Shown: piece by piece, positions 1 through 64,000 of the stretch
Layout: the number at the start of each line of letters is the position of its first letter
Position numbering within the stretch: position 1 is the stretch's first letter
Source: an uncultured delta proteobacterium
GTDB lineage: Bacteria > Desulfobacterota > Desulfobacteria > Desulfobacterales > UBA2156
Direction of reading: 5' to 3'
DNA length: 64,000 nt
Assembly (NCBI GenBank): GCA_963736855.1
Contig: CAVTQK010000006.1
Coordinates: forward strand, 79,328 to 143,327
The notes under the pieces: model-generated
Told to the model about the DNA's origin: nothing
The model's input: the letters and a program-made list of their open reading frames with translations, nothing else
Databases searched by the model: none
Made by a program: the position numbers and the translations under genes

Positions 1-64
1 CATGAAAAATTTTCATCTCCGGACCCATCATAATACACACTTGTTTTCTGAAAGGATTCCCGGT

Positions 65-709
65 ATGATATATAAAATGAAAAGGAAAATCGTTTTCTTG
101 ATCATCGCCGGGATACTATCGGCGACGGGTTGCACCGCCCAGACCGGCTTTCAAAAGACCCCTGCGGAAAGGATGAAACAAGACCGCACCGAAAAGATGC
201 CCACCGGGCAGGCGGCGGCTTTCAAGCCGGGGGAGATTCTGGTCCGCTTCAACCCATCCGCCAAACCGGAGGCCATAGAGGATTTTTGCGCAAAATCCGG
301 CCTTTCCATTTTGCACAGGTTCAATTCGCCTGGACTTTATCTTCTTTCCATCCAGGACCAAAACAAAGTGCCCGAAAAAATCAAGGAAGTCGAAACCCAT
401 CCGCTGGTGGCCTATGCGGAACCCAACTATATTTTCAGCCTCGACAACTCTAAAAAGGAACCGACCCACGTGCCCGGTGAAGCGTTGGTGCGATTTGAGG
501 CGAAGACGGAAAGATCTCGCGTGGAACTCATTCTCAAGGAATTGGATCTTCAAATCATAGAGGCCTTTGCCCTGCCGAATCTCTATCGGGTCAAAGCCAC
601 AGCCCCTTCAACTTCCACAGAAGAGATTGTCAATCGGTTGACAGCCTGTCCGGAAGTGCTCTACGCAGAACCGAATTTTGTCTTTACCCTGGAACCCTCA
701 ACCCGGTAG
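65..709 (+). CDS. Secreted lipoprotein built from two tandem subtilisin-propeptide (inhibitor I9)-like domains, no catalytic domain
   Basis: ORF 2..709. The likely start is ATG 65 or 77, giving MKRKIVFLIIAGILSATGC (lipobox). Two internal repeats (GEILVRFNP...AYAEPNYIFSL and GEALVRFEA...LYAEPNFVFTL) resemble the propeptide of the downstream S8 peptidase (GEVLVKFKP...EYVEPNYIYRI). Confidence 0.6.
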   Translation: MIYKMKRKIVFLIIAGILSATGCTAQTGFQKTPAERMKQDRTEKMPTGQAAAFKPGEILVRFNPSAKPEAIEDFCAKSGLSILHRFNSPGLYLLSIQDQNKVPEKIKEVETHPLVAYAEPNYIFSLDNSKKEPTHVPGEALVRFEAKTERSRVELILKELDLQIIEAFALPNLYRVKATAPSTSTEEIVNRLTACPEVLYAEPNFVFTLEPSTR

Positions 710-723
710 GGAGAGAACTCAAT

Positions 724-2428
724 ATGAAAAAACTATTCGTCTTGCCGCTTTCGGTCCTTCTTCTGTTTTTTCTTTTTTTAAATGTCGCCTGGGCCGAACA
801 TCCTGCAAACGAATCGAACAGGCTGAAATCCCTGGGAGATTATATACCCGGCGAGGTCTTGGTGAAATTCAAGCCTCAGGCGCGGCTTTCCGCTCTCTCC
901 GAATATCAGGATCGGCATAACCTTTCTTCCATTCAAGCCTTTTCCACCATCGGCGTGGAGCATTTAAAGCTGCCGGAAGGATTGGATGTCGTGTCGGCCG
1001 TCAAGATGATGCAATCGGATCCGAACGTCGAGTATGTCGAGCCCAACTACATCTATCGAATTACGACGGTTCCCAATGATCCGTATTTCGGTCTGTTATG
1101 GGGATTGAACAATACCGGCCAGAATGTGAACGGAACCGCAGGGAAGGCCGGAGCGGACATCGACGCCGTGCAGGCATGGGACAGAACCACCGGAAATCCC
1201 AATGTGATCGTGGCGGTCATCGATTCCGGGGTTTTGACGTCCCATCCGGATTTGGCGGCCAACATCTGGGTCAACACCAATGAGATTCCCGGAAACGGGA
1301 TCGATGACGATCTGAACGGGTTTATCGATGACGTGAACGGCTGGGATTTTGTATTCAACGACAGCAATCCCGATGACGAAAACGGCCACGGCACCCATGT
1401 GGCCGGAACGATCGCGGCCGTGGGAAACAACAAAATAGGTGTGACAGGCGTCAGCTGGAACAGCCAAGATTATGGTGCTTCGAGCCTTCGACAGAGACGG
1501 TTTTGGAACCGCGGCTGCTGAACTTAATTCAATCCTGTATGCAAGCTCCAAGGGTGCCCATGTTATCAACAACAGCTGGGGGGGACCCGGCTTCGCGCAA
1601 TCACTAAAAGACGCCATCGATGCATCCCCGGCGGTGGTGGTCTGCGCAGCCGGAAACGGGGGCAATGACAGTATCGGGGATAATAATGATTCTCTTCCTC
1701 ATTATCCCTCGGGGTATTCCAGCGCCAATATCATCGCGGTAGCAGCGACGGATCAAAACGATGACCTTGCCTCTTTCTCAAATTACGGTCCCACTACCGT
1801 AGATGTTGCGGCACCCGGAGTAAATATTCTCAGCACCTGGAATGATGGGGATTATCAATATTTGCAAGGCACCTCCATGGCCACCCCCCATGTCTCCGGG
1901 CTCGCGGCGCTTTTATGGGGATATTCCGGGTCTTCAGCCTCTCAAAACCGGCTCCTGGCTGCCGGGGATATCATCTCCCAAATCCGATCGACCGTGGATC
2001 CCTTGGACTCTCTTTCCGGACTGATCGCCACCGGCGGCCGTATCAATGCGGATAAGGCGCTTGGCGGCAGCGGAGAAGATGATGAAGGCAGCGGATGTTT
2101 TATCGCCACAGCGGCCTTCGGCTCCTATACCGCACCCCATGTCAAAATTCTGCGCAATTTCCGGGATCGCTACCTAAAATCCAGCGACTACGGAAAGGCC
2201 TTTGTACGCTTCTATTACCGAAACTCACCGGAATGGGCCGACAGGATCCGAGGAAATCAAAACCTGCGTTGGGCCGTGCGTACCGCATTGTTGCCGGTAG
2301 TGGGAATCAGCTGGTTGGCTTTGAAAATCGGCATCTTTCCCCTGCTCGCTTCTCTCTTCATCCTCTTGCTCATGGGTTGTATCCCTCGTTTTAGGAAAAA
2401 GGGAGATCGCCCACCGCTTTTGTCGTGA
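724..2428 (+). pseudogene. Subtilisin-like S8 serine peptidase (signal peptide, I9 propeptide, catalytic domain, CFIATAA C-terminal domain) with one frame break
   Basis: ORFs 724..1521 and 1472..2428 are two halves of one S8 peptidase. Asp (VAVIDSGV) and His (HGTHVAGT) lie in the first half, NNSWGG and Ser (GTSMATPHVSG) in the second. The frames join as GVSWN|AKIMVLRAFD if one base is removed near 1461-1465. This may be an assembly error rather than real decay. Confidence 0.8.
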
Positions 2429-2454
2429 AAACCATGAACCCAGGTTTTAATCGA

Positions 2455-2484
2455 GTGTGGGCGGACATGGAAGTCCGCCCACAC
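2455..2484 (+). terminator. Perfect 12-bp GC-rich hairpin between the peptidase gene and gspF (terminator or attenuator candidate, no U-tract)
   Basis: gtgtgggcggac-atggaa-gtccgcccacac, read directly from the sequence. It is followed by tgtctaaagag, not a T-run. Confidence 0.4.
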
Positions 2485-2503
2485 TGTCTAAAGAGCCTGA
2501 CTT

Positions 2504-3733
2504 ATGCCGGTATTCGAATACAGGGCATTGAATGAAAAAGGAAGGCGTGTGTCCGGCATCGTGGACGCCGAAAGTCCGGTTGCGGCCCGGCAAAAACTGC
2601 GCACCTCCCAGATCTTTCCCATCTCCATTCATGAAATATCAAGGCTATCTAACGTAAAGCATCCCCGATCCGTCTCCTTCATGTTGACCCTTTTCAGACG
2701 GATTAGGATCTCGGAGATCGCCATAACCACCCGGGGAATCGCCACTCTCCTGAGTGCCGGTTTTCCCCTGGTTGCCGCCCTGGAGACTCTCATCTTCCAG
2801 ACCAAAGCGCCTGCACTTCAAAAAGTCTTGGCAAAAGTTAAAGATCTTGTTGTCGAGGGGAACAGCTTCGCTTTTGCGCTGTCCCAATTCCCAGGGGCTT
2901 TTTCGCCCCTTTATATCAACATGGCGCAGGCCGGGGAAGCTTCCGGCACCCTGGAAATCATTCTCGAGCGCTTAGCAGACATGATGGAAAATCAGTTGGA
3001 TTTGAACAACCGCATCCGGAATGCGCTGGCCTATCCCCTATTCATGACCCTTTTGGGAACTGCCGTACTTTTCTTTCTGATGACGGTGATCGTCCCCAAT
3101 ATCGCCGCCGTATTTGCCGAAATGGGACGCGTGCTTCCGGCACCGACGCGTCTGCTCATCGCCGCAAGCGATCTCATTCAATCCTTTTGGTGGCTTATCC
3201 TCATCCTTTGTTTCAGCGGGATCATGGTGTTTTTCAGGGTCAAGAAGTCTCCCCATGGCCGCGATTTTATCGATCGCATGATCCTTCGGACACCGCTTAT
3301 CGGGTTTTTAGTCGTTCGCCTTTCTACTGCGCGGTTCGCCCGGACACTCGGTTCTCTTCTGGAAAACGGGGTTCCCCTGCTCCAGGCCCTCGACATTGTT
3401 CAAAACATTGTGGGATATACCCCCATTTCCAAGGCCATTAAGGCTGCCTCCAGGGAAGTCGAGAAAGGAAGCGGACTGGCAGAGGCCATGGCCTCCAATG
3501 GAGTCTTTCCGAATCTCTTCATGCAGATGTTAAAGGTCGGGGAACAAAGCGGCAAACTGGAGGCCATGCTGAAAAGGACCGCCTCCATCTACGAAAAGGA
3601 GGTAACCGCTCAGGTGACCCGGATGACCTCCCTTTTGGAACCGATCATGATCCTGGTTATGGGAGTTATTGTCGGAGGCATCGTTTTGTCCATTTGTCTG
3701 CCCATCTTCGAAATGAATCAACTGGTCTTTTAA
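2504..3733 (+). CDS. gspF: Type II secretion system inner-membrane platform protein GspF
   Basis: 409 aa. The N-terminus MPVFEYRALNEKGRRVSGIVDAESPVAARQKLR is typical of GspF/PilC, with two repeated cytoplasmic/TM modules. It heads a gsp cluster. Confidence 0.9.
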   Translation: MPVFEYRALNEKGRRVSGIVDAESPVAARQKLRTSQIFPISIHEISRLSNVKHPRSVSFMLTLFRRIRISEIAITTRGIATLLSAGFPLVAALETLIFQTKAPALQKVLAKVKDLVVEGNSFAFALSQFPGAFSPLYINMAQAGEASGTLEIILERLADMMENQLDLNNRIRNALAYPLFMTLLGTAVLFFLMTVIVPNIAAVFAEMGRVLPAPTRLLIAASDLIQSFWWLILILCFSGIMVFFRVKKSPHGRDFIDRMILRTPLIGFLVVRLSTARFARTLGSLLENGVPLLQALDIVQNIVGYTPISKAIKAASREVEKGSGLAEAMASNGVFPNLFMQMLKVGEQSGKLEAMLKRTASIYEKEVTAQVTRMTSLLEPIMILVMGVIVGGIVLSICLPIFEMNQLVF

Positions 3734-3754
3734 CAAAAATAGGCGAGGATCACC

Positions 3755-4234
3755 ATGCAAGCTTTGCAACAAAACATACTGAAAAACAGGCCCTGCAAAC
3801 CCTTTATGGGAGAAGCCGGGTTCACCCTGATTGAACTGATGGTCGTTATCGTCATCCTGGGAATTCTTGCAACCCTGATTCTTCCAAAAATCATGGATCG
3901 CCCCGATGAGGCCAAGCAACTCAGTGCGAAAATCCAGATTCAAAGCCTGGAAACCGCCTTGAAGATCTACAGGCTAGATAATGACGGGTATCCCACCACG
4001 GAACAGGGGCTCACGGCCCTGGTGGAACCGCCCCAGACCGGCCCTCCTGCAAAGAAATGGCGTCAGGGCGGGTATCTCGAAAAAGGGAAAGTCCCTAAGG
4101 ATCCCTGGGGAAACGATTTCATTTACCTGAGCCCAGGGGTGCATGGAGACTGTGACATCATTTCTTACGGTGCCGACGGAGTGCCCGAAGGTGAGGGAAA
4201 AAACAAGGATATCGCCAATTGGGAAATCGAATAG
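3755..4234 (+). CDS. gspG: Major pseudopilin GspG
   Basis: Prepilin motif G|[17 protein letters not shown], followed by the GspG-type body ([37 protein letters not shown]). A GAGG RBS lies upstream of ATG 3755. Confidence 0.9.
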
Positions 4235-4712
4235 AGGCTTTTCCCTGGTTGAGCTGGTGGTGGTTTTTGCCTTGATCGGCCTGATGCTTGTTTTTGCAAT
4301 CCCCCGATTTCAGCAAAAGCTGCTTCCGGAAGATTCCCGGAAAGTCGCCCGATGGCTCATGGTACATACCGCAACAGCCCGGACCCGCGCCGTTGCCGAA
4401 CAGGTTCGATTCGTCCTGAATGTGGGGATCAGTGAAAACCGGCTGTGGTTCACGGACAATTCGATGCTCGAAGAAGCGGCACTTGCCGCCAAAGAAAAAT
4501 CCCTGATTTTGGACAATAACATTCGCATCCGGAAAGTAGAATACCCTGGAAAAAATGCTGTCATTTCTGGAGTTGCTGAAATCTCCTTTTATCCCGACGG
4601 CCATGCCGATCCGGCCTGGATTCAATTGACAGATACAACCGGACCGCCGGTCTTTCTTTTCGTTGAACCTTTTTTACCCCGGGTGAGATATCAAGATGCC
4701 AAAGTTGAATGA
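4143..4712 (+). CDS. gspH: Minor pseudopilin (GspH-like)
   Basis: Prepilin motif RG|[17 protein letters not shown]. The only in-frame ATG (4143) lies 92 nt inside gspG, and no ATG/GTG/TTG occurs between it and the cleavage motif, so the start is uncertain. Confidence 0.55.
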
Positions 4713-5094
4713 TTCCAATAAGGCACCCCGGGGGTTCACACTCCTTGAAATCATGGTGGCCGTTTCCATCATCGCCATCGTCTCAACGGCTATCTACCAG
4801 CTGCATTTCTTTTCTCTTTCTGAAAGCCACAGGACTCATCTGGAGGGACAATGTCTCCTGCTAGCCCAGAAAAAACTTTCGGAAATAGATGATTCTAACG
4901 GGGACACCCCAACCAAAGCTTCGGGAGATTTCGGAGAAGATTTCCCGGGCTTTCGATGGGAGATGCAGGTTGACGGGATTCAGTCCGATATTCTTAAGGA
5001 AACCGGGAAAGATTTGAAACAGATTGACCTGAAGGTTTTTTCCGATCGATCATCGGTTCTTTATGCAATCCGTGTTTACCGTTTTTTCCGATAG
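4696..5094 (+). CDS. gspI: Minor pseudopilin (GspI-like)
   Basis: [13 protein letters not shown]|FTLLEIMVAVSIIAIV prepilin N-terminus; the size (132 aa) and position fit GspI. Confidence 0.6.
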   Translation: MPKLNDSNKAPRGFTLLEIMVAVSIIAIVSTAIYQLHFFSLSESHRTHLEGQCLLLAQKKLSEIDDSNGDTPTKASGDFGEDFPGFRWEMQVDGIQSDILKETGKDLKQIDLKVFSDRSSVLYAIRVYRFFR

Positions 5095-5859
5095 ATGAAA
5101 GAGACCAGCGACATGGCTCATCGCCGCATCTATGGAACACCCTCCCATATCACGAGGAGGAAACGTCATTTCTTTCCGGCTATCTGTTCGATAACCCGAG
5201 GATTTACCCTCATCGAGATTCTGCTGGCCTTTTTCATATTCAGTATCGTCGCCGCTACGGTCTTCGGATCCTATCAATCGGTCTTTTCCAATGCCGAGAC
5301 CGTCCTACAGGTGGCTTCCGATGACGAGATGGGGCTTTCTTGCATGCACCGAATGGTTTTAGATCTGTCTTCCATCGTCTTTTCCCTCCCGCCCCTCTAC
5401 AGGGCCAACACGGTCAACGATGAACCTGATTTATACCGCCTCCTGGGAGAAAGGGAGTGGATCGGTGATCAGGACTTTTCTTCCATCCGTTTTGCTACCC
5501 TGGCGTATGTGCCGATGGGAGGAACCCCTGTCGAGGCCATATCCAAGATCCGTTATTTCGTGGAGGCTGTCGGACCCGATAGCTTTATTTTAAAACGTTC
5601 GGCGGATGTGTATCCATTTTTCAAGGATTTCTCTCCAGAAACCGCTTATGTAATATGCGATCGGGTCCGATCCCTGGCGATCACTTTTTTTGGTGAAAAA
5701 GGGGTCACCTTCGACCGTTGGGATTCGGACTCCTCGGATTTCGGCCGGTTGACCCCAAGGGCCGTCCTTATCCGACTCGAAGTCGGCAATAAAGCAGCTT
5801 TTCGAACATTTGAAACCCGTGTAGCCTTCCCTTTGTTCAGAGACCGGATAGCCCAATAA
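5095..5859 (+). CDS. gspJ: Minor pseudopilin (GspJ-like)
   Basis: TRG|FTLIEILLAFFIFSIVAATVF prepilin motif after a long leader. The size (254 aa) and position fit GspJ; an alternative start is Met7. Confidence 0.55.
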   Translation: MKETSDMAHRRIYGTPSHITRRKRHFFPAICSITRGFTLIEILLAFFIFSIVAATVFGSYQSVFSNAETVLQVASDDEMGLSCMHRMVLDLSSIVFSLPPLYRANTVNDEPDLYRLLGEREWIGDQDFSSIRFATLAYVPMGGTPVEAISKIRYFVEAVGPDSFILKRSADVYPFFKDFSPETAYVICDRVRSLAITFFGEKGVTFDRWDSDSSDFGRLTPRAVLIRLEVGNKAAFRTFETRVAFPLFRDRIAQ

Positions 5860-5864
5860 AAAGA

Positions 5865-6959
5865 ATGGATCCAAAGCAGAAGGCACTTTGCCGAAACATC
5901 ATGGGCTCACGCGGGATGGCGCTTTTATTGACCATCGGCGTGATGACCCTAATTGTTTCCACGGTCATTTTCATTCATAAGAGAGTTCGTGACGCCCGAA
6001 TCTTGCCAACAGCTCTTAATCATCGCATGACGCTCCTTTATATGGCATCCTCCGGAATCCATGCCGCCATGGCGGTACTGACCCAGGATAAGGCAAGTTC
6101 GGACATCGATTCCATCCAGGAGGCGTGGGCCGACCCTGCATATTTAAAAAAAGTTTCTGAAACCATACCCTTCGAATCCGGGGAAGTGTCCTTGGTCATC
6201 AGCGACGAACTCGGTAAGATCCAGATTAACGCCCTGGTTAAACAACCCGAAGGACAAAGCTTCAATGACGTCCAGAAGCGTCTGTGGGACAAGTTGCTCC
6301 TTTATTTTAAAGATCAGCTCAAAAATCAGGATATCGACTTTCAGCCGGAGACGATCATCGCCGCCGTTAAAGACTGGATGGATGTCGGGGAAGGGGATAC
6401 CGTCACCGGCCTGGGAGGCGGCGAATCCGACTATTACCAGAGCCTCAATCAGCCCTATTCCTGCAAAAACGGCCCGATAACCCACCTTGGCGAACTCGCC
6501 CTAATTAAAGGGATCCCTCCCGATCTCTTCACAGCGCTGGGAGGAACCGCCGGACTCTCCAAGTATCTTTCGGTTCATGGCGTTTCTCCGTCGAGCGGCA
6601 CCGCGCCCGAATTCAAAGGAAAAATCAACATTAACACCGCCGATCTCCCTATCCTGGCCGCCCTGCTTCCCATCGGAGAAGAGGGGCTGGCTCAGGCCAT
6701 CTACGACTTTCGGGGGGATCGAACGGAAAATACATTCGTTCATAATCTTTCCGATCCGAATTGGTACAAACAGGCTCCGGGGTGTAATCATCTTCGGATC
6801 GATCCCGAACTGATCACCCTCTCAAGCGACCTCTTCCGGATCGAAGCGATCGCAGCCATAGGAACAGCAAAACTTACCGTTGTCACCGTAGTGGCCAGGG
6901 AAAAAAAGGAGGGAACGAAACAGTGGGCCTGTAAGGTGTTGAGTTGGCATGTCATATGA
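5865..6959 (+). CDS. gspK: Minor pseudopilin GspK
   Basis: N-terminal TM segment GMALLLTIGVMTLIV, and a helix-hairpin-helix-like ININTADLPILAALLPIGEEGLAQAIYDFR region typical of GspK. Confidence 0.7.
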   Translation: MDPKQKALCRNIMGSRGMALLLTIGVMTLIVSTVIFIHKRVRDARILPTALNHRMTLLYMASSGIHAAMAVLTQDKASSDIDSIQEAWADPAYLKKVSETIPFESGEVSLVISDELGKIQINALVKQPEGQSFNDVQKRLWDKLLLYFKDQLKNQDIDFQPETIIAAVKDWMDVGEGDTVTGLGGGESDYYQSLNQPYSCKNGPITHLGELALIKGIPPDLFTALGGTAGLSKYLSVHGVSPSSGTAPEFKGKININTADLPILAALLPIGEEGLAQAIYDFRGDRTENTFVHNLSDPNWYKQAPGCNHLRIDPELITLSSDLFRIEAIAAIGTAKLTVVTVVAREKKEGTKQWACKVLSWHVI

Positions 6960-7012
6960 AGTATGGTAAGCGCGACGAGTGATGGTATCCGAAAGGACAT
7001 TGACGATTTTCA

Positions 7013-8482
7013 GTGGAAGGGTGGATGATGCCCCAAAAGACCCTCGGAATCGACATCGGAAACATCGGGATTTCCGCGCTGCTGCTTGAAAGCGGAATCT
7101 TCGGCCACCGGATCGGAGGGTATAAATATATCCCCTTCTCCGATTCACAACCCGATGATGACGCCATCATCTCTGCATTGAAAAGCGCCGTCGATGGTAT
7201 GCCGATAGCCGGAGCCCGTTGTGCGGTATCCATTCCCGCCCGTCACGTCTATTTCCGGAATCTTCGCCTCCCGTCGTTTGAGGCAAAAAAAATAAGGCCC
7301 ATACTCCTTTTTGAACTGGAACCGCTGCTCCCGTTTCCTGTGGAAGATCTGATCACCGACTTCAGCCTTTTTTGGGATTCTCAAAATCCTGATCAAACCG
7401 ACATCGTCACAGCTACCACTCAAAAAGCGGAATTGTCGAAATGGCTTGATATTTTAAAATCCGCAGGCCTCGAACCGGAAACAGTCACCTTCGAGGGATA
7501 CGCCATGGCACGCTGCCTGGCGGAAATGACCCAGGTGCCTGACGATTGGATACTGGCGCATGTCGATAAGACCATAGCCACTCTCTTCGTTTTTCATTCC
7601 GGGCAACTGGCTTTCATCCGGTATTCTTCGATACCTTCAGAGAAAACACTCCTGGAAGACGCCCTTTCTTCCGTCATCCGTCAAACGATCTGGGCCTTTG
7701 AAAATGTTTTTTCTTTTGATTATCAACCTAAAACCGTAAAAATTGACTTTAAAACGGAAAATGGGAATCTGGAACTTTTTAGCGCGCTTGAAAAAATGCT
7801 CAAAATTCCGGTAAAGCCCGTCGACTTTGCCCAAGGAATGAAATCAAAAAAAAATCCTTTCCCGGATCTGCCGGAGGACTCGGTCGGAATCAATTCCGCA
7901 CTTTCCCTTTCACTGATGAAAGGTCAGCAAATACGCGGGATAAACTTCCTTCAGGAAGCCTTTTCCCCCAAAACGCGGTTTGCCGAATATCAATCTGATT
8001 TTTTCAAAACAGGATTGATTTTCCTTGCCGCACTGATCCTTGCAGGTGCCTATTTATTTATGGACATGCGTTCCATGGCGAAAAAAGTATCCCGATTGAA
8101 CGCGCACATGACCCAGACGTTTCAAAGTGCCTTCCCTGAAGAAAAGGTCATTGTTGACCCGGTAGGTCAGATGAAGGCCAAAATTGAAGAGTTGAAAAAA
8201 CGATCGTTTCCAACCGAAAGAAAGGGTAACTGGATAAGACGGATTGACCTTTTAAAAGAAATCAGCACGCGGGTCCCGACACAAATGGATGTGGATATTT
8301 TAAAATTGACGACAGGTGATGAGGATCTCGTGATGACCGGGAATACTGACACCTTCAATACGGTCAACGACATGAAGCGTCAGCTTGAAGGATCCCCCTT
8401 GTTCAAGGAAATCACCATCAGTTCCACGAACCTGAACCGCTCCGGAAACCGCGTGGATTTCGTAATGACGATTCGATTTTAA
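7013..8482 (+). CDS. gspL: T2SS assembly protein GspL-like (actin-like cytoplasmic domain, TM segment, periplasmic domain)
   Basis: TLGIDIGNIGISALLLE actin/PilM-like start, a central TM segment (GLIFLAALILAGAYLF), and a position between gspK and a gspM-like gene. Confidence 0.55.
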   Translation: MEGWMMPQKTLGIDIGNIGISALLLESGIFGHRIGGYKYIPFSDSQPDDDAIISALKSAVDGMPIAGARCAVSIPARHVYFRNLRLPSFEAKKIRPILLFELEPLLPFPVEDLITDFSLFWDSQNPDQTDIVTATTQKAELSKWLDILKSAGLEPETVTFEGYAMARCLAEMTQVPDDWILAHVDKTIATLFVFHSGQLAFIRYSSIPSEKTLLEDALSSVIRQTIWAFENVFSFDYQPKTVKIDFKTENGNLELFSALEKMLKIPVKPVDFAQGMKSKKNPFPDLPEDSVGINSALSLSLMKGQQIRGINFLQEAFSPKTRFAEYQSDFFKTGLIFLAALILAGAYLFMDMRSMAKKVSRLNAHMTQTFQSAFPEEKVIVDPVGQMKAKIEELKKRSFPTERKGNWIRRIDLLKEISTRVPTQMDVDILKLTTGDEDLVMTGNTDTFNTVNDMKRQLEGSPLFKEITISSTNLNRSGNRVDFVMTIRF

Positions 8483-8541
8483 ATGCTCGTAAACCATTCC
8501 GGGCCGGGGCCCAACCAAAGCATGGAGATGCGACCCATAAA

Positions 8542-9090
8542 ATGGACCTTATAAAAGGCCTCAATCGATTGAACCTGACACCCAGGGAAAGACTCGGAAT
8601 CGGTGCAGCCATCGGCGCCATCTTTTTTTTTCTGGTCTTGAAACTGCTGGTTTTTCCTTTTTGGGATGCGCGTCACCGGATGCAAAGAAATATTTCTTCT
8701 AAGCAGGCTATGGTCCAGGAGATGCAAAAACTCCAAGGGGAATATCGCATTGCTGCAGACCGGTCCAAAACTGTCTCAAAACGCATGGATGGGCGACGGA
8801 AAGGATTTACGCTGTTCAGTTTCATGGAAGATGCCGCCGTCAAGTCCGGGATCAAGAGCAAAATTGCTTACATGAAGCCTTCGGTGCAATCCATCAAGGA
8901 TTCAACTTTGAAACAATCTTCCATAGAGATGAAACTTGAATCGATTATATCCGAAGAACTGGTCGATTACCTGTACAATATCGAAATGCGCGATCCTCTG
9001 ATCTTCGTCAGACGCATTTCCCTTTTTAAATCCAGCGGCTCAGACGGAAGCATTCAAGCTGTACTACAGGTGGAAACGATTGAAAGATAA
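8542..9090 (+). CDS. gspM: T2SS protein GspM-like (bitopic)
   Basis: 182 aa with a single N-terminal TM segment (GIGAAIGAIFFFLVLKLLVF) followed by a coiled/ferredoxin-like periplasmic part. Called mainly on synteny. Confidence 0.5.
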   Translation: MDLIKGLNRLNLTPRERLGIGAAIGAIFFFLVLKLLVFPFWDARHRMQRNISSKQAMVQEMQKLQGEYRIAADRSKTVSKRMDGRRKGFTLFSFMEDAAVKSGIKSKIAYMKPSVQSIKDSTLKQSSIEMKLESIISEELVDYLYNIEMRDPLIFVRRISLFKSSGSDGSIQAVLQVETIER

Positions 9091-9120
9091 TCGTATAAAT
9101 ATTAGGCCGGCATTTCGATC

Positions 9121-9996
9121 ATGAAGTCAATCAGGAAGTGGACCCTCTTCGGTGGTTATACTCTGATCACCATCGTTCTTTTCCTGTATCTTCTTTTTCC
9201 GGAAGAAACGATCAAAGAATATGCCCAAAACAGGGTGATACAGATGCAGCCGGATCTTACCGTCACAATCGATACCGTACGTCCCTCTTTCCCGCCGGGA
9301 TTACGCTTCAGGGCAGTGTCTCTTCAACATGCCGGAAAACCACTGTTGGCCTTTAGCAACATCCGGGTTTCACGGGAGCTTTCAACGCTTTTCACAAAAA
9401 ATCAGGCCTATGGATTCCTGGCAGCAGCCTATGACGGGAGCATCAAAGGACGCATTCGAGAATATCCGGACGCCTCGGATGCACACCTTTCAGTTCATGC
9501 CCACATCCAGGACATCGAGATCGGAAAACTTTCCGTTTCCAAAACACTTCCCAAGTTCTCTATCGGGGGAAGGCTCAACGGGGAAATTCTTTTAAACAAA
9601 GACAATAAGGAGCAAGTCGATGTCAACGCCCAACTCGAGATTGAAGAGGCAACAATCGAATTGGATACCCCCCTGATTGTTCTGAAAACCCTGTCTTTTC
9701 AAAAGATCCAGACGGACTTGAAAATGCGCAGCCGGACCCTGATCATTCGTCAGTTGTCGGCAAAAGGACCCCAAATGGATGGACGCATTTCCGGTTCTAT
9801 TTTTTTAAGCGGCAACTTGAAGCAAAGCGTCTTGAACCTGACCGGGAAAATTAAGCTGCACCACCTTCTTTTAGCCGGTATCGGAAAAGGATTTCAGTCC
9901 TTTCTCTCTTCCGAGATGAAAAAGGAGCAGGACGGCATTTCTTTTCGGATCAACGGGACCATCGAAAAACCGGCTTTTTCCTTTGCACCTTCCTGA
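9121..9996 (+). CDS. T2SS protein GspN-like
   Basis: 291 aa with an N-terminal TM segment (WTLFGGYTLITIVLFLYLLF) and a position after the gspM-like gene. The assignment rests on synteny and architecture only. Confidence 0.4.
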   Translation: MKSIRKWTLFGGYTLITIVLFLYLLFPEETIKEYAQNRVIQMQPDLTVTIDTVRPSFPPGLRFRAVSLQHAGKPLLAFSNIRVSRELSTLFTKNQAYGFLAAAYDGSIKGRIREYPDASDAHLSVHAHIQDIEIGKLSVSKTLPKFSIGGRLNGEILLNKDNKEQVDVNAQLEIEEATIELDTPLIVLKTLSFQKIQTDLKMRSRTLIIRQLSAKGPQMDGRISGSIFLSGNLKQSVLNLTGKIKLHHLLLAGIGKGFQSFLSSEMKKEQDGISFRINGTIEKPAFSFAPS

Positions 9997-9999
9997 AAG

Positions 10000-10854
10000 A
10001 TGGGACGCATGAGACGATATTTTATTCTGCTGAATCTGATCGGTGTCACCGTCGCCGTCTTTTTCGTCGTCAAGGTCTTTTACATCTGGGTCACCCAAGA
10101 CCTGACCGTCATCTCCTCACCACGGGGATATTCCGAAACAACAATGGATGTTGAAAAAACATCTCCGCCGCCATCCGATTATCAAAGCATTCTCAAACGC
10201 AACCTTTTTAAAACGGTTTCAAAGGGTATCCCCGGTTCCGGCTCCACCGCAACACCCATCGGGGCGCCCCTACCCATCCAGCTGAATGTGAAACTCTGGG
10301 GGACGGTCACATTTTCAGACGGCAAGGGATTTGCCGTCATCGAAGATGTCCCGGCAAGAAGGCAGGACCTTTTCACAGCGGGAAAAGCAATTCAAAATGC
10401 AACGCTCAAGGAGATCCTGAGGGGCCGGGTGATCTTGAGCGTCAACGGCAGAGACCAAGTTCTCAACATGGAAGATCCGAAAAGCCTTCCGGAAAGGGTG
10501 CAGCCGATTCCCGCATCCGCCCCCCAAAGTACGTCTCAACAAATCGCCCTTTCCCGGCTGCAAATCGATGATGCCGTTCAGAACATCAACGAGCTCATGA
10601 CACAGATCAAGATTCGACCCCATTTCCTGGACGGAAGGCCCGATGGCATTGTCGTAGGTGCAATTGTACCGGACTCCATCTTCAGCAGAATGGGTCTTCA
10701 AAACGGCGACATCATCGCGGGTATCAACGGAGAAAAAATTTTATCGGTGGATGATGCCCTCAAATTGTATCAGGGCATCAAATCCGGAAGCAGCGTGAAC
10801 ATCGAACTCAAGCGGGCGGGGAAAACGGAAACTCTGATGTACCAGATTGAATAG
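10000..10854 (+). CDS. gspC: T2SS protein GspC-like with C-terminal PDZ domain
   Basis: N-terminal TM segment, then a PDZ-like C-terminus (SIFSRMGLQNGDIIAGINGEKILSVDDALKLYQGIKSGSSVNIELKRAG). It lies immediately upstream of the secretin. Confidence 0.6.
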   Translation: MGRMRRYFILLNLIGVTVAVFFVVKVFYIWVTQDLTVISSPRGYSETTMDVEKTSPPPSDYQSILKRNLFKTVSKGIPGSGSTATPIGAPLPIQLNVKLWGTVTFSDGKGFAVIEDVPARRQDLFTAGKAIQNATLKEILRGRVILSVNGRDQVLNMEDPKSLPERVQPIPASAPQSTSQQIALSRLQIDDAVQNINELMTQIKIRPHFLDGRPDGIVVGAIVPDSIFSRMGLQNGDIIAGINGEKILSVDDALKLYQGIKSGSSVNIELKRAGKTETLMYQIE

Positions 10855-10856
10855 AA

Positions 10857-12917
10857 ATGCTAAAAAAGGATTACCCTATGAATGCAACCGTGAACGCCTT
10901 CCTCAATCGACGGCGGCACCTTTTTTGCCTACTGGCATTGACCGTTACCATCTCCCTTGCAGCTCTCTTTGGTGTATTTCACCCGGGGGCTTTGGGTCAA
11001 AATCCTGAAAGCGTGAGTCCCGGGAATGCACAGAAATTAGGCCCCAATCAAAGCGACCAGAGTATTTCCATCGATTTCAACAATGTGGATCTTGCCGTTT
11101 TTATCAAATTTATCAGCGAGCTTTTAGGGAAAAATTTTGTAGTGGACGATCGCGTCAAGGGAAAAGTCACCATCATCTCTCCCAAGAAGGTCTCTATTAA
11201 AGAAGCTTACGATATTTTCGAGTCGGTTCTGGAAGTCTACGGCTACGCCGTCATACCGGCCGGAGAAATCCTCAAAATCGTCCCTTCTCCGGACGCCCGT
11301 ACCAAAAGCATCGAAACCCGGATGAAAGAAGACGCCGATTCCCCCGAAGACCGTGTCGTCACTCAGATCATTCCATTGAAATACGCGGATCCCGAGGAAG
11401 TCAAACGGCTACTTGCCCCATTGATACCGAAAAACAGCGTGATTTTAGCCTACTCCCCGACCAACACCCTGGTGGTCACGGATGTCTACTCCAACATCCG
11501 GCGGTTGATGCGCATCCTGGAAGTCATCGATGTGGCCGGTATCGATCGTGCTGTTTCCGTCATCCCCCTTCAATTTTCCTATGCCGAAAAGATCGTTAAA
11601 CTGATCGAATCCGTTTTCAAAACGTCTCAGCAGCCGCCAAAACCGGTTTCCGATCGTGAAGTAAAGGTCGTTGCCGACGAACGAACGAATTCCATCGTCG
11701 TCATCGCCAGTGAAAGTGATACTCTGAAGATCAAAAGGCTCATCGAGCTTCTCGACAAAGACGTCCCAAAAGGCAAAGAAAAGATCCATATTTATTATTT
11801 GGAAAACGCCGAGGCAGAGGCGCTCGCTAAAGTCCTTCAGGATCTTCCCGCAAAAGAAGAAGCCCCTAAGCCCGGTCAGCCTGCAGTACCGAAAAGGATA
11901 CAACCTTCGGTCACCGAATCTATCACCATCACGCCGGACAAGGCCACTAACAGCCTGATCATTCGCGGAGACGCGGACGACTACAAGTCACTCGAAGAAA
12001 TCATCCAAAAACTCGACATCCCGCGTTCCATGGTCTACATCGAATGCCTTATCATGGAAGTGGACGTAAACAAGGAATTCGAACTGGGAACGGAGTGGAG
12101 CGCGTTCGGAGGCGATCTCCGGGATGACGGATCTTTCCGGGGAGGAGGAGGAGGATTCAGCGGTAGCGGGTTCAACAAAATCCCTCCCATCGACCCGGAC
12201 ACGGGGCTCCCCACCCAGACGCTGCCTTCCGGCTTTTCTCTGGGGATATTCGAAACCATCAAAATCGGAAATGTCTATTTTCCGAACCTGGCCGCCATCG
12301 TGACGGCATACAAAAAAGACAAAGACGTGCATATCCTGTCTACTCCCCAGGTCCTGACCACCGACAATCAGGAAGCCAAGATCACCATCGGGAAAAATAT
12401 CCCTTACCAGACCAAGGAAGGAACCACATCCGCCAACGAGACGTACAGTACTTATGAATACAAGGATGTCGGCATTTCCCTCAAGATCACCCCTTCCATC
12501 AGCAAGGATCGCCTGGTTCGGATGAACATCTCCCAGGAATTTTCTCAACTCGAATCGACCACCGACTTCCGCCCCACCACCCTAAAACGCACCCTCGATA
12601 CCACGGTCATCGTCCATGATAATAATACCGTAGTCATCGGCGGTCTTATCGGGGACGCCTTTTCCAAAACCGAATACCGCGTTCCCTGTCTGGGGGACAT
12701 CCCGGTGGCGGGTTGGCTCTTCAGGTCCTTGGCCAAAGGAGGGGAAAAAACCAACCTCTTTGTTTTTTTGACCCCCCGCGTCATCAATAATGCCGCAGAG
12801 GCCAAGCGCATTTATGAACTCAAAAAAAATGAGTTCGATCGTCTACAGGAAAACCTTTCGAATCCTCGAAAAAAGGAAATGCCGGATGCAGGAAAAGCGA
12901 GGGACAACCGACCGTAA
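10857..12917 (+). CDS. gspD: T2SS outer-membrane secretin GspD
   Basis: 686 aa. N0/N1 domains (IDFNNVDLAVFIKFISELLGKNFVVDDRVKGKVTI) and a secretin C-domain (VIVHDNNTVVIGGLI...VPCLGDIPVAGWLFR). Confidence 0.9.
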   Translation: MLKKDYPMNATVNAFLNRRRHLFCLLALTVTISLAALFGVFHPGALGQNPESVSPGNAQKLGPNQSDQSISIDFNNVDLAVFIKFISELLGKNFVVDDRVKGKVTIISPKKVSIKEAYDIFESVLEVYGYAVIPAGEILKIVPSPDARTKSIETRMKEDADSPEDRVVTQIIPLKYADPEEVKRLLAPLIPKNSVILAYSPTNTLVVTDVYSNIRRLMRILEVIDVAGIDRAVSVIPLQFSYAEKIVKLIESVFKTSQQPPKPVSDREVKVVADERTNSIVVIASESDTLKIKRLIELLDKDVPKGKEKIHIYYLENAEAEALAKVLQDLPAKEEAPKPGQPAVPKRIQPSVTESITITPDKATNSLIIRGDADDYKSLEEIIQKLDIPRSMVYIECLIMEVDVNKEFELGTEWSAFGGDLRDDGSFRGGGGGFSGSGFNKIPPIDPDTGLPTQTLPSGFSLGIFETIKIGNVYFPNLAAIVTAYKKDKDVHILSTPQVLTTDNQEAKITIGKNIPYQTKEGTTSANETYSTYEYKDVGISLKITPSISKDRLVRMNISQEFSQLESTTDFRPTTLKRTLDTTVIVHDNNTVVIGGLIGDAFSKTEYRVPCLGDIPVAGWLFRSLAKGGEKTNLFVFLTPRVINNAAEAKRIYELKKNEFDRLQENLSNPRKKEMPDAGKARDNRP

Positions 12918-12956
12918 GCGCCAACCGGCACGAGGTTTGGGAGGAGAACAAGGGCC

Positions 12957-14717
12957 ATGCAAAACCGCCTGATTGAAGTACTCACCAACCGATTCCAGAT
13001 TCAAGCAGAGGATATCCGGGAGGCATTGACACTTCGGAACCGAAAAGGATCCGGTTTGGGAGATATTCTGATTCAGAAAAAATTGCTTTCTGAAGAAAAA
13101 CTCCTCGAAGCCTTTAGCCTGGTTTACGGTATCCCATATTGGCCGGATCTTCCCATGGAAAATATCTGTTCAGAGTTCACAAAGCGTCTGCCTATCGGTT
13201 TTTTGAAAAAGCATATCATGATCCCACTTTGGGAGCCTGAACCCGCGTTGAATCAAAGTCTATCGTCCGGGCCGAATGGAAAGGCGGAGAAGCCGGATCA
13301 AATTTCCTCACGGAGTTATGTCGTTGCGGTCCGAAGTCTCAACAGTCTCCAGGCGGTGGACGACCTGGTCCGGATCATGGGAATTGAAGATTATCGCCTG
13401 GTCCTTTCCACCAGAGGGGCCATCCTGTCGGCCATCAACATGTCCTTTGAGTTGTGCCGGGATTCGGCGGAGCAAATTGTTCAGGACATGGAGGAAGATG
13501 GGAAAGCGATCCTCAGTGAAATCAAGGACCGGGCCGACCTGTTAGACGACACCAGTGATGCACCGATCGTCAAATTGGTCAACCACATCATCTCTCAGGC
13601 CGTAAAAGCCAGGGCCAGCGACATCCACGTAGAACCGTATCATGACAGCTTCAAAATCCGTTACCGCATCGACGGAATCCTTTACGATACCCTCACCCCG
13701 CCAAAATGGATTCAGCCCGCCCTCATTTCGCGCATTAAAATCATGACTCAGATGAACATCGCCGAAAAGAGACTTCCTCAGGACGGCCGTTTTGACGTGA
13801 AAGTGGGAGACCAGGAGATCGATATCCGGGTATCCACCATTCCCACCGCCTTTGGCGAGCGGGTGGTGTTGCGGCTTCTCAACAAATCAAGCTCCCTGTT
13901 GAAGCTGACCGAAATCGGCCTGGAGGCCGAGCGACTGGCCGAACTGAAAAGCCTGATTCAGAATACCAACGGCGTCATCCTGATCACAGGCCCCACCGGC
14001 AGCGGAAAGACCACCACTCTGTATGCTGTTTTGTCATTTCTTAATACACCGGGCATCAACATCATCACCATCGAAGATCCCGTGGAATACCAAATCAAAG
14101 GGATCAATCAGATTCAGGTCAACCCCAAGATCGATTTGACCTTTGCCCGTGGGCTCCGCCATATTGTGAGGCAGGATCCGGATGTCATTCTCGTGGGGGA
14201 GATCCGAGACTTGGAAACCGCTGAAATCGCCGTCCAGTCGGCCCTTACCGGCCACCTCGTCTTTTCGACCCTTCACACGAACGACTCGGCCAGCGCCATC
14301 ACGCGTCTGGTAGATATCGGTATCGAACCTTTTTTAATATCTTCTTCCGTAAAAGGGGTCGCCGCACAGAGGCTGATCCGGGTTCTGTGTAACGAATGCA
14401 AAGAACCCTACACACCGGACGAAGCAGCGCTTCAGGCCATCGGGATTCCTCCGGATAAAGTCGCCGACGGAGCCATTTATCATTCCGTGGGGTGTCCGAT
14501 CTGCTTTCAAACCGGATATCGGGGCCGCATCGGCATCTTCGAGGTCATGACCATTGACTCGACCCTTTCCAACCTCCTTCTGAAGACTTACGATGCCAAC
14601 CGGATCAAGGCCCAAGCCGTCGAAAAAGGTATGGTGGCCTTACGTGAGGACGGTATCCGCAAGGTCCTGAAAGGAATCACTACCATTGAAGAAGTCCTGC
14701 GGGTTACCCAGAAATAA
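12957..14717 (+). CDS. gspE: T2SS ATPase GspE
   Basis: Walker A GPTGSGKTTTLYA, Asp/His boxes (VRQDPDVILVGEIRDLETAEIAVQSALTGHLVFSTLHTND), and a tetracysteine motif CNEC...CPIC. Confidence 0.9.
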   Translation: MQNRLIEVLTNRFQIQAEDIREALTLRNRKGSGLGDILIQKKLLSEEKLLEAFSLVYGIPYWPDLPMENICSEFTKRLPIGFLKKHIMIPLWEPEPALNQSLSSGPNGKAEKPDQISSRSYVVAVRSLNSLQAVDDLVRIMGIEDYRLVLSTRGAILSAINMSFELCRDSAEQIVQDMEEDGKAILSEIKDRADLLDDTSDAPIVKLVNHIISQAVKARASDIHVEPYHDSFKIRYRIDGILYDTLTPPKWIQPALISRIKIMTQMNIAEKRLPQDGRFDVKVGDQEIDIRVSTIPTAFGERVVLRLLNKSSSLLKLTEIGLEAERLAELKSLIQNTNGVILITGPTGSGKTTTLYAVLSFLNTPGINIITIEDPVEYQIKGINQIQVNPKIDLTFARGLRHIVRQDPDVILVGEIRDLETAEIAVQSALTGHLVFSTLHTNDSASAITRLVDIGIEPFLISSSVKGVAAQRLIRVLCNECKEPYTPDEAALQAIGIPPDKVADGAIYHSVGCPICFQTGYRGRIGIFEVMTIDSTLSNLLLKTYDANRIKAQAVEKGMVALREDGIRKVLKGITTIEEVLRVTQK

Positions 14718-15717
14718 TAAAAATATCCCGGCTTTTCAATTCAAAAACCAGAAGAATCTTCCGGGGTTTTTCGAAAACAAAAAGATACTGGCCGCCGGGA
14801 CCTTTCTGGTATGGGTGCTGACTCTTCTAATACCGCCGGGAGTTCATTCAACCGCCGAAAGCCAGCCCCGATACTGCATCACGGCCGATGTTCAGTTTGC
14901 CTATGCCCTCAGTCTTTATGACAAGGCGGAGTATCCGGAATCTGTGGTCGAGTTTAGACGGTTCATTCAGTTTTTTCCAGATGATGTCCGGATCGAAACA
15001 GCATGGTACCATATCGGCATGTCATTTTTTCACACCGATCAATATCCCAGAGCCGTCCGCTCCTTTCAAACCCTCATCGAAACATTCGGGCAGACGACAC
15101 TGGGCGTGAAATCGCATTTTAATATCAGCGAATCCTATTTGAAGCTGAATAACACAGGCCAGGCCTTGATCGCGCTCTTTAATCTGATCACCCTCGCCGA
15201 CGATTCCGCCGTGAAAAATATGGCATACTATCAGGCAGGATGGATCTATCTGGAAATGGCGCAATGGGACAAGGCTCGGGCCGCCTTTGAAAACATCACC
15301 CCCGGTGACCAAGATCATTTCGGCGTAAAAGTGCTGCTGGATCATCTGGAAAGCCATCGGGAACTGAAAAATAAAGATCCAAAGTTCGCCGGTCTCTTGG
15401 CCGTCGTACCGGGTGCCGGGCATCTGTATTGCACGCGATACCGGGACGCCTTCACGGCGTTTGTGGTCAACGGGCTCTTGGCCTGGGCAGCCTGGGAGGC
15501 TTTTGACAAAGACAGCCCCGCCCTGGGAAGCGCCATTGCGGTGGTCGGGTTCGGATTTTACGCAGGATCCATTTTTGGGTCTGTCTCCGCTGCGCACAAA
15601 TTCAACCAAGAACAGACCCGACATTTCATCGATAAATTAAAAAGCGAGGTAAAGGTAACCCTTTCTGCCTCACCCAAGTTGGACGGAGGTGTACTGATGG
15701 CGCATTTCTTCTTCTAA
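14686..15717 (+). CDS. TPR-repeat protein with signal/TM segment and C-terminal membrane domain, co-oriented with the gsp cluster
   Basis: TPR-like helices (FAYALSLYDKAEYPESVVEFRRFIQFFPDD..., YQAGWIYLEMAQWDKARAAF). C-terminal hydrophobic segments (FAGLLAVVPGAGHLY, VVNGLLAWAAWEAF). The start is uncertain. Confidence 0.5.
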   Translation: MKKSCGLPRNNKNIPAFQFKNQKNLPGFFENKKILAAGTFLVWVLTLLIPPGVHSTAESQPRYCITADVQFAYALSLYDKAEYPESVVEFRRFIQFFPDDVRIETAWYHIGMSFFHTDQYPRAVRSFQTLIETFGQTTLGVKSHFNISESYLKLNNTGQALIALFNLITLADDSAVKNMAYYQAGWIYLEMAQWDKARAAFENITPGDQDHFGVKVLLDHLESHRELKNKDPKFAGLLAVVPGAGHLYCTRYRDAFTAFVVNGLLAWAAWEAFDKDSPALGSAIAVVGFGFYAGSIFGSVSAAHKFNQEQTRHFIDKLKSEVKVTLSASPKLDGGVLMAHFFF

Positions 15718-15734
15718 CGGCTGAAAGGCACCAC

Positions 15735-16874
15735 ATGGAAAAAATTCTGAAAGGATGCTTGGTGCTGGACCTTTCCAGGCTCTTGCCCGGTCCGTTTTGT
15801 TCGATGGTTTTAGCCGACCACGGGGCCCGTGTCATATCTGTTGAAGGGCATCGCTTTGAAAAAGACGCAATTTACCATTATCGGAGCATCAATCGGAACA
15901 AGGAACACATGGCTCTCGATCTGAAAGCCCCGGAGGGAAAGGAGATCTTTTTCATGCTGGCCCGGCGAGCGGACATCATCCTGGAGGGGTTTCGCCCCGG
16001 GGTCGTCAAACGGCTCGGGATCGGATATTCGGACATTGCATCCGTCAACCCCTCCATCATCTACTGCTCCATCACCGGATATGGCCAGGAAGGCCCGCTT
16101 TCCGACCAGGCAGGCCACGACGTGAATTATTTGGGATACAGCGGAGTCCTTTCTCTTATCGGGCGTAAAAACGGACCGCCTTGTATCCCGGGAATCCAGA
16201 TCGCCGACATCAGCGGAGGCTTAAACGCCGCGATTGCCATCTTGATGGCCCTTTACCACAGGGAAAAAACCGGAGCCGGTCGGTATATCGATGTTTCCAT
16301 GACCGACTCCCTTATGGCCATGCTTTCACAGGCAGCCGGCCAGATTTGGGAGTCCGGCTCATCGCCGGAGAGAGGCGACTCCCTACTTTCGCACCGATTT
16401 GCCTGTTACAACGTTTATGGAACCCAGGATGACCGATACATTACCCTCGCCGCCCTGGAAATGCGCTTCTGGGAAAGCCTGTGTCGTTATTTCAGTGTCC
16501 CGGAATTTGTCTCCCTGCAATACGAGGAGAAGGAACAAGACCGGCTGATCACTTTTTTTAAAAAAACTTTTTTATCCAAAACCCGTGATGCGTGGGTCGC
16601 ACTTTTTTCAAAAAAAGATGTGTGCTTAGGGCCGGTTCTCACTGTCCCTGAAGCCCAGGAGAGTGAGTATGCCAGGGCACGCAATACGGTGGTGGAGACC
16701 ACGGATTCAAAAGGGATGTATCGCGTCCTGGGCTTGCCGTTTCGGTTTTCAGAGGCTCCGCAAACGCATCCCTCCCGTCCTCCCGCCTTCGGCGAAAACA
16801 CGGCCGCCATTCTGGAAGAGCTGGGTTTTTCTGAAGAAGAAATCAGGAAATTGGCGCGAAAGCAGGTGATCTAA
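15735..16874 (+). CDS. Family III CoA-transferase (CaiB/BaiF / alpha-methylacyl-CoA racemase family)
   Basis: N-terminus LKGCLVLDLSRLLPGPFCSMVLADHGARVISVE and the central GIQIADISGGLNAAIAILMAL are typical of the family. Confidence 0.8.
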   Translation: MEKILKGCLVLDLSRLLPGPFCSMVLADHGARVISVEGHRFEKDAIYHYRSINRNKEHMALDLKAPEGKEIFFMLARRADIILEGFRPGVVKRLGIGYSDIASVNPSIIYCSITGYGQEGPLSDQAGHDVNYLGYSGVLSLIGRKNGPPCIPGIQIADISGGLNAAIAILMALYHREKTGAGRYIDVSMTDSLMAMLSQAAGQIWESGSSPERGDSLLSHRFACYNVYGTQDDRYITLAALEMRFWESLCRYFSVPEFVSLQYEEKEQDRLITFFKKTFLSKTRDAWVALFSKKDVCLGPVLTVPEAQESEYARARNTVVETTDSKGMYRVLGLPFRFSEAPQTHPSRPPAFGENTAAILEELGFSEEEIRKLARKQVI

Positions 16875-16945
16875 AAGCGAGGTCGGTGCTTCCCCCGGTG
16901 CACCCAGCCTTTTTTAAACCGGGCAACAGTACCAACCCGGGGGGT

Positions 16946-19243
16946 TTAAGAGTCGGAGTCGTAGCCGCGAACAAGGACTTCCCTCGGCTTCACACCGTCG
17001 GAAGGACCCACAATTCCTTCTCTTTCCATGGTTTCGATAATCCGGGCCGCCCGGTTATATCCGATACGCAGATGACGCTGAACCATGGAGATGGATGCCT
17101 GGCGCGTTCGGGTCACTAAGGCCACGGCATCGTCATAGTGCTCATCGTATTCTCCCGAATCGGCTTTCGTGACCTCCTCTTTTGGAGCCCGTGTGACTTC
17201 CTCCAGGTACTGAGGGGCTTTTTGCTTTTTCAAAAATTCTACAATCCGTGTCAGTTCCCCCTCGGAAAGATAAGCCCCATGAATGCGCTGGAGTTTCCCC
17301 GTGCCGGGCGGAAGGAAAAGCATGTCTCCGCTCCCCAGAAGGGCCTCGGCACCGTTGGTGTCGATGATGGTTCGGGAATCGGTCTTGGAGGAGACTTGAA
17401 ACGTCAGACGCGTGGGAAAGTTGGCCTTGATGACCCCGGTCAATACATCCACGGATGGCCTCTGCGTGGCGATGATAAGATGGATTCCGGCCGCCCGCGC
17501 CATCTGTGCCAGGCGCATCAGGGCAAACTCCACGTCCCGGGATGCCACCATCATGAGGTCTGACAGCTCATCGATAACTACCACAATATACGGGAGTTGT
17601 TCGGTGCCCTCTTCTTTTTTCTCTTTTCTCTCCTGCTCGATCTTTTGGTTGTACTGCCGGATGTTCCTCGCCTTTTTTTCGGAAAGCACGACGTATCGCC
17701 GCTCCATTTCCCGCACCGCCCAGAAAAGGGCGTTGTTGGCCTCTTTCACGTCGGTCACTACGGGCGTGATCAGGTGCGGGATGCCGTTGTAGAGGGAAAG
17801 CTCGATCCTTTTAGGATCGATAAGAATCATCTTCACTTCGTTGGGGGAAGCCTTATAGAGCATGCTGCAGATCATTCCGTTGAGGGCCACGCTCTTCCCC
17901 GTTCCGGTTGCGCCGGCGATCAGCAGATGCGGCATTTGACCCAGGTCCGTAACAATCGGTTCTCCTACGATATCCTTTCCCAGACATATGGTCAGCTTGG
18001 ACTTAGACTTTTCAAAGGCACTCGAAATGATGACCTCCTTGAACCGGACAATTTCGCGCACAGCATTGGGAATCTCGATGCCGATCACCGATTTTCCGGG
18101 AATCGGTGCGACGATGCGCACGCTGAGTGCACGAAGGGCCAGGGAAAGGTCGTCCGCCAATCCGGCGATCTTGCTGATTTTGACTCCCGGGGCGGGCTCA
18201 TATTCGAAGGTGGTTATGACCGGTCCGGGCGCCACGGACACGACCCGCCCCTCCACGCCGAAGTCGGCCAGTTTCTTCTCCAAAAGTTTGGACTGCATTT
18301 TTAGGTTTTCGCTGTCCACCTGCACCGCCCGGACCCCCGGGTCCTCCAGGAGATTGGTCCCGGGCCCCTGATATCCGGATTCTTTCTTCATGAAATCAAA
18401 AACAGCCTGCTTGGGGACCGGAGCTTCCTTGATCGGTTTCTGCGGAGGGGTCTTGATGGTGATGGATTCTCCTGAAGGAATCCGTCGGGACACGATTTTT
18501 CTTTTCCGGACCTTCTCCCTCCGTTCCTTTTGCTTGGTGACGAAAGCCTTTATACGGTCGACCAGGGAACGCCAGGAGCGAGAGAGGATTCTGAAAAAGC
18601 TCACAATAGAGAACCCGGTGGCCAGGACAAAACCGATGATCCAGATCACCAAAAGGGTGATCAGCCCACCGGTAGTGTTGGCATAGCCGGTGAAAAACGA
18701 TTTCATCGGCAGGCCGATCAGCCCGCCCGAGGAAAAGGGTTGACCGAAAATTTGAAAGGTCATCTGTTTAAAGGCCAGGAGACTTCCTGTTGTAACGATA
18801 AGAAGAACCCCTCCGAAAAGCGTCGTCAATATGGCTTTTTTGGGGTGATCACCGAAAAAATGGATGCTTGAAAGAAGTAAAAGGACGGGGATCCAGAACG
18901 CTCCGATGCCAAAAAGCCCGACCAAAAAACCTGCGAGCTGAGCGCCGAACAGACCGAATAGATTATGAATCGTTTTTCCTGCGGCGGCGGTGTGAATGGA
19001 AGGATCCGACGGACTGAAAGACAGCAAACTGATCAGCGTCAGAATCACCAGGAAAAACAAAATAATGCCGGCTATTTCTTTCCGCATAATTGGGGACACC
19101 CGGTGCATTCCATTGCGTTTGAGGTTAACATGGCGGTGATCATTTCGTCCTTTTGACCATTCCTGTTTTCGTTGTAACATGGGGCGGGTTTCTTCCCATT
19201 TTTGCCCTCTCTCCCTTGTTTCTTTGCCACTTTTAAACTTCAA
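16946..19243 (-). CDS. ftsK: DNA translocase FtsK
   Basis: N-terminal multi-TM region, a Pro/Lys linker, the motor domain with Walker A LLIAGATGTGKSV, and a C-terminal gamma winged-helix (LYDDAVALVTRTRQASISMVQRHLRIGYNRAARIIE). The true start may be an internal Met (MHRVSPIMRKE). Confidence 0.9.
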   Translation of the reverse strand: MKFKSGKETRERGQKWEETRPMLQRKQEWSKGRNDHRHVNLKRNGMHRVSPIMRKEIAGIILFFLVILTLISLLSFSPSDPSIHTAAAGKTIHNLFGLFGAQLAGFLVGLFGIGAFWIPVLLLLSSIHFFGDHPKKAILTTLFGGVLLIVTTGSLLAFKQMTFQIFGQPFSSGGLIGLPMKSFFTGYANTTGGLITLLVIWIIGFVLATGFSIVSFFRILSRSWRSLVDRIKAFVTKQKERREKVRKRKIVSRRIPSGESITIKTPPQKPIKEAPVPKQAVFDFMKKESGYQGPGTNLLEDPGVRAVQVDSENLKMQSKLLEKKLADFGVEGRVVSVAPGPVITTFEYEPAPGVKISKIAGLADDLSLALRALSVRIVAPIPGKSVIGIEIPNAVREIVRFKEVIISSAFEKSKSKLTICLGKDIVGEPIVTDLGQMPHLLIAGATGTGKSVALNGMICSMLYKASPNEVKMILIDPKRIELSLYNGIPHLITPVVTDVKEANNALFWAVREMERRYVVLSEKKARNIRQYNQKIEQERKEKKEEGTEQLPYIVVVIDELSDLMMVASRDVEFALMRLAQMARAAGIHLIIATQRPSVDVLTGVIKANFPTRLTFQVSSKTDSRTIIDTNGAEALLGSGDMLFLPPGTGKLQRIHGAYLSEGELTRIVEFLKKQKAPQYLEEVTRAPKEEVTKADSGEYDEHYDDAVALVTRTRQASISMVQRHLRIGYNRAARIIETMEREGIVGPSDGVKPREVLVRGYDSDS

Positions 19244-20897
19244 TAATAAAAGGGAGAATCACCGGACGGCGCTGGATTGCAAAATAGAAGTATTGCCTGA
19301 GCGCCGACTGAATTTTCGTGCGGATCTTTTCGATCCGATTTGGGATTTCAGGGGGAATTTCCTCGACGATTTCTAATATCACACACTTGGCGTCCTCCAG
19401 AAGATAGCCGGATTCGGTTTCAAAAATAAAGCCCCGCGACACCACATCCGGACCATAGGCTATAATACCGGTCTCCTCGTCAAAGGCCATATTCACCACG
19501 ACCAGGCCGTCTTCCGACAAGAGACGCCGCTCCTTGAGAACACTTCTTCCCACATCTCCGATCCCCTTTCCATCCACCAGAACCCGCCCTGTAAAAACCC
19601 GATCACGGATTCTCCCTCCCTTCGAATCGAATTCGATGATTTGACCGTTCTCCGCCAAAAGCACCCGTTCTTTGGGTATGCCGACTTTTTCAGCCAATCG
19701 TGCATGCAGCGCCAAATGACGGTATTCTCCGTGAACCGGAATGAAATATTTCGGCCGGGTCAGGGCGATCATCAATTTCAATTCTTCCCGAAAGGCGTGA
19801 CCGCTGGCATGGATATTGGATATTTTCTCATAAATAACGTCTGCCTCCAGGCGGCAGAGCTTGTTGATGATATTGCCGATGGCTCTTTCATTTCCCGGAA
19901 TAAACTTGGATGAAAGAATAACCATGTCCCCTCTTTTGATAGCAACCCACTTATGGGTCTTGGTGGCCATGCGTGCCAGAGAAGACATGGGTTCCCCCTG
20001 GCTCCCCGTGGTGATCAAAAGGAGCTCTTCATCCGGGAACTCCCCAATCCGACTGATGTCGATCTGCATCTGTTCGGGAATATCGATTAAACCCAGCTCC
20101 TTGGCGATATTGACGGTGGTTTCGATGCTTTTTCCGTCTAGTACCACCTTTCGACCCTGGGCTTTGGCGATCTCCACAATCTTCCCGATACGGGTAATGT
20201 TGGAAGCAAAAAGAGAGATGATCACGCGCCCCTTGTGACTGTGTGTAACCTGTGACAGGGTTTCGGCGATTTCTTCGGCGGATACGGTATGCCCTTCCCT
20301 TTCCACATTGGTGGAATCGGATAGCAGGGCTAAAACCCCTTCATCGCCGCATCGAGCAAAATGATTCACGTCTGTGGTCATTCCCCCCGAAGCCGCATGG
20401 TTGATATTGAAATCCCCGGTATGCACCACCAATCCGTAGGGAGTGTGGATCGCCACGCCGACGCCGCCGACCACACTATGTCCCACCCGGATAAATTCAA
20501 GTTCCAGCTTTCCGATTTTCAGAAGCTCTCCGGGAGAGATATCATGCAGATCACAGGAAGACAGTATTCCGTATTCTTCGAGTTTGCGTCTCACAACCCC
20601 CAAGGTGAAGGGCGTCCCGAAAACCGGAGCATGAATATCTTTGAGCAGGTAGGGGAGTGCGCCGATGTGATCCTCGTGGGCATGGGTCAAGACAATGCCG
20701 GAAAGACGGGGCCCCGCCTTTTTCAGATAGGTCATGTCGGGGATCACTAAATCGACCCCGAGCATATATTCCTCCGGAAACATGAGACCGGCGTCGATGA
20801 CGAAAAGCGTATCTTGATACTGGATCGCCATCATATTCAGGCCTATTTCTCCCAGGCCGCCCAGAGGTATCAGTTTGAGCACCTCACGTCCCTCCAT
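19233..20897 (-). CDS. rnj: Ribonuclease J (metallo-beta-lactamase/beta-CASP)
   Basis: LKLIPLGGLGEIGLNMM, the HAHEDHIGALPYL metal motif, and 554 aa with an RNase J type C-terminal domain. Confidence 0.85.
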   Translation of the reverse strand: MEGREVLKLIPLGGLGEIGLNMMAIQYQDTLFVIDAGLMFPEEYMLGVDLVIPDMTYLKKAGPRLSGIVLTHAHEDHIGALPYLLKDIHAPVFGTPFTLGVVRRKLEEYGILSSCDLHDISPGELLKIGKLELEFIRVGHSVVGGVGVAIHTPYGLVVHTGDFNINHAASGGMTTDVNHFARCGDEGVLALLSDSTNVEREGHTVSAEEIAETLSQVTHSHKGRVIISLFASNITRIGKIVEIAKAQGRKVVLDGKSIETTVNIAKELGLIDIPEQMQIDISRIGEFPDEELLLITTGSQGEPMSSLARMATKTHKWVAIKRGDMVILSSKFIPGNERAIGNIINKLCRLEADVIYEKISNIHASGHAFREELKLMIALTRPKYFIPVHGEYRHLALHARLAEKVGIPKERVLLAENGQIIEFDSKGGRIRDRVFTGRVLVDGKGIGDVGRSVLKERRLLSEDGLVVVNMAFDEETGIIAYGPDVVSRGFIFETESGYLLEDAKCVILEIVEEIPPEIPNRIEKIRTKIQSALRQYFYFAIQRRPVILPFIIEV

Positions 20898-21619
20898 GAG
20901 TCCGACTCAAAGGAATTTTTCATAATGTCCCGTATCTTTTCCAGCAGGGCATCCTTATTTTTCCTGCTGAAATTTCGGGTCTCAACAGGGGACAGCACTT
21001 GAAGAACCACGCTTCCGGGCCGGATCGTCAACCCCTCTTTGGACATAATGGACCAAGTACCGAACAAAATAACAGGAACGATGGGAACTCCGGCTTCCGT
21101 TGCCAGGACGAAGCCGCCCTTCTTGAACGGACTTATTCGGCCGTCACGACTCCTTGTCCCTTCGGGAAATATGAGCACCGACGCACCATCCCGGATGGTT
21201 TGAGCTGCCTGCTTCAGGCTTAAAAAAGCACTCTTACGATCAGATCGATCGATGCTGATGTAACCTGCCTTTCGCATGGCCCGGCCGAAAACAGGGATCT
21301 TGAAAAGCTCGGCCTTTGCCAGCCACCGGAACTGAACCTTGAGATGGGCCAGCAGAACCGGGATGTCGAAATTGCTCTGATGATTGGCCATGAAGATATA
21401 GCTTTTGTTTGGGTCGATATTAGAAAAACCCTCCACCTGAACTCGAATCCGGCTGATGAGAAGGATGCACCTGCCCCAAATTCTGGCGATCTTATGACTG
21501 CTTTTATCCGGACTTCCGAAAAAGGAGACGATCACTGCCATGGTACCAAAAAAAGCGGTCAAGAAGACGACAACCGCTATGATGCAAAATGTCCGAACCA
21601 TATCTGCTGCGCGTTTCAC
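20870..21619 (-). CDS. plsC: 1-acyl-sn-glycerol-3-phosphate acyltransferase
   Basis: NHQSNFDIPV (HX4D-type block) and FPEGTRSRDG motifs, with an N-terminal TM segment. Confidence 0.85.
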   Translation of the reverse strand: MKRAADMVRTFCIIAVVVFLTAFFGTMAVIVSFFGSPDKSSHKIARIWGRCILLISRIRVQVEGFSNIDPNKSYIFMANHQSNFDIPVLLAHLKVQFRWLAKAELFKIPVFGRAMRKAGYISIDRSDRKSAFLSLKQAAQTIRDGASVLIFPEGTRSRDGRISPFKKGGFVLATEAGVPIVPVILFGTWSIMSKEGLTIRPGSVVLQVLSPVETRNFSRKNKDALLEKIRDIMKNSFESDSWRDVRCSN

Positions 21620-21734
21620 GATGCTTTCCCTTTGTGTTGACCCTGCTGTTGCAAAAGCCGAGGATGCCCCGGATCCAAGGCGTCCAAGGGCGAAGCCGTA
21701 GTATTTTACTGGGAGCCCTTGGTAACGAAGGAGA

Positions 21735-21900
21735 CGGGGCGTTCTCGGCTTTCCCTCCGGGTAAAAAACATGACAAATTTTTTATTCGTTTTAGAAGTCA
21801 CTAAAAGTTTATTCGCGAACCATGCCTAAACGTATTCAAATGCCCTGTTATCATTCTTTTTTTCTATTCCTTGTCATGTTTTTATGCAACTGCAGGGTTG
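21735..21900 (-). repeat. Copy 1 of a ~165-bp intergenic repeat (upstream of plsC)
   Basis: About 90 percent identical by eye to 31764-31860 plus 32052-32125 on the opposite strand. It ends with ATGTTTTTTACCC(G/A)GAGGGAAAGCC. Confidence 0.8.
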
Positions 21901-21911
21901 ATTTCCGGAGT

Positions 21912-22244
21912 TTAGGTCTGGATTCCCAACTCATCAAAAATCGCATCGATGAACCGAATGAGCCAGTTGCGCTGGGTTTCGGTAGCATACCCCATACAGG
22001 CGCAGTGTACCCGTTGATGGGTACGGATCAGCAATTCGCAGGCCAACCGGTCTTTGTGCATCTCAAAAGCGAAGTAAAACGGCTGGCATGCTTGATGTTC
22101 GCACTGAAGATCAGTGAGGATCCCCGGTTCAAGGGAAATCCAGTATATGTTTTCCAAACCGCCGAGGGTGTAATGTTCATCAAGATACGCTTTGATTTTT
22201 TCGTGGTCCTGCTCGCGGAGTTCATCGATGACATATTGCTTCAT
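21912..22244 (-). CDS. Conserved-looking hypothetical protein with Cys/His clusters
   Basis: 110-aa ORF in a good coding context, with CEHQAC and HCAC clusters. I do not recognise a family. Confidence 0.4.
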   Translation of the reverse strand: MKQYVIDELREQDHEKIKAYLDEHYTLGGLENIYWISLEPGILTDLQCEHQACQPFYFAFEMHKDRLACELLIRTHQRVHCACMGYATETQRNWLIRFIDAIFDELGIQT

Positions 22245-22321
22245 GATTTATTAAGATTACCACACACACCCTTTCGTTGCAATAAGCATGGGAAAAACCT
22301 TTTTTCCTAAAAAAGTCTTTC

Positions 22322-22351
22322 TTGACAAAAAGAACCTTTAAAGTTTATGTT
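22322..22351 (+). promoter_or_regulatory. Sigma70-like promoter candidate for the thi operon
   Basis: TTGACA (22322-22327), an 18-nt spacer, then TATGTT (22346-22351), just upstream of the riboswitch. Confidence 0.4.
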
Positions 22352-22363
22352 AAAAAAAATGAG

Positions 22364-22456
22364 ATCCACCACAGGGGCGGCGAAGCAAGCCTGAGAAGGT
22401 ACCCTTTGAACCTGATCCGGGTAATGCCGGCGTAGGGATGAGATGCGGTGGAGATT
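22364..22456 (+). ncRNA. TPP (THI-box) riboswitch
   Basis: P1 arms tccaccac / gcggtgga enclose GGGGCG...CTGAGAAGGTACCCTTTGAACCTGATCCGGGTAATGCCGGCGTAGGGA, matching the TPP aptamer consensus. It sits directly upstream of thiM-thiE-thiL. Confidence 0.9.
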
Positions 22457-22470
22457 TTCAGAGGGGACCA

Positions 22471-22508
22471 AGGGTTGTTTTTGCCAAAAAAACAACCCTT
22501 TTTTTATT
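22471..22508 (+). terminator. Riboswitch expression platform: intrinsic terminator hairpin plus T-run
   Basis: agggttgttttt-gcc-aaaaaaacaaccct followed by tttttttatt. Confidence 0.7.
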
Positions 22509-22523
22509 CCAAAGGAGATGTCC

Positions 22524-23330
22524 ATGACACATTTTTCCAGCCAGGCTGCTTTAAATCTCCGGATGATTCGGGACACGAGACCGCTGATCCACAACATCAC
22601 CAACTATGTGGTCATGAACTATACAGCCAACGCCCTTTTGTGCGCCGGGGCCTCTCCCGTGATGGCTCATGCCGCGGGAGAGGTGGAAGACATGGTCTCC
22701 CTGTCGAAAGCCCTGGTCCTCAACATCGGGACCCTCACCGATGATTGGGTCGCCTCGATGATCCAGGCTGGAAAGCGTGCCAATGTGTTAAATATACCAG
22801 TGATCCTGGATCCTGTAGGATCGGGGGCCACTGCATTGCGAACCCGTTCGGCCAAGCGGATCCTCGAGCAGACTTCCGTCAAGGTGCTGCGGGGAAACGC
22901 ATCGGAAATTCTGTCACTGAGAAGTGCTGACTCGAAAACCAAGGGCGTCGATTCGATCCATTCCGTTGAAGACGCCGCCGATATAGCCGGGACTCTTGCC
23001 CGGGAATTGAAAACCACCCTGGCCATCACGGGAGCCGTGGACATGGTCACTGACGGAAAACAGAAGGTTCGAGTCGAAAACGGACATCCCCTGATGGGAA
23101 AAGTCACGGGAACCGGATGCACGGCAACGGCAATCATCGGCGCTTTTCTGGCCGTAGACGGCGATCCGGTCATCGCAGCCTCAACCGCCCTGGCCTTTTT
23201 CGGCCTGGCCGGAGAGTACGCCGCTAAAAAAGCTCAATCTCCGGGGAGTTTCATGATCGCACTTCTGGACGCCCTGTATGACATTTCACCCGATGAACTC
23301 GAAAAAGAGTGCCGGATCCGAGAAGCGTAA
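22524..23330 (+). CDS. thiM: Hydroxyethylthiazole kinase
   Basis: LIHNITNYVVMNYTANALLCAGASPVMAHA motif. ORF 22443 extends over the riboswitch; ATG 22524 has GGAG 6 nt upstream. Confidence 0.85.
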   Translation: MTHFSSQAALNLRMIRDTRPLIHNITNYVVMNYTANALLCAGASPVMAHAAGEVEDMVSLSKALVLNIGTLTDDWVASMIQAGKRANVLNIPVILDPVGSGATALRTRSAKRILEQTSVKVLRGNASEILSLRSADSKTKGVDSIHSVEDAADIAGTLARELKTTLAITGAVDMVTDGKQKVRVENGHPLMGKVTGTGCTATAIIGAFLAVDGDPVIAASTALAFFGLAGEYAAKKAQSPGSFMIALLDALYDISPDELEKECRIREA

Positions 23331-23980
23331 TGGAAGATTTTTCAAGACGGATCGATTATTCCCTATACCTCGTTACAGACCGGGGTCTTGCTGGAGGAAA
23401 AAGCACCCTCGAAATCGTCCGGGCCGCGGTGATGGGGGGTGTGACCTGCGTCCAGCTTAGGGAAAAAAAGGGCTCCACCCGGGAATTTGTCGCCGAGGCT
23501 CTTGCTGTTCGCGACCTTTTGAGAAGTCTACATATTCCCCTCATCATTAATGACCGCCTGGACGTGGCCTTGGCGGTTCAAGCCGACGGTCTGCATCTGG
23601 GACAAACGGACATACCCCTTGAATTTGCCCGGCGCATCGTCGGAAGATCCATGATCATCGGCATCTCGGCTGAATCCGTAAATGATGCCGTCGAGGCGGA
23701 AAAGGGCGGGGCGGATTATATCAGCGTCAGCCCCGTCTTCTCGACCCCGACAAAGACCGACACCGCACCTCCCCTCGGACTGGAAGGACTTAAAAAAATC
23801 CGGGGACGGGTTGCACCCCCCTTGGTGGCCATCGGCGGGCTGAACCGGGAAAATATCGAAGCGGTCATCCGGAATGGGGCAGACGGGGTAGCCGTGGTAT
23901 CATCCATTGTCTGCGCACAAGATCCCATGCAGGAGGCACAAGAATTGAAACGTCTCATTCAAAAGGCCAGATCCACTTGA
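23330..23980 (+). CDS. thiE: Thiamine-phosphate synthase
   Basis: YLVTDR...VQLREK...GADYISVSPVFSTPTK motifs. ATG 23330 overlaps the thiM stop (TAATG); ORF-track start 23309 is the alternative. Confidence 0.85.
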   Translation: MEDFSRRIDYSLYLVTDRGLAGGKSTLEIVRAAVMGGVTCVQLREKKGSTREFVAEALAVRDLLRSLHIPLIINDRLDVALAVQADGLHLGQTDIPLEFARRIVGRSMIIGISAESVNDAVEAEKGGADYISVSPVFSTPTKTDTAPPLGLEGLKKIRGRVAPPLVAIGGLNRENIEAVIRNGADGVAVVSSIVCAQDPMQEAQELKRLIQKARST

Positions 23981-24981
23981 AACTTAAAGAGATCGGTGAG
24001 TTCGGATGGATCGACCGGATTCGCGGAGGATGCCTGATCCGCGAGGACACAATCCTGAAAGGAATCGGGGACGATGCAGCCGTTTTCTTCACCCGGCCTG
24101 ACATGGCCACACTGGTCACGACCGACTTGCTGGTGGAACGCGTCCATTTCCTGAAAAACGCCACTTCGGCATTCAACTTGGGATATAAGGCCATGGCCAT
24201 GAATTTAAGCGATATCGCAGCTATGGGAGGAGAGCCGAGAGAGGCTTTTGTCAGCATCGGGATCCCCCAAGATTGCTCCATTGAGTTCTTGGACGAACTC
24301 TACGAAGGGATGAAGCATCTTGCCGCCGAACACCGGGTGAACATACTCGGCGGGGATACCACAGGCTCTAAAACCGATCTCATCATCAATATCACGGTGG
24401 TCGGAACGATACCCCCTTCCGAGGTTCTTTATCGTCATGCCGCACAACCCGGAGACGCGATCCTGTCCACTGGATTTTTAGGGAACAGCCGGGCAGGACT
24501 TCACATTATCCTGGAAGGGATCCCGATAGATGCCCCCTTTCTCCAAGAGCTCGTGGATGCCCACCTGAAGCCCCGGCCCTACGTGCTCGAAGCAAGATTC
24601 CTGGCAAGTCTGGGAGGGGTCCATGCAGCAATTGATGTCAGCGACGGCCTGAGCTCGGATCTGGGCCATATCCTCAAGTCAAGCAGCGTAGGCGCGCAAT
24701 TGGTAGCCCAAAAGATCCCCATCTCCGAAAACCTGAAACGATTCTGCGCGAGATTCAGCCGGGATCCATTGGAATACGCTCTCTCCGGCGGTGAAGACTA
24801 CACCCTTTTGATCACGGTGTCTCCCGACAGGGAAAAAACGGTCCGCGAGGCTTATAAGAAAACCTTTGAAACCCCCTTATTCCCGATCGGCTGGATCAAC
24901 GATTCCCGAAAGCTGGAGATGGTGAGCACCTCGGGGGCCTTGAATAAGGTAACGGCGTCCGGATGGGATCACTTCAAGTGA
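23977..24981 (+). CDS. thiL: Thiamine-monophosphate kinase
   Basis: MKLKEIGEFGWIDRI...GIGDDAAV N-terminus, an AIR-synthase-like fold, and an ATGA overlap with thiE. Confidence 0.85.
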   Translation: MKLKEIGEFGWIDRIRGGCLIREDTILKGIGDDAAVFFTRPDMATLVTTDLLVERVHFLKNATSAFNLGYKAMAMNLSDIAAMGGEPREAFVSIGIPQDCSIEFLDELYEGMKHLAAEHRVNILGGDTTGSKTDLIINITVVGTIPPSEVLYRHAAQPGDAILSTGFLGNSRAGLHIILEGIPIDAPFLQELVDAHLKPRPYVLEARFLASLGGVHAAIDVSDGLSSDLGHILKSSSVGAQLVAQKIPISENLKRFCARFSRDPLEYALSGGEDYTLLITVSPDREKTVREAYKKTFETPLFPIGWINDSRKLEMVSTSGALNKVTASGWDHFK

Positions 24982-25215
24982 GGTTTTGGGTGTTGTGCTT
25001 TTCCAGGTCAATGAGGGCCTGTTTAAGGGGCATCCCCCCGCCAAATTGACCCGGCGTGCCATCGCTTCGGATCACCAGGTGGCAGGGTATCAACAACGGC
25101 AGAGGGTTTTTTTTCGGTACAACACCGCTGAATAGCCAAACAAGGTTTGAAAAATCAATGAATACCCTGACTTTCGAGTCATACCGGCTTGCGGCATGGA
25201 CTGGGATGTCATCCC
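24974..25215 (-). pseudogene. Degenerate remnant of an O6-alkylguanine-DNA alkyltransferase (MGMT/Ogt) DNA-binding domain
   Basis: The minus-strand frame reads (TAA)WDDIPVHAASRY...NPLPLLIPCHLVIRSDGTPGQFGGGMPLKQALIDLEKH*, compared with the family pattern IP.G...SY...NP.P..IPCHRV....G..GGY.GG. There is no start codon, a stop lies just upstream of W, and the helix-turn-helix part is not conserved. Confidence 0.5.
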
Positions 25216-25299
25216 ATTATTTCATAAATATCGGGGTGGCAAATAATTTAGGTTTCGGAAAAGATCTTTTTCGATAAATGGAAGGGGGCTTAAGAACTT

Positions 25300-25334
25300 A
25301 ATCCCCCCGGCCCTGAAAGAGGGCCGGGGGGATT
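25300..25334. terminator. 14-bp GC-rich hairpin (bidirectional terminator candidate downstream of the ferredoxin gene)
   Basis: aatccccccggccc-tgaaaga-gggccggggggatt, with perfect arms read from the sequence. Confidence 0.55.
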
Positions 25335-25348
25335 AAAAACCATATCGC

Positions 25349-25537
25349 TTAGGTCTCCTCTACGGTGATGGCGCCAGGCTCACAGACTTCCACGCAGCTC
25401 TCACAACCCAGGCATTCGTCAGCATTGACCGGGACGGACTTGTCATCTACCAGTTCAAAGACTTCGACCGGGCAGACTTCCACGCATTCTCCGCAACCTT
25501 CGCACTTGTCATTGTCAACTGCCACGCTATATCCCAT
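25349..25537 (-). CDS. 2x[4Fe-4S] ferredoxin
   Basis: 62 aa with CEGCGECVEVCP and CLGCESCVEVCE motifs. A strong RBS (GAAAGGAGG) lies upstream. Confidence 0.9.
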   Translation of the reverse strand: MGYSVAVDNDKCEGCGECVEVCPVEVFELVDDKSVPVNADECLGCESCVEVCEPGAITVEET

Positions 25538-25610
25538 TTCGAAAAGCCTCCTTTCATAGTTTCTTAAGATCTCATTGACCGATCTTTGGTTTTCAGATTA
25601 AGGCAAGCCA

Positions 25611-25637
25611 CTTATACCAATCCATATCCCGAGTCAA
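25611..25637 (-). promoter_or_regulatory. Sigma70-like promoter candidate for the ferredoxin gene
   Basis: On the minus strand: TTGACT, a 15-16 nt spacer, then TATAAG. The spacer is short, so confidence is low. Confidence 0.3.
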
Positions 25638-25686
25638 GCTTTATTCGAACTTTTTTTTGGCGACTTTTTAAAAAACATGCCGGAAT

Positions 25687-26700
25687 TTATGCCGATAAAT
25701 GGACCACAAGTGTCCTTCTTGCAAGCATTCCCTGAAATTTGGGGAGCGGCGAAAAATCGGCAGCACGCCCAAAAAAGGTCGAGGGACTTTCATCGACGGC
25801 ATGCACGGTCACGAGCAACGCTCTATGTCCGCCGAAGGGGATCGATGCTTCCACAAGGGGGTCGGAGATACGGAAATCCGGATCCTCCAATGCTTTTGCC
25901 AACCCTTCTTGAAAGGCCTCTTTCCAAGGGTCAGTCCCTTCGGCTCTACCATTCGCGGTCGGAATGGCATGAAATTGCACCGACCGGTATGAAAGTGGTG
26001 CAAGTTCCAGCAGATGTTCCATCGCCGGCCTGCTGTGAGTCACCCAAACGAGGGTTTTATCGCTGTCTTCCGGAACGACGCCGTGAAGGAGCAATCGGGC
26101 CCATGCGGCCAGCCGCTCCGGAACCATGTAGTCTTCCGGTGTATCCGATCCGAAAGCGTCGATCTTTGTATGGGTAGACGCCTCTCCCGTGAGGCTTTGA
26201 AATAGTTTCTTTTCCGTCCGAGCTAAGGATCTCAGGTCTTTTTGAACCTCGAAGCTTTCGATATCGTATTGCTGAGCCATATGAAGGAAAAGGGCTGCCC
26301 TGAATACGAGATCCTCAGGCTTTTGACTCAAACCGGCCTTACCGTTTTTTTTCATGGAAGAAACGATTTGGGATGCAATTTTTTCATCGTCTGGTTCGGT
26401 GGATCCCTCCAGCCAGGCAACAAACCGGGTTTTAAGATCCCCTTTGGATCCATGCATTCGGGCAAAGGCCTGAAATTCGTTAAAGGCCTCGGTCAGCCGA
26501 GCCCGCTGATCCACCATCACTGGACAAACGGTTAAGAAGCCGCCTTCGATAGCCGCCGACATAGATTCCGGAACCTTAAGCAGGAACGGCTGAATCGTTT
26601 CAACCGAAGCAAAGCACGCCGCAAGGTCCTCTAGAACGGTTTCCTGAACAACCGTGTTGGGGAAATATATCGCTTTTATGGCTTTCATTTCTCCTGTCAT
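25687..26700 (-). CDS. Hypothetical protein (about 338 aa), no recognised family
   Basis: ORF 25687..26862. The upstream 54 codons overlap the preceding gene, so the likely start is ATG 26700 (MTGEMKAIKAIYFPN). It is co-oriented with the CysK::CysRS-like gene and the ferredoxin. Confidence 0.5.
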   Translation of the reverse strand: MTGEMKAIKAIYFPNTVVQETVLEDLAACFASVETIQPFLLKVPESMSAAIEGGFLTVCPVMVDQRARLTEAFNEFQAFARMHGSKGDLKTRFVAWLEGSTEPDDEKIASQIVSSMKKNGKAGLSQKPEDLVFRAALFLHMAQQYDIESFEVQKDLRSLARTEKKLFQSLTGEASTHTKIDAFGSDTPEDYMVPERLAAWARLLLHGVVPEDSDKTLVWVTHSRPAMEHLLELAPLSYRSVQFHAIPTANGRAEGTDPWKEAFQEGLAKALEDPDFRISDPLVEASIPFGGHRALLVTVHAVDESPSTFFGRAADFSPLPKFQGMLARRTLVVHLSA

Positions 26701-26746
26701 CTGAACATCCCGTTCCGCCTTTGCTGTAGACTTAACTGAGCCCTTA

Positions 26747-29068
26747 TTAAGCAGGGACGTCCCTGATTTCGATTCCCATGGACCGAAGCCGGTCCCGGAT
26801 TCGGTCCGCAGCGTCCCAGTCTCCGGCGTTACGGGCTGCTTCCCTGCTTTTGATGAGGGCAATGATCTCCGGGTTTGGTGTGCTGTCCTGAAACCGGAAA
26901 ATGTTTAAAACCCTGTCGATATCCTGAAATGCGCGGATAATCTTTTCAGCTCCCTTATCATCAATTTTTCTTTGCCGGATGTCGATGTTGATCTTTCTGA
27001 TATTATTAAAAAGCGACGCCAATGCCTCAGGCATATTTAAATCGTCATCCATGGCCGAAAGGAATCCATGCTTGATGTCATAAAGGAGTTGATCCACCTC
27101 GGGGTCCGGGGCTCCCCCTTTGATCTGCCGGAGGGAATGAATACAAGCGTCGATCCGTCTCAAAACACGTCTGGCTTCTTCCAGCCGATCCTGCGAAAAA
27201 GCCAGCGGCTTTCGATAATGATTGGAAAGAAGCCAATATCGAATTTCGCGGCCGGAGAACCCCTTATCAAACAGATCCTTAAGGGTCACTCCGCCTTGCT
27301 TTTTTTCCTTTTCTGCAGCGTTGAACAGGACCCGCTCACAGTGAATCCAGTAATTGGCCATGGGGTGCCCGGTCAAGGCCACGGAAATGGCGATGTGATT
27401 TTCATGGTGGGGAAAAACCAGCTCCCGACCGCTGGTATGAATATCGTACCGATCCCCCATGGACTTCCTGGCTATTGCCGCACACTGAAGGTGCCACGAC
27501 GGACGAACATTCCCCCACTCGGTCTTAACGAAAATCCCGCGTTTGAGTTCGGAAAGTCTCGACCGTTTCATGAGGGTGAAATCCCTGGGATTGTCCTTTT
27601 CGTATTCATCCAGATCCACCGTAGCCCCGAGCTTGATTTTATTGATATCGATTCCGGACAGTTTTCCGTAATCCGGGATCCGGGAAATATTAAAATAAAG
27701 GGATCTCAGCTTTTCATAGGCAAACCCGCTCTTCTTGAGGTCACGGGCCATCTGAACCATATCTTGGAGATTTCCGCTTGTCCGGGGATAGCTGTCCGCC
27801 GGCCGGACGCCCAGGGATTCAAGGTCCTTTTGAAACCATTGAATGTGCTCATCCGTAAACTCGGGAAGGGAGATATTGGCCGATTCCGATCCTGCCAGGG
27901 TTTTGTCGTCGAAGTCGGTGATGTTTACGATATGACGCACCGCATACCCCCGGTATCCGAGGTACCGGCAAAGCAGATCGGAAAATACGAATCGGCGGCA
28001 TTCTTCGATTTGCATTCGGGCATGTGCGGTGGGACCGCAGGTATAGAGCGAGGCCTTACCGGGAATCAGGGGCTTAAAGATCTCCTCTTTCCGGCTCATT
28101 GTGTTAAAGAGCCTCAAGTCCACCTTTTCTTTTATTGCAAAGAGAGTCGTGCTGAGATACCTTTCCCCGCCGTCCGGAAGGATTACCACCATGACACCCT
28201 TTTCCATGAGAGCGGCTTCCCTGCAAGCAATTGCCATGGCCGCGCCGCTGCTCATCCCTGCAAAAATCCCCTCTTCTTTGGCCAGCCGTCGGGTCATCTC
28301 GAAAGCTTCTTCATCCTCGACGTTGATCTTTTTATCCAGGCGATTCTTATCGAAGATTTCAGGCTGGTAAGCCTCTTTCATGTTCTTAAGCCCCTGGATT
28401 TTATGACCCAGGTAAGGCTCCACACCGATAATCTGGACGGCCGGATTGTATTCCTTCAGCCGCCTCGAGATCCCCATAAGGGTGCCTGATGTCCCCAGGG
28501 TCGCCACCACAGCGGTAACCGCTCCATGGGTCTGGCGCCAGATCTCTTCGGCAGTTCCATGGTAATGGGCTTGCCAGTTGGCATCGTTGTTATACTGATC
28601 CGGCATGAAATAAAAATTCGGATTCTCCCGGGACATCCGATAAACTTCCTCGATGGCGCCGTCGGTTCCTAAGTGTCCCGGGGTCAGAAGGATCTCCGCC
28701 CCCCGAGCCTTAAGGATTTTTCTTCGCTCTTCACTCACCGCTTCCGACATGGCCAAGAGGAGGTGGTATCCCTTCACTGTACATACCAATGCCAGGCCGA
28801 TTCCCGTGTTACCGCTGGTGGCTTCGATGACCGTTTTGTCGGGCTTCAAAAGGCCGCAATGTTCCCCGGCTTCAATCATGGAAAGCGCAGGGCGATCTTT
28901 CACCGATCCGCCCGGATTAAACGATTCCAGTTTCGCCAATAGCCTCACCCTCGGGTTGGGGTTTAACCGCCGAATCTCCACTATAGGGGTGTTGCCGATG
29001 GCATCAAGGATGGACTGGTTCATTCGTGCTGGATCCTCAAATTCGGCCAGAGCCTGCACGCATGCCAT
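26747..29068 (-). CDS. Fusion protein: PLP-dependent cysteine synthase (CysK/CysM-like) N-domain plus cysteinyl-tRNA-synthetase-like C-domain with degenerate class-I motifs
   Basis: Residues 1-310 carry NTPIVE, GGSVKDRPA (PLP Lys), TSGNTGIGLA and ILPDGGERYLST. From about residue 318, LRLFNTMSRKEEIFKP...LYTCGP...NITDFDDK...WHLQCAAIA...FPHHENHIA aligns to CysRS. However, HIGH is replaced by MQIE and KMSKS by KEKKQ. Confidence 0.8.
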   Translation of the reverse strand: MACVQALAEFEDPARMNQSILDAIGNTPIVEIRRLNPNPRVRLLAKLESFNPGGSVKDRPALSMIEAGEHCGLLKPDKTVIEATSGNTGIGLALVCTVKGYHLLLAMSEAVSEERRKILKARGAEILLTPGHLGTDGAIEEVYRMSRENPNFYFMPDQYNNDANWQAHYHGTAEEIWRQTHGAVTAVVATLGTSGTLMGISRRLKEYNPAVQIIGVEPYLGHKIQGLKNMKEAYQPEIFDKNRLDKKINVEDEEAFEMTRRLAKEEGIFAGMSSGAAMAIACREAALMEKGVMVVILPDGGERYLSTTLFAIKEKVDLRLFNTMSRKEEIFKPLIPGKASLYTCGPTAHARMQIEECRRFVFSDLLCRYLGYRGYAVRHIVNITDFDDKTLAGSESANISLPEFTDEHIQWFQKDLESLGVRPADSYPRTSGNLQDMVQMARDLKKSGFAYEKLRSLYFNISRIPDYGKLSGIDINKIKLGATVDLDEYEKDNPRDFTLMKRSRLSELKRGIFVKTEWGNVRPSWHLQCAAIARKSMGDRYDIHTSGRELVFPHHENHIAISVALTGHPMANYWIHCERVLFNAAEKEKKQGGVTLKDLFDKGFSGREIRYWLLSNHYRKPLAFSQDRLEEARRVLRRIDACIHSLRQIKGGAPDPEVDQLLYDIKHGFLSAMDDDLNMPEALASLFNNIRKINIDIRQRKIDDKGAEKIIRAFQDIDRVLNIFRFQDSTPNPEIIALIKSREAARNAGDWDAADRIRDRLRSMGIEIRDVPA

Positions 29069-29086
29069 CGGCTTCGTTTTCCCGGA

Positions 29087-29740
29087 TCATGACCTTTTTT
29101 CCTTCTTGTTTAGAAGACTTTCGGGGAGCATCCCGATCACCTGGCGGAACACCTTATCCTCGGTGGACGTCGCATCGATAATGCGGATCCGCTGCGGTTG
29201 TGCCTTGGCCATCTCCAGGTATCCTTTTCTCACCTTCTCATGAAAGGATAAGGCTTCTTCCTCGAAACGGCTTTCATCACAAACACCCGAATCCTTGATG
29301 ATCCTTGCCCAAGCCCGGGCCAATCCTTTTTCGGCAGGTAGGTCCAGAAGAAAAGTCAGATCCGGTGCAATCCCGCTGAGAGCGATCGAGTGAAAGGCGT
29401 GGATGAGTGGAATATCCAGGCCTCTTCCATACCCTTGATAAGCGACAGTGGCATCCAGGAATCGATCGCAAAGCACCGACTTTCCTTCAGCCAGAGCCGG
29501 TTCGATGATCTCCTTCACGTGCTGGGCACGATCCGCCATGTAAAGCATCAGTTCGGCCGTCGCATCCAGCATCGAATGATTCCGGTCGAGCAAGATTTCA
29601 CGGATCTTCACGCCGATCTTCGTCCCACCAGGCTCCCGGGTGACGATACAATGATGTCCCGAATCCTTCAGATAATCCGCTACCCGCTGCACCTGGGTGG
29701 TTTTTCCGGAGCCTTCGATCCCTTCAAAGGTAATAAACAT
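29087..29740 (-). CDS. tmk: Thymidylate kinase
   Basis: MFITFEGIEGSGKTTQ P-loop start at ATG 29740. The ORF-track N-terminal extension to 29887 overlaps the upstream gene. Confidence 0.85.
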   Translation of the reverse strand: MFITFEGIEGSGKTTQVQRVADYLKDSGHHCIVTREPGGTKIGVKIREILLDRNHSMLDATAELMLYMADRAQHVKEIIEPALAEGKSVLCDRFLDATVAYQGYGRGLDIPLIHAFHSIALSGIAPDLTFLLDLPAEKGLARAWARIIKDSGVCDESRFEEEALSFHEKVRKGYLEMAKAQPQRIRIIDATSTEDKVFRQVIGMLPESLLNKKEKRS

Positions 29741-29832
29741 GGCAACCTCTTTATCCGTTATGTGTTGGATTGATGGGGTGGAATCGGATCCAGTCAACAG
29801 CCACGATGAAAGAGAAGCTGGGTTATTTTTTT

Positions 29833-30798
29833 TCAACCCTTTTTCCGATAGAACTGCCGCTCCAACACCCTGTGATAGGATGTCCACTGATCGCCCGGGG
29901 AATCGGATTCAATGAACTCCCGTATCCCATTGATCTTGGAATCGATTTCGTCGATGTAATGGAGTAAGACCGCTTCGACGGTCTTGGGAACTTCGGGAGA
30001 TCCGTATTCCCGGCTGCCATGATGGCTGAGAACCAAGTGTTTCAGGAGCATGGCTTTTTCATCAGGGAAATCCCTTATCTCCTTTAATTTTTCCTCTAGC
30101 ATGTGTACACCTATGACGATATGTCCCAAAAGCCGACCCCCATCCGAATAGTCGATCACATGATCATAAATAAATTCTTTGGTTTTACCGATATCATGTA
30201 AAACAGCACCTGCCAAGAGGAGGTCGCGGTCGATGCCTCGGTAGTGACCGGCAATGGCGTCGCTGAGACAGACCATGGACAGGGTATGCTCCAACAGTCC
30301 CCCGACATAAGCATGATGCATCATTTTCGCCGCAGGTGCCTTCTTGAATTGGGCTATCAGCTCCGAATCATCAAAAAACGCCTTCAGAAGTTTTTTCAGG
30401 TGCGCGTCCTTAATGGATTGGGATATGCGATCCAGTTTATCAAACATATCTTCGATATCTCGTCGGGTTTTCGGGAGAAACGCCTCCGGATCAATGTCCG
30501 TCTCCTGAAAAGGGAAGATCTCTTTCACCACTACCTGGAGCTGCCCATGGTATTCCGAAACGAATCCTTTAACCTGGACAAGCTTCCCTTTCCGGATATT
30601 GGCGGCGGCCAGGTCCGCATTTTCCCACATGACGGCCCGGATGCCTCCGGATCGATCGCTAAGGGTCATGGTAAGATAGCTGTTTCCATCTCTCTTTTTC
30701 CCTAATACTTTCTCTGAGAGAGCAAAGATTTCGTCTATGGGTTCCCCCGGCTTCAGATCCGCTGCAAAACGACCTTTGATCGGTTTACTCCCCATCAA
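29833..30798 (-). CDS. OB-fold plus HD-domain 3'-5' exoribonuclease (YhaM/Cbf1-like)
   Basis: N-terminal OB fold (YLTMTLSDRSGGIRAVMWE...KGKLVQVKGFVSEYHGQLQ), and an HD domain (HHAYVGGLLEHTL, LHDIGK). Confidence 0.7.
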   Translation of the reverse strand: MMGSKPIKGRFAADLKPGEPIDEIFALSEKVLGKKRDGNSYLTMTLSDRSGGIRAVMWENADLAAANIRKGKLVQVKGFVSEYHGQLQVVVKEIFPFQETDIDPEAFLPKTRRDIEDMFDKLDRISQSIKDAHLKKLLKAFFDDSELIAQFKKAPAAKMMHHAYVGGLLEHTLSMVCLSDAIAGHYRGIDRDLLLAGAVLHDIGKTKEFIYDHVIDYSDGGRLLGHIVIGVHMLEEKLKEIRDFPDEKAMLLKHLVLSHHGSREYGSPEVPKTVEAVLLHYIDEIDSKINGIREFIESDSPGDQWTSYHRVLERQFYRKKG

Positions 30799-31558
30799 AT
30801 TTGTGAGGCTCCAATTGCCATCCTTTCAATTTTTCAAGGATGTCATGATCGGTGATGTCACACCGGATAGGCGTCAGGGTGATATAGTTTCGACTCAAGG
30901 CCGCCCCGTCCGTATCCGGCCCGCTGAAGGCCCTTTGCTGTTCGCAACCTTGCCAATAATAGGCTCGATTCCTTGGATCCGTCCGCCTTTCAAAGTGTTC
31001 TTCAACGGGGAACATTTCGAGCCGGGTGATCCGAACTCCGGCGGTTTGATCCATAGGAATATCGGGGATGTTGATATTCAAGACAGTTCCGTGATAAATT
31101 GGATGTTCCAACACTCTTTGGGCCACTTGTTCCACGAATGCCGCCGCGTTATCGATATACCGGCCCTCTCCCGGCATAGACACAGCAATGGCCGGAATGC
31201 CGTAAAAACCGGCTTCCCGGGCCGCGCAGACCGTTCCGGAATAATTCACGTTGAAGCCGATATTTGCCCCAGGATTGATTCCGGACAGAACCAAATCGGG
31301 CTTGATGTCCATCAGTTCCAGGATCGCGAGCTTGATGCAATCTGCCGGAGTCCCATTCACTGCATACCCAAAAACATTTCCCTCCAAGTGAATCCGTTCA
31401 CATCGGATCGGTTTGTGCAACGTGATGGAATGCCCAACCGCGCTGCGTTGCCGGTCCGGTGCGACAATGAAAACTTCATGTTTCATTGAAAAACGACGGT
31501 AAAGAGCAAAAAGGCCTCTGGCATGAATCCCGTCGTCATTGGTCAACAAGATACGCAT
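30785..31558 (-). CDS. surE: 5'/3'-nucleotidase SurE
   Basis: MRILLTNDDGIHARGL start at ATG 31558, with GINPGANIG and YSGTV motifs. Confidence 0.85.
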   Translation of the reverse strand: MRILLTNDDGIHARGLFALYRRFSMKHEVFIVAPDRQRSAVGHSITLHKPIRCERIHLEGNVFGYAVNGTPADCIKLAILELMDIKPDLVLSGINPGANIGFNVNYSGTVCAAREAGFYGIPAIAVSMPGEGRYIDNAAAFVEQVAQRVLEHPIYHGTVLNINIPDIPMDQTAGVRITRLEMFPVEEHFERRTDPRNRAYYWQGCEQQRAFSGPDTDGAALSRNYITLTPIRCDITDHDILEKLKGWQLEPHKFDGE

Positions 31559-31763
31559 CTGCTTATCCCTGAAACGCATCTCAACCGGAAATGTCGCTTG
31601 CAAACAGCGGCACCAAACTTTATAAAATCCGAAAGGCGAGCGTAAAACCCCGGTCTATAAAAAGGCCATTCAACTTCATATTGACTTTTAACATCGATTC
31701 GGATCTATACATAAAACTTCATTCGCGTTCAAGAAAGTTATCCATAACAGGCCGAAGCCCTCT

Positions 31764-31860
31764 AAACCCTGAAGTTGCATAAAAAACATGACGGGGAATA
31801 GAAAAAAAGAATGATAACAGAGCATTTGAATACGTTTAGGTATGGTTCTCGAATAAACTT
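31764..31860 (+). repeat. Copy 2 (left part) of the ~165-bp intergenic repeat, split by a MITE
   Basis: Matches the reverse complement of 21805-21900 at about 90 percent by eye. Confidence 0.8.
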
Positions 31861-32051
31861 GGATGGCTTCGTAAAAAGGTTTTATGAGCGCCATCCAAGT
31901 CTTTTCGGAAAAAGAGAGGCAAAGGGTTGAGCGTTAAAAATCTCAAGCTGTTTGAGGCACTTGTGCCGAGTTCTTGAGATTTAGCGAAACCCTTTGGATC
32001 TTCCGAAAAGAATTGCGGCGCGAGAAAAATCGGCCTTTTTACGATTTCATC
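31861..32051. mobile_element. 191-bp MITE-like insertion with imperfect terminal inverted repeats and a 5-bp AACTT target duplication
   Basis: The left end GGATGGCTTCGTAAAAAGG pairs with the reverse complement of the right end, GATGAAATCGTAAAAAGGCC. AACTT occurs at 31856-31860 and 32052-32056. The uninterrupted paralog at 21795-21815 reads ...AATAAACTTTTAGTGAC... and acts as an empty site. The interior folds into a long hairpin (31898-32013). Confidence 0.75.
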
Positions 32052-32125
32052 AACTTTTGGTGACTTCTAAAACAAATAAAAAATTTGTCATGTTTTTTAC
32101 CCAGAGGGAAAGCCAAGGATGCCAT
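32052..32125 (+). repeat. Copy 2 (right part) of the ~165-bp intergenic repeat, includes the lptD start codon
   Basis: Matches the reverse complement of 21735-21809. It contains ATGTTTTTTACCCAGAGGGAAAGCC. Confidence 0.75.
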
Positions 32126-34429
32126 GTCGATCCTCTCTGGCGAGGGAAATTGGCTCTCTTTCTCTCCCTTTTTGTTGTCCTTTTAGGGATGGCGCTTTCC
32201 GGAATGTCCCATGCCGCATCTCGGTCCGAGAATGTCTTTGGATCCACTACCGCCGATGCAAGCTCGCCCTGGCAGGTCACGGCCGATTCCCTGTTTTATG
32301 ACCAAGAAGCCGACCATTACGTCGCCAAGGGACATGTCGTCGTCGTCAAAAAGAGGATGCGCCTCAGCGGCGACTTCGTTCAGCTGAATCACAAAACGGG
32401 CCAGGCTCTTGCCATCGGAAACGCCGTCTTGTCCGATGGAGAGGACATCCTCACCGGGGAGCGCATCCGCTTCGACCTGAAAAATGAAACCGGAAGCGCC
32501 TATCACGGCACCGTCTTTTTAAAACAAAACCATTTTTATATCCAGGGGGATAAGATACAAAAGACCGGCGAAAAGACTTATAGTGCCCAATCGGCAAGCA
32601 TTTCCACCTGTGACGGTGAGAACCCGGCCTGGAGGGTCACGGCCCGAAATGTCTCTGTGGCGCTGGAAGGATACGGCTCCGCCACACACAGTACTCTGTG
32701 GCTAAAAAAGGTGCCGGTGCTTTATACTCCATACTTTGTCTTCCCCGCCAAAACCAAACGCCAGTCCGGATTTCTTCCCCCTCGCCTGGGGGTCTCCGAC
32801 CGGAAGGGAACCGAATATGAACAGCCCTATTTCTGGGCCATCAATGATAATTCGGATGCCACACTCTACTTAGACCATATGGATCGACGGGGAGAAAAAG
32901 TCGGGCTTGAATACCGCTACGTCCTGAGTCGCCTTTCCAAAGGTGCCCTCATGGGAGATTTCCTCAATGATCGTCAGTTGGACGACGGAACCGGCGATTC
33001 AAGCGATCGCTGGGGTTACGAGGACGACAAGTACTTAAGACCCAACCACGACCGTTATTGGTTCAGGATGAAACACGACCAGGTCCTTCCGTGGGACTTT
33101 TTCGCCAAACTCGATCTCGACATTGTCTCGGACCAGGATTATTTGGTGGAATTCAAAAGCGGCTACAATGGCTTCGATGAAACCAATCAGTATTTTGAAA
33201 CCGTCTTCGGCAGGGGCGTGGACGATTATACGGACACCACCCGATTGAACCGCCTGAACCTGAATCGGGCTTGGAACCGAAGCAGCCTCAACATCGAAGG
33301 CCGATGGTATGACAATGTTCTTTTCCGCAGGCACAGCGATCCGGACGACTTAGATAAGACCCTTCAGCGCCTCCCGTTCGTCGAATACGACATTTCCAAA
33401 GGGCGGTTACTAGATACCCCATTTTATTACGATATGTCCTCAGATTATGTCCGTTACTACCGTAAAGACGGGCTGCGGGGGCACCGTGTGGATGTTTATC
33501 CGAAGGCGTATCTACCCGTAAAACTAAACAATTATCTGTCCCTGGAACCTTTTATGGGGCTTCGGGAAACATTCTGGCATATCGACCAGTACGAAACCGA
33601 TAAGGAAGATCAGGACCGCACCCAGCTCAGAGACCTCTATGACGCAGGCGTCAATCTCAGCACGGAATTGTATCGGATTTACAACACCGGAGGGAAAACC
33701 CTCGATAAGATCCGCCACAGCATCCTCCCAAAGATCACCTATCGCTATCTACCGGAAAAAGAACAGGATCAATACCCCAAATTCGACGACGTCGACCGGA
33801 TCGGAAGAGTCAACCAGGTCGGCTACTCGCTGACGAACACGTTCACCTCAAGGTCCCTCAAGAAAAAACCGGACACGGAAAATCCTCAATATATATACCG
33901 GGAATTCGCAAGACTCGGCGTCAGTCAGAGCTACAATATCTATGAAGCCACAGACGAGGACATTGAAGAGAAAGAACCGTTTTCCAACATTAATGGTCGG
34001 CTGGAACTCAGACCCATGGATCATATATCCGTTGACGCCGATGCCCAGTGGTCCGTTTACGAACATGACTGGATGTCTTATAATGCTCAGTGTAAGGCCT
34101 CGGATTATCGAGGGGACAGCTTCCATGTCGAATATCGTTACCGGCGGGATTCAGCCGAAGGTAAATCGAACGGGAAGGAGTCCATTTATACCCGGCTTTA
34201 TGCCAACCTTTTTGGGGGTTTCTCCGCTTTTTGGGAATATGAACGCAACCTGTACGACAAAGAGGATATCAAAACCGGAATCGGGGTGATCTATAAAGCC
34301 CAATGCTGGTCCATCGATTTTCGATATACTGACGAATTCGAAGACCGGGCCTACTCCGTAATGATTAACCTTTACGGCCTCGGCGGCTTCGGAAGCAGCA
34401 TTGGAACCGAAAAACAAGAAACCGAATGA
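32090..34429 (+). CDS. lptD: LPS-assembly outer-membrane protein LptD (OstA family)
   Basis: Signal peptide RGKLALFLSLFVVLLGMALSGMSHA. An OstA N-domain (ADSLFYDQEADHYVAKGHVVV) and a large beta-barrel. ORF-track start 31994 lies inside the MITE, so ATG 32090 is preferred. Confidence 0.8.
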   Translation: MFFTQRESQGCHVDPLWRGKLALFLSLFVVLLGMALSGMSHAASRSENVFGSTTADASSPWQVTADSLFYDQEADHYVAKGHVVVVKKRMRLSGDFVQLNHKTGQALAIGNAVLSDGEDILTGERIRFDLKNETGSAYHGTVFLKQNHFYIQGDKIQKTGEKTYSAQSASISTCDGENPAWRVTARNVSVALEGYGSATHSTLWLKKVPVLYTPYFVFPAKTKRQSGFLPPRLGVSDRKGTEYEQPYFWAINDNSDATLYLDHMDRRGEKVGLEYRYVLSRLSKGALMGDFLNDRQLDDGTGDSSDRWGYEDDKYLRPNHDRYWFRMKHDQVLPWDFFAKLDLDIVSDQDYLVEFKSGYNGFDETNQYFETVFGRGVDDYTDTTRLNRLNLNRAWNRSSLNIEGRWYDNVLFRRHSDPDDLDKTLQRLPFVEYDISKGRLLDTPFYYDMSSDYVRYYRKDGLRGHRVDVYPKAYLPVKLNNYLSLEPFMGLRETFWHIDQYETDKEDQDRTQLRDLYDAGVNLSTELYRIYNTGGKTLDKIRHSILPKITYRYLPEKEQDQYPKFDDVDRIGRVNQVGYSLTNTFTSRSLKKKPDTENPQYIYREFARLGVSQSYNIYEATDEDIEEKEPFSNINGRLELRPMDHISVDADAQWSVYEHDWMSYNAQCKASDYRGDSFHVEYRYRRDSAEGKSNGKESIYTRLYANLFGGFSAFWEYERNLYDKEDIKTGIGVIYKAQCWSIDFRYTDEFEDRAYSVMINLYGLGGFGSSIGTEKQETE

Positions 34430-34462
34430 ATACTTAGGTATCAAGGAAGCAAAACATCAGCC

Positions 34463-35458
34463 ATGGTCATCGTCAAGACACCTCTTCGACTAAGCTTTGT
34501 GGGCGGCGGCTCAGACATGAAGCCCTTTTACTCGAAACAGCCGGGGCAGGTCATTTGCACGGCCATCGACAAATTCGTTTATGCCATCGTCAAGGAACGT
34601 TTCGACGACATGATCTATATCAACTATTCCAAAAAAGAGTGCGTTGAACATGTCTCGGAAGTCCGACATGACCTTGTCCGTGAGGCCATGAAGATCACCG
34701 GTGTTGAAAAAGGGATCGAGATCACCACGCTGGCCGATGTCCCTTCCAGCGGATCGGGCCTAGGGAGTTCAAGCTCCATCACCGTGGCACTTTTACACGC
34801 TCTCTATGCTTACCAAAATCTTCTTATCACTGCAGAGCAACTGGCCCAAGACGCCTGCCGGGTCGAAATCGATATCCTTAAAAAGCCCATCGGCAGGCAG
34901 GATCAATACGCGGCTGCTTATGGCGGTGTGAACCAGTTCATTTTTCATGAAAACGAAACCACCACTCGCATTCCTGTCACCATGGACCGTGCAGCAAAGA
35001 GAAAATTCACATCATCTCTTCTCCTGTACTACACCGGAATTACCCGGAAAGCCGATTGGATCCTTGCCGATCAGCAAAAAAAATTTTCCGAGAAATCTGC
35101 CTTTGATGCCATGGTTCGGATGACAACTTTCGTGGACCCTTTCAGAGAAGCGATGAGCATCGGTAATATCTTAGAATGCGGGCATCTCTTGGATGAAAAT
35201 TGGCGCCTCAAGCAACATATGGCCGAAGGAATCACCAACAACTCCGTCGAGAAAATGATCCGGAAGGCCAGGAAGGCAGGGGCGATAGGTGCAAAGATCG
35301 CCGGGGCCGGAGGCGGCGGATTTCTCCTCTTGATCGCTCCCCGAGAAAAACAGGGAGAAATCATGGAAGCGATGAAGGACTACCGGGAGCTCCCGTTTAT
35401 GCTCGAAGAGAGCGGATCCAAAGTGATCTTCGACGATCGATCGTACTCGAGCAAGTAG
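34463..35458 (+). CDS. GHMP-family sugar kinase (heptose-7-phosphate kinase HddA-like)
   Basis: MVIVKTPLRLSFVGGGSD start and the GHMP motif PSSGSGLGSSSSITVALL. A GmhA-like isomerase lies nearby. Confidence 0.65.
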   Translation: MVIVKTPLRLSFVGGGSDMKPFYSKQPGQVICTAIDKFVYAIVKERFDDMIYINYSKKECVEHVSEVRHDLVREAMKITGVEKGIEITTLADVPSSGSGLGSSSSITVALLHALYAYQNLLITAEQLAQDACRVEIDILKKPIGRQDQYAAAYGGVNQFIFHENETTTRIPVTMDRAAKRKFTSSLLLYYTGITRKADWILADQQKKFSEKSAFDAMVRMTTFVDPFREAMSIGNILECGHLLDENWRLKQHMAEGITNNSVEKMIRKARKAGAIGAKIAGAGGGGFLLLIAPREKQGEIMEAMKDYRELPFMLEESGSKVIFDDRSYSSK

Positions 35459-35523
35459 GAAAAGGGATTCAACATATCCTCGTCTTCGGTAAAACACACC
35501 GGGACAATTCAAGGACAACATTG

Positions 35524-36663
35524 ATGGCTTATCGGGTTTTGGTTACCGGCGGTGCCGGGTTTATCGGCTCACACACAGTGGATGCCCTTATTCAAAAGGG
35601 AAATCAGGTGCGGATTCTGGATAATTTTTCGAAAAGGGTCCATCCCCATGGAATACCGGAATACCTGAATGCGAAAGCCGAATTGATGGTAGGAGATGTT
35701 CGCGAAAAGGGGGTCTGGGAAGAAGCGCTCAAGGGCATCGATGTGGTTTACCATTTTGCTGCATATCAGGATTACATGCCCGACTTTTCCACCTTTTTTC
35801 ATGTGAACGCCGTATCCACCGCTTTGCTTTATGAAGTGCTGGTGGAAAAGCGCATGACTGAAAAAATCAGGAAAATCATTGTTGCGGCAAGCCAGGCGGT
35901 CATGGGGGAAGGGCGCCACAGATGTCCCACCTGCCATCCCGAGGGGGGGCATTTCATCTATCCTTCCATCCGGCTGGAATCCCGGCTTTCTAAGGGAGAG
36001 TGGGATCACCAATGCCCCGCATGCAATACCGTCCTCCAATGGGTACCCTCTGACGAATCCGTGGTTCATCCCTGCAACCAATATGCGCTCTCCAAATATT
36101 CCCAGGAGCAGATCGCCCTGAATCTGGCAAAGCGATACGGCATTCCTTCCGTGGTTCTGCGCTATTCCATCGTTCAGGGAGAAAGGCAGTCCTTTTATAA
36201 CGCGTATTCCGGCGCCATGCGAATATTTGCCCTTTGCCTGCTGTTTGACTCAAGCCCGGTGATTTTCGAGGACGGACACCAGGTCCGGGACTTCGTCAAC
36301 ATCAAAGACGTGGTGGATGCCAACTTGCTGGTATTGGAAAATGATGCGGCAAATGGGCGCGTTATTAATGTGGGAGGCGGTATCCCCTGGACCATCCTCG
36401 ACTTTTATCGGTCGATGCAACAAACCCTTAAAAAGGACATCGAACCCCAGATTCCGGGCCGCTATCGGTTCGGAGATACGCGACATATCGTCTCCGATAT
36501 CACCCGTCTCCAAACCCTGGGATGGTCGCCTCGACGCACCGTCAAAGACAGCATCAGGGCTTACTGGTCCTATATTACCGGCGAAAAGGCACAAAAAGAG
36601 GTTTTGGAATTCGCCGAACAGCAGATGAAACAAATGCAAGTCATTCGGGAAGTTCAACACTAA
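35524..36663 (+). CDS. NAD-dependent sugar epimerase/dehydratase (extended SDR) with an inserted Cys4 zinc-ribbon
   Basis: Rossmann motif VLVTGGAGFIGSH begins at ATG 35524 (ORF-track start 35200 overlaps the kinase). Catalytic YALSK. CPTC...33 aa...CPAC is inserted just before it. Confidence 0.8.
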   Translation: MAYRVLVTGGAGFIGSHTVDALIQKGNQVRILDNFSKRVHPHGIPEYLNAKAELMVGDVREKGVWEEALKGIDVVYHFAAYQDYMPDFSTFFHVNAVSTALLYEVLVEKRMTEKIRKIIVAASQAVMGEGRHRCPTCHPEGGHFIYPSIRLESRLSKGEWDHQCPACNTVLQWVPSDESVVHPCNQYALSKYSQEQIALNLAKRYGIPSVVLRYSIVQGERQSFYNAYSGAMRIFALCLLFDSSPVIFEDGHQVRDFVNIKDVVDANLLVLENDAANGRVINVGGGIPWTILDFYRSMQQTLKKDIEPQIPGRYRFGDTRHIVSDITRLQTLGWSPRRTVKDSIRAYWSYITGEKAQKEVLEFAEQQMKQMQVIREVQH

Positions 36664-36678
36664 TGCGAGGTTTCTCAA

Positions 36679-37263
36679 ATGGATATCAAAGCCTTTGCGG
36701 ACCGTTATCTTGCCGAGCTTTCGGATGTGCTATCCGCCTTTAACAAGGAACAATTCGACAAGCTGACCCGGCTCATCCTGGAGGCTTATGATCTCAATCG
36801 GTGCATCTTCATCATGGGAAACGGGGGGAGCGGCGCAACAGCATCCCATTTTGCCTGTGATATCAACAAGGGGTGCTGCATGGATGTGGAAAAAAAATTC
36901 AAGGTCATCTGCCTGAATGACAACATCCCCACTCTTCTGGCTTACGCCAACGACTTATCCTACGACAGGATTTTCGTGGAACCGATGAAGAACTTTTTCA
37001 GCAAGGGGGATGTGGTGATCGGGATATCGGCAAGCGGAAATTCAGAAAATGTCATTAAAGCTATTGCTTTTGCCAATGAAAATGGCGGAAAGACTGCGGG
37101 TCTGTGCGGTTTTTCTGGAGGCAGGCTGGCTCAGATGGCGCATGTTCCTTTCGTGGTTCGCGTGGACGACATGCAGAAAGTGGAAGATGTCCACGTCATC
37201 GTCATCCACATGATCATGCAGGCGGTCTATGCGGAGCTGCATCCGGAGAACGGACTTCGATGA
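36679..37263 (+). CDS. gmhA: SIS-domain phosphoheptose isomerase (GmhA-like)
   Basis: IFIMGNGGSGATASHFACD and GISASGNSENV motifs; 194 aa. Confidence 0.75.
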   Translation: MDIKAFADRYLAELSDVLSAFNKEQFDKLTRLILEAYDLNRCIFIMGNGGSGATASHFACDINKGCCMDVEKKFKVICLNDNIPTLLAYANDLSYDRIFVEPMKNFFSKGDVVIGISASGNSENVIKAIAFANENGGKTAGLCGFSGGRLAQMAHVPFVVRVDDMQKVEDVHVIVIHMIMQAVYAELHPENGLR

Positions 37264-37787
37264 AACATGAGGCGCTTGTCCGGAAATGGTATGTGCTCCA
37301 TACCAAAAGCCGTTTTGAAAACGTCGTCACCGAAGGCCTGACGAAAAAATCGTTGGAAGTCTTTCTTCCAAAGATTCAGGTTCAAAGCAGACGCAAAGAC
37401 CGAAAGCTCCTAATCCGGGTTCCCCTATTTCCCGGATATGTCTTTGTAAAAACCGACTTAAACCCTTATCAGCATCTGGAAATCGTCAAGACGGTGGGGG
37501 CGGTCCGACTCATCGGGAATAAAACCGGACCGGTTCCAGTTAGGGATGAAACGGTGACTTCTCTTCAAATCATGATAGCCACCGATCATTCGATTTCCAC
37601 AGGGAGTCGTCTGAAAAGAGGAGACCGGGTCATGGTGGTAAATGGACCCTTTACCGGGGTGACCGGCATCTTCATCCGTTACAAGAGCCAGAGCCGGGTC
37701 GTGGTCAATATCGAGGCGCTTGGCCAGTATGCCGCCGTGGATGTAGATCAGGACGATGTGGAAAAGATCCCCCATTTCATTCCTTAA
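37260..37787 (+). CDS. NusG-paralog transcription antiterminator (RfaH/UpxY/LoaP-like)
   Basis: The start ATG overlaps the gmhA stop (ATGA). NGN domain WYVLHTKSRFENVV...PLFPGYVFVK and a KOW motif GDRVMVVNGPFTGVTGIF. Confidence 0.75.
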   Translation: MKHEALVRKWYVLHTKSRFENVVTEGLTKKSLEVFLPKIQVQSRRKDRKLLIRVPLFPGYVFVKTDLNPYQHLEIVKTVGAVRLIGNKTGPVPVRDETVTSLQIMIATDHSISTGSRLKRGDRVMVVNGPFTGVTGIFIRYKSQSRVVVNIEALGQYAAVDVDQDDVEKIPHFIP

Positions 37788-37859
37788 ATCTTGCCTTATT
37801 GCCCTTTTTCTTTTAGACTGTCTCCCGTGGTTTGACATCGGAAACCAATTTAAGCAGAG

Positions 37860-38951
37860 ATGGTGATCTCGTCGATGGAACCTGATTTTGACATCTTGAA
37901 ACACCAGAAGCATGCGAACCGCCTTCTCGGGGCTTTTCTCAAAAGCGGCCATATCCCCCACGCCCTCCTATTCACGGGAATCGAGGGATCGGGTAAAAGA
38001 GACGCCGCTTTTGCCTTTGCCATGGCCTGCAACTGCGAGGAGTCCCCGACAGACTGGGTTCAAGGCTTAAAAAAAACCGTCTTCGGACCGATTCCCTGCG
38101 GTTGTTGTCTGCCCTGCCGCAAGATCGTTTCGGGGAATCACCCCGATATGATCCTTCTTGCCCCTGAACAATCAGTGATCAAGATCGCCCGGATCCGCCA
38201 ACTCAGTCACGAACTCTCTTTAAAAGCCTATGAAGCCAAAAGACGCGTTGCAGTGATCGTCGATGCGCCCCGGATGACACCGGAAGCTGGGAATGCCTTG
38301 CTCAAAATGCTGGAGGAACCTCCTCCTCAGACACTTTTGATTCTTACTGCTGTTCAGCGTTCCGATCTGCTCCCGACTCTGGTTTCCCGCTGCCACTCCA
38401 TACGGTTCCACCCCCTCCCGGAGAGTCATATTGCCGCCGTCTTGCAGAACCGTCTCGGCCTTTCCGCGGAAGAGGCCGATGCACTGGCTCCTATGGCCAA
38501 CGGGAGCCTGTCACGGGCACTTGCCATGGCGAACAGGGAGGCTGGTGCCTCAAAGTGGCTGAATCGCAGGGAGGCGATTATTTCCGCCTCCGGGTTAGAT
38601 CACCCGGAAACGTTCTCTTTCGAGCCGCTCACCTTGTCCCTGGCCTTTGCAGAGCGGCTGTCTGACGAAAAGGAGCGTATCCCAGAGGCCCTCGAAATTC
38701 TGCAATGCTACCTTCGGGACCTCATAGCGCTTCGATGGACGTCACCCTATTTATTCAATAAAGACTTGACCCAAGAGATGCAATATGCTTCACAACATAC
38801 CCGTCTGGAAGTGCTTATAACGCAAATTGAAGCGATTCAGCGGGCTCAAAGAAACCTTACGGCCAACGTGAATCCCAGGCTGGCATTGGAAACCATGATG
38901 ATTCATCTTCGAAACGCCTGTCATGAACAAGATTGTCGGAATCCGTTTTAA
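37860..38951 (+). CDS. holB: DNA polymerase III delta' subunit
   Basis: HALLFTGIEGSGKRDAAFAFAMACNC, a Cys cluster CGCCLPCRKI, and VIVDAPRMTPEAGNALLKMLEEPP. Confidence 0.85.
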   Translation: MVISSMEPDFDILKHQKHANRLLGAFLKSGHIPHALLFTGIEGSGKRDAAFAFAMACNCEESPTDWVQGLKKTVFGPIPCGCCLPCRKIVSGNHPDMILLAPEQSVIKIARIRQLSHELSLKAYEAKRRVAVIVDAPRMTPEAGNALLKMLEEPPPQTLLILTAVQRSDLLPTLVSRCHSIRFHPLPESHIAAVLQNRLGLSAEEADALAPMANGSLSRALAMANREAGASKWLNRREAIISASGLDHPETFSFEPLTLSLAFAERLSDEKERIPEALEILQCYLRDLIALRWTSPYLFNKDLTQEMQYASQHTRLEVLITQIEAIQRAQRNLTANVNPRLALETMMIHLRNACHEQDCRNPF

Positions 38952-39747
38952 GCCGACCGGGAAGGTCTATCATTTTGATTGCGGAGCCTTCGTGCTACAT
39001 GAAAAGGACTCGGTGATCGTCGAAACCGAACAGGGTCTCGAACTGGGCACTGTGGTGGTCGCTCCCTTTACTCGCGATGAAGACTTTTCGGGCAAACCTT
39101 TGAAAAAGGTGTATCGACTGGCCGTGGAGAACGATTTCAAGCAACTGGAACAAAACCGGGAAACAGAAAGGCGCGCCCTTGCCTTTTGTTTGAACAGCAT
39201 CCTAAACTTGGGGCTTTCCATGCATCTATTTTCAGTGGAAAGTAATTTCGACGGCAACAAGCTGACCTTCTTCTTCACCGCGGAAGGGCGTATCGATTTC
39301 CGCCAGCTTGTGAAAATGTTGGTAAAAGAACTCGGTACCAGGGTGGAAATGCGTCAGGTCGGAATTCGGAATCAGGCTAAGATGTGCGGCGGGATCGGGC
39401 GCTGTGGAAGGATGTTCTGCTGCTCGAATTTTATCGAGAAGTTCGAGCCGATTTCCATACGTATGGCCAAAGAGCAGGGGCTGTCCCTCAACCCAACCAA
39501 GATTTCCGGGCAGTGTGGCAGATTGATGTGCTGTTTAACCTTCGAAAACGAAACCTATTTGGAATTGAAAAAAGAACTCCCGCCCATCGGCCATACGGTG
39601 AAGACCGCTCGAGGAGAAGGAAAAGTGGTCCGCCACAACATCATTTGTGGCCGCATGGTCATTCAAATAGCCGACGGCCAGGAAATCGAAATTCATCGAG
39701 ACGAAATCCAAGAAACAGAAAAGAGGTACAACAAAATTGACATCTGA
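38923..39747 (+). CDS. ricT: PSP1-domain protein (RicT/YaaT family)
   Basis: MNKIVGIRFKPTGKVYHFD start and a PSP1 C-domain with CGGIGRCGRMFCCSNF...CGRLMCCL. It follows holB, as in many bacteria. Confidence 0.75.
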   Translation: MNKIVGIRFKPTGKVYHFDCGAFVLHEKDSVIVETEQGLELGTVVVAPFTRDEDFSGKPLKKVYRLAVENDFKQLEQNRETERRALAFCLNSILNLGLSMHLFSVESNFDGNKLTFFFTAEGRIDFRQLVKMLVKELGTRVEMRQVGIRNQAKMCGGIGRCGRMFCCSNFIEKFEPISIRMAKEQGLSLNPTKISGQCGRLMCCLTFENETYLELKKELPPIGHTVKTARGEGKVVRHNIICGRMVIQIADGQEIEIHRDEIQETEKRYNKIDI

Positions 39748-41662
39748 ACCTTTTTACGTCACCACCCCTATTTATTATGTCAATGCCCGGCCACACTTGG
39801 GACACGCCTATACGACTCTTGTTGCGGATGTCCTGTGCCGGTACCAACAAATGAAGCAAAAGGAGACATTCCTTCTGACCGGCACGGATGAACACGGCGA
39901 CAAAGTGGTCCAAGCCGCAAAGGCGGAAAACGAAAGCCCCAAGGATTATGTGGATAAAATCAGCGGCCTTTTCCGTGACCTATGGCCGAAGCTGAACGTA
40001 CGGCACCACGACTTCATCAGAACCACGGAGCCCCGGCACATTGCGGTGGTGGAACGTGTGCTTCAAAAGATCTACGACGCCGGCGATATCTACTTCAGCG
40101 AATACGAAGGCCTCTATTGTTTTGGGTGCGAACGTTTTTATACCGAACATGAACTTAAAGACGGCAAATGCCCGGATCATGAAACGGAGCCCGAACGAAT
40201 TAGAGAGCATAATTATTTCTTCAAGATGAGCCGGTATCAGGGATGGCTCATCGATCACATTCAGTCCCATCCCGATTTCATCCGTCCGCAGCGGTACCGA
40301 AACGAGGTCCTGTCATTTCTGAAAGAACCCTTAGAGGACCTGTGTATCTCCCGCCCCAAGACCCGCCTGCAATGGGGCATTACGCTGCCGTTCGACAATA
40401 ATTACGTCACCTATGTCTGGTTCGACGCTCTCTTGAACTATGTGTCCGCACTGGGATACCCCGACGGTGAGCGTTTCTTGAAACTCTGGCCCCATGCCCA
40501 ACACATCGTTGCCAAAGACATCTTAAAGCCCCACGGCATATACTGGCCTACTATGCTCAAGGCCGCCGGAATCCCGGTCTACCAGCACCTCAACGTGCAT
40601 GGATATTGGAACGTGGACCAAAGCAAAATGTCCAAAAGCCTCAAAAACGTCATTGACCCCCTTGCCTTGATTCAAAGCTATGGACTGGATGCTTTTCGAT
40701 TCTTCCTCATGCGAGAGATGGTCTTCGGGTTGGATGCCGGCTTTTCCGAGGCGGCTCTGGTCGCCCGCATCAACTCCGATTTGGCCAACGACTTGGGTAA
40801 TCTGTTTTCAAGAACGTTGGCCATGGCCCACAAATACTTCAAAGGACGCGTTCCGGAAGTCTCACTCGAAGCCCGGCATGAAATAGGATTCAGCATTGAA
40901 AAAAAAGCAGGGGATACCGTTTCGGAATTTGAAGCGGCCATGGAATCCTTTGCCTTCCATAAAGCCCTCATGGCGGTCTGGGAATTTATCAACCAGTTGA
41001 ACAAATACATCGACGTCACGGCTCCCTGGATACTGGCTAAGGACCCTTCCCAACACGACCTTCTTGCCGCAGTCATCTCTAACCTGTTGGAAGGACTGTA
41101 TGTCATATCGGGCCTGATCTATCCGGTCATGCCGAAAACAGCTCAAACCATGCAAAAACATTTAGGGCTGGAGCCCGATGCCCGGTTTTTCGACCTTGAT
41201 CGGATAGGCCCGTTTAACCGGATACGCTCCGGAACTCATCTTCCTAAAGCGACTGCCCTTTTTCCGAGGATCGACACGGAGAAAAGAAAAAACCAAGGAT
41301 CCGACGAGACCCATCCGGTCGTAGCGTTGCAAGCCGTCAAACCTGAGATTGACATAGAAACCTTCCGTAAGCTTGACCTTCGGGTAGTCACCGTCTTGAA
41401 GGCCGAATCGATCCCTAAGGCCAAGAAACTTTTAGCGCTGGAAGTCGATATGGGAGAAATACGGACCGTAGTATCGGGCATCGCCCAAAGCTACAAGCCG
41501 GAAGACCTCATCGGCAAACAGATCGTTATGGCAGCCAACTTAAAGCCGGCTAAAATCATGGGAGTGCTTTCCAAAGGGATGATGCTGGCCGTCGCAGACG
41601 GAGATCATGCCGTCGCCCTGACCGTGGATAAACCGGTCAAGGCGGGGACTCCCGTCACTTGA
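39737..41662 (+). CDS. metG: Methionyl-tRNA synthetase with C-terminal tRNA-binding (EMAPII-like) domain
   Basis: HIGH as PHLGHAYT, KMSKS intact, a zinc knuckle CFGCERF...CPDH, and a C-terminal LDLRVVTVLKAESIPKAKKLL domain. Confidence 0.9.
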   Translation: MTSEPFYVTTPIYYVNARPHLGHAYTTLVADVLCRYQQMKQKETFLLTGTDEHGDKVVQAAKAENESPKDYVDKISGLFRDLWPKLNVRHHDFIRTTEPRHIAVVERVLQKIYDAGDIYFSEYEGLYCFGCERFYTEHELKDGKCPDHETEPERIREHNYFFKMSRYQGWLIDHIQSHPDFIRPQRYRNEVLSFLKEPLEDLCISRPKTRLQWGITLPFDNNYVTYVWFDALLNYVSALGYPDGERFLKLWPHAQHIVAKDILKPHGIYWPTMLKAAGIPVYQHLNVHGYWNVDQSKMSKSLKNVIDPLALIQSYGLDAFRFFLMREMVFGLDAGFSEAALVARINSDLANDLGNLFSRTLAMAHKYFKGRVPEVSLEARHEIGFSIEKKAGDTVSEFEAAMESFAFHKALMAVWEFINQLNKYIDVTAPWILAKDPSQHDLLAAVISNLLEGLYVISGLIYPVMPKTAQTMQKHLGLEPDARFFDLDRIGPFNRIRSGTHLPKATALFPRIDTEKRKNQGSDETHPVVALQAVKPEIDIETFRKLDLRVVTVLKAESIPKAKKLLALEVDMGEIRTVVSGIAQSYKPEDLIGKQIVMAANLKPAKIMGVLSKGMMLAVADGDHAVALTVDKPVKAGTPVT

Positions 41663-41717
41663 AACCCACAATCGGCAACATGCACAGCTGGATTTAAAAC
41701 GATTTAGCCTAAATCTC

Positions 41718-43139
41718 ATGAAACCCGAACTCTCCAAAGAAAAACCCATATTGACCCCATCACCCCGTCAAACCTGGCAGGACTATCAGGCCGAATTGAA
41801 ACGCCGGAATATCCGCAAAAGACACACCCGCAGGTTGGTTCGGTGTGTCATGTTCCTGCTGGTCCTTGCAGCATCTCTTTACGGTCTGTCGGTAAGGATC
41901 GATGGATTCTCCGGCACTCCGAAAGATTTTTCCGAACCAAAGCCGAGCCTTGCTCTCTCTGATCCGTCAGATTCCCAAGCGAATAAAACACCGGATTTGG
42001 ATATTAAGAAAAACAATTGGACGGCCTTGTGGAGAAACCCGTCGTCCTTAAAAGAAATACGACCTCAATGGACCTTCCATCAAGACGGCAAGCGCTTTTC
42101 CGTGGAAACTACACTAAACGCTTCCCTGCAGCACTTTTTGAATGATAAGATAGATCGAAAATTACCGAAACAGGTCGCCGTAGTGGTCGTAGAGCCTTCA
42201 ACCGGACGTATCTTGGCCCTTGCAGGGCACGACCGGATCAATCCTACAAACAACCCGTGCTTGAAAAGCGACTTTCCGGCAGCCAGTATTTTCAAAATCG
42301 TCACTGCTTCGGCCGCTGTTGAAAAACACGCTTTTAAACCCGAGACCTCGTTTTTCTACAACGGACAAAAACATACTCTGTATAAATCCCAGCTAAAGAA
42401 CACCAGGAATAAATACAGCCATTGGATCACGTTACGGGATTCCTTTGCCCAATCCATCAATCCTATATTCGGGAAATTGGGTATTTATCATCTTGATATG
42501 TCTGAAATCGAAAATTATGCCCGGGCATTCGGATTCGGAGAAGAAATCGAATTTGAGTTGGGAAAGTTCCGAAGCAGTCTGTTCGTTTCCGAGGAGCCTT
42601 ATCATTTGGCGGAGATTGCCAGCGGATTCAACCGGAAAACCACCCTCTCTCCATTGCACGGAGCCCTCATCGCATCGGCTGTCCTCAACGGCGGGAGGTT
42701 CATGTCGCCGTCACTCATCGATCGGGTCACCAACGGGGACGGCGAAACGGTTTATCAGGGTCATACTTCCCAGATCAGCCAAGCGATATCTCCAAGCACC
42801 GCATCGGTCCTCTCGGATCTCATGCAGGCCACCATCCGATCCGGAACCTCCCGTAGAGCCTTCAGCGGTTACCGTTATGACAAGGTGTTGTCGAAGCTGA
42901 TCATCGGAGGAAAAACCGGTTCAATTTCCAACATCACCCAGACTTCCAAATATGACTGGTTCGTCGGCTTTGCCAAGGAAAAAGGGAGGGCGGAAAGCAT
43001 CGCCGTCTCGGTGCTCGTGGTTCACGGAGAAACGCTTTCCAGGAGAGCCGGATCTTATGCGCGGATGGCCATTAAGGCCTATTATGAGGAGCATTTCAAT
43101 GGAAAATCGGCCGTTTCCAATAATAAAAGGCGTTCCTGA
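41718..43139 (+). CDS. Penicillin-binding protein, transpeptidase domain with N-terminal membrane anchor
   Basis: TM segment VMFLLVLAASLYGL. SxxK (ASIFK), SxN (SIN) and KTG (GGKTGS) motifs. Confidence 0.75.
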   Translation: MKPELSKEKPILTPSPRQTWQDYQAELKRRNIRKRHTRRLVRCVMFLLVLAASLYGLSVRIDGFSGTPKDFSEPKPSLALSDPSDSQANKTPDLDIKKNNWTALWRNPSSLKEIRPQWTFHQDGKRFSVETTLNASLQHFLNDKIDRKLPKQVAVVVVEPSTGRILALAGHDRINPTNNPCLKSDFPAASIFKIVTASAAVEKHAFKPETSFFYNGQKHTLYKSQLKNTRNKYSHWITLRDSFAQSINPIFGKLGIYHLDMSEIENYARAFGFGEEIEFELGKFRSSLFVSEEPYHLAEIASGFNRKTTLSPLHGALIASAVLNGGRFMSPSLIDRVTNGDGETVYQGHTSQISQAISPSTASVLSDLMQATIRSGTSRRAFSGYRYDKVLSKLIIGGKTGSISNITQTSKYDWFVGFAKEKGRAESIAVSVLVVHGETLSRRAGSYARMAIKAYYEEHFNGKSAVSNNKRRS

Positions 43140-43185
43140 TGCGGTATCAAGCCCATAATCTAAAAAAAGTTTGAGGAGATAGAAT

Positions 43186-44376
43186 ATGCCCGGATTTGAA
43201 CGGTTTGATGATGCAGAGAGGAAAGAAGTCCAGGAAGTCCTTGAAACCGGCGTTTTGTTCCGTTACGGATTCGATTCGGCGAGGCGCGGCCGGTGGAAGG
43301 CTCTTGAATTCGAAAGGGCTTTTGCCAAACGACTGGGAGTCGGGTTCTGTTACTTGTGCTCCAACGGGACGGCCTCCCTCAGCATCGCCCTGGCATCCTG
43401 CGGCATCGGCGCCGGAGACGAAGTCATCGTCCCACCCTTTACCTTTGTAGCCACCATTGAAGCGGTCCTTCTTGCCGGAGCGATACCGATCTACACCGAA
43501 ATCGACGATACCCTCTGTCTGGACCCCGATGCCGTTAAAAAGACCATCTCCAGCCGCACAAAAGCGGTTATCGTTGTCCATATGTGCGGCGCCATGGCCA
43601 GAATCGATGAGATTCAGGCCGTATGCCGTGAACATGATGTGGTGCTCATCGAGGATGCCTGCCAATCCGTCGGCGCCACTTTCCAAGGTCAAGCCATAGG
43701 CACCTTCGGCCACATGGGATGCTTTTCCTTTGACCCGGTAAAGACCATCACCTGCGGGGAAGGAGGTGCTGTGGCTACCGACGATGAGAAGCGGTACCGG
43801 ACGGCCATGGCCTTTGCCGATCACGGGCACGATCATTTGGGAACCGACCGGGGCCGCGAGGGGCATCCGATCTTGGGAACCAATTTCCGTATCAGCGAAC
43901 TCAATGCAGCGGTGGGCCTGGCCCAGTTGAGAAAACTCGATACCTTCCTGGAGTTACAACGGAGACATAAACATCAGCTCTTGGAAATGATGGGTGCATT
44001 CCCCCGTATCACACCCCGGTACATCCCGGATAACGCCGGGGATTCGGCCACTTTTCTTTCTTTCTTCCTTCCAAACGAGGAAAGCGCGCGGAAAACCGCA
44101 TGCGCATTGGCGGAAAAAGGAGTTGATGGATGTTTTTACTGGTACGACAACAACTGGCATTACCTAAAACAATGGGACCATATCAAGAGGCTTAAAGCGC
44201 CCGCAAAGCTGCCTATCAGACTCATCGAATCAAGACCGGACTATCAGAAGATTCATCTTCCCCGTTCGGACAGCATCATGAGCTGTATGATTTCCATGCA
44301 GATCAAGCTCTCCTGGACCGAAGAGGATATCCAAAAAAGAATGGATGCGATGGCTGATATATTTTCCAAAATTTGA
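43186..44376 (+). CDS. DegT/DnrJ/EryC1/StrS-family PLP aminotransferase
   Basis: GDEVIVPPFTFVATIEAV, IEDACQSVGA, and FSFDPVKTITCGEGG (PLP Lys). Confidence 0.8.
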   Translation: MPGFERFDDAERKEVQEVLETGVLFRYGFDSARRGRWKALEFERAFAKRLGVGFCYLCSNGTASLSIALASCGIGAGDEVIVPPFTFVATIEAVLLAGAIPIYTEIDDTLCLDPDAVKKTISSRTKAVIVVHMCGAMARIDEIQAVCREHDVVLIEDACQSVGATFQGQAIGTFGHMGCFSFDPVKTITCGEGGAVATDDEKRYRTAMAFADHGHDHLGTDRGREGHPILGTNFRISELNAAVGLAQLRKLDTFLELQRRHKHQLLEMMGAFPRITPRYIPDNAGDSATFLSFFLPNEESARKTACALAEKGVDGCFYWYDNNWHYLKQWDHIKRLKAPAKLPIRLIESRPDYQKIHLPRSDSIMSCMISMQIKLSWTEEDIQKRMDAMADIFSKI

Positions 44377-44462
44377 CGAGGTATCTCTACCTAATTCCGG
44401 GGAGCACTCAGATCGGATAATTTAAAACACCGACAATTCGAAAACGACAAGGACTGACAATC

Positions 44463-45530
44463 ATGTTTCGAAACTTTAAAACAGTCTCACGGGTGCTCTA
44501 TGGCCGTGGCAGCTTCGATCAGCTGGAGGATATCCTTCGAGAAAAACGGAAGGAAAATGGATCTTATATCGTCTTTATGGTGGATGAAGTATTCAAGGAC
44601 CAACCTTTTCAGGACCGTATTCCCGCCCTTGAAACGGACCGGGTCATTTTTATCAACGTTAAGGAAGAACCCACCACCGATTATGTCGATGATCTGACTC
44701 TCAGAGTTCAGCGTCTTTCTGCAACGCCTCCGAACGGAGTCGTGGGAATCGGAGGGGGAAGCACCATGGACCTGGCAAAGGCCGTGTCATTGATGCTGAC
44801 CAATCCCGGATCGGCAGCCGACTACCAGGGTTGGGACCTCATCCGAAACCCCGCGGTTTACCATGTGGGAGTGCCGACCCTTTCAGGAACCGGAGCGGAG
44901 GTATCCCGAACCACCGTGCTGATCGGTCCTCAACGAAAACTAGGGATCAACTCCGACCATACGGTTTTTGACCAGATCCTCCTCGACCCGGATCTGATCG
45001 CATCGCCACCGGCCGATCAACGATTTTATACCGGGATGGATTGCTATATCCATTGTGTAGAATCCCTGAGCGGAACCTATTTAAATGCCTTCAGCAAGGC
45101 CTACGGTGAAAAAGCCATGGCCCTTTGCCGTGAAGTCTTCCTGACACCCACCACCGACGCGGATGAAAAGTTGATGATGGCATCTTATTTCGGAGGTATG
45201 AGTATCGTTTATTCACAAGTGGGTGTCTGTCACGCCTTATCCTACGGTCTTTCTTTCGTACTGGGGATCCACCATGGCATCGGAAATTGCATCGTCTTCA
45301 ATCGGCTTGAAGAATTCTATCCCGAAGGTGTTCGCGAATTCAGGCGGATGATGGATTTCAACGGGATCTCTTTGCCGGAAAATCGGGTCTCCGGCATCGA
45401 GGTTCAAAAACTGGAAAAGATGATCGACGTCTCTTTAACACTGGATCCCCTTTGGGAGAATGCGCTGGGAAAAACCTGGAAACGCGTTATGACCCGGGAT
45501 CGGATCAAAGAACTGTATTTACGGATGTAA
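44463..45530 (+). CDS. Iron-containing (group III) alcohol dehydrogenase family protein
   Basis: GIGGGSTMDLAKA nucleotide motif and metal-ligand His clusters (DCYIHCVES, CHALSYGL...HHGIGN). Confidence 0.75.
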   Translation: MFRNFKTVSRVLYGRGSFDQLEDILREKRKENGSYIVFMVDEVFKDQPFQDRIPALETDRVIFINVKEEPTTDYVDDLTLRVQRLSATPPNGVVGIGGGSTMDLAKAVSLMLTNPGSAADYQGWDLIRNPAVYHVGVPTLSGTGAEVSRTTVLIGPQRKLGINSDHTVFDQILLDPDLIASPPADQRFYTGMDCYIHCVESLSGTYLNAFSKAYGEKAMALCREVFLTPTTDADEKLMMASYFGGMSIVYSQVGVCHALSYGLSFVLGIHHGIGNCIVFNRLEEFYPEGVREFRRMMDFNGISLPENRVSGIEVQKLEKMIDVSLTLDPLWENALGKTWKRVMTRDRIKELYLRM

Positions 45531-45536
45531 ATCAAA

Positions 45537-48500
45537 ATGAAGATTCTACGCTTTTTTGAAACGAAGGTGTGGCCTCGGACGGCCGGTATTGCAGGATGGC
45601 TTACGCCGTATCTTAAGGCCAACATCTTTTTCGCCAGGGCCTTATCAAGCGTTCCGGCTAATTCCATCGTCTTTTTTCCGGTTGCGATGAACCGTCTGTG
45701 TTGCGGTATTGCCGGAATCATATCATTCGTCCCTCCAAAGAAAATGCAACAGACACCGGATATCCAAGCGGCTGAAAAGCTGTTTGCCCGCATTCGATCC
45801 AACCCGATTTTCTTGCAGGTCGAAAAGGATCCTGAGAGCGGGGACCCGGAAAATCTGCGATCCCGCCTTTTTGATGCCGTTCGAATGCTCAAGCAAGATA
45901 TCCCTTTTTCCCACATCCTTTTGAATCCGCACAGTTACGAGGGTCTGCTGCAACTTGGCCGGGATATCTCCGGTTTTGCGATATCGGAAGACACATGGCT
46001 GGCCGGGAAGATGGGAGTTTTAAAGCCTGAAACCGTGGAATACGCCGTGCATGGCATCGAAACCCTGAAGGACGTATCCTGGTCTCTGCTTTCTGAAATC
46101 GGCGAAAATGTGATCAAGGTGAAGGCACTCCTGAAGGATCAGGAAAAGGACTACCCCTTACACGCGATCCTTACGGCCAAAAAAATCAATTCCGTACTCA
46201 ACAGCATCGACCGCCTTGAAGTCAGGGGCCGGGACTCTGCCGGCATCTCCCTGATTGTGCTTCTCGACAAACCGGTCTTTGATGATTTTCAAAAGGCCCT
46301 GGATGCCCGGGACCTGACCGCATCGTTTCGAGATCGTATGGAAGCGGAATATTTAGTTAATCGGGGAATCGATTGCCGCGAAACCACCTATGAAAACAGT
46401 CGCCCCCTCGTCAGCGTGACTTTGACTTACAAAGTCGCTGCGGAAATCGGGAAACTGGGGGACAATGTCCGTTTTCTTCGAGGACAAATCCGAAATGATT
46501 CCATTTTTCATACCCTGATCCAGCACATTCCCCGGTATTACTCGATATTGTGCCACACCCGATGGGCTTCCATCGGCGGCATCACCGAAGCCAACTGCCA
46601 TCCTGTAGACAACCATTGTCCGGGCACATCATCTCAAAAATCTGGCGTCATTCATGTCTGCTTGAACGGTGATATCGACAATTATCTGGATCTGAAAAGA
46701 ACCTTTGACGAAAACGGGATCCGCATCCACCCCGAGGTCTCAACGGACACTAAAATCATCCCCCTCCAAATTGGAAGCTATCTCAAAAAGGGCTTCGGAG
46801 TCGCGGAAGCGTTCCGCCTGGCGGTCAACGGGTTCGACGGGTCCCATGCCATTGCCATGCACACGGACTTAGCGCCGGGAAAGCTCTTTTTGGCCCAAAG
46901 GGGAAGCGGACAGGCGATTTTCGTCGGCATTGCCCCGGACCATTACATCCCCGCCTCAGAGGTGTATGGTTTCGTGGAAGAAACTCCCGTTTACATCAAG
47001 TTGGAAGGCGACAAAGAAACGGCGGAAAAAACCAAAGGACAGATCTTCATTCTCAATCAGGCTTGCGCCGGCGGGCTTTCAGGCATTTCCGCCATGGGGT
47101 ATGACGGTTCCCCGATCTTGCTTTCGGATGCCGACTTGAAGACCACGGCGATTACCTCCCGGGACATCGATCGACAAGGTTTCTCTCATTACTTTCTGAA
47201 AGAAATCTCCGAATCCCCTCGTTCGGTCAAACAGACCCTCCGGAATCGATGGCATATTGAGGAAGGCCCTCATCGACTGTACAAGGTAAGACTCGATGAG
47301 AAGTCCTTTCCGTCCGCCCTGCGGCAGGCATTCCTTGACAACCAAATCCGACGGATCTTTTTCATCGGCCAGGGAACGGCCGGAGTCGCCGCCGCCGCCT
47401 GCGCTGAGATTTTCAACTATTACCTCAATGACTCTTTGCTGCACATCCACGCAATGAAAGCCACCGAGCTGAGCGGGTTCCGTCTTGACGAAAAAGATGG
47501 GGCGACCGATATGGCCGACGCCCTGGTGGTTGCCATCTCCCAGTCCGGAACCACTACCGATACCAATCGGACTGTGGACATGGTCAGGGAAAGAGGGGCG
47601 CATACTCTGGCTATCGTGAATCGGAGGGACTCGGACATCACTTTCAAGGTTGACGGCATCTTCTATACCAGCAGTGGCCGGGACATCGAGATGTCCGTGG
47701 CTTCCACCAAGGCCTTCTATTCCCAAATCGTGGCCGGGGCGCTCTTGGGCCTTTACATCACTGATCTGAAAAATCGCCGGGACGCCGCGTTTATTTCCAA
47801 AGAGATCCAAAACCTTCTCCGACTCCCGGAGCAGATGGAAACAATTCTTTCCACAAAAGATAAAATCGCTGCATCGGCTGCCAGGCTGGCCGTCACAAAA
47901 ACCTATTGGGCAGTTGTGGGAAGCGGTCCCAACAAGGTGTCCGCAGACGAAATCCGGATCAAACTGAGCGAATTGTGTTATAAAACCATCTCTTCGGACT
48001 ATGTGGAGGATAAAAAACATATCGATCTTTCCTCGGAACCCTTGATTATTGTATGTGCCGCCGGCACTAAAACCACCGTCATTTCCGACATCGTCAAAGA
48101 CACAGCCATCTTTCATGCTCACAAGGCAACCCCCATCGTCATAACCGACGATGGAGATCATCGGTTTGATCCCTATGCCGCAGACGTCTTTCATGTTCCC
48201 ATGGTCGACCAGCACCTCGCCCCCATATTGAATACCCTGGTAGGACACATTTGGGGGTATTACGCCGCCTTGGCCATCAATGAGGGCTCCCGATTCCTCT
48301 TTGATTTTCGGTCAAACCTCCAGAAAATCATAGATGACCACTCAGCAAAAGGGTTGGACATCTACGAATTAATGCTGGAGGAAACGTTTCGGGAAAAAAT
48401 TATTTCATTTTACCATGCATTCCGCAAGAAGAAGGCCGACCACCGGTTCTCCGGCACCATCGGTTTCGACATCGCATCGGAACTGCCCCTTTTGCTCAAA

Positions 48501-49280
48501 TATCTATCCGGCAGGCTCCCGGTGACAGACTTCGAGCTCGATTTCGGTCTCAAGGGGACAGCCTCCAACATGCTGCAATCCCTGTTTCATTATCTGGGCA
48601 AATCCATCAACCAAATGGCCCGACCGGTGGACGCCATCAAGCATCAGGCCAAGACCGTCACTGTCGGGACCAGCCGGATCCGTGAAAAGGTAGAGGGGAT
48701 CCTTTTTGACACCCTTTTTGCACGCCGGTTCGACATCTCCCAGATCACCAACAAGAACGTCATCGTCTTGAAAAATCTGCAGGCGATCATTCGGACGATC
48801 AATGGATCGACCCTATATCGAATCCACGGATTGAATCTGCTGGGAGAACCCTCCGACGAAACCACCATCGAAATGGTGGCAAGGGATGGCACATCCCTTA
48901 CGATCCCTTCCCGCGTCGAAAAGGACACAACGCTGAAAGGTACCAAACGAATCATCGTCCGGGAGGGAAATGTTTACATCGGCAAAGGGCGAAAAGACGA
49001 CCGCAGCATCTTGATCATTCCCATCATCTCCCTTTCCAGCGATCAGCCGAACTTTATCGAACACCTGTTGCTTTTGGATGTCTCCTTCAAAACGGATGTC
49101 TCCTTATCGGACAAGATAAAGGCTCTCGGCGGCAAATACGAACGGATCAAAAACATCGTTCAGGAAAACAGCTTGTCCTGGGAAGACGCCTATCTTAATG
49201 CCATCAAGATGGATGAGCTGTTTGGAAGGTCGGCGGAAAAAATCGGCGAGCAGATCGTCGATCGCTTTAAGAAGGGATGA
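45537..49280 (+). CDS. Giant GlmS-like protein: class-II (Ntn) glutamine amidotransferase domain with a large insertion, two SIS domains and a long C-terminal extension
   Basis: CGIAGI at residues 56-61, RGRDSAG at 230-236, HTRWASIGGITEANCHP, and NGDIDNY. SIS motifs FFIGQGTAG...ISQSGTTTDT and VVGSGPNK. A GlmS-tail-like KTVTVG sits well before the end. 1247 aa, compared with about 609 for GlmS. The start is uncertain (45537 or ATG 45687). Confidence 0.7.
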   Translation: MKILRFFETKVWPRTAGIAGWLTPYLKANIFFARALSSVPANSIVFFPVAMNRLCCGIAGIISFVPPKKMQQTPDIQAAEKLFARIRSNPIFLQVEKDPESGDPENLRSRLFDAVRMLKQDIPFSHILLNPHSYEGLLQLGRDISGFAISEDTWLAGKMGVLKPETVEYAVHGIETLKDVSWSLLSEIGENVIKVKALLKDQEKDYPLHAILTAKKINSVLNSIDRLEVRGRDSAGISLIVLLDKPVFDDFQKALDARDLTASFRDRMEAEYLVNRGIDCRETTYENSRPLVSVTLTYKVAAEIGKLGDNVRFLRGQIRNDSIFHTLIQHIPRYYSILCHTRWASIGGITEANCHPVDNHCPGTSSQKSGVIHVCLNGDIDNYLDLKRTFDENGIRIHPEVSTDTKIIPLQIGSYLKKGFGVAEAFRLAVNGFDGSHAIAMHTDLAPGKLFLAQRGSGQAIFVGIAPDHYIPASEVYGFVEETPVYIKLEGDKETAEKTKGQIFILNQACAGGLSGISAMGYDGSPILLSDADLKTTAITSRDIDRQGFSHYFLKEISESPRSVKQTLRNRWHIEEGPHRLYKVRLDEKSFPSALRQAFLDNQIRRIFFIGQGTAGVAAAACAEIFNYYLNDSLLHIHAMKATELSGFRLDEKDGATDMADALVVAISQSGTTTDTNRTVDMVRERGAHTLAIVNRRDSDITFKVDGIFYTSSGRDIEMSVASTKAFYSQIVAGALLGLYITDLKNRRDAAFISKEIQNLLRLPEQMETILSTKDKIAASAARLAVTKTYWAVVGSGPNKVSADEIRIKLSELCYKTISSDYVEDKKHIDLSSEPLIIVCAAGTKTTVISDIVKDTAIFHAHKATPIVITDDGDHRFDPYAADVFHVPMVDQHLAPILNTLVGHIWGYYAALAINEGSRFLFDFRSNLQKIIDDHSAKGLDIYELMLEETFREKIISFYHAFRKKKADHRFSGTIGFDIASELPLLLKYLSGRLPVTDFELDFGLKGTASNMLQSLFHYLGKSINQMARPVDAIKHQAKTVTVGTSRIREKVEGILFDTLFARRFDISQITNKNVIVLKNLQAIIRTINGSTLYRIHGLNLLGEPSDETTIEMVARDGTSLTIPSRVEKDTTLKGTKRIIVREGNVYIGKGRKDDRSILIIPIISLSSDQPNFIEHLLLLDVSFKTDVSLSDKIKALGGKYERIKNIVQENSLSWEDAYLNAIKMDELFGRSAEKIGEQIVDRFKKG

Positions 49281-49292
49281 GTTGCCCCAGAC

Positions 49293-51641
49293 TCAAGGCG
49301 TGTTCCAAAAAAGCCGGGCTCCCAAAGCATCTAAAAATGCATCTGCGGCATGAGCTTTTAACCAGTCCAAACCCGATTCCTCTAGCGATTTAAAACCCGA
49401 TTCAATGAAGAGTATCCCCAACTCCTGAGAGCCTTCGGTTTGAAGGATCCGGATGAGTTCAGAAACGATAGCTTCCTGAAAAAGCTCCATGAGGGCATGC
49501 AGGGCAAACTCCCTCTTGCGAAAATCCCCCTGGCGTAGATCGGATAAAAGAATTTCCCTGGCCTGGGTCGCTTCAGGAGTCACACTCCGGTTGGATAGGG
49601 CCAGATCGTAATAAAGTTGTTCTGCCTGCGTTTTCGGCTGCCATCCGAACCCGGCAAGGGCCGCCGCCGCTTGATGTCCTGCCCATCGATCCGGCAGGGA
49701 ATCCACCAAGGCGGGTATCGCTTTGGGATCCTTGATCTTTCCCAGTCCCTGGACCGCAAAATATCGGACCTCCGGGCTTCGATGGAATACGACTCCCATC
49801 AATGCGCCAATGGCCGCCGGATTCCCGATCTCCGTCAGAGCTTTGACCGCCCTCCATAGACGGTCCGGGTCCTGTATTTCTACCAACTGCACTAGAGGGA
49901 AAACGGCAAGTTCACCGATTTTGACAAGGATATCCGAACAGCGGCTTTGAATCACCGGATCCGGATCCGACAGGTGTTCGATCAAACCCGGAACAGCCGA
50001 CGCTCCGGTTTCAATTAAAATACCGGTAACCGTTTCTTCGATATGCACATCCGCCCGGTTCAGCAATCTGATCAGCGATTCCACAGCCGGAGCACCTATT
50101 TTTCTTAAAGTGGCTTCGGCCAGGCTTTGAACGGGTGATTCCGGATCCTCCATGGCCTGGATCAAGGGCGAAACCGCCGGCTTACCTATTTTAGCCAGAG
50201 CTTCTGCAGAAACCTCCCGCATCTCCGGTTCTTCAGCCCCCAAGGTTTTCATCAAGGGGGCGATACCCTTTTCATCTCCAATCTCTCCGAGGGCTTTGAC
50301 GCAACGGATCCGCATTGCCAAATCATCGGTTTTCAATCCCTCTTTGAGAAACGGTACTGCCGGAGAGCCGATGGCCGAAAGAAGCCGAACCGCCAGATCT
50401 CCTGTGGAAAGAGCATCCTCTTTGAGAATGGACATTAAAGGCTCCACTGCTGGAACCCCGATGGCAGGCACCACGTCCATCACTAAATCCTCGAATCGGG
50501 TTGGATCGGATGCCATTTCAATGAATAGGGGAGGCACGGCCTTGGCCCCGATTCCAATCAGTGCGGTGACAGCCACCTGCCGGGCACTTCCGTTTGCCGC
50601 TGCCGCCTGCATGAGAGGAATGACGGATGCTTCTCCTATGCTAATCAGCGCATCGGATGCAGCCCGACTTAGAAAAGGATCCTCCTTTTCGAGCGCTCTG
50701 ATCAGGAATTCAACCGTCCGTTCATCTTTGATCTCACCCAATGCTTTCGCGGCCAGCCGGGCAACCTCCAAGTCCGTATCTTCAACGGCCCGGATCAGCG
50801 GTTCCACAGCAACGGATCCGATCTTCGCTATGGCATGCGGTATCTCGTGCAGTCCCGGTGAGGCCTTTTCATAGAGCGCTTCCATGATCGGTCCTACGGC
50901 TCTTTCATCGCCCAGATCGCCAAGGGCGATTGTTGCTGCAATACGAACCCTGTCCGGAAAGGGTGATCCAAAGGCTACAAGTAAAGGCGGAAGCGCCGAT
51001 GGATCCTTGATCTTTCCTAGAATCCGGGCCGATGCTTCCTGAATATGAACATCGACATGTTTCAGTGAAGCGATCAAAGGCACAACCGCCTCTGACCCGA
51101 ACCCGATGAGCACCTGTTCCGTCACATACCGCACGCCCGGGTCATCGTGATCCAAAAGACGGATCAAGGTCGCCACAGCTCCTGGGTGGTCAATGGCTCC
51201 CAGAGCCAAAACAGCGCTTTGAACCACTTCGGGATCCGGATCCTGTAACAGCGCCATCAGGTTCGGCATCCATCCAGGGTCCTTTGTCCGACCCAAAGTC
51301 CGGGCTGCGTCCATTCTCGTTTCCGGTTCAGGGTCTCCGAGATTCAGAACCGTTTGTCGAGAAACAGAGGCGCAGCCCTGTATGAATATCAAGATGGAGA
51401 AGGTAACCGAAAATAGACTGTGACAGAATGTTTTCCACCCACATATCCGTTGTCGGAAGCAGGCACGCCCGTCTCGGCAAATCAAGCCGACGCTAAACCA
51501 AGTCCCTTTTTGAATCTGGATGTCGATGATTTTTTCAGGCACCTTAAAATTTTCCTTCCCGGCGGATTGCATTTGCTGAAATACGATAAGGTCGAACCGG
51601 CGGATTGTGCATCTTAGCGGATTATCCCCTTCGGTTGTCAA
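49293..51641 (-). CDS. HEAT-repeat (PBS-lyase type) protein, probable lipoprotein
   Basis: More than 15 repeats of the pattern D..VR..A..ALG.IGD..AV.PLI..L. A lipobox-like FSILIFIQGCAS lies about 90 residues into the ORF. The start is uncertain. Confidence 0.7.
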   Translation of the reverse strand: MTTEGDNPLRCTIRRFDLIVFQQMQSAGKENFKVPEKIIDIQIQKGTWFSVGLICRDGRACFRQRICGWKTFCHSLFSVTFSILIFIQGCASVSRQTVLNLGDPEPETRMDAARTLGRTKDPGWMPNLMALLQDPDPEVVQSAVLALGAIDHPGAVATLIRLLDHDDPGVRYVTEQVLIGFGSEAVVPLIASLKHVDVHIQEASARILGKIKDPSALPPLLVAFGSPFPDRVRIAATIALGDLGDERAVGPIMEALYEKASPGLHEIPHAIAKIGSVAVEPLIRAVEDTDLEVARLAAKALGEIKDERTVEFLIRALEKEDPFLSRAASDALISIGEASVIPLMQAAAANGSARQVAVTALIGIGAKAVPPLFIEMASDPTRFEDLVMDVVPAIGVPAVEPLMSILKEDALSTGDLAVRLLSAIGSPAVPFLKEGLKTDDLAMRIRCVKALGEIGDEKGIAPLMKTLGAEEPEMREVSAEALAKIGKPAVSPLIQAMEDPESPVQSLAEATLRKIGAPAVESLIRLLNRADVHIEETVTGILIETGASAVPGLIEHLSDPDPVIQSRCSDILVKIGELAVFPLVQLVEIQDPDRLWRAVKALTEIGNPAAIGALMGVVFHRSPEVRYFAVQGLGKIKDPKAIPALVDSLPDRWAGHQAAAALAGFGWQPKTQAEQLYYDLALSNRSVTPEATQAREILLSDLRQGDFRKREFALHALMELFQEAIVSELIRILQTEGSQELGILFIESGFKSLEESGLDWLKAHAADAFLDALGARLFWNTP

Positions 51642-51736
51642 TGAAAAAGCGGCAACCTTGTTAAAACTTGGGTTTCAAGAACGGGATTACTTTTTTCTCC
51701 TTGAAAAGAGTCGCTGTTTTTCTTAAAATTCGGATT

Positions 51737-52483
51737 ATGGGATACGTCTTTGACTTCAATGATGCTCTATCATATGAAATTTGGCTGGCGGATCCAAAAA
51801 ATCAGTCCACCTTGAGGCTTCAAACACAGCTTGTCTTTGATTTGCTCCAACCGTCTCCCGGAGAAACGCTTCTTGACATCGGGTGCGGCGCCGGATTTCA
51901 TCTGTCGGCTTTTGCGAGCCAAAAACTTCAAGTCACCGGAATCGATCCTTCCCCATACCTGCTTGATATCGCTTATAAAACCCTGGGAAATCGGGTGGAC
52001 CTGCATCGGGGTTTTGCCGAAGATCTTCCCTTTGACGACAATGAATTCAATTACGCGTGTCTGATTACCGTTCTGGAATTCGCTGAAAATCCCCAAAAAG
52101 CCCTTCAGGAGGCGTTTCGGGTGGCCAAGGATCGGGTGATCCTGGGGATATTGAACCGATATGCCCTCAAGGGATTGGAACGCCGAATTAAAGGGATTTT
52201 CACTCATACCATTTATAACAGAGCTCGATTTTTCAGTATCTGGGAGATCAAACGTATGGCTTTTTCACTCTTGGGTGAGGTCCCTATCACCTGGGGAACG
52301 ATATGCCAGCTCCCGATTTCTACCAGCCGAATGGCCAGACGGATCCAGATGTCTCCGATGATACAGCGGTGGCCCTTTGGGGCCTTTGCAGCCATTTCCG
52401 TGACGCTGGCTCCGCGCTTCAGGACCTGGTCGCTTCCATTGGAATTTGGAGCCAAACACACCATCAGCTCTTTAACGGGGTGA
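51737..52483 (+). CDS. Class I SAM-dependent methyltransferase
   Basis: Motif I LLDIGCGAGFHL, motif post-I, and DDNEFNYACLITVLEF. The start is taken as ATG 51737 (MGYVFDF). Confidence 0.7.
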   Translation: MGYVFDFNDALSYEIWLADPKNQSTLRLQTQLVFDLLQPSPGETLLDIGCGAGFHLSAFASQKLQVTGIDPSPYLLDIAYKTLGNRVDLHRGFAEDLPFDDNEFNYACLITVLEFAENPQKALQEAFRVAKDRVILGILNRYALKGLERRIKGIFTHTIYNRARFFSIWEIKRMAFSLLGEVPITWGTICQLPISTSRMARRIQMSPMIQRWPFGAFAAISVTLAPRFRTWSLPLEFGAKHTISSLTG

Positions 52484-52486
52484 CAT

Positions 52487-53503
52487 ATGGAAGCGGTTCT
52501 CTATGATAAACAGGCGGATAAGCTATTGGTAAATTGCCGGCTTTGCAACCATCGCTGCCTCATACCGGAAGGAAAACGCGGGATCTGTGGGGTTCGGGAA
52601 AACCAATCCGGCATTCTGAAAACCCTGGTCTACGGTAAACTCGTTGCCCAACACGTTGACCCTATTGAGAAAAAGCCGCTTTTTCATTTTTTACCCGGGA
52701 CCCTTTCTTATTCCATCGCCACGGCAGGATGCAATTTCAAGTGTGATTTTTGCCAGAATGCAGACATCTCGCAGATGCCCTCGGATAGAGGGGGCATGAT
52801 CCTGGGGAAAGATTCAACACCCCAAGATATTGTGGACGCCGCCCTTGGATCTCAGTGCGACAGCATTTCTTATACCTACACGGAACCCACCGTCTTTTTC
52901 GAATTTGCATTTGATACGGCCCGCCTCGCCCATGATAAGGGGCTTAAAAATGTTTTTGTGACCAATGGATATATGACTTTAGAGGCTCTGGATAGGATCC
53001 GGCCTTTCCTGCATGCAGCCAATGTGGATCTCAAGGCTTTCCGCGACAGCTTTTACAAGAAGCACTGCGGTGCAAAGCTTGAACCGGTTAAAGAAACTCT
53101 GATCCATATGAAATCTTTGGGGATCCTTGTTGAGGTAACCACCTTGTTGATTCCGGAGCTTAATGACGATCCCGCAGAATTAAAGGAGCTGGCCGCCTTT
53201 TTAGCCGAATCCCTCGGGACGGATACGCCATGGCATATCAGCCGGTTTCATCCCACCTACCGGCTGATGGATCGTCCCGTCACTCCGGTGCAAACCCTCA
53301 GGAACGCCCGCCGCATCGGCACTGAGGCTGGGTTGAAATACGTTTACATGGGAAACGTCCCCGGAGAAGATGGAGAAAAGACCTTTTGCCCTGCCTGCAA
53401 GGCGCTGCTCATTGACCGATGGGGATTCTCTGTAAAGAAAAATGTTATTGAAGCCGGCCGGTGTCCCCGCTGCGGTGCCGCGATCGAAGGGGTCTGGGGA
53501 TGA
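52487..53503 (+). CDS. AmmeMemoRadiSam-system radical SAM enzyme (PFL-activase-like)
   Basis: N-terminal CRLCNHRC...GICGVR cluster, the radical SAM CNFKCDFCQN motif, and C-terminal CPAC...CPRCG. Confidence 0.75.
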   Translation: MEAVLYDKQADKLLVNCRLCNHRCLIPEGKRGICGVRENQSGILKTLVYGKLVAQHVDPIEKKPLFHFLPGTLSYSIATAGCNFKCDFCQNADISQMPSDRGGMILGKDSTPQDIVDAALGSQCDSISYTYTEPTVFFEFAFDTARLAHDKGLKNVFVTNGYMTLEALDRIRPFLHAANVDLKAFRDSFYKKHCGAKLEPVKETLIHMKSLGILVEVTTLLIPELNDDPAELKELAAFLAESLGTDTPWHISRFHPTYRLMDRPVTPVQTLRNARRIGTEAGLKYVYMGNVPGEDGEKTFCPACKALLIDRWGFSVKKNVIEAGRCPRCGAAIEGVWG

Positions 53504-53519
53504 TACAGTAGGCTACCCC

Positions 53520-53780
53520 TTATTTCAAACCGGCCTCGTAACAGCGGCGCTCCATATAATATCGGGTTTTAGGGTCATACGCCGCTTCGTTTTCATGGAT
53601 ATATTTCGCGCCCCCCTCCCAGGCTCCGCAGGCTAGTACCACGGTGTCCCCAAGCGAAAATTTCTTGCCACATGCAGGACACCCCTCTGCATTGAGGGAG
53701 TTGACCTTCTCAAGATCGAGCATGAGTTTTTCCTCTTTTTTCACAAATCCTCCCACTCTTCGATTCCCAAAATCCGACAC
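53520..53780 (-). CDS. Small hypothetical protein with a CPAC motif
   Basis: 86-aa ORF; the alternative start is MLDLEKV. No family recognised. Confidence 0.35.
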   Translation of the reverse strand: MSDFGNRRVGGFVKKEEKLMLDLEKVNSLNAEGCPACGKKFSLGDTVVLACGAWEGGAKYIHENEAAYDPKTRYYMERRCYEAGLK

Positions 53781-53813
53781 CTTCCGTCGCCTGATTATAT
53801 TTTGAGCTCCGGC

Positions 53814-54308
53814 TTAATTCAGGCGCACACGCTTTTTGAGGCGCTGAGCGCTCTTTTCATCCCTGAAGGAGACGAGTGTGATCGGTGAGTGACGGAACAT
53901 TTTTTCCGCCACAGATCCCACCAGGAAGTGTTCCAATTCCGTGTGCGCCTTGATCCCGACGACGATCATATCGGCCCCCTCTTCAACGGCAACCCGGATC
54001 AGGGTTTCCGTCGGATGGCCGACCTTGAATATCGATTTGAATCTTTGCTGAGGGAATGCTGTTTCTTGAATCAGGGAGTCAAGAAGGCGCTGCCGGTCTT
54101 CTTTCAGCCGAGCCACATAATTCTCACCGCTGATTTCATACCCCATCAGGGCAATCTTCGAGATGCCGTCCACATCTCTTTCATTGATGACATTAACGGC
54201 CACAAGATCGGAATTCAGCTTTAAAGCAAGCCCTGCGGCAAAATCAAACAGCTCGGATACATTCTCCGAAAATTCCATGGCAACCATCACCTTGCGGATT
54301 TCTTTCAT
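53814..54308 (-). CDS. Universal stress protein (UspA family)
   Basis: IRKVMVAMEFSENS...ADMIVVGIKAHTELEHFLVGSVAEKMFRHSPITLV is typical of the Usp fold. Confidence 0.8.
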   Translation of the reverse strand: MKEIRKVMVAMEFSENVSELFDFAAGLALKLNSDLVAVNVINERDVDGISKIALMGYEISGENYVARLKEDRQRLLDSLIQETAFPQQRFKSIFKVGHPTETLIRVAVEEGADMIVVGIKAHTELEHFLVGSVAEKMFRHSPITLVSFRDEKSAQRLKKRVRLN

Positions 54309-54501
54309 AAGAGCCTCCTCACACAGAGAAAGTACGCTATTTATAAAAAGCAGATGATCAGTTGGATTACCTGAATAGATAGTAATTCAGAACAATAGCT
54401 TTTCGACATGATATCCGAACACGGATTTTTAGAATTTTATATCAAAACAAAATCCGCGGCACAAGCCTGGATTAAAAACGATTTTCGGTATCCTTGAAAA
54501 C

Positions 54502-54536
54502 GAAACGCCTGGCCGAAAATATTGGCCGGGCGTTTC
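54502..54536. terminator. 13-bp hairpin terminator candidate downstream of metF
   Basis: gaaacgcctggcc-gaaaatatt-ggccgggcgtttc, flanked by T-rich tracts on both strands. Confidence 0.55.
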
Positions 54537-54600
54537 TTTGAATGATCCTGTCAGGAGCAAGCGATCCGGAACGTTTTGTCGTCGGTCCTTTCTGCCGTAA

Positions 54601-55527
54601 TTAATTCACTTTAGGGCGAGGCAAAACTTTGGCCATTTCGGCGATTTCCGGGACCTTATGCTCCCACTCAATGGCCATAAGGTGCACGCCAGCCACCCCT
54701 TTCAATTCCTTAAACTCTTCGATCTGCTCCACGGCCATCTTGATTCCTTCCTCCCCCTGTTTTTTCTTGTCCACCCCCTGCAGGCGGCTGATGATCTCGT
54801 CAGGAACGTCCATCCCGGGAACCTTGTTCTTCATATACTTGGCCATGCCGATACTTTTCATGGGAGTGACCCCCGCCAGGATATAGGCTTTTTCCGTCAA
54901 CCCCATGTCGTTGGCTTGTTTGATGAATTCCCGGAATTTATTCATGTTGTAGATGCATTGGGTCTGAATGAAATCGACGCCGGCGGCGACCTTTTTGGCC
55001 AAACGATGCACCCGCCATTCAAAAGGATCGGCGAAGGGGTTCGCAGCTGCTCCGATAAACATTTTTGGAGCCCCGTCCAGATCGGCGCCGCTTAGGAATT
55101 TCCCCTCGTCCCGCATCTTTTTGACCGTAGCGATCAGCTGTATGGAGTCGATATCAAAAACTCCTTTGGCCTGAGGGTGATCCCCGAATTTGCAGTGGTC
55201 TCCGGACAGACATAAAATATTACGTATGCCGTGCGCGTAGGCACCCAGGATGTCCGACTGCATGGCAAGGCGATTCCGGTCCCGGCACACCATCTGGTAG
55301 TTGGGTTCGATTCCATCCTGGATTAAAAAAATGCAGGAAGCCCAGCTTGACATTCGGACCATTGCGGTCTGGTTATCCGTGATGTTGACCGAATCGACAT
55401 TCCCCTTCAAGAAAGCGGCCTTTTTTCGCACTTCTTCGGCGTTTGCACCCCTGGGTGGGCCCAATTCGCCGGTGAATGCAAAATGCCCTGCCCTTAAAAC
55501 CTTTTCCAAATTGCTTCCTGATTTCAT
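54601..55527 (-). CDS. metF: Methylenetetrahydrofolate reductase (acetogen/SRB-type MetF)
   Basis: MKSGSNLEKVLRAGHFAFTGELGPPRG...VNITDNQTAMVRMSS is typical of MTHFR. It is paired with the small GPCGG protein upstream. Confidence 0.8.
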   Translation of the reverse strand: MKSGSNLEKVLRAGHFAFTGELGPPRGANAEEVRKKAAFLKGNVDSVNITDNQTAMVRMSSWASCIFLIQDGIEPNYQMVCRDRNRLAMQSDILGAYAHGIRNILCLSGDHCKFGDHPQAKGVFDIDSIQLIATVKKMRDEGKFLSGADLDGAPKMFIGAAANPFADPFEWRVHRLAKKVAAGVDFIQTQCIYNMNKFREFIKQANDMGLTEKAYILAGVTPMKSIGMAKYMKNKVPGMDVPDEIISRLQGVDKKKQGEEGIKMAVEQIEEFKELKGVAGVHLMAIEWEHKVPEIAEMAKVLPRPKVN

Positions 55528-55581
55528 GGTCGTCTTTCCCTGCTATATTCCATGTTTAACGATATAAATCCCTGCCGAACA

Positions 55582-55815
55582 CTACTTCTTCTGCCCGGCG
55601 TTATCGGGTTTCGAGTATCCCGGTTGGACCAGGGTTCGAGGTCCGATGTCCTGCCAGTCATTGGCGGGATGCACCTTCATCATCAGATCGAGGCGCCCCT
55701 GCCTGGAAAGACGCTCAAAAATCATAAACCAGGCACAAGGCTGATCCGGATTGATTTCGCAGCTCCCTTTGTTGGTACCTCCGCAGGGACCGTTATACAA
55801 TCCCTTGGCGCACAT
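55582..55815 (-). CDS. metV: MTHFR C-terminal-domain zinc-ribbon protein (MetV-like)
   Basis: MCAKGLYNGPCGGTNKGSCEINPDQPCAWF signature, with the start at ATG 55815. The ORF-track extension to 55944 runs into IS-derived DNA. Confidence 0.65.
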   Translation of the reverse strand: MCAKGLYNGPCGGTNKGSCEINPDQPCAWFMIFERLSRQGRLDLMMKVHPANDWQDIGPRTLVQPGYSKPDNAGQKK

Positions 55816-55946
55816 GGTGTTATCACGGTCACACACTTCCAGGTAGTATATAATCTTTTGTGTAAATTTTAAAAAAGGGTAAAAAAAGGGCGCTTTTTCT
55901 TTAAAAGGGTTTTGGCAAAAAACACCATAAGAAAGGAAAAGCACCC

Positions 55947-56095
55947 ATGTAAGTAGAAATTAGCGTACCTGAGTTTGTAAATATTTTCAAGGAAATCCAG
56001 CAGCAGCCGGAGAATATTTTTGAGATGATCCGCGTAGAGATCAAAGAGAGCGTCGGTCAATACCTGAGCTAACTGATGGATTTGGAAAAGCACTC
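55947..56095 (+). mobile_element. IS256-family (mutator-type) transposase N-terminal fragment with two in-frame TAA stops
   Basis: Reads M*VEISVPEFVNIFKEIQQQPENIFEMIRVEIKESVGQYLS*LMDLEK, resembling IS256-type N-termini (..LMxxELTxFLG). TAA stops at 55950 and 56070. It is truncated at about 56095. Confidence 0.4.
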
Positions 56096-56973
56096 ATGCA
56101 AATGAATCTGCAGCTGCATCACGTCGTCAGCGATATTACAGGTGCCACGGGAATGAAAATCATTCGTTCAATCATTGCGGGAGAACGTTCCGCCAAAAAG
56201 CTTGCCTCCTACCGAGACGTGCGCTGCAAAAAGTCCGAGCAGACTATCTCCGATGTACTAACCGGCAACTATCGTCCAGAGCACGTTTTTGCCCTTAAAC
56301 AAGCTGTTTCGCTATATGATTTCTATCAGGGGCAGATTGCCGAGTGTGATAAAGAAATTGAAGCGATGTTATCAAAGCTGAAAACTGAAAAGCCTGCACC
56401 GAACCAGACCCTTCCCAAGGCGCGTCACCGGACCAAGCAGAAAAACGAGCCTGATTTTGCCCTTCGCCAGTCGCTTTACATGTTGGTTGAAGTGGATCTG
56501 ACTAAAAAAACGGAATCGGTGCATACACGGCCTTGCGTCTTATTGCCGAATGCGACAACGATATGGGCAAATGGCCGACATTAAAGCATTTTGCATCGTG
56601 GCTCTGCCTATCACCCGGCAATAAAATATCCGGCGGCAAGGTGCTGGCGAGCAACAAGCGTAAAACCAAGAGCAGGGCAGCAACACTTTTTCGAATAGCT
56701 GCGGTGAATGTCGGAAAAACCCAGACCGCTTTAGGTGCATTTTATCAACGTTTATCCACCAGAATCGGCAAGGCAAAAGCCGTCACTTCCACGGCCAGAA
56801 AGCTTGCCGTCTTGTTTTACAATGTGATGCGGTACGGAACATCATTTGTTGAAACCGGTTCTGATTATTACGAAAAACAGTATATAAAAAAAGTTCTGCA
56901 AAACCTGTCCCGTCGAGCAAAAGATCTGTGCTTCGAATTGATAAAGATGAAGGGACATGCTGCTGCTCCGTGA
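56096..56973 (+). mobile_element. IS110-family transposase pseudogene: 5'-truncated (catalytic DEDD domain missing) and frameshifted
   Basis: NLQLHHVVSDITGATGMKIIRSIIAGE... then NGIGAYTALRLIAECDNDMGKWPTLKHFASWLCLSPGNKISGGK...ARKLAVLFYNVMRYG (Transposase_20 region). The frame changes inside the A7 run at 56504-56510. Confidence 0.8.
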
Positions 56974-57925
56974 ATGTTTCTTAGGAAAGCCACCGCGTAC
57001 TTTGCCAAGGAGTCGCTGCACGGCATGCGGTGATGGAGGAGATGCGACTCGACTATCCGTTGGGGTGTTGTGCCGGGTATTTGGGGTATCGGCCAGCGGA
57101 TTTCATGCCAGGCGCAGCCGTGGGCCTTCTCGGAGGGCGCGGGAAGAGGGACAGTTGGAAACTGAGATCCGGGCCGCCCACAAGCGTACGCGGGAGACCT
57201 ACGGTCCGGAGCGTTTGCAGCGGGATCTGGCGGCTCACGGAGTGCATATCGGGGTACATCGGATTAAGCGCATTCGTCGCAATCTTGGCCTGCGGTGCAG
57301 GCAGAAGCGAAAATTCAAGGTTACCACCGACTCTCGGCACAGTCTGCCGGTGGCCGACAATCTGTTGAACCAGCGGTTCCAGGCCGAGGCACCCTCCCGG
57401 GCGTGGCTGAGTGACATGACTTATATTCCCACCGATGAGGGGTGGCTTTACCTGGTCGGCCACAAGGACTTGTGCACCCGCAAGATCGTCGGCCATGCCA
57501 TGGGCGAGCGCATGACTCGGAATCTTGTGATCGAGTCGCTGCTGCGGGCTGTGGAGACCACAGGATCCTGTACCGGTCTGCTTCATCACTCGGACAAGGG
57601 GAACCAGTACTGCTCTCACGAATACCGAAAGATGCTCGATTGCCTCGGGATGACGGTCTCGATGAGCGGAACCGGGAACTGTTACGACAATGCCCCTATG
57701 GAGAGCTTCTGGGCAACGCTTAAGACCGAGTTGATCTTTCATCGACGTTTCGCTACCCGACTCCAGGCCATTCGGGAAATAACCGAATACATTGAAGTGT
57801 TCTACAATAGACACAGAATTCAGAAAAAGCTGGACTATTTTTCACCAGCGGCATTCGAACACCGATTCTATGAACAGCGGTTAGCAGCATGATAAATTGG
57901 TGTCCACTATTGACGACCGATACCA
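56974..57925 (+). mobile_element. IS3-family element remnant: last ~17 codons of orfA plus DDE orfB, 5'-truncated, with an extra frame break
   Basis: orfA tail LRKATAYFAKESLHGMR*. orfB has D (WLSDMTYIP), D (HHSDKGNQY) and E (YDNAPMESFWATLKTE). The N-terminal EEMRLDYP is in a different frame from VGVLCRVFGVSASG (break near 57059). The right end, near 57925, is a guess. Confidence 0.8.
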
Positions 57926-58154
57926 AGATATGGAATTCTTCAAACTTAAAAATTTTCGCGCTCCACGAGGCAAAGTAAGCTTTAGTCGGATGAACCGAAA
58001 TTTCACTTGACAGTGCATATTTCTCCACGATATCAAAAATTTGTAAGCCTTGACAACTGCAGGTTCCCATATCTTGGGGTGCAGATGATGCCAAAATATA
58101 TTCCATGCCCGCACTTAATCCGCCCAAAAAAAAGCGAGTTGTTATCAATTTTTC

Positions 58155-58184
58155 TTGACTTATGGAGGCGTATTGATTGAGAAT
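58155..58184 (+). promoter_or_regulatory. Sigma70-like promoter candidate upstream of the hdrA-like gene
   Basis: TTGACT (58155-58160), an 18-nt spacer, then GAGAAT (58179-58184). Confidence 0.25.
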
Positions 58185-58297
58185 TAAAACTTATGTTATC
58201 TGGTTTGCTGTCAGGGTGTTGATCAAGCCAATCGACGCCCAAATGAATAAGGATATTGATGTTAACCGCCTTAAGATTAATTTTTAAAGGAGTTTTA

Positions 58298-61200
58298 CAT
58301 GACCACTAAAGTTCATGGATCTGTAATGGTAGTAGGCGGCGGAATCGCTGGAATGCAATCCGCCCTGGATCTCGCCAATTCTGGATACTATGTGTATCTT
58401 GTTGAAAAGTCCGCAGCCGTCGGAGGGTTGATGTCCCAGATTGACAAGACCTTCCCCACAAACGACTGCGCCATGTGAATTATCTCACCCAAACTGGTCG
58501 AGGTCGGCCGGCACCTCAATATTGAACTCATTACAACAGCAGAATTAATTGATTTGCAAGGCGAACCTGGGCGGTTCAGCGCTCGGATTCGCCAGGAACC
58601 CCGCTTCGTAGACCTGTTAAAGTGTACAAGCTGCGGGGAATGTGCTAAAGTTTGCCCAGTGTCACTCCCCAACGAATATGATGAAAACCTCTCCCAAAAG
58701 CACGCCGCTTACAAACAATATGCCCAGGCTATTCCGGGAGCTTATGCGATCCAAAAGGCGGATAAAGCGCCTTGCCGTTTAGCCTGCCCTGCTGGTTTGA
58801 ATGTTCAGGGATATGTCCAGATGGTTGGCCAGGGTAAATACAAGGAAGCTCTGGAAATCATCATGGAAGATCTTCCCCTGCCCGGAGTACTCGGCAGGAT
58901 TTGCCCTCATGGGTGCGAAGAAGCTTGCAGGCGGTGTCAAGTTGATGAGCCGGTTTCTATTCGTAATCTTAAGCGCCTTGCAGCAGATCAATTTGATCCG
59001 CGCAAAATAGAAATCAAATGCTTGCCAAGAAGGGAAGAAAAGGTTGCAATCATTGGATCGGGTCCGGCAGGACTTTCAGCAGCTTATCAATTGGCTCGAA
59101 AAGGAATCCTTTCGACAATTTTTGAAGCACAGCCAAAACCAGGTGGAATGTTGAGATTGGGTATCCCCGATCATCGTCTGCCTATCGAAGTTCTGGATAG
59201 AGAAATAGAAGTCATTACCAATCTGGGTGTAGAAATTAAAACCAATTCACCTCTCGGACCGGACTTGACCGTTGATGACCTTTTTAAGAAGGGCTATAAA
59301 GCGGTTTACTTGGCAATAGGCGCCCATAAAGGGATTGAACTGGGTATCCCTGGTGAAAAAGCAAAAGGCGTCCGCCAGGGCGTTGAATTTTTACGTGAAG
59401 TAAACCTTGCAGGCAAAACAACAGTTGGCAAAAAAGTTGCTGTTATCGGAGGCGGAAATGTTGCCATAGATGTTTCCCGCGCAGCAGTTCGATTAGGTGC
59501 GGAGAAGGTGATGATCATCTATCGCCGGACAAGAGCCGAAATGCCTGCCTGGGAAGAGGAAATTCAAGCGGCGGAATCAGAAGGCGTTGAAATTACATAC
59601 CTTTCAGCACCTCAGGAAATTCTTATTGAGGATGGCAAAATCGTTGGGGTGCGCTGCATCCGGATGGAACTTACAGAACCGGATTCTTCAGGACGAAGAA
59701 GACCTGTGCCGGTTCCCAGATCGGAATACGACATTGAAATCGACCAGATTATCCCTGCAATCGGTCAACGTGCGGACCTGAGTTCTATCGAAGATGTTCC
59801 GGATTTGAAATTTACACGGTGGGGAACAGTTGAAGTTGATCCCATCACTTATGCAACAGGAAAAGAAGGTGTATTTGCAGGCGGTGATCTGCAAAGCGGT
59901 CCATGGATCGCAATCGGAGCAATTGCTACCGGGAAGGAAGCTGCCGAATCCATTTTCAGATTCATAGAGGGTCGTGACATGGCAGAAGGAAGGGAAGCCA
60001 TTACCAATGAAAATCCTGTTTACCAACCCATTCCTGAAAATGAGCCTCGTAAAGCCAGGGCAAAAATGCCGCATCTTCTTTTAGAAGAGCGGAAAGACAG
60101 CTTTAAAGAAGTTGAAATGGGGTTTGATGAGACTTCGGGAAAAGAAGAAGCCAAACGATGTTTGAATTGCGGTTATTGTTGTGAGTGTTTTCAGTGTGTG
60201 GGCGCATGTCTTGCAGGCGCTATCGATCATAGCCAGGTTCCGGTGGAAAGAACCATTGATGTCGGTAGCGTAATTCTTTCACCCGGAACTGAAGTCTTTG
60301 ATCCTTCAAAGATGGATGAATTTTACCATTATAAAACAAATCCCAATGTCATGACGGCATTAGAATTTGAACGTATTTTAAGCGCTTCCGGACCAACCAT
60401 GGGACATCTGGTTCGACCCTCGGATCACAAAGAACCGAAGAGAATCGCATGGCTTCAATGTATCGGTTCAAGGGATACCAACAGATGCGGAAACAGTTAT
60501 TGTTCTTCTGTTTGTTGCACCTATGCAGTCAAAGAGGCGATGATCGCCAAAGAACATTCCCACGGCGATCTGGATTGCGCTGTATTCTATATGGATATCC
60601 GGACATTCGGAAAAGATTATGAAAAATATTATAACCGTGCTCGTCATAAAAACGGTGTTCGGTTTGTTAAAGCCAGAGTTCATACCATTAACGAGGAGCG
60701 GGACAATAAAAATTTAATCATCCGATATGCAGATGAGACCGGTCAAATTCAGGAAGAAATTTTTGACATGGTGGTTCTGTCGGTTGGGTTGGAAGTACCC
60801 AAGTCAACAATTGAATTGGCAAAACGGCTCAACATTGAACTCAATCCCCATAATTTTGCTGTAACTCCGACATTTGCCCCGGTTGAAACCACAAGACCCG
60901 GCGTTTATGCTTCCGGTATCTTCCAGGGACCAAAGGATATTCCGAGTTCGGTTACTGAAGCAAGTGCTGCGGCGTGCGCTGCGGGCACATTCATTGCCGA
61001 AGGTCGCGATACGCTAACTAAAAAAGTCGAAGTTCCTGAAGAAATTGATGTTGCAAATAAGGAACCGCGGGTAGGTGTTTTTGTTTGTAACTGCGGCATA
61101 AATATTGCGGGTGTTCTGGATTGTAATGCATTGGTGGAGTATGCCAAGAGCCTTCCTAATGTGGCTTTTGCCAAGCAAAACCTCTTTACCTGCTCCCAGG

Positions 61201-62729
61201 ACTCTCAGGAGATAATGAAGAAAGATATCGAGGAGAACAATCTTAACCGTGTAGTGGTGGCTGCATGCACCCCTAAAACCCATGAAGCCATTTTTATGAG
61301 CACGATGGAAAGTATCGGTTTAAATAAGTACCTCTTTGAAATGGCTAACATCCGCAATCAGGATTCCTGGGTTCATGCAAATAATCCGGATCTCGGCACG
61401 AAAAAAGCGAAAGAATTGATTCGCATGTCGGTGTCTAGAGCTGCCAGTTTAAATCCCCTCAAAGAAAAAGTAATCCCAGTAACCAAGCGGGCGCTTGTCA
61501 TCGGAGGCGGGATTGCCGGTATGAATGCCGCGCTTGGGATTGCACAACAGGGGTATGATGTCGCTCTTGTGGAAAAGGAAAAAGAACTCGGTGGAATGGC
61601 AAGAAATCTTTTTCATACCATTGAAGGAGATGACATCCAGGCATACCTCAAAAAATTGATCGGAGAAGTGAAAAACAAATCCAAAATCAAAGTATATACG
61701 GACGCCCGTATTACTGAATTTAAGGGCTTTAAAGGAAATTTCGTCACAACAGTCACGGTTGGAGGAGAAAAACAGGAAATTAAGCACGGCATAATTATTA
61801 TCTCAACCGGAGCTAAAGAATATCGACCCAAGGAATTCCATTATGGAGAAGATCCACGCGTTGTTACTCAGTTGGAACTGGGCAAACGATTGGAGGAAAA
61901 GGGTGCTTCAGATATTTCAACAGCGGTCATGATTCAATGTGTTGGTTCTCGGAATGAAGAAAATGAAAATTGCTCTCGTATCTGTTGCCAGAATGCAATA
62001 AAGAATGCTTTGACAATTAAAAAAACAAACCCGGATTGTCAGATTTTTGTGCTTTACCGGGATATGAGAACTTACGGATTTTTGGAAGATTATTACCTAG
62101 AAGCCAGAAATCGCGGCGTCATATTTATTCGTTTTGAGCAGGAAGAACCACCGGTCGTCAGTAGCTCATCCGAAGGTCTTGTTGTACGAGTGAAGGATCA
62201 TGTGTTGCAGAGAGACATAGAGATTTCAGCAGATATTCTAGCGCTGAGCGCAGGCGTAGTTGCAGCGGATACCGATGAACTCAGCGGCATCATGAAACTG
62301 AATCGAAGCCCTGAAGGCTTTTTTATAGAAGCCCATGTGAAACTCAGACCTGTGGACATGCCCAGCGAGGGTATTTTCCTCTGCGGTACTGCCCATTCGC
62401 CGAAACTGATATCTGAAACCATTGCCCAAGCGCAAGCAGCCGCTTCTCGGGCGATGACATTCCTTGCCAAGTCAGAACTCAAGCTTTCTGCAATCACAGC
62501 TAAAGTTGATACGGATCATTGTGTGAAGTGTTTAACATGTGTTCGTTCATGCCCATTTGGCGTGCCAGTGTTTAATGAAAAGGAAAAGGTTATTGAAATT
62601 GATGAGGCGCTCTGTCATGGGTGTGGCATTTGTGCGTGTGTTTGTCCGAGGGAAACAATACAACTCAGTTACTATGAGGATGATCAAATAACCAGTAAAA
62701 TTGACGCATTGTTGGCGGAGGGGATGTAA
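58298..62729 (+). CDS. Giant HdrA-GltD-HdrA fusion flavo-iron-sulfur protein (HdrL-type) with a TGA (Sec candidate) at 58476 and a +1 frame break at 58440-58442
   Basis: AAGGAG plus ATG 58298 encodes [17 protein letters not shown]. After a 1-nt shift the frame reads [22 protein letters not shown], then continues as ORF 58554..62729. That ORF contains a GltD/NfnB-like module ([51 protein letters not shown]) and HdrA Cys clusters ([15 protein letters not shown]). It also has a second HdrA module ([27 protein letters not shown]) and a C-terminal 2x[4Fe-4S] region ([24 protein letters not shown]). Confidence 0.75.
58494..58511 (+). promoter_or_regulatory. Candidate SECIS hairpin for TGA 58476
   Basis: CUGGUCG-AGGU-CGGCCGG (7 bp including 2 G-U pairs), starting 15 nt after the TGA. 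Folded by hand only. Confidence 0.35.
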
Positions 62730-63152
62730 TGGCAGAATTTGAACCTAAAATTATTGCATTTTGCTGTGACTATTGAGGATATTCAGCCGCGGACCTGGCA
62801 GGTTCCATGCGACTGGAATATCCAACGAACGTCAAAATAATCCGGGTGCCTTGTACCGGAAAAGTTGATGTCATGCACCTTCTAAGGGCGATTCAAAAGG
62901 GCGCAGATGGCGTTTATTGCGTGGGCTGTTTGGAAGGGGCTTGTCATTATAACGCAGGTAACCTGAGAGCCCGGGAGCGTGTTGAATATGTAAAAAAACT
63001 TCTCAGAAGAGGTAGGGTTGGAGGGTGATAGGGTCAGGATGTATAATCTGACATCGGGTGAAGGTCCAACTTTTGCTGCATATGCAAAAGAAATGACCGA
63101 AAATATCAAAGCGCTGGGACCCAATCCATTAAAGAAATACACAACAACCTAA
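62729..63152 (+). CDS. mvhD: MvhD-like (methyl-viologen-reducing hydrogenase delta subunit family) protein with a TGA (Sec candidate) at 62774 and a +1 frame break near the A7 run at 62992-62998
   Basis: ATG overlaps the hdrA-like stop (TAATG). Reads [49 protein letters not shown]...GADGVYCVGCLEGACHY...EYVKK, then in the next frame EEVGLEGDRVRMYNLTSGEGPTFAAYAKEMTENIKALGPNP. The MvhD consensus is FCCNWCSYAGADLAG. Confidence 0.7.
62788..62811 (+). promoter_or_regulatory. Candidate SECIS hairpin for TGA 62774
   Basis: CGC-GGACC-UGGCA-GGU(U)CC-AU-GCG, with a bulged U, starting 11 nt after the TGA. Folded by hand only. Confidence 0.4.
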
Positions 63153-63157
63153 ATAAT

Positions 63158-64000
63158 ATGGGATCAACTATGGCACAGAAAGAAGTCATTAAAATCGGGG
63201 GAAAGAAGAAGAGCAAGTTCTTGGACAAAGTCAGGGAGATCCTTCCTGAAGAAGGACACCTGAACATGTGTCTGACGTGTGGGCTCTGTTCCTCGGGATG
63301 CCCTGCGACAGGGTTGGAAGGGCTTGATCCGAGGAAAGTGCTTCGCATGGCTGCTCTTGGAATGGATGAAGAATTGTTAAGCACTACAATGGGCATGGAT
63401 GTGCAGTATGTGCTGGCGATGTATGGTCGCATGCCCTATGAAAATCGATATCCCACAATTGGTCTTTAATATGCGGAAAAGCTGGCCTAGTAGAAACTCG
63501 ACCCAAAGGCATATTAGGTTCATGTGATATGGCGTTAAGAAGCGATACGTGTAGCGCCATGGGAGCGACTGAAGAAGATTTTGAATTTGTTGTCAATGAT
63601 GTGCTGGAAGAATATCGGGAAGGACAACCTGAACTTGCAGAAATGCAGGCTCCCATCAACAAGCAGGGTGCAGAATTTTTCTTGAATCAGAATTCAAGAG
63701 AGCCGGTTACAGAACCCGACGAAATGGTTCCGCTATGGAAAATCCTTCATCTGGTTGGCGCAGATTGGACATATGGAACCAAAGGCTGGGCTGCGGAAAA
63801 CTATTGTTTATTCATAGCAGATGACGAGGGCTGGAAGCATATTGTCCAGGTCAAAGCAAAAGCGGTAGATGATCTGGGCTGTAAAGTCTGGCTCAATACG
63901 GAGTGAGGGCACGAACTATTTGCAGTCCGGGCTGGACTGAAAAAATTCAACATTCCTTACAAGTTTGAAATCAAAAGCATCATTCAATATTATGCGCAAT
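63158..64000 (+). CDS. HdrD/DsrK/GlpC-family Fe-S oxidoreductase (partial, runs off the window), two frame breaks and a TGA (Sec candidate) at 63904
   Basis: The first CxxCxxCxxxCP motif (CLTCGLCSSGCP) is in frame 63158. The second (CSMCWRCMVACP) is in the +1 frame from about 63381. The remainder (VETRPKGILGSCDMALRS...DDLGCKVWLNTE-TGA-GHELFAV...) is in a further +1 frame from about 63480. The frame stays open for 31 codons after the TGA to the window end. Confidence 0.5.
63919..63942 (+). promoter_or_regulatory. Candidate SECIS hairpin for TGA 63904
   Basis: UUU-G-CAGUCC-GGGCU-GGACUG-AAA, with a perfect 6-bp core stem, starting 12-16 nt after the TGA. Folded by hand only. Confidence 0.4.

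Follow-up and report, generated by a model that had tools for sequence, protein, structure and literature searches.

Does a TGA near the 5' end of an mvhD-like gene end translation, or is it read as selenocysteine (Sec)? The window, by which we mean the whole 64-kb stretch of DNA analysed, has a listed ORF at 62807..63028. A sequence-only reading had placed the true start upstream at ATG 62729, with an in-frame TGA at 62774-62776 before the listed ORF, and had assigned the product to the MvhD family. With a probability of roughly 0.93, judged from sequence comparison, 62729-63152 encodes an MvhD in which UGA codon 16 would be decoded as Sec, within an hdrL(Sec)-mvhD(Sec)-hdrD(Sec) module.

The mvhD gene and its neighbourhood

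The gene and its signals are as follows.
62729..63152, + strand: mvhD (FlpD/PF02662), 140 codons after repair, predicted Sec at codon 16 (Pfam profile, homolog alignment).
62717..62723, + strand: ribosome-binding site GGAGGGG, 5 nt 5' of ATG 62729 (direct sequence reading).
62774..62776, + strand: putative UGA selenocysteine codon, motif C-D-Y-U, that is CxxU (TGA/TGC counts in relatives, residue X of PDB chain 9sfi_K).
63004..63005, + strand: extra base giving a +1 frame break (CTTCTC-A-GAAGAG, CTTCTCAGAAGAG, against CTN CTN GAR GAR in relatives).

The start codon at 62729 was confirmed; it overlaps the TAA of the upstream gene (gtaATGg), and the frame that it opens passes through the TGA into the listed ORF. 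That ORF stops early, at 63028, because of the one-base insertion near 63004/63005, and the real end of the gene is at 63152. The repaired product matched the Pfam FlpD profile over its entire length (157.6 bits, positions 1-123 of 123; curated cutoff 22.3), compared with 90.6 bits for the listed ORF alone and 124.1 bits for the listed ORF plus the stretch 5' of the TGA. A PDB search matched six MvhD/VhuD chains with E values of 1e-37 to 1e-40, which together with the full PF02662 match bears out the family assignment. The repaired protein is 79-90% identical to its closest homologs and has the complete Cys set C13, U16, C42, C67 and C72 (window numbering); C42, C67 and C72 are invariant in the homolog alignment, and positions 13 and 16 are conserved across all full-length and Sec-form sequences.

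The genes around mvhD are the following.
58299..62729, + strand: HdrL-type hdrA with a GltD-like Fer4_20/Pyr_redox_2 insert; putative Sec-TGA at 58476-58478, hairpin at 58494-58511 (TGA/TGY in relatives).
63170..64000, + strand: hdrD-like gene, in which HdrC and HdrB are fused (Fer4 and CCG domains), truncated by the end of the window (domains, relatives).
56096..57892, + strand: IS fragments (IS110-like C-terminal part, IS3-type integrase ORF) between the metV fragment and hdrL (ORF matches).
54601..55944, - strand: intact metF and the 3' half of metV, inverted with respect to the order in relatives (PF02219, PF12225).

The mvhD gene thus adjoins an HdrA-type gene, its ATG overlapping the stop of the 1476-aa HdrL-type gene, and the same adjacency is found in relatives. 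The Sec codon of hdrL is TGA in 52 relatives and TGY in 9, with the conserved core AAaCTGGTCGAGGTCGGCCGgCA. The hdrD-like gene has its own putative Sec-TGA (63904-63906) followed by a hairpin (63923-63939), the codon being TGA in 35 relatives and TGC in 1, and it also contains two +1 frame breaks, at about 63388 and at 63477-63492. Relatives have a single cluster in the order hdrL-mvhD-hdrD-metV-metF. In the window hdrL, mvhD and hdrD are co-oriented; metV and metF are seen only inverted, upstream behind the IS fragments, and the window ends inside hdrD. The match of metF to PF02219 covers the full profile and that of the truncated metV only positions 39-95 of PF12225.

The frame break of mvhD had not been mentioned in the sequence-only reading. 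Translated as sequenced, the gene would give a protein of 99 aa whose tail is wrong. We rejected programmed +1 frameshifting at 63005, as no relative has the extra base. Exact-sequence look-ups of the truncated 73-aa ORF and of the window's MetF gave no record, and scanning metagenomes twice for the sequence of the window itself, once with one or two bases permitted at the suspect site, produced 0 matches.

Recent inactivation of a Sec-MvhD gene at this locus, in which the insertions in mvhD (one) and hdrD (two) would be true mutations acquired after IS elements had disrupted the operon (truncating metV and inverting metF-metV'), is a possibility that we consider doubtful but deserving of attention. 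Three +1 breaks lie within 500 bp, what is left of metV borders on IS fragments and is missing its N-terminal half, and the gene order is unbroken in relatives. However, the family-invariant residues are all kept downstream of every break, so any decay must be very recent, and hdrL next to it is free of breaks over its 4.4 kb. An unrelated subtilase gene at a distance of 60 kb also shows a +1 break of this kind, which points instead to an artefact of sequencing or assembly. Moreover, since the window ends inside hdrD, the truncated metV may come from a different, paralogous cluster.

The in-frame TGA and the hairpin that follows it

The TGA had been proposed to stand at a Cys/Sec column, and the relatives bear this out. 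Among 77 related loci with the motif, 75 have TGA and 2 have TGC at this codon; 6 further Cys-form loci have TGC or TGT, and all more distant full-length homologs have Cys. The relatives with TGA include Desulfopila aestuarii DSM 18488 and Desulfonema magnum 4be13. The reading frame 5' of 62807 is kept in all relatives (FEPxIIAFCCxY), where the in-frame sequence 3' of the TGA is GYSAADLAGSMRL, and the peptides on both sides of the codon are conserved with synonymous variation. PDB chain 9sfi_K has a non-standard residue X at exactly the UGA column (FVCYQXGYGAADLAG), and the aligned MvhD chains 9sw2_D and 7bkb_F have Cys there. One relative (P0001/L081) has Arg at this column. We rejected this as an alternative state, as AGA is one base from TGA and the SECIS core is intact; it is a lone variant or an error.

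Most annotation implies that the TGA is an ordinary stop, with the real start at Met27 (ATG 62807) and the 15 upstream codons an untranslated leader. Gene callers give products of roughly 114 aa for most close relatives, and the ORF list of the window does likewise. This length and a start at Met27 are shared by about three quarters of the 120 best homologs in the database, a pattern that points to systematic miscalling, since ORF finders and most database entries read the UGA as a stop and so begin the protein there. Against an ordinary stop, 76 genes preserve the peptide encoded by the 15 upstream codons while varying at synonymous positions; these codons supply FlpD profile positions 1-20 with the CC..C/U cysteines, which are present in all the solved MvhD structures found by the PDB search. 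Met27 is internal in the Cys-form homologs, and there is no RBS-like need for it. We regard an ordinary stop as very improbable.

The RNA downstream of the TGA provides a further line of evidence. Its elements are two.
62777..62823, + strand: whole SECIS-like stem-loop, 47 nt, the lower stem kept only in the closest clade (fold energy, pairing, covariation).
62789..62805, + strand: SECIS core GCGGACCUGGCAGGUUC, with the apical hairpin GGACCU-GGC-AGGUUC at 62791-62805 (entropy, pairing).

The minimum-free-energy fold of 62774-62835 is the stem-loop 62777-62823, at -21 kcal/mol with z of -2.45 to -2.8, and only 2 of 200 shuffled sequences folded as well. The hairpin previously described at 62788-62811 does exist, as the upper part of this stem-loop (CGC/GCG plus GGACCU-GGC-AGGUUC), but its pairing is interrupted by a 3-nt bulge on the 3' side (CAU), not by a single bulged U. 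The apical hairpin, with loop GGC, begins about 14-15 nt past the UGA, or 11 nt if the CGC/GCG extension is counted.

This SECIS-type hairpin is under RNA-level constraint. The 15 nt at 62789-62803 (GCGGACCTGGCAGGT) do not vary among the Sec-form genes (76 of 76 identical), and five synonymous sites are among them. At codons +5 to +9 the third-position entropy of these genes is 0, while flanking sites give 0.8-2.0 bits. In the 8 Cys-form genes, 5 of which are distinct, each of the five synonymous sites does vary. Apical synonymous sites that are frozen in TGA genes and vary in Cys forms indicate a bacterial SECIS. The apical helix is 99.3% paired. Within the close clade 91.9% of stem-loop cells are paired, compared with 27-44% when the structure is slid, and synonymous sites of the lower stem covary (columns 6/48: AU 12, GC 8, GU 7); outside the closest clade the lower stem is not conserved (75.8% paired). 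Rfam, at gathering and at permissive thresholds, gave no SECIS or other relevant family, leaving the mvhD hairpin unmatched. The sole Rfam match in the window is a TPP riboswitch.

Two other explanations are weaker still. Decoding of UGA as a sense codon (Trp or Gly) in an altered genetic code, without Sec, would be suggested by nothing but the in-frame TGA itself and is refuted by stop usage, with TGA as the terminator of 14 of the 33 genes that could be identified confidently in the window, by homologs that align Cys and not Trp or Gly, and by the confinement of in-frame TGAs to Cys columns with a hairpin after them (mvhD, hdrL and the hdrD-like gene). A sequencing error or mutation of TGC/TGT (Cys) restricted to the window might be entertained given apparent single-base errors elsewhere in it, but is refuted by the identical TGA in 75 independent assemblies and by a hairpin core frozen only in TGA forms.

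ARAGORN found no tRNA, hence no tRNA-Sec, in the 64-kb window, and NCBIfam scans covering 40 ORFs of the window yielded neither SelA nor SelB nor SelD. ThiL matched the SelD model weakly, below the cutoff. With selA, selB, selD and tRNA-Sec absent from the 64-kb window, we infer the Sec machinery of the host; all four are present in related Desulfobacteraceae (PMC2702500, PMC5109826). On this comparative evidence the in-frame TGA of mvhD is a genuine selenocysteine codon and, as far as the aligned genes indicate, is conserved over a large clade of Desulfobacterales/Thermodesulfobacteriota.

Proposed role of the Sec-containing module

In bacterial Sec insertion the complex of SelB, GTP and Sec-tRNASec binds an apical mini-hairpin about 11 nt past the UGA, as in E. 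coli fdhF. From this established knowledge, the mvhD hairpin would act as the SECIS, bringing SelB to a ribosome that has paused on the UGA. The product would be an MvhD of roughly 140 aa, a [2Fe-2S] electron-transfer adaptor that docks on HdrA-type flavoproteins. Together with the metV-metF of relatives, the module may form a Moorella-type MetFV-HdrABC-MvhD electron-bifurcating methylene-tetrahydrofolate reductase or oxidase of the Wood-Ljungdahl pathway. A putative NADH-binding GltD-like module is built into HdrL, and MvhD would pass single electrons between the clusters of HdrL and the bifurcating FAD.

The sequence-only reading had made residue 16 a cluster ligand. This role is unverified, since in published accounts the matching position holds a redox-active Cys/Sec beside the [2Fe-2S] cluster. 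According to a 2026 preprint, the equivalent Cys of methanogenic MvhD lies near this cluster and forms a redox disulfide, and BamF has Sec19 there (bioRxiv 10.64898/2026.04.10.717634); on the [2Fe-2S] ligands of MvhD our literature search found only an indirect statement. Going by this literature, the selenol beside the cluster is probably a redox-active partner (selenenylsulfide) and not a simple ligand.

A more speculative extension, which we think unlikely, is that the Sec of MvhD is not a ligand and that HdrL U60, MvhD U16 and the Sec of the HdrD-like protein (LNTEUGH) might form a selenium thiol/selenol relay for one- to two-electron conversion in an NADH-dependent HdrL-type methylene-tetrahydrofolate reductase/oxidase of complete-oxidising sulfate reducers, the window copy being in early decay after IS-mediated break-up of the operon. 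If the relay were real, it would represent a variant of the MetFV-Hdr complex without biochemical characterisation so far.

Comparison with known systems

Like the SECIS of E. coli fdhF, the mvhD element is a stem-loop in the coding region with an upper hairpin 11 nt past the UGA (counted from the CGC extension) and guanines in the loop. It differs in its loop (GGC/UGGCA versus GGUC...), and neither a single bulged U nor an Rfam match was found for it.

The methanogen MvhD chains 5odc_D, 7bkb_F and 9sw2_D share the fold family and the length of the window protein (E about 1e-37 to 1e-40), and likewise its PCTG and GC..G.CH motifs, but they have Cys at the Sec column (CCNWCSYGGAD in 9sw2_D) and are part of the H2-dependent MvhADG-HdrABC complex. 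Closer at this column is 9sfi_K, deposited as 'F420-non-reducing hydrogenase subunit delta' (VhuD-type), which aligned over residues 5-135 with E 1.5e-40 and reads C-Y-Q-X where the window reads C-D-Y-U. It has two non-standard residues, the second X falling at the column of Cys67, where the window has Cys. Archaeal Sec genes have their SECIS in the 3'-UTR and not as an in-frame hairpin. The partner of the archaeal 9sfi_K-type protein is a [NiFeSe] hydrogenase or Fdh and not MetVF. The sequence-only reading had also named VhuD of Methanococcus as a selenoprotein. This is published; MvhD/VhuD (PF02662) is listed as a selenoprotein family with the motif CxxU (PMC13188914).

Among bacteria, BamF of the class II benzoyl-CoA reductase of Geobacter metallireducens is an MvhD-homologous adaptor with an N-terminal Sec19 beside its [2Fe-2S] cluster and an HdrA-like Sec protein, BamE, as partner (bioRxiv 10.64898/2026.04.10.717634). 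BamF is >100 aa longer, has extra domains and serves aromatic ring reduction, and its Sec19 probably corresponds to U16 of the window, judging by motif and position. Relatives of the window cluster hdrA-type, mvhD, hdrCB-type, metV and metF genes, as for the MetFV-HdrABC-MvhD complex of Moorella thermoacetica (PMC5861303, PMC5736913). Here, in contrast, HdrA is of the large HdrL type and contains a GltD-like NAD(P)H module, an HdrD-like fusion unites HdrC with HdrB, three subunits have predicted Sec, and the metV of the window is truncated and inverted.

Sec-MvhD beside Sec-HdrA/HdrL/HdrD is already known, with published cases in Desulfobacterium autotrophicum, Desulfococcus multivorans, Geobacter (BamF) and Methanococcus (VhuD), and that of Desulfobacteraceae has been in print since 2009. 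Since the selenoprotein is well described in sulfate-reducing bacteria and methanogens, our result is an annotation fix and not a discovery, and as Sec-MvhD, Sec-HdrA/HdrL and Sec-HdrD are all published selenoprotein families, it holds nothing new biologically. Because the UGA is taken as a stop, annotations of mvhD, of both adjoining genes and of most of their homologs in databases wrongly show truncated or split ORFs. Correct gene models are required to reconstruct the Wood-Ljungdahl and electron-bifurcation machinery of Desulfobacterales, and for re-annotating Sec-mvhD genes the frozen 15-nt core of the SECIS, GCGGACCUGGCAGGU, could serve as a marker that is both simple and highly specific.

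The nearest published counterparts are those of Desulfobacteraceae. D. autotrophicum HRM2 has Sec-containing mvhD1/2/3/5, hdrA1/2, hdrL1/3 and hdrD4 (PMC2702500), and in D. multivorans mvhD is split by the UGA into dmul_C28840/50 (PMC5109826). By published description, these share with the window copy the family, the lineage, the association with Sec-HdrA/HdrL and HdrD, and a gene split by UGA plus SECIS. The window copy adds a one-base insertion and a rearranged metVF neighbourhood, with no difference in kind.

Reading frame of mvhD and the codon at the TGA column

The sequence-only reading had proposed an MvhD homolog in which TGA takes the place of a motif Cys. This observation was confirmed, and its interpretation is supported with the corrections described below. 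The mvhD gene and its neighbours have the following layout.

54601-57892: intact metF and the 3' half of metV (PF12225 profile positions 39-95), both on the strand opposite to hdrL, and IS110- and IS3-type fragments
58299-62729, upstream of mvhD: HdrL-type HdrA with a GltD-like Fer4_20/Pyr_redox_2 insert
58476-58478: in-frame TGA of hdrL (NDCAM-U-IISPKL), with a hairpin at 58494-58511
62729-63152 (+): mvhD
63170 to beyond 64000, downstream of mvhD: HdrD-like gene, an HdrC/HdrB fusion with Fer4 and CCG domains
63904-63906: third in-frame TGA, in the HdrD-like gene (LNTE-U-GHELF), with a hairpin at 63923-63939

As had been described, the upstream gene's TAA shares bases with the ATG at 62729, from which the frame passes through an in-frame TGA (62774-62776) into the listed ORF 62807..63028. 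GGAGGGG lies ahead of the ATG at 62717-62723, and the peptide directly after the TGA is GYSAADLAGSMRLEYP... With TGA translated as Cys, the product matched the Pfam family FlpD/MvhD (PF02662) and six solved MvhD/VhuD chains in the PDB (E 1e-37 to 1e-40). The listed ORF by itself scored 90.6 bits over profile positions 21-87, and 124.1 bits over positions 1-87 when the 26 upstream residues were added.

The listed ORF ends too early because of one extra base at about 63004/63005, a point missed in the sequence-only reading. Here mvhD has CTTCTC-A-GAAGAG, compared with CTN CTN GAR GAR in the relatives (peptide ...KKLL-EEVGLEGDRVRMYNL...). With this base taken out, the reading frame continues to 63152, and the 140-aa protein matches the full length of the PF02662 profile at 157.6 bits. 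Two +1 breaks were also found in the HdrD-like gene, at about 63388 and at 63477-63492, of which one may fall within an A4 run; an unrelated subtilase gene (724-2428) has another at about 1466. All four single-base insertions lie in otherwise well-conserved genes, and an extra A could account for each. Since every family-invariant residue is kept downstream of each break and no break interrupts the neighbouring 4.4-kb hdrL, the breaks either arose very recently by mutation or are artefacts of sequencing or assembly. Exact protein look-ups and two metagenome scans turned up no record of the source sequence.

Homologs from a search of 5.8 billion proteins fell into two groups. The nearest homologs (82-90% identity) are nearly all of about 114 aa and begin at the Met after the TGA; those farther away (64-69% identity) reach about 141 aa, with Cys in the TGA column (FCCxYC[AG]YAAADLAG). 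DNA was retrieved for 80 related loci from named genomes, mostly Desulfobacterales/Thermodesulfobacteriota MAGs but also Desulfopila aestuarii DSM 18488, Desulfonema magnum 4be13 and others. The motif was found in 77 loci, where the codon was read directly as TGA (75) or TGC (2). FEPxIIAFCCx[YF] before the codon and GY[ST]AADLAGSMRL after it are both kept in frame, so the frame upstream of 62807 is conserved. Among the PDB chains, 9sfi_K matches best and carries X, a non-standard residue, precisely in the TGA column (FVCYQXGYGAADLAG); Cys stands there in the other MvhD chains shown. TGA is the ordinary stop in 14 of the 33 confident genes of the window, so the code in use is the standard one.

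Of the 120 best protein homologs, about three-quarters have a length of about 114 aa and start at Met27 (ATG 62807). Sec-form MvhD is thus systematically mis-annotated, as N-terminally truncated proteins, in public protein sets.

One metagenomic relative (protein P0001, DNA locus L081) keeps the invariant SECIS core but has AGA (Arg) in place of the Sec-TGA at L081:2676-2678; either a single base has changed there or the assembly is wrong.

The hairpin after the UGA

The RNA after the TGA forms a 47-nt stem-loop (62777-62823) of -21 kcal/mol, with z of -2.5 to -2.8; 2 of 200 shuffles were as stable. The hairpin noted earlier at 62788-62811 is the upper part of this structure, but its supposed bulged U is actually a 3-nt bulge on the 3' side.

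All 76 TGA-bearing genes (the window and 75 loci) share the same 15 nt GCGGACCTGGCAGGT (window 62789-62803), and 73 of them keep the 17-nt GCGGACCTGGCAGGTTC. Third-position entropy is 0 at the five consecutive codons GCG GAC CTG GCA GGT, whose third positions lie within this block, and 0.8-2.0 bits at the flanking third positions. Each of the five sites is variable (GCG/GCT/GCA, GAC/GAT, CTG/CTC, GCA/GCC and GGT/GGC/GGG) in Cys-form genes, which have a Cys codon at the same column (n = 8, five distinct). Since the AADLAG peptide is the same in both groups, there is an extra constraint on the RNA only where the codon is UGA.

Folded, this frozen block gives the apical hairpin GGACCU-GGC-AGGUUC, with 99.3% pairing across the 76 sequences. 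Like the E. coli fdhF mini-SECIS, the element has the canonical spacing: its three-pair CGC/GCG extension starts 11 nt after the UGA. The 28 sequences of the closest clade also keep the long lower stem, with 91.9% of cells paired compared with 27-44% with a slid partner, and the Gly third base covaries synonymously with the Tyr third base (AU 12, GC 8, GU 7, broken 1). Sequences beyond this clade retain the lower stem just in part (75.8% paired). No Rfam family matched the mvhD hairpin, as is expected for gene-specific bacterial SECIS elements.

Neighbour genes and proposed role

The hdrL TGA splits that gene in the ORF list (58299..58478 and 58554..62729). Relatives have TGA (52) or TGY (9) at this codon, with the frozen hairpin core AAaCTGGTCGAGGTCGGCCGgCA downstream. 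At the TGA of the HdrD-like gene, 35 relatives have TGA and one has TGC, and the hairpin is conserved.

The relatives have the colinear order hdrL-mvhD-hdrD-metV-metF, whose genes are those of the Moorella-type MetFV-HdrABC-MvhD methylene-tetrahydrofolate reductase (PMC5861303, PMC5736913). In the window, by contrast, metF and the metV fragment lie upstream of hdrL on the opposite strand, and a frame-broken IS110-like fragment and an IS3-type integrase ORF are located between the metV fragment and hdrL. The hdrL-mvhD-hdrD region (58000-64000), beside the IS fragments, has a G+C of 0.44-0.47 compared with about 0.51, and its GC skew is positive (+0.08 to +0.17), which sets it apart from the remainder of the window.

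Sec insertion at the mvhD UGA would be SelB-dependent. MvhD would carry a [2Fe-2S] cluster and may pass single electrons between the HdrL clusters and the bifurcating FAD, and methylene-H4F would be the substrate of the complex. A 2026 preprint places the equivalent Cys of methanogenic MvhD close to the [2Fe-2S] cluster, in a redox disulfide, and gives Sec19 at that position in BamF (bioRxiv 10.64898/2026.04.10.717634). On this basis the mvhD Sec may be a redox-active selenol beside the cluster; its role as a cluster ligand is putative.

Elsewhere in the window, in a single 773-aa ORF (26747-29068, minus strand), a 7-aa linker connects a cysteine synthase (CysK/CysM-like, residues 20-310) with a complete cysteinyl-tRNA synthetase (318-771), either as a real fusion or through a lost stop codon. 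A TPP riboswitch (Rfam RF00059, 61.6 bits, 22363-22456) lies immediately ahead of thiM-thiE-thiL (22443-24981). Genes for type II secretion form a complete cluster at 2504-14717 (gspF, G, K, L, N, C, D, E), which includes the delta-proteobacterial GspC variant NF041515.

Comparison with known Sec-containing MvhD

The value of the locus lies in the annotation correction and in a clean SECIS signature usable for the repair of many truncated database entries. As a selenoprotein family, Sec-containing MvhD is well established. The genome paper of D. autotrophicum HRM2 reported Sec-containing mvhD1, mvhD2, mvhD3 and mvhD5 as well as hdrA1/2, hdrL1/3 and hdrD4, and listed selA, selB, selC and selD (PMC2702500). 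The D. multivorans paper has an mvhD broken by a UGA that a SECIS follows (PMC5109826). MvhD/VhuD (PF02662) also appears in a table of a 2026 review, with CxxU as its motif and a maximum of two Sec (PMC13188914); the window has C-D-Y-U. As Sec-MvhD has been published in the same lineage, the window locus is a further instance of an already known kind, in the lineage where it is expected.

Follow-up and report, generated by a model that had tools for sequence, protein, structure and literature searches.

Locus and gene content

The window, i.e., the whole stretch of 64,000 nucleotides that was analysed, ends inside a gene cluster with the order hdrL - mvhD - hdrD-like - metV - metF, of which the first three are all selenoprotein genes. 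The features that matter here are:

58299..62729, + strand: HdrL-like selenoprotein gene, a giant fusion of the HdrA/GltD type, with the Sec-UGA at 58476-58478 (FPTNDCAM-U)
62729..63152, + strand: mvhD (FlpD family) selenoprotein gene, with the Sec-UGA at 62774-62776 (Pfam FlpD, E = 1.8e-46)
63170..64000, + strand: gene for a predicted HdrD-like selenoprotein (HdrC-HdrB fusion) of about 440 codons, running off the end of the window
63385..63385, + strand: extra T relative to the related contig L001, first frameshift of the HdrD-like gene
63491..63491, + strand: extra T relative to L001, second frameshift of the HdrD-like gene
63904..63906, + strand: in-frame UGA, very probably read as selenocysteine (Sec), in the motif N-T-E-U-G-H (TGA in 85/85 loci; Cys in full-length homologs)
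63913..63948, + strand: predicted bSECIS element (folding, covariation, and frozen synonymous sites)
63923-63928 and 63934-63939, + strand: its upper stem, CAGUCC paired with GGACUG, around the apical loop GGGCU (63929-63933)

The original prediction concerned the TGA at 63904-63906 and named two further TGA sites in adjacent redox genes; these are indeed found in the HdrA/HdrL gene and in mvhD. The HdrL codon is TGA in 24/24 loci; for mvhD, 36 related loci have TGA at the position and 13 have a codon for Cys. In both genes the apical loop of the Sec hairpin starts 21-23 nt from the codon, as in the HdrD-like gene, and the mvhD hairpin has z = -2.9 relative to shuffled sequences. The window ends before metV and metF; these were identified in L001, L003, and L004, orthologous loci in which the hdrD-like gene is followed on its 3' side by a MetV-like gene (DUF5981/MTHFR_C, E = 1.4e-34) and then by metF (MTHFR, E = 8.4e-39).

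No tRNA genes were detected in the 64-kb window; SelB is absent among the 10 largest ORFs of the window, and no selA, selB, selC, or selD was found in it. The organism is presumed able to decode Sec, and this trait is indirectly supported by the two additional Sec codons of known type found in the operon.

The TGA codon as seen in the window

In the window sequence the open reading frame 63529..63906 (125 aa) has the C-terminal end DDLGCKVWLNTE and then TGA, and past this codon (63904-63906) the frame is free of stops for 31 codons, to base 63999, reading GHELFAVRAGLKKFNIPYKFEIKSIIQYYAQ. Every coordinate in the original prediction, i.e., those of the ORF end, of the 31 open codons and of the hairpin, proved correct on checking. 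One point had been missed: the ORF is only a fragment of a gene with its true start at 63170, which two frameshifts upstream of the TGA interrupt in the window.

Taken on its own, the signal at TGA 63904 is no better than chance. The window holds 76 stop-free stretches of 100 codons or more that end in TGA, and past the TGA of 35 of these the frame stays open for 31 codons or more. As a perfect 6-bp hairpin is present in 4% of random 37-nt segments, about 1.4 sites combining an open TGA with a hairpin are expected by chance, and one was seen. To rank this third site as the weakest of the three was therefore fair on evidence from the window, and the significance of TGA 63904 comes from comparison with its relatives.

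Reconstruction of the gene and origin of the frameshifts

Three-frame translation places the start of the HdrD-like gene at the ATG at 63170 (MAQKEVIK...), with an HdrC-like 2x[4Fe-4S] ferredoxin domain encoded first, and the reading frame then shifts twice within the window. Without the two extra bases, the first 276 codons of the gene lie inside the window. Alignment to L001, a metagenome contig and the closest relative found (96% DNA identity overall), shows that mvhD is also frameshifted, by an extra A at 63005. The three single-base insertions (63005, 63385, and 63491) fall in 490 nt and none is in a homopolymer. Window and L001 are about 100% identical over 61500-63000 and differ at only two positions in the last 120 nt; the insertions first appear exactly where the window departs from L001, after some 1500 identical bases. 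Deleting the three extra bases restores the mvhD and HdrD-like proteins perfectly, and for the HdrD-like gene the comparison with L001 gives a dN/dS of 0.023/0.516, i.e., about 0.045, with 14 replacements that are all conservative. It follows from this ratio that the insertions are probably assembly (consensus) errors or very recent mutations; errors in a region where strains are mixed are the most likely, and a very recent inactivation comes second. Programmed frameshifting was rejected since the insertion sites are missing in all 84 relatives.

In the copy as written, the two upstream frameshifts would keep a ribosome that sets out at the true start from reaching TGA 63904 in the proper frame. 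It is conceivable that the insertions are real, and that the mvhD and hdrD-like genes are pseudogenes in this genome, which would leave Sec codon and SECIS as recent, untranslated relics. The close spacing of three frameshifting insertions, outside homopolymers and relative to a contig of such high identity, would agree with this, and so would the presence of IS elements just upstream of the operon (56096-57892), one of them with a split transposase ORF. A generally high frameshift rate in the window was considered as well and was dropped, as the other overlapping ORF pairs tested are separate, intact neighbour genes, except for an IS110-like transposase; with no high error rate evident, real insertions gain some ground. 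However, genes that are perfect after repair and a dN/dS this low mean that any inactivation must have happened extremely recently. The three changes are moreover all insertions and begin with the divergence from L001, which suits consensus errors from mixed strains, and the insertion-bearing sequence lacks an exact match among metagenome contigs: a 30-mer with the 63491 insertion had zero exact matches there, as had the last 40 nt of the window. Exact protein matches to ORF 63529-63906 and to ORF 54601-55527 are likewise absent from the record. That the two genes are pseudogenes is considered unlikely, although it is the one alternative with appreciable weight, and the HdrD-like gene is treated below in its repaired form.

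Conservation of the TGA codon

The codon is TGA in 84/84 related loci (85/85 counting the window), which represent about 80 species, and never TAA or TAG. The scan that covered one genome per GTDB species gave 80 loci, all from Desulfobacterales or related Thermodesulfobacteriota, among them the complete Desulfosarcina variabilis genome. The original prediction had asked whether the frame stays open past the window edge and reaches a CCG domain, and in L001 and 83 other loci it does: it continues for about 195 further codons beyond the TGA, conserved as protein, through a complete CCG domain. The residues directly after the TGA are GHE(L/F/M)FAVR in the 80 loci of the species scan, except for three with GHVTFSVR. 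In L001-L004 the stop of the first called gene is TGA, and downstream of it, without a change of frame, a "CCG" gene is called on its own; read through, these loci encode a protein of 440 residues with DPCQ..., NNYCCGGGGG, and ITPCHNCH, which together make up the complete CCG motif.

A search with the repaired protein gave 2825 homologs; of the best 120, more than 100 have a length of 243 aa and end in ...VWLNTE. These database proteins are conserved right up to the last residue before the stop, which is the signature of gene calls truncated at a Sec codon. Homologs that end at the TGA, named as a ground for refutation in the original prediction, are therefore apparent only, and none truly does so. 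A second protein search, spanning the site, recovered full-length homologs of 410-422 aa with 54-68% identity and with Cys in the motif NTE-C-GH, so that alignment to homologs, which had been proposed as a check, favours the original prediction. Cys is aligned with the UGA in 12 of the 14 full-length homologs (P0128, P0131, P0133, P0140, P0141, P0153, P0163, P0176, P0194, and others are Cys homologs), and one database homolog, P0121, has W in the Sec column. In the homolog alignment residues T243, E244, G246, and H247 are invariant. Together, the Cys homologs and the TGA loci form a classical Sec/Cys pair.

Could the TGA be a true stop between the genes of two subunits, one an HdrC-like ferredoxin of 243 aa and the other an HdrB-like CCG protein that starts downstream? 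Automatic public gene calls do split the locus in this way, into 243 aa and a CCG product of 134-168 aa, and HdrC and HdrB of methanogens are separate proteins. However, the 80-180 nt between the called genes are always in frame, stop-free, and conserved as protein, with G246 and H247 invariant, whereas the called start of the second gene varies from locus to locus. The Cys homologs are single fused proteins that carry Cys at exactly this codon, and TGA is used in all 85 sequences, to the exclusion of TAA and TAG. A two-subunit arrangement is on these grounds very improbable, and we retain the reading of TGA 63904 as a Sec codon.

The SECIS hairpin

The stem CAGUCC-GGGCU-GGACUG at 63923-63939 that had been noted at this site, extendable by UUU/AAA, was confirmed, and further pairs between GAA and UUC add to it. 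In the lower part UUU (63919-21) pairs with AAA (63940-42) and GAA (63913-15) with UUC (63946-48). The stem starts 16 nt after the TGA, and the distance from the UGA to the apical loop is 22 nt. The bSECIS model asks for a loop of 3-9 nt, an upper stem of 4-16 bp, a G in the first two loop positions, a UGA-to-loop distance of 16-37 nt, and a minimum free energy (MFE) of -7.5 kcal/mol or lower (PMC13188914). The present hairpin agrees with the model on every count, having a loop of 5 nt that starts with GG, a stem of 6 bp (7 with a G-U pair), a spacing of 22 nt, and an MFE of -9.7 to -13.2 kcal/mol. Its folding energy is unremarkable relative to shuffled sequences (z = -1.1 to -1.5).

The evolution of the hairpin is more telling, and a SECIS check had been part of the original prediction: besides fitting the published description the structure is conserved with compensatory changes. 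Covariation was analysed in 85 sequences, 73 of them distinct, for a structure of 16 pairs. In this structure 86% of cells pair; with the partners shifted by 1-3 columns the figure is 53% or less. Compensatory changes are found at pair 33-47 (AU 57, GU 10, GC 4, CG 1, and UA 1) and at pair 25-54 (CG 17 and UA 8), and the covariation score is above that of all 500 column shuffles. Between the UGA and about +45 synonymous positions hardly change, with Val always GTC, Arg always CGG, and Gly GGA, whereas third positions vary freely in the codons just upstream of the UGA. A search of the window against Rfam at the gathering threshold reported the TPP riboswitch alone and no SECIS family; this miss was given no weight, in view of the diversity of bacterial SECIS elements.

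That a variant genetic code assigns another amino acid to the TGA, e.g., Trp or Gly, has a negligible probability, as the W of P0121, the one homolog that would fit it, is most simply explained by an annotation pipeline having translated TGA with another code table, the carriers are Desulfobacterales and include a cultured Desulfosarcina, the homologs have Cys and not Trp or Gly at the site, and a conserved SECIS-type hairpin lies at the canonical distance.

Architecture of the HdrD-like protein

In the full-length ortholog encoded by L001, Pfam places Fer4_8 and Fer4_17 (4Fe-4S dicluster) at residues 31-93 and one CCG domain at residues 298-389. PDB sequences match over two separate parts of the protein, HdrC for residues ~13-96 and HdrB for residues ~257-401, and the central domain gave chance matches only against PDB sequences. 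The AlphaFold (AF2) model of the Cys homolog P0153 (pLDDT 85) matches EtfD of M. smegmatis, which is HdrD-like. As the same model also aligns with entire HdrB chains, in some 300 columns and with a TM of 0.60-0.66 (normalised to the target), the C-terminal two-thirds of the protein is predicted to have the two-lobed HdrB fold. The five cluster cysteines are kept in one lobe only: C303, C343, C344, C382, and C385 are invariant, there is a single complete CCG motif (CXnCCGXnCXXC), and T-E-(U/C)-G-H is invariant in addition.

Among the NCBIfam models HmcF, TmcB, and DsrK match best, with 172, 165, and 111 bits against equivalog cut-offs of 750, 735, and 400, respectively. The scores point to a subfamily of HdrD-like proteins that is related to but separate from DsrK/HmcF/TmcB. 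These three proteins have one CCG motif and in addition a strictly conserved Cys in the sequence T/GECGH that comes from the missing motif and is probably essential for catalysis of disulfide or trisulfide reduction (PMC10861901). The likeness of the TGA site to the ..ECGH.. Cys motif of CCG proteins, suggested in the original prediction, is borne out by this T/GECGH motif. The Sec would accordingly correspond to the lone conserved cysteine left of the lost first CCG motif, an assignment based on the literature statement and the identity of the motif; hhalign of the N-terminal against the C-terminal half, meant to align the Sec with a cysteine of the N-terminal CCG motif of HdrB, gave a probability of 0.3%, so that the sequences do not show this match.

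Relation to known systems

The definition of the "Fe-S oxidoreductase (GlpC)" family of selenoproteins dates from 2004-2006 (Kryukov and Gladyshev, 2004; Zhang et al., 2006, PMC1794560), and in Deltaproteobacteria its genes adjoin those of the HdrA and FrhD/MvhD selenoproteins (PMC1794560). UGH is given as the Sec motif of the family in a review of 2026 (PMC13188914), and WP_174406253.1 is the published reference member. Common to this family and the present gene are the U-G-H motif, an Fe-S protein with a CCG domain, the existence of Cys homologs, and the adjoining hdrA and mvhD/frhD selenoprotein genes in Deltaproteobacteria. The surroundings differ, as the published GlpC operons are hydrogenase-linked with the order glpC-hdrA-frhD-frhG-frhA (PMC1794560), whereas hdrL-mvhD-hdrD-metV-metF is linked to methylene-THF reductase. 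The HdrD-like gene, matched by description, fits all features of the GlpC-like selenoprotein family that could be compared.

In Desulfobacterium autotrophicum (HRM2) HdrL, MvhD, and a soluble HdrD (HdrD4) were reported as selenoproteins in 2009 (PMC2702500). The parallel is close: HdrD4 is described as a soluble HdrD with HdrC and HdrB domains, with Sec and without a transmembrane part, as is the case here, MvhD selenoproteins come after giant HdrL ones, the HdrL type being that of PMC2702500, and the two bacteria belong to the same taxonomic order. The likeness to HdrD4 is one of description, the Sec position not being given in that paper. The original prediction was hence correct in naming GlpC/HdrD-like Fe-S oxidoreductases of Deltaproteobacteria as selenoproteins (PMC1794560, PMC13188914, PMC2702500).

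DsrK, HmcF, and TmcB share with the present protein the ferredoxin domain, the one complete CCG motif, and an identical T-E-C/U-G-H. They differ from it in having Cys where Sec is found here, and the present protein scores far below their equivalog cut-offs. Their membrane partners (DsrM, HmcE, and TmcC) are not encoded nearby in the window, L001, L003, or L004.

With metV and metF downstream in L001, L003, and L004, the cluster resembles that of the MetFV-HdrABC-MvhD methylene-tetrahydrofolate reductase of Moorella thermoacetica, as summarised in a review of the original work (Mock et al., 2014; reviewed in PMC5861303). Both have, in an organism with the Wood-Ljungdahl pathway, an HdrA-type flavoprotein, MvhD, an HdrC/B module, MetV, and MetF. 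The Moorella-type complex has HdrC and a separate HdrB with two CCG motifs, whereas here the two are fused and a single complete CCG motif is present; furthermore, the HdrA is of the giant HdrL type and three subunits contain Sec, features known here from the genes. The HdrB fold and the N-terminal HdrC of methanogen HdrABC (PDB 5ODC, 7BKB, and 8RVU) match the present protein, but methanogen HdrB has two noncubane clusters and two complete CCG motifs, while the first motif is here represented by the Sec and a non-invariant Cys.

Proposed mechanism and implications

The site is a genuine Sec codon with its SECIS in a selenoprotein family that was already described in 2004-2009, and the gene is one more ortholog. 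In full, we hold with high confidence that TGA 63904-63906 is a Sec codon with a bSECIS, and that the HdrD-like protein is soluble, has about 440 residues and is encoded in a cluster of the MetFV-Hdr type. By the established bacterial mechanism the hairpin at 63913-63948 would act as a bacterial SECIS: SelB carrying Sec-tRNA(Sec) would bind the apical loop 22 nt after the UGA, and Sec would be inserted instead of the chain being terminated. In the resulting protein the HdrC-like N-terminal part, with its two [4Fe-4S] binding motifs, and the HdrB-like C-terminal part, with one complete CCG motif, are predicted to bind two [4Fe-4S] clusters and a single [4Fe-4S] cluster of the noncubane kind, respectively. 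By analogy with its relatives the Sec may be catalytic and act on an S-S substrate. Its selenolate would attack a disulfide or trisulfide beside the noncubane cluster, followed by two one-electron reductions via that cluster, and electrons from HdrL/MvhD would arrive through the HdrC-like clusters.

It is tempting to go one step further, although we consider the step a long shot. On this reading the Hdr module linked to MTHFR in Desulfobacterales always has Sec at the T/GECGH position thought to be the site of catalysis (84/84 loci), beside a lone noncubane cluster, and it might for that reason carry out true thiol/disulfide or trisulfide chemistry, e.g., with a DsrC-like or low-molecular-weight (per)sulfide carrier. 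If this were true, HdrABC-linked MTHFRs would have in that S-S substrate their long-sought second redox partner, the Wood-Ljungdahl pathway's methyl branch would be coupled directly to sulfur redox metabolism, and the Sec site would provide a direct handle for finding the partner.

Sec usually marks redox-active sites, and its presence at this position therefore lends independent support to a catalytic role of the T/GECGH cysteine in DsrK-type proteins. For the family as a whole, public gene calls are systematically wrong, in that they contain 243-aa stumps and separate "CCG" fragments, and reading the TGA as Sec restores the 440-residue enzyme and marks the organism as Sec-decoding.

Sec Codons of the hdrL Operon and Insertion Sequences Upstream of It

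The two genes that precede the HdrD-like gene, an HdrC-HdrB fusion, each carry a Sec codon:

58476-58478, Sec codon of the HdrL-type giant HdrA fusion, in the motif FPTNDCAM-U
62774-62776, Sec codon of MvhD, in the motif FCCDY-U-GY

The HdrL-type Sec codon is TGA in 24/24 related loci and that of MvhD in 36 of 49, and 3' of both lies a hairpin, its loop beginning 21-23 nt after the codon. Insertion sequence (IS) remnants occupy positions 56096-57892, immediately 5' of the operon:

56096-56584 and 56533-56973, IS110-family transposase broken into two overlapping ORFs
56957-57892, 311-aa ORF resembling an IS3-family integrase and, from a by-eye reading, a putative member of that family

Comparison with a Near-Identical Contig

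Relative to L001, a near-identical metagenome contig, the window contains three extra single bases, at 63005, 63385, and 63491, which cause one frameshift in mvhD and two in the HdrD-like gene. Perfect MvhD and HdrD-like proteins are regained once the three bases are deleted, and with the insertions removed dN/dS of the HdrD-like gene against L001 is 0.045. The insertions are probably either assembly errors or very recent mutations. Identity to L001 is about 100% at 61500-63000, about 85% at 63550-63880, where the differences are mostly synonymous, and 98% at 63880-64000, which spans the Sec codon and SECIS of the HdrD-like gene. This mosaic across 61500-64000 points to recombination between strains or to an assembly that is chimeric, together with extra constraint on the SECIS region.

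Other Features of the Window

22363-22456 (+), TPP riboswitch (Rfam RF00059, 61.6 bits), 5' of the ORF at 22443-23330
26747-29068 (-), 772-aa ORF, PLP-dependent (PALP, cysteine-synthase-like) domain fused to a complete cysteinyl-tRNA synthetase

The latter fusion is unusual and would tie tRNA charging to cysteine synthesis.

Annotation of the HdrD-Like Family

At the Sec/Cys column, two database homologs of the HdrD-like protein differ from the rest: P0121 has W and P0212 has F. In P0121 an annotation pipeline probably translated TGA with a different code table. In P0212 the residue may have been truly lost, or the entry may be erroneous. Public protein databases systematically mis-annotate this family by breaking it at the Sec codon: thousands of entries are either N-terminal stumps of 243 aa, named "ferredoxin", or C-terminal pieces of 185-193 aa, named "Fe-S oxidoreductase".
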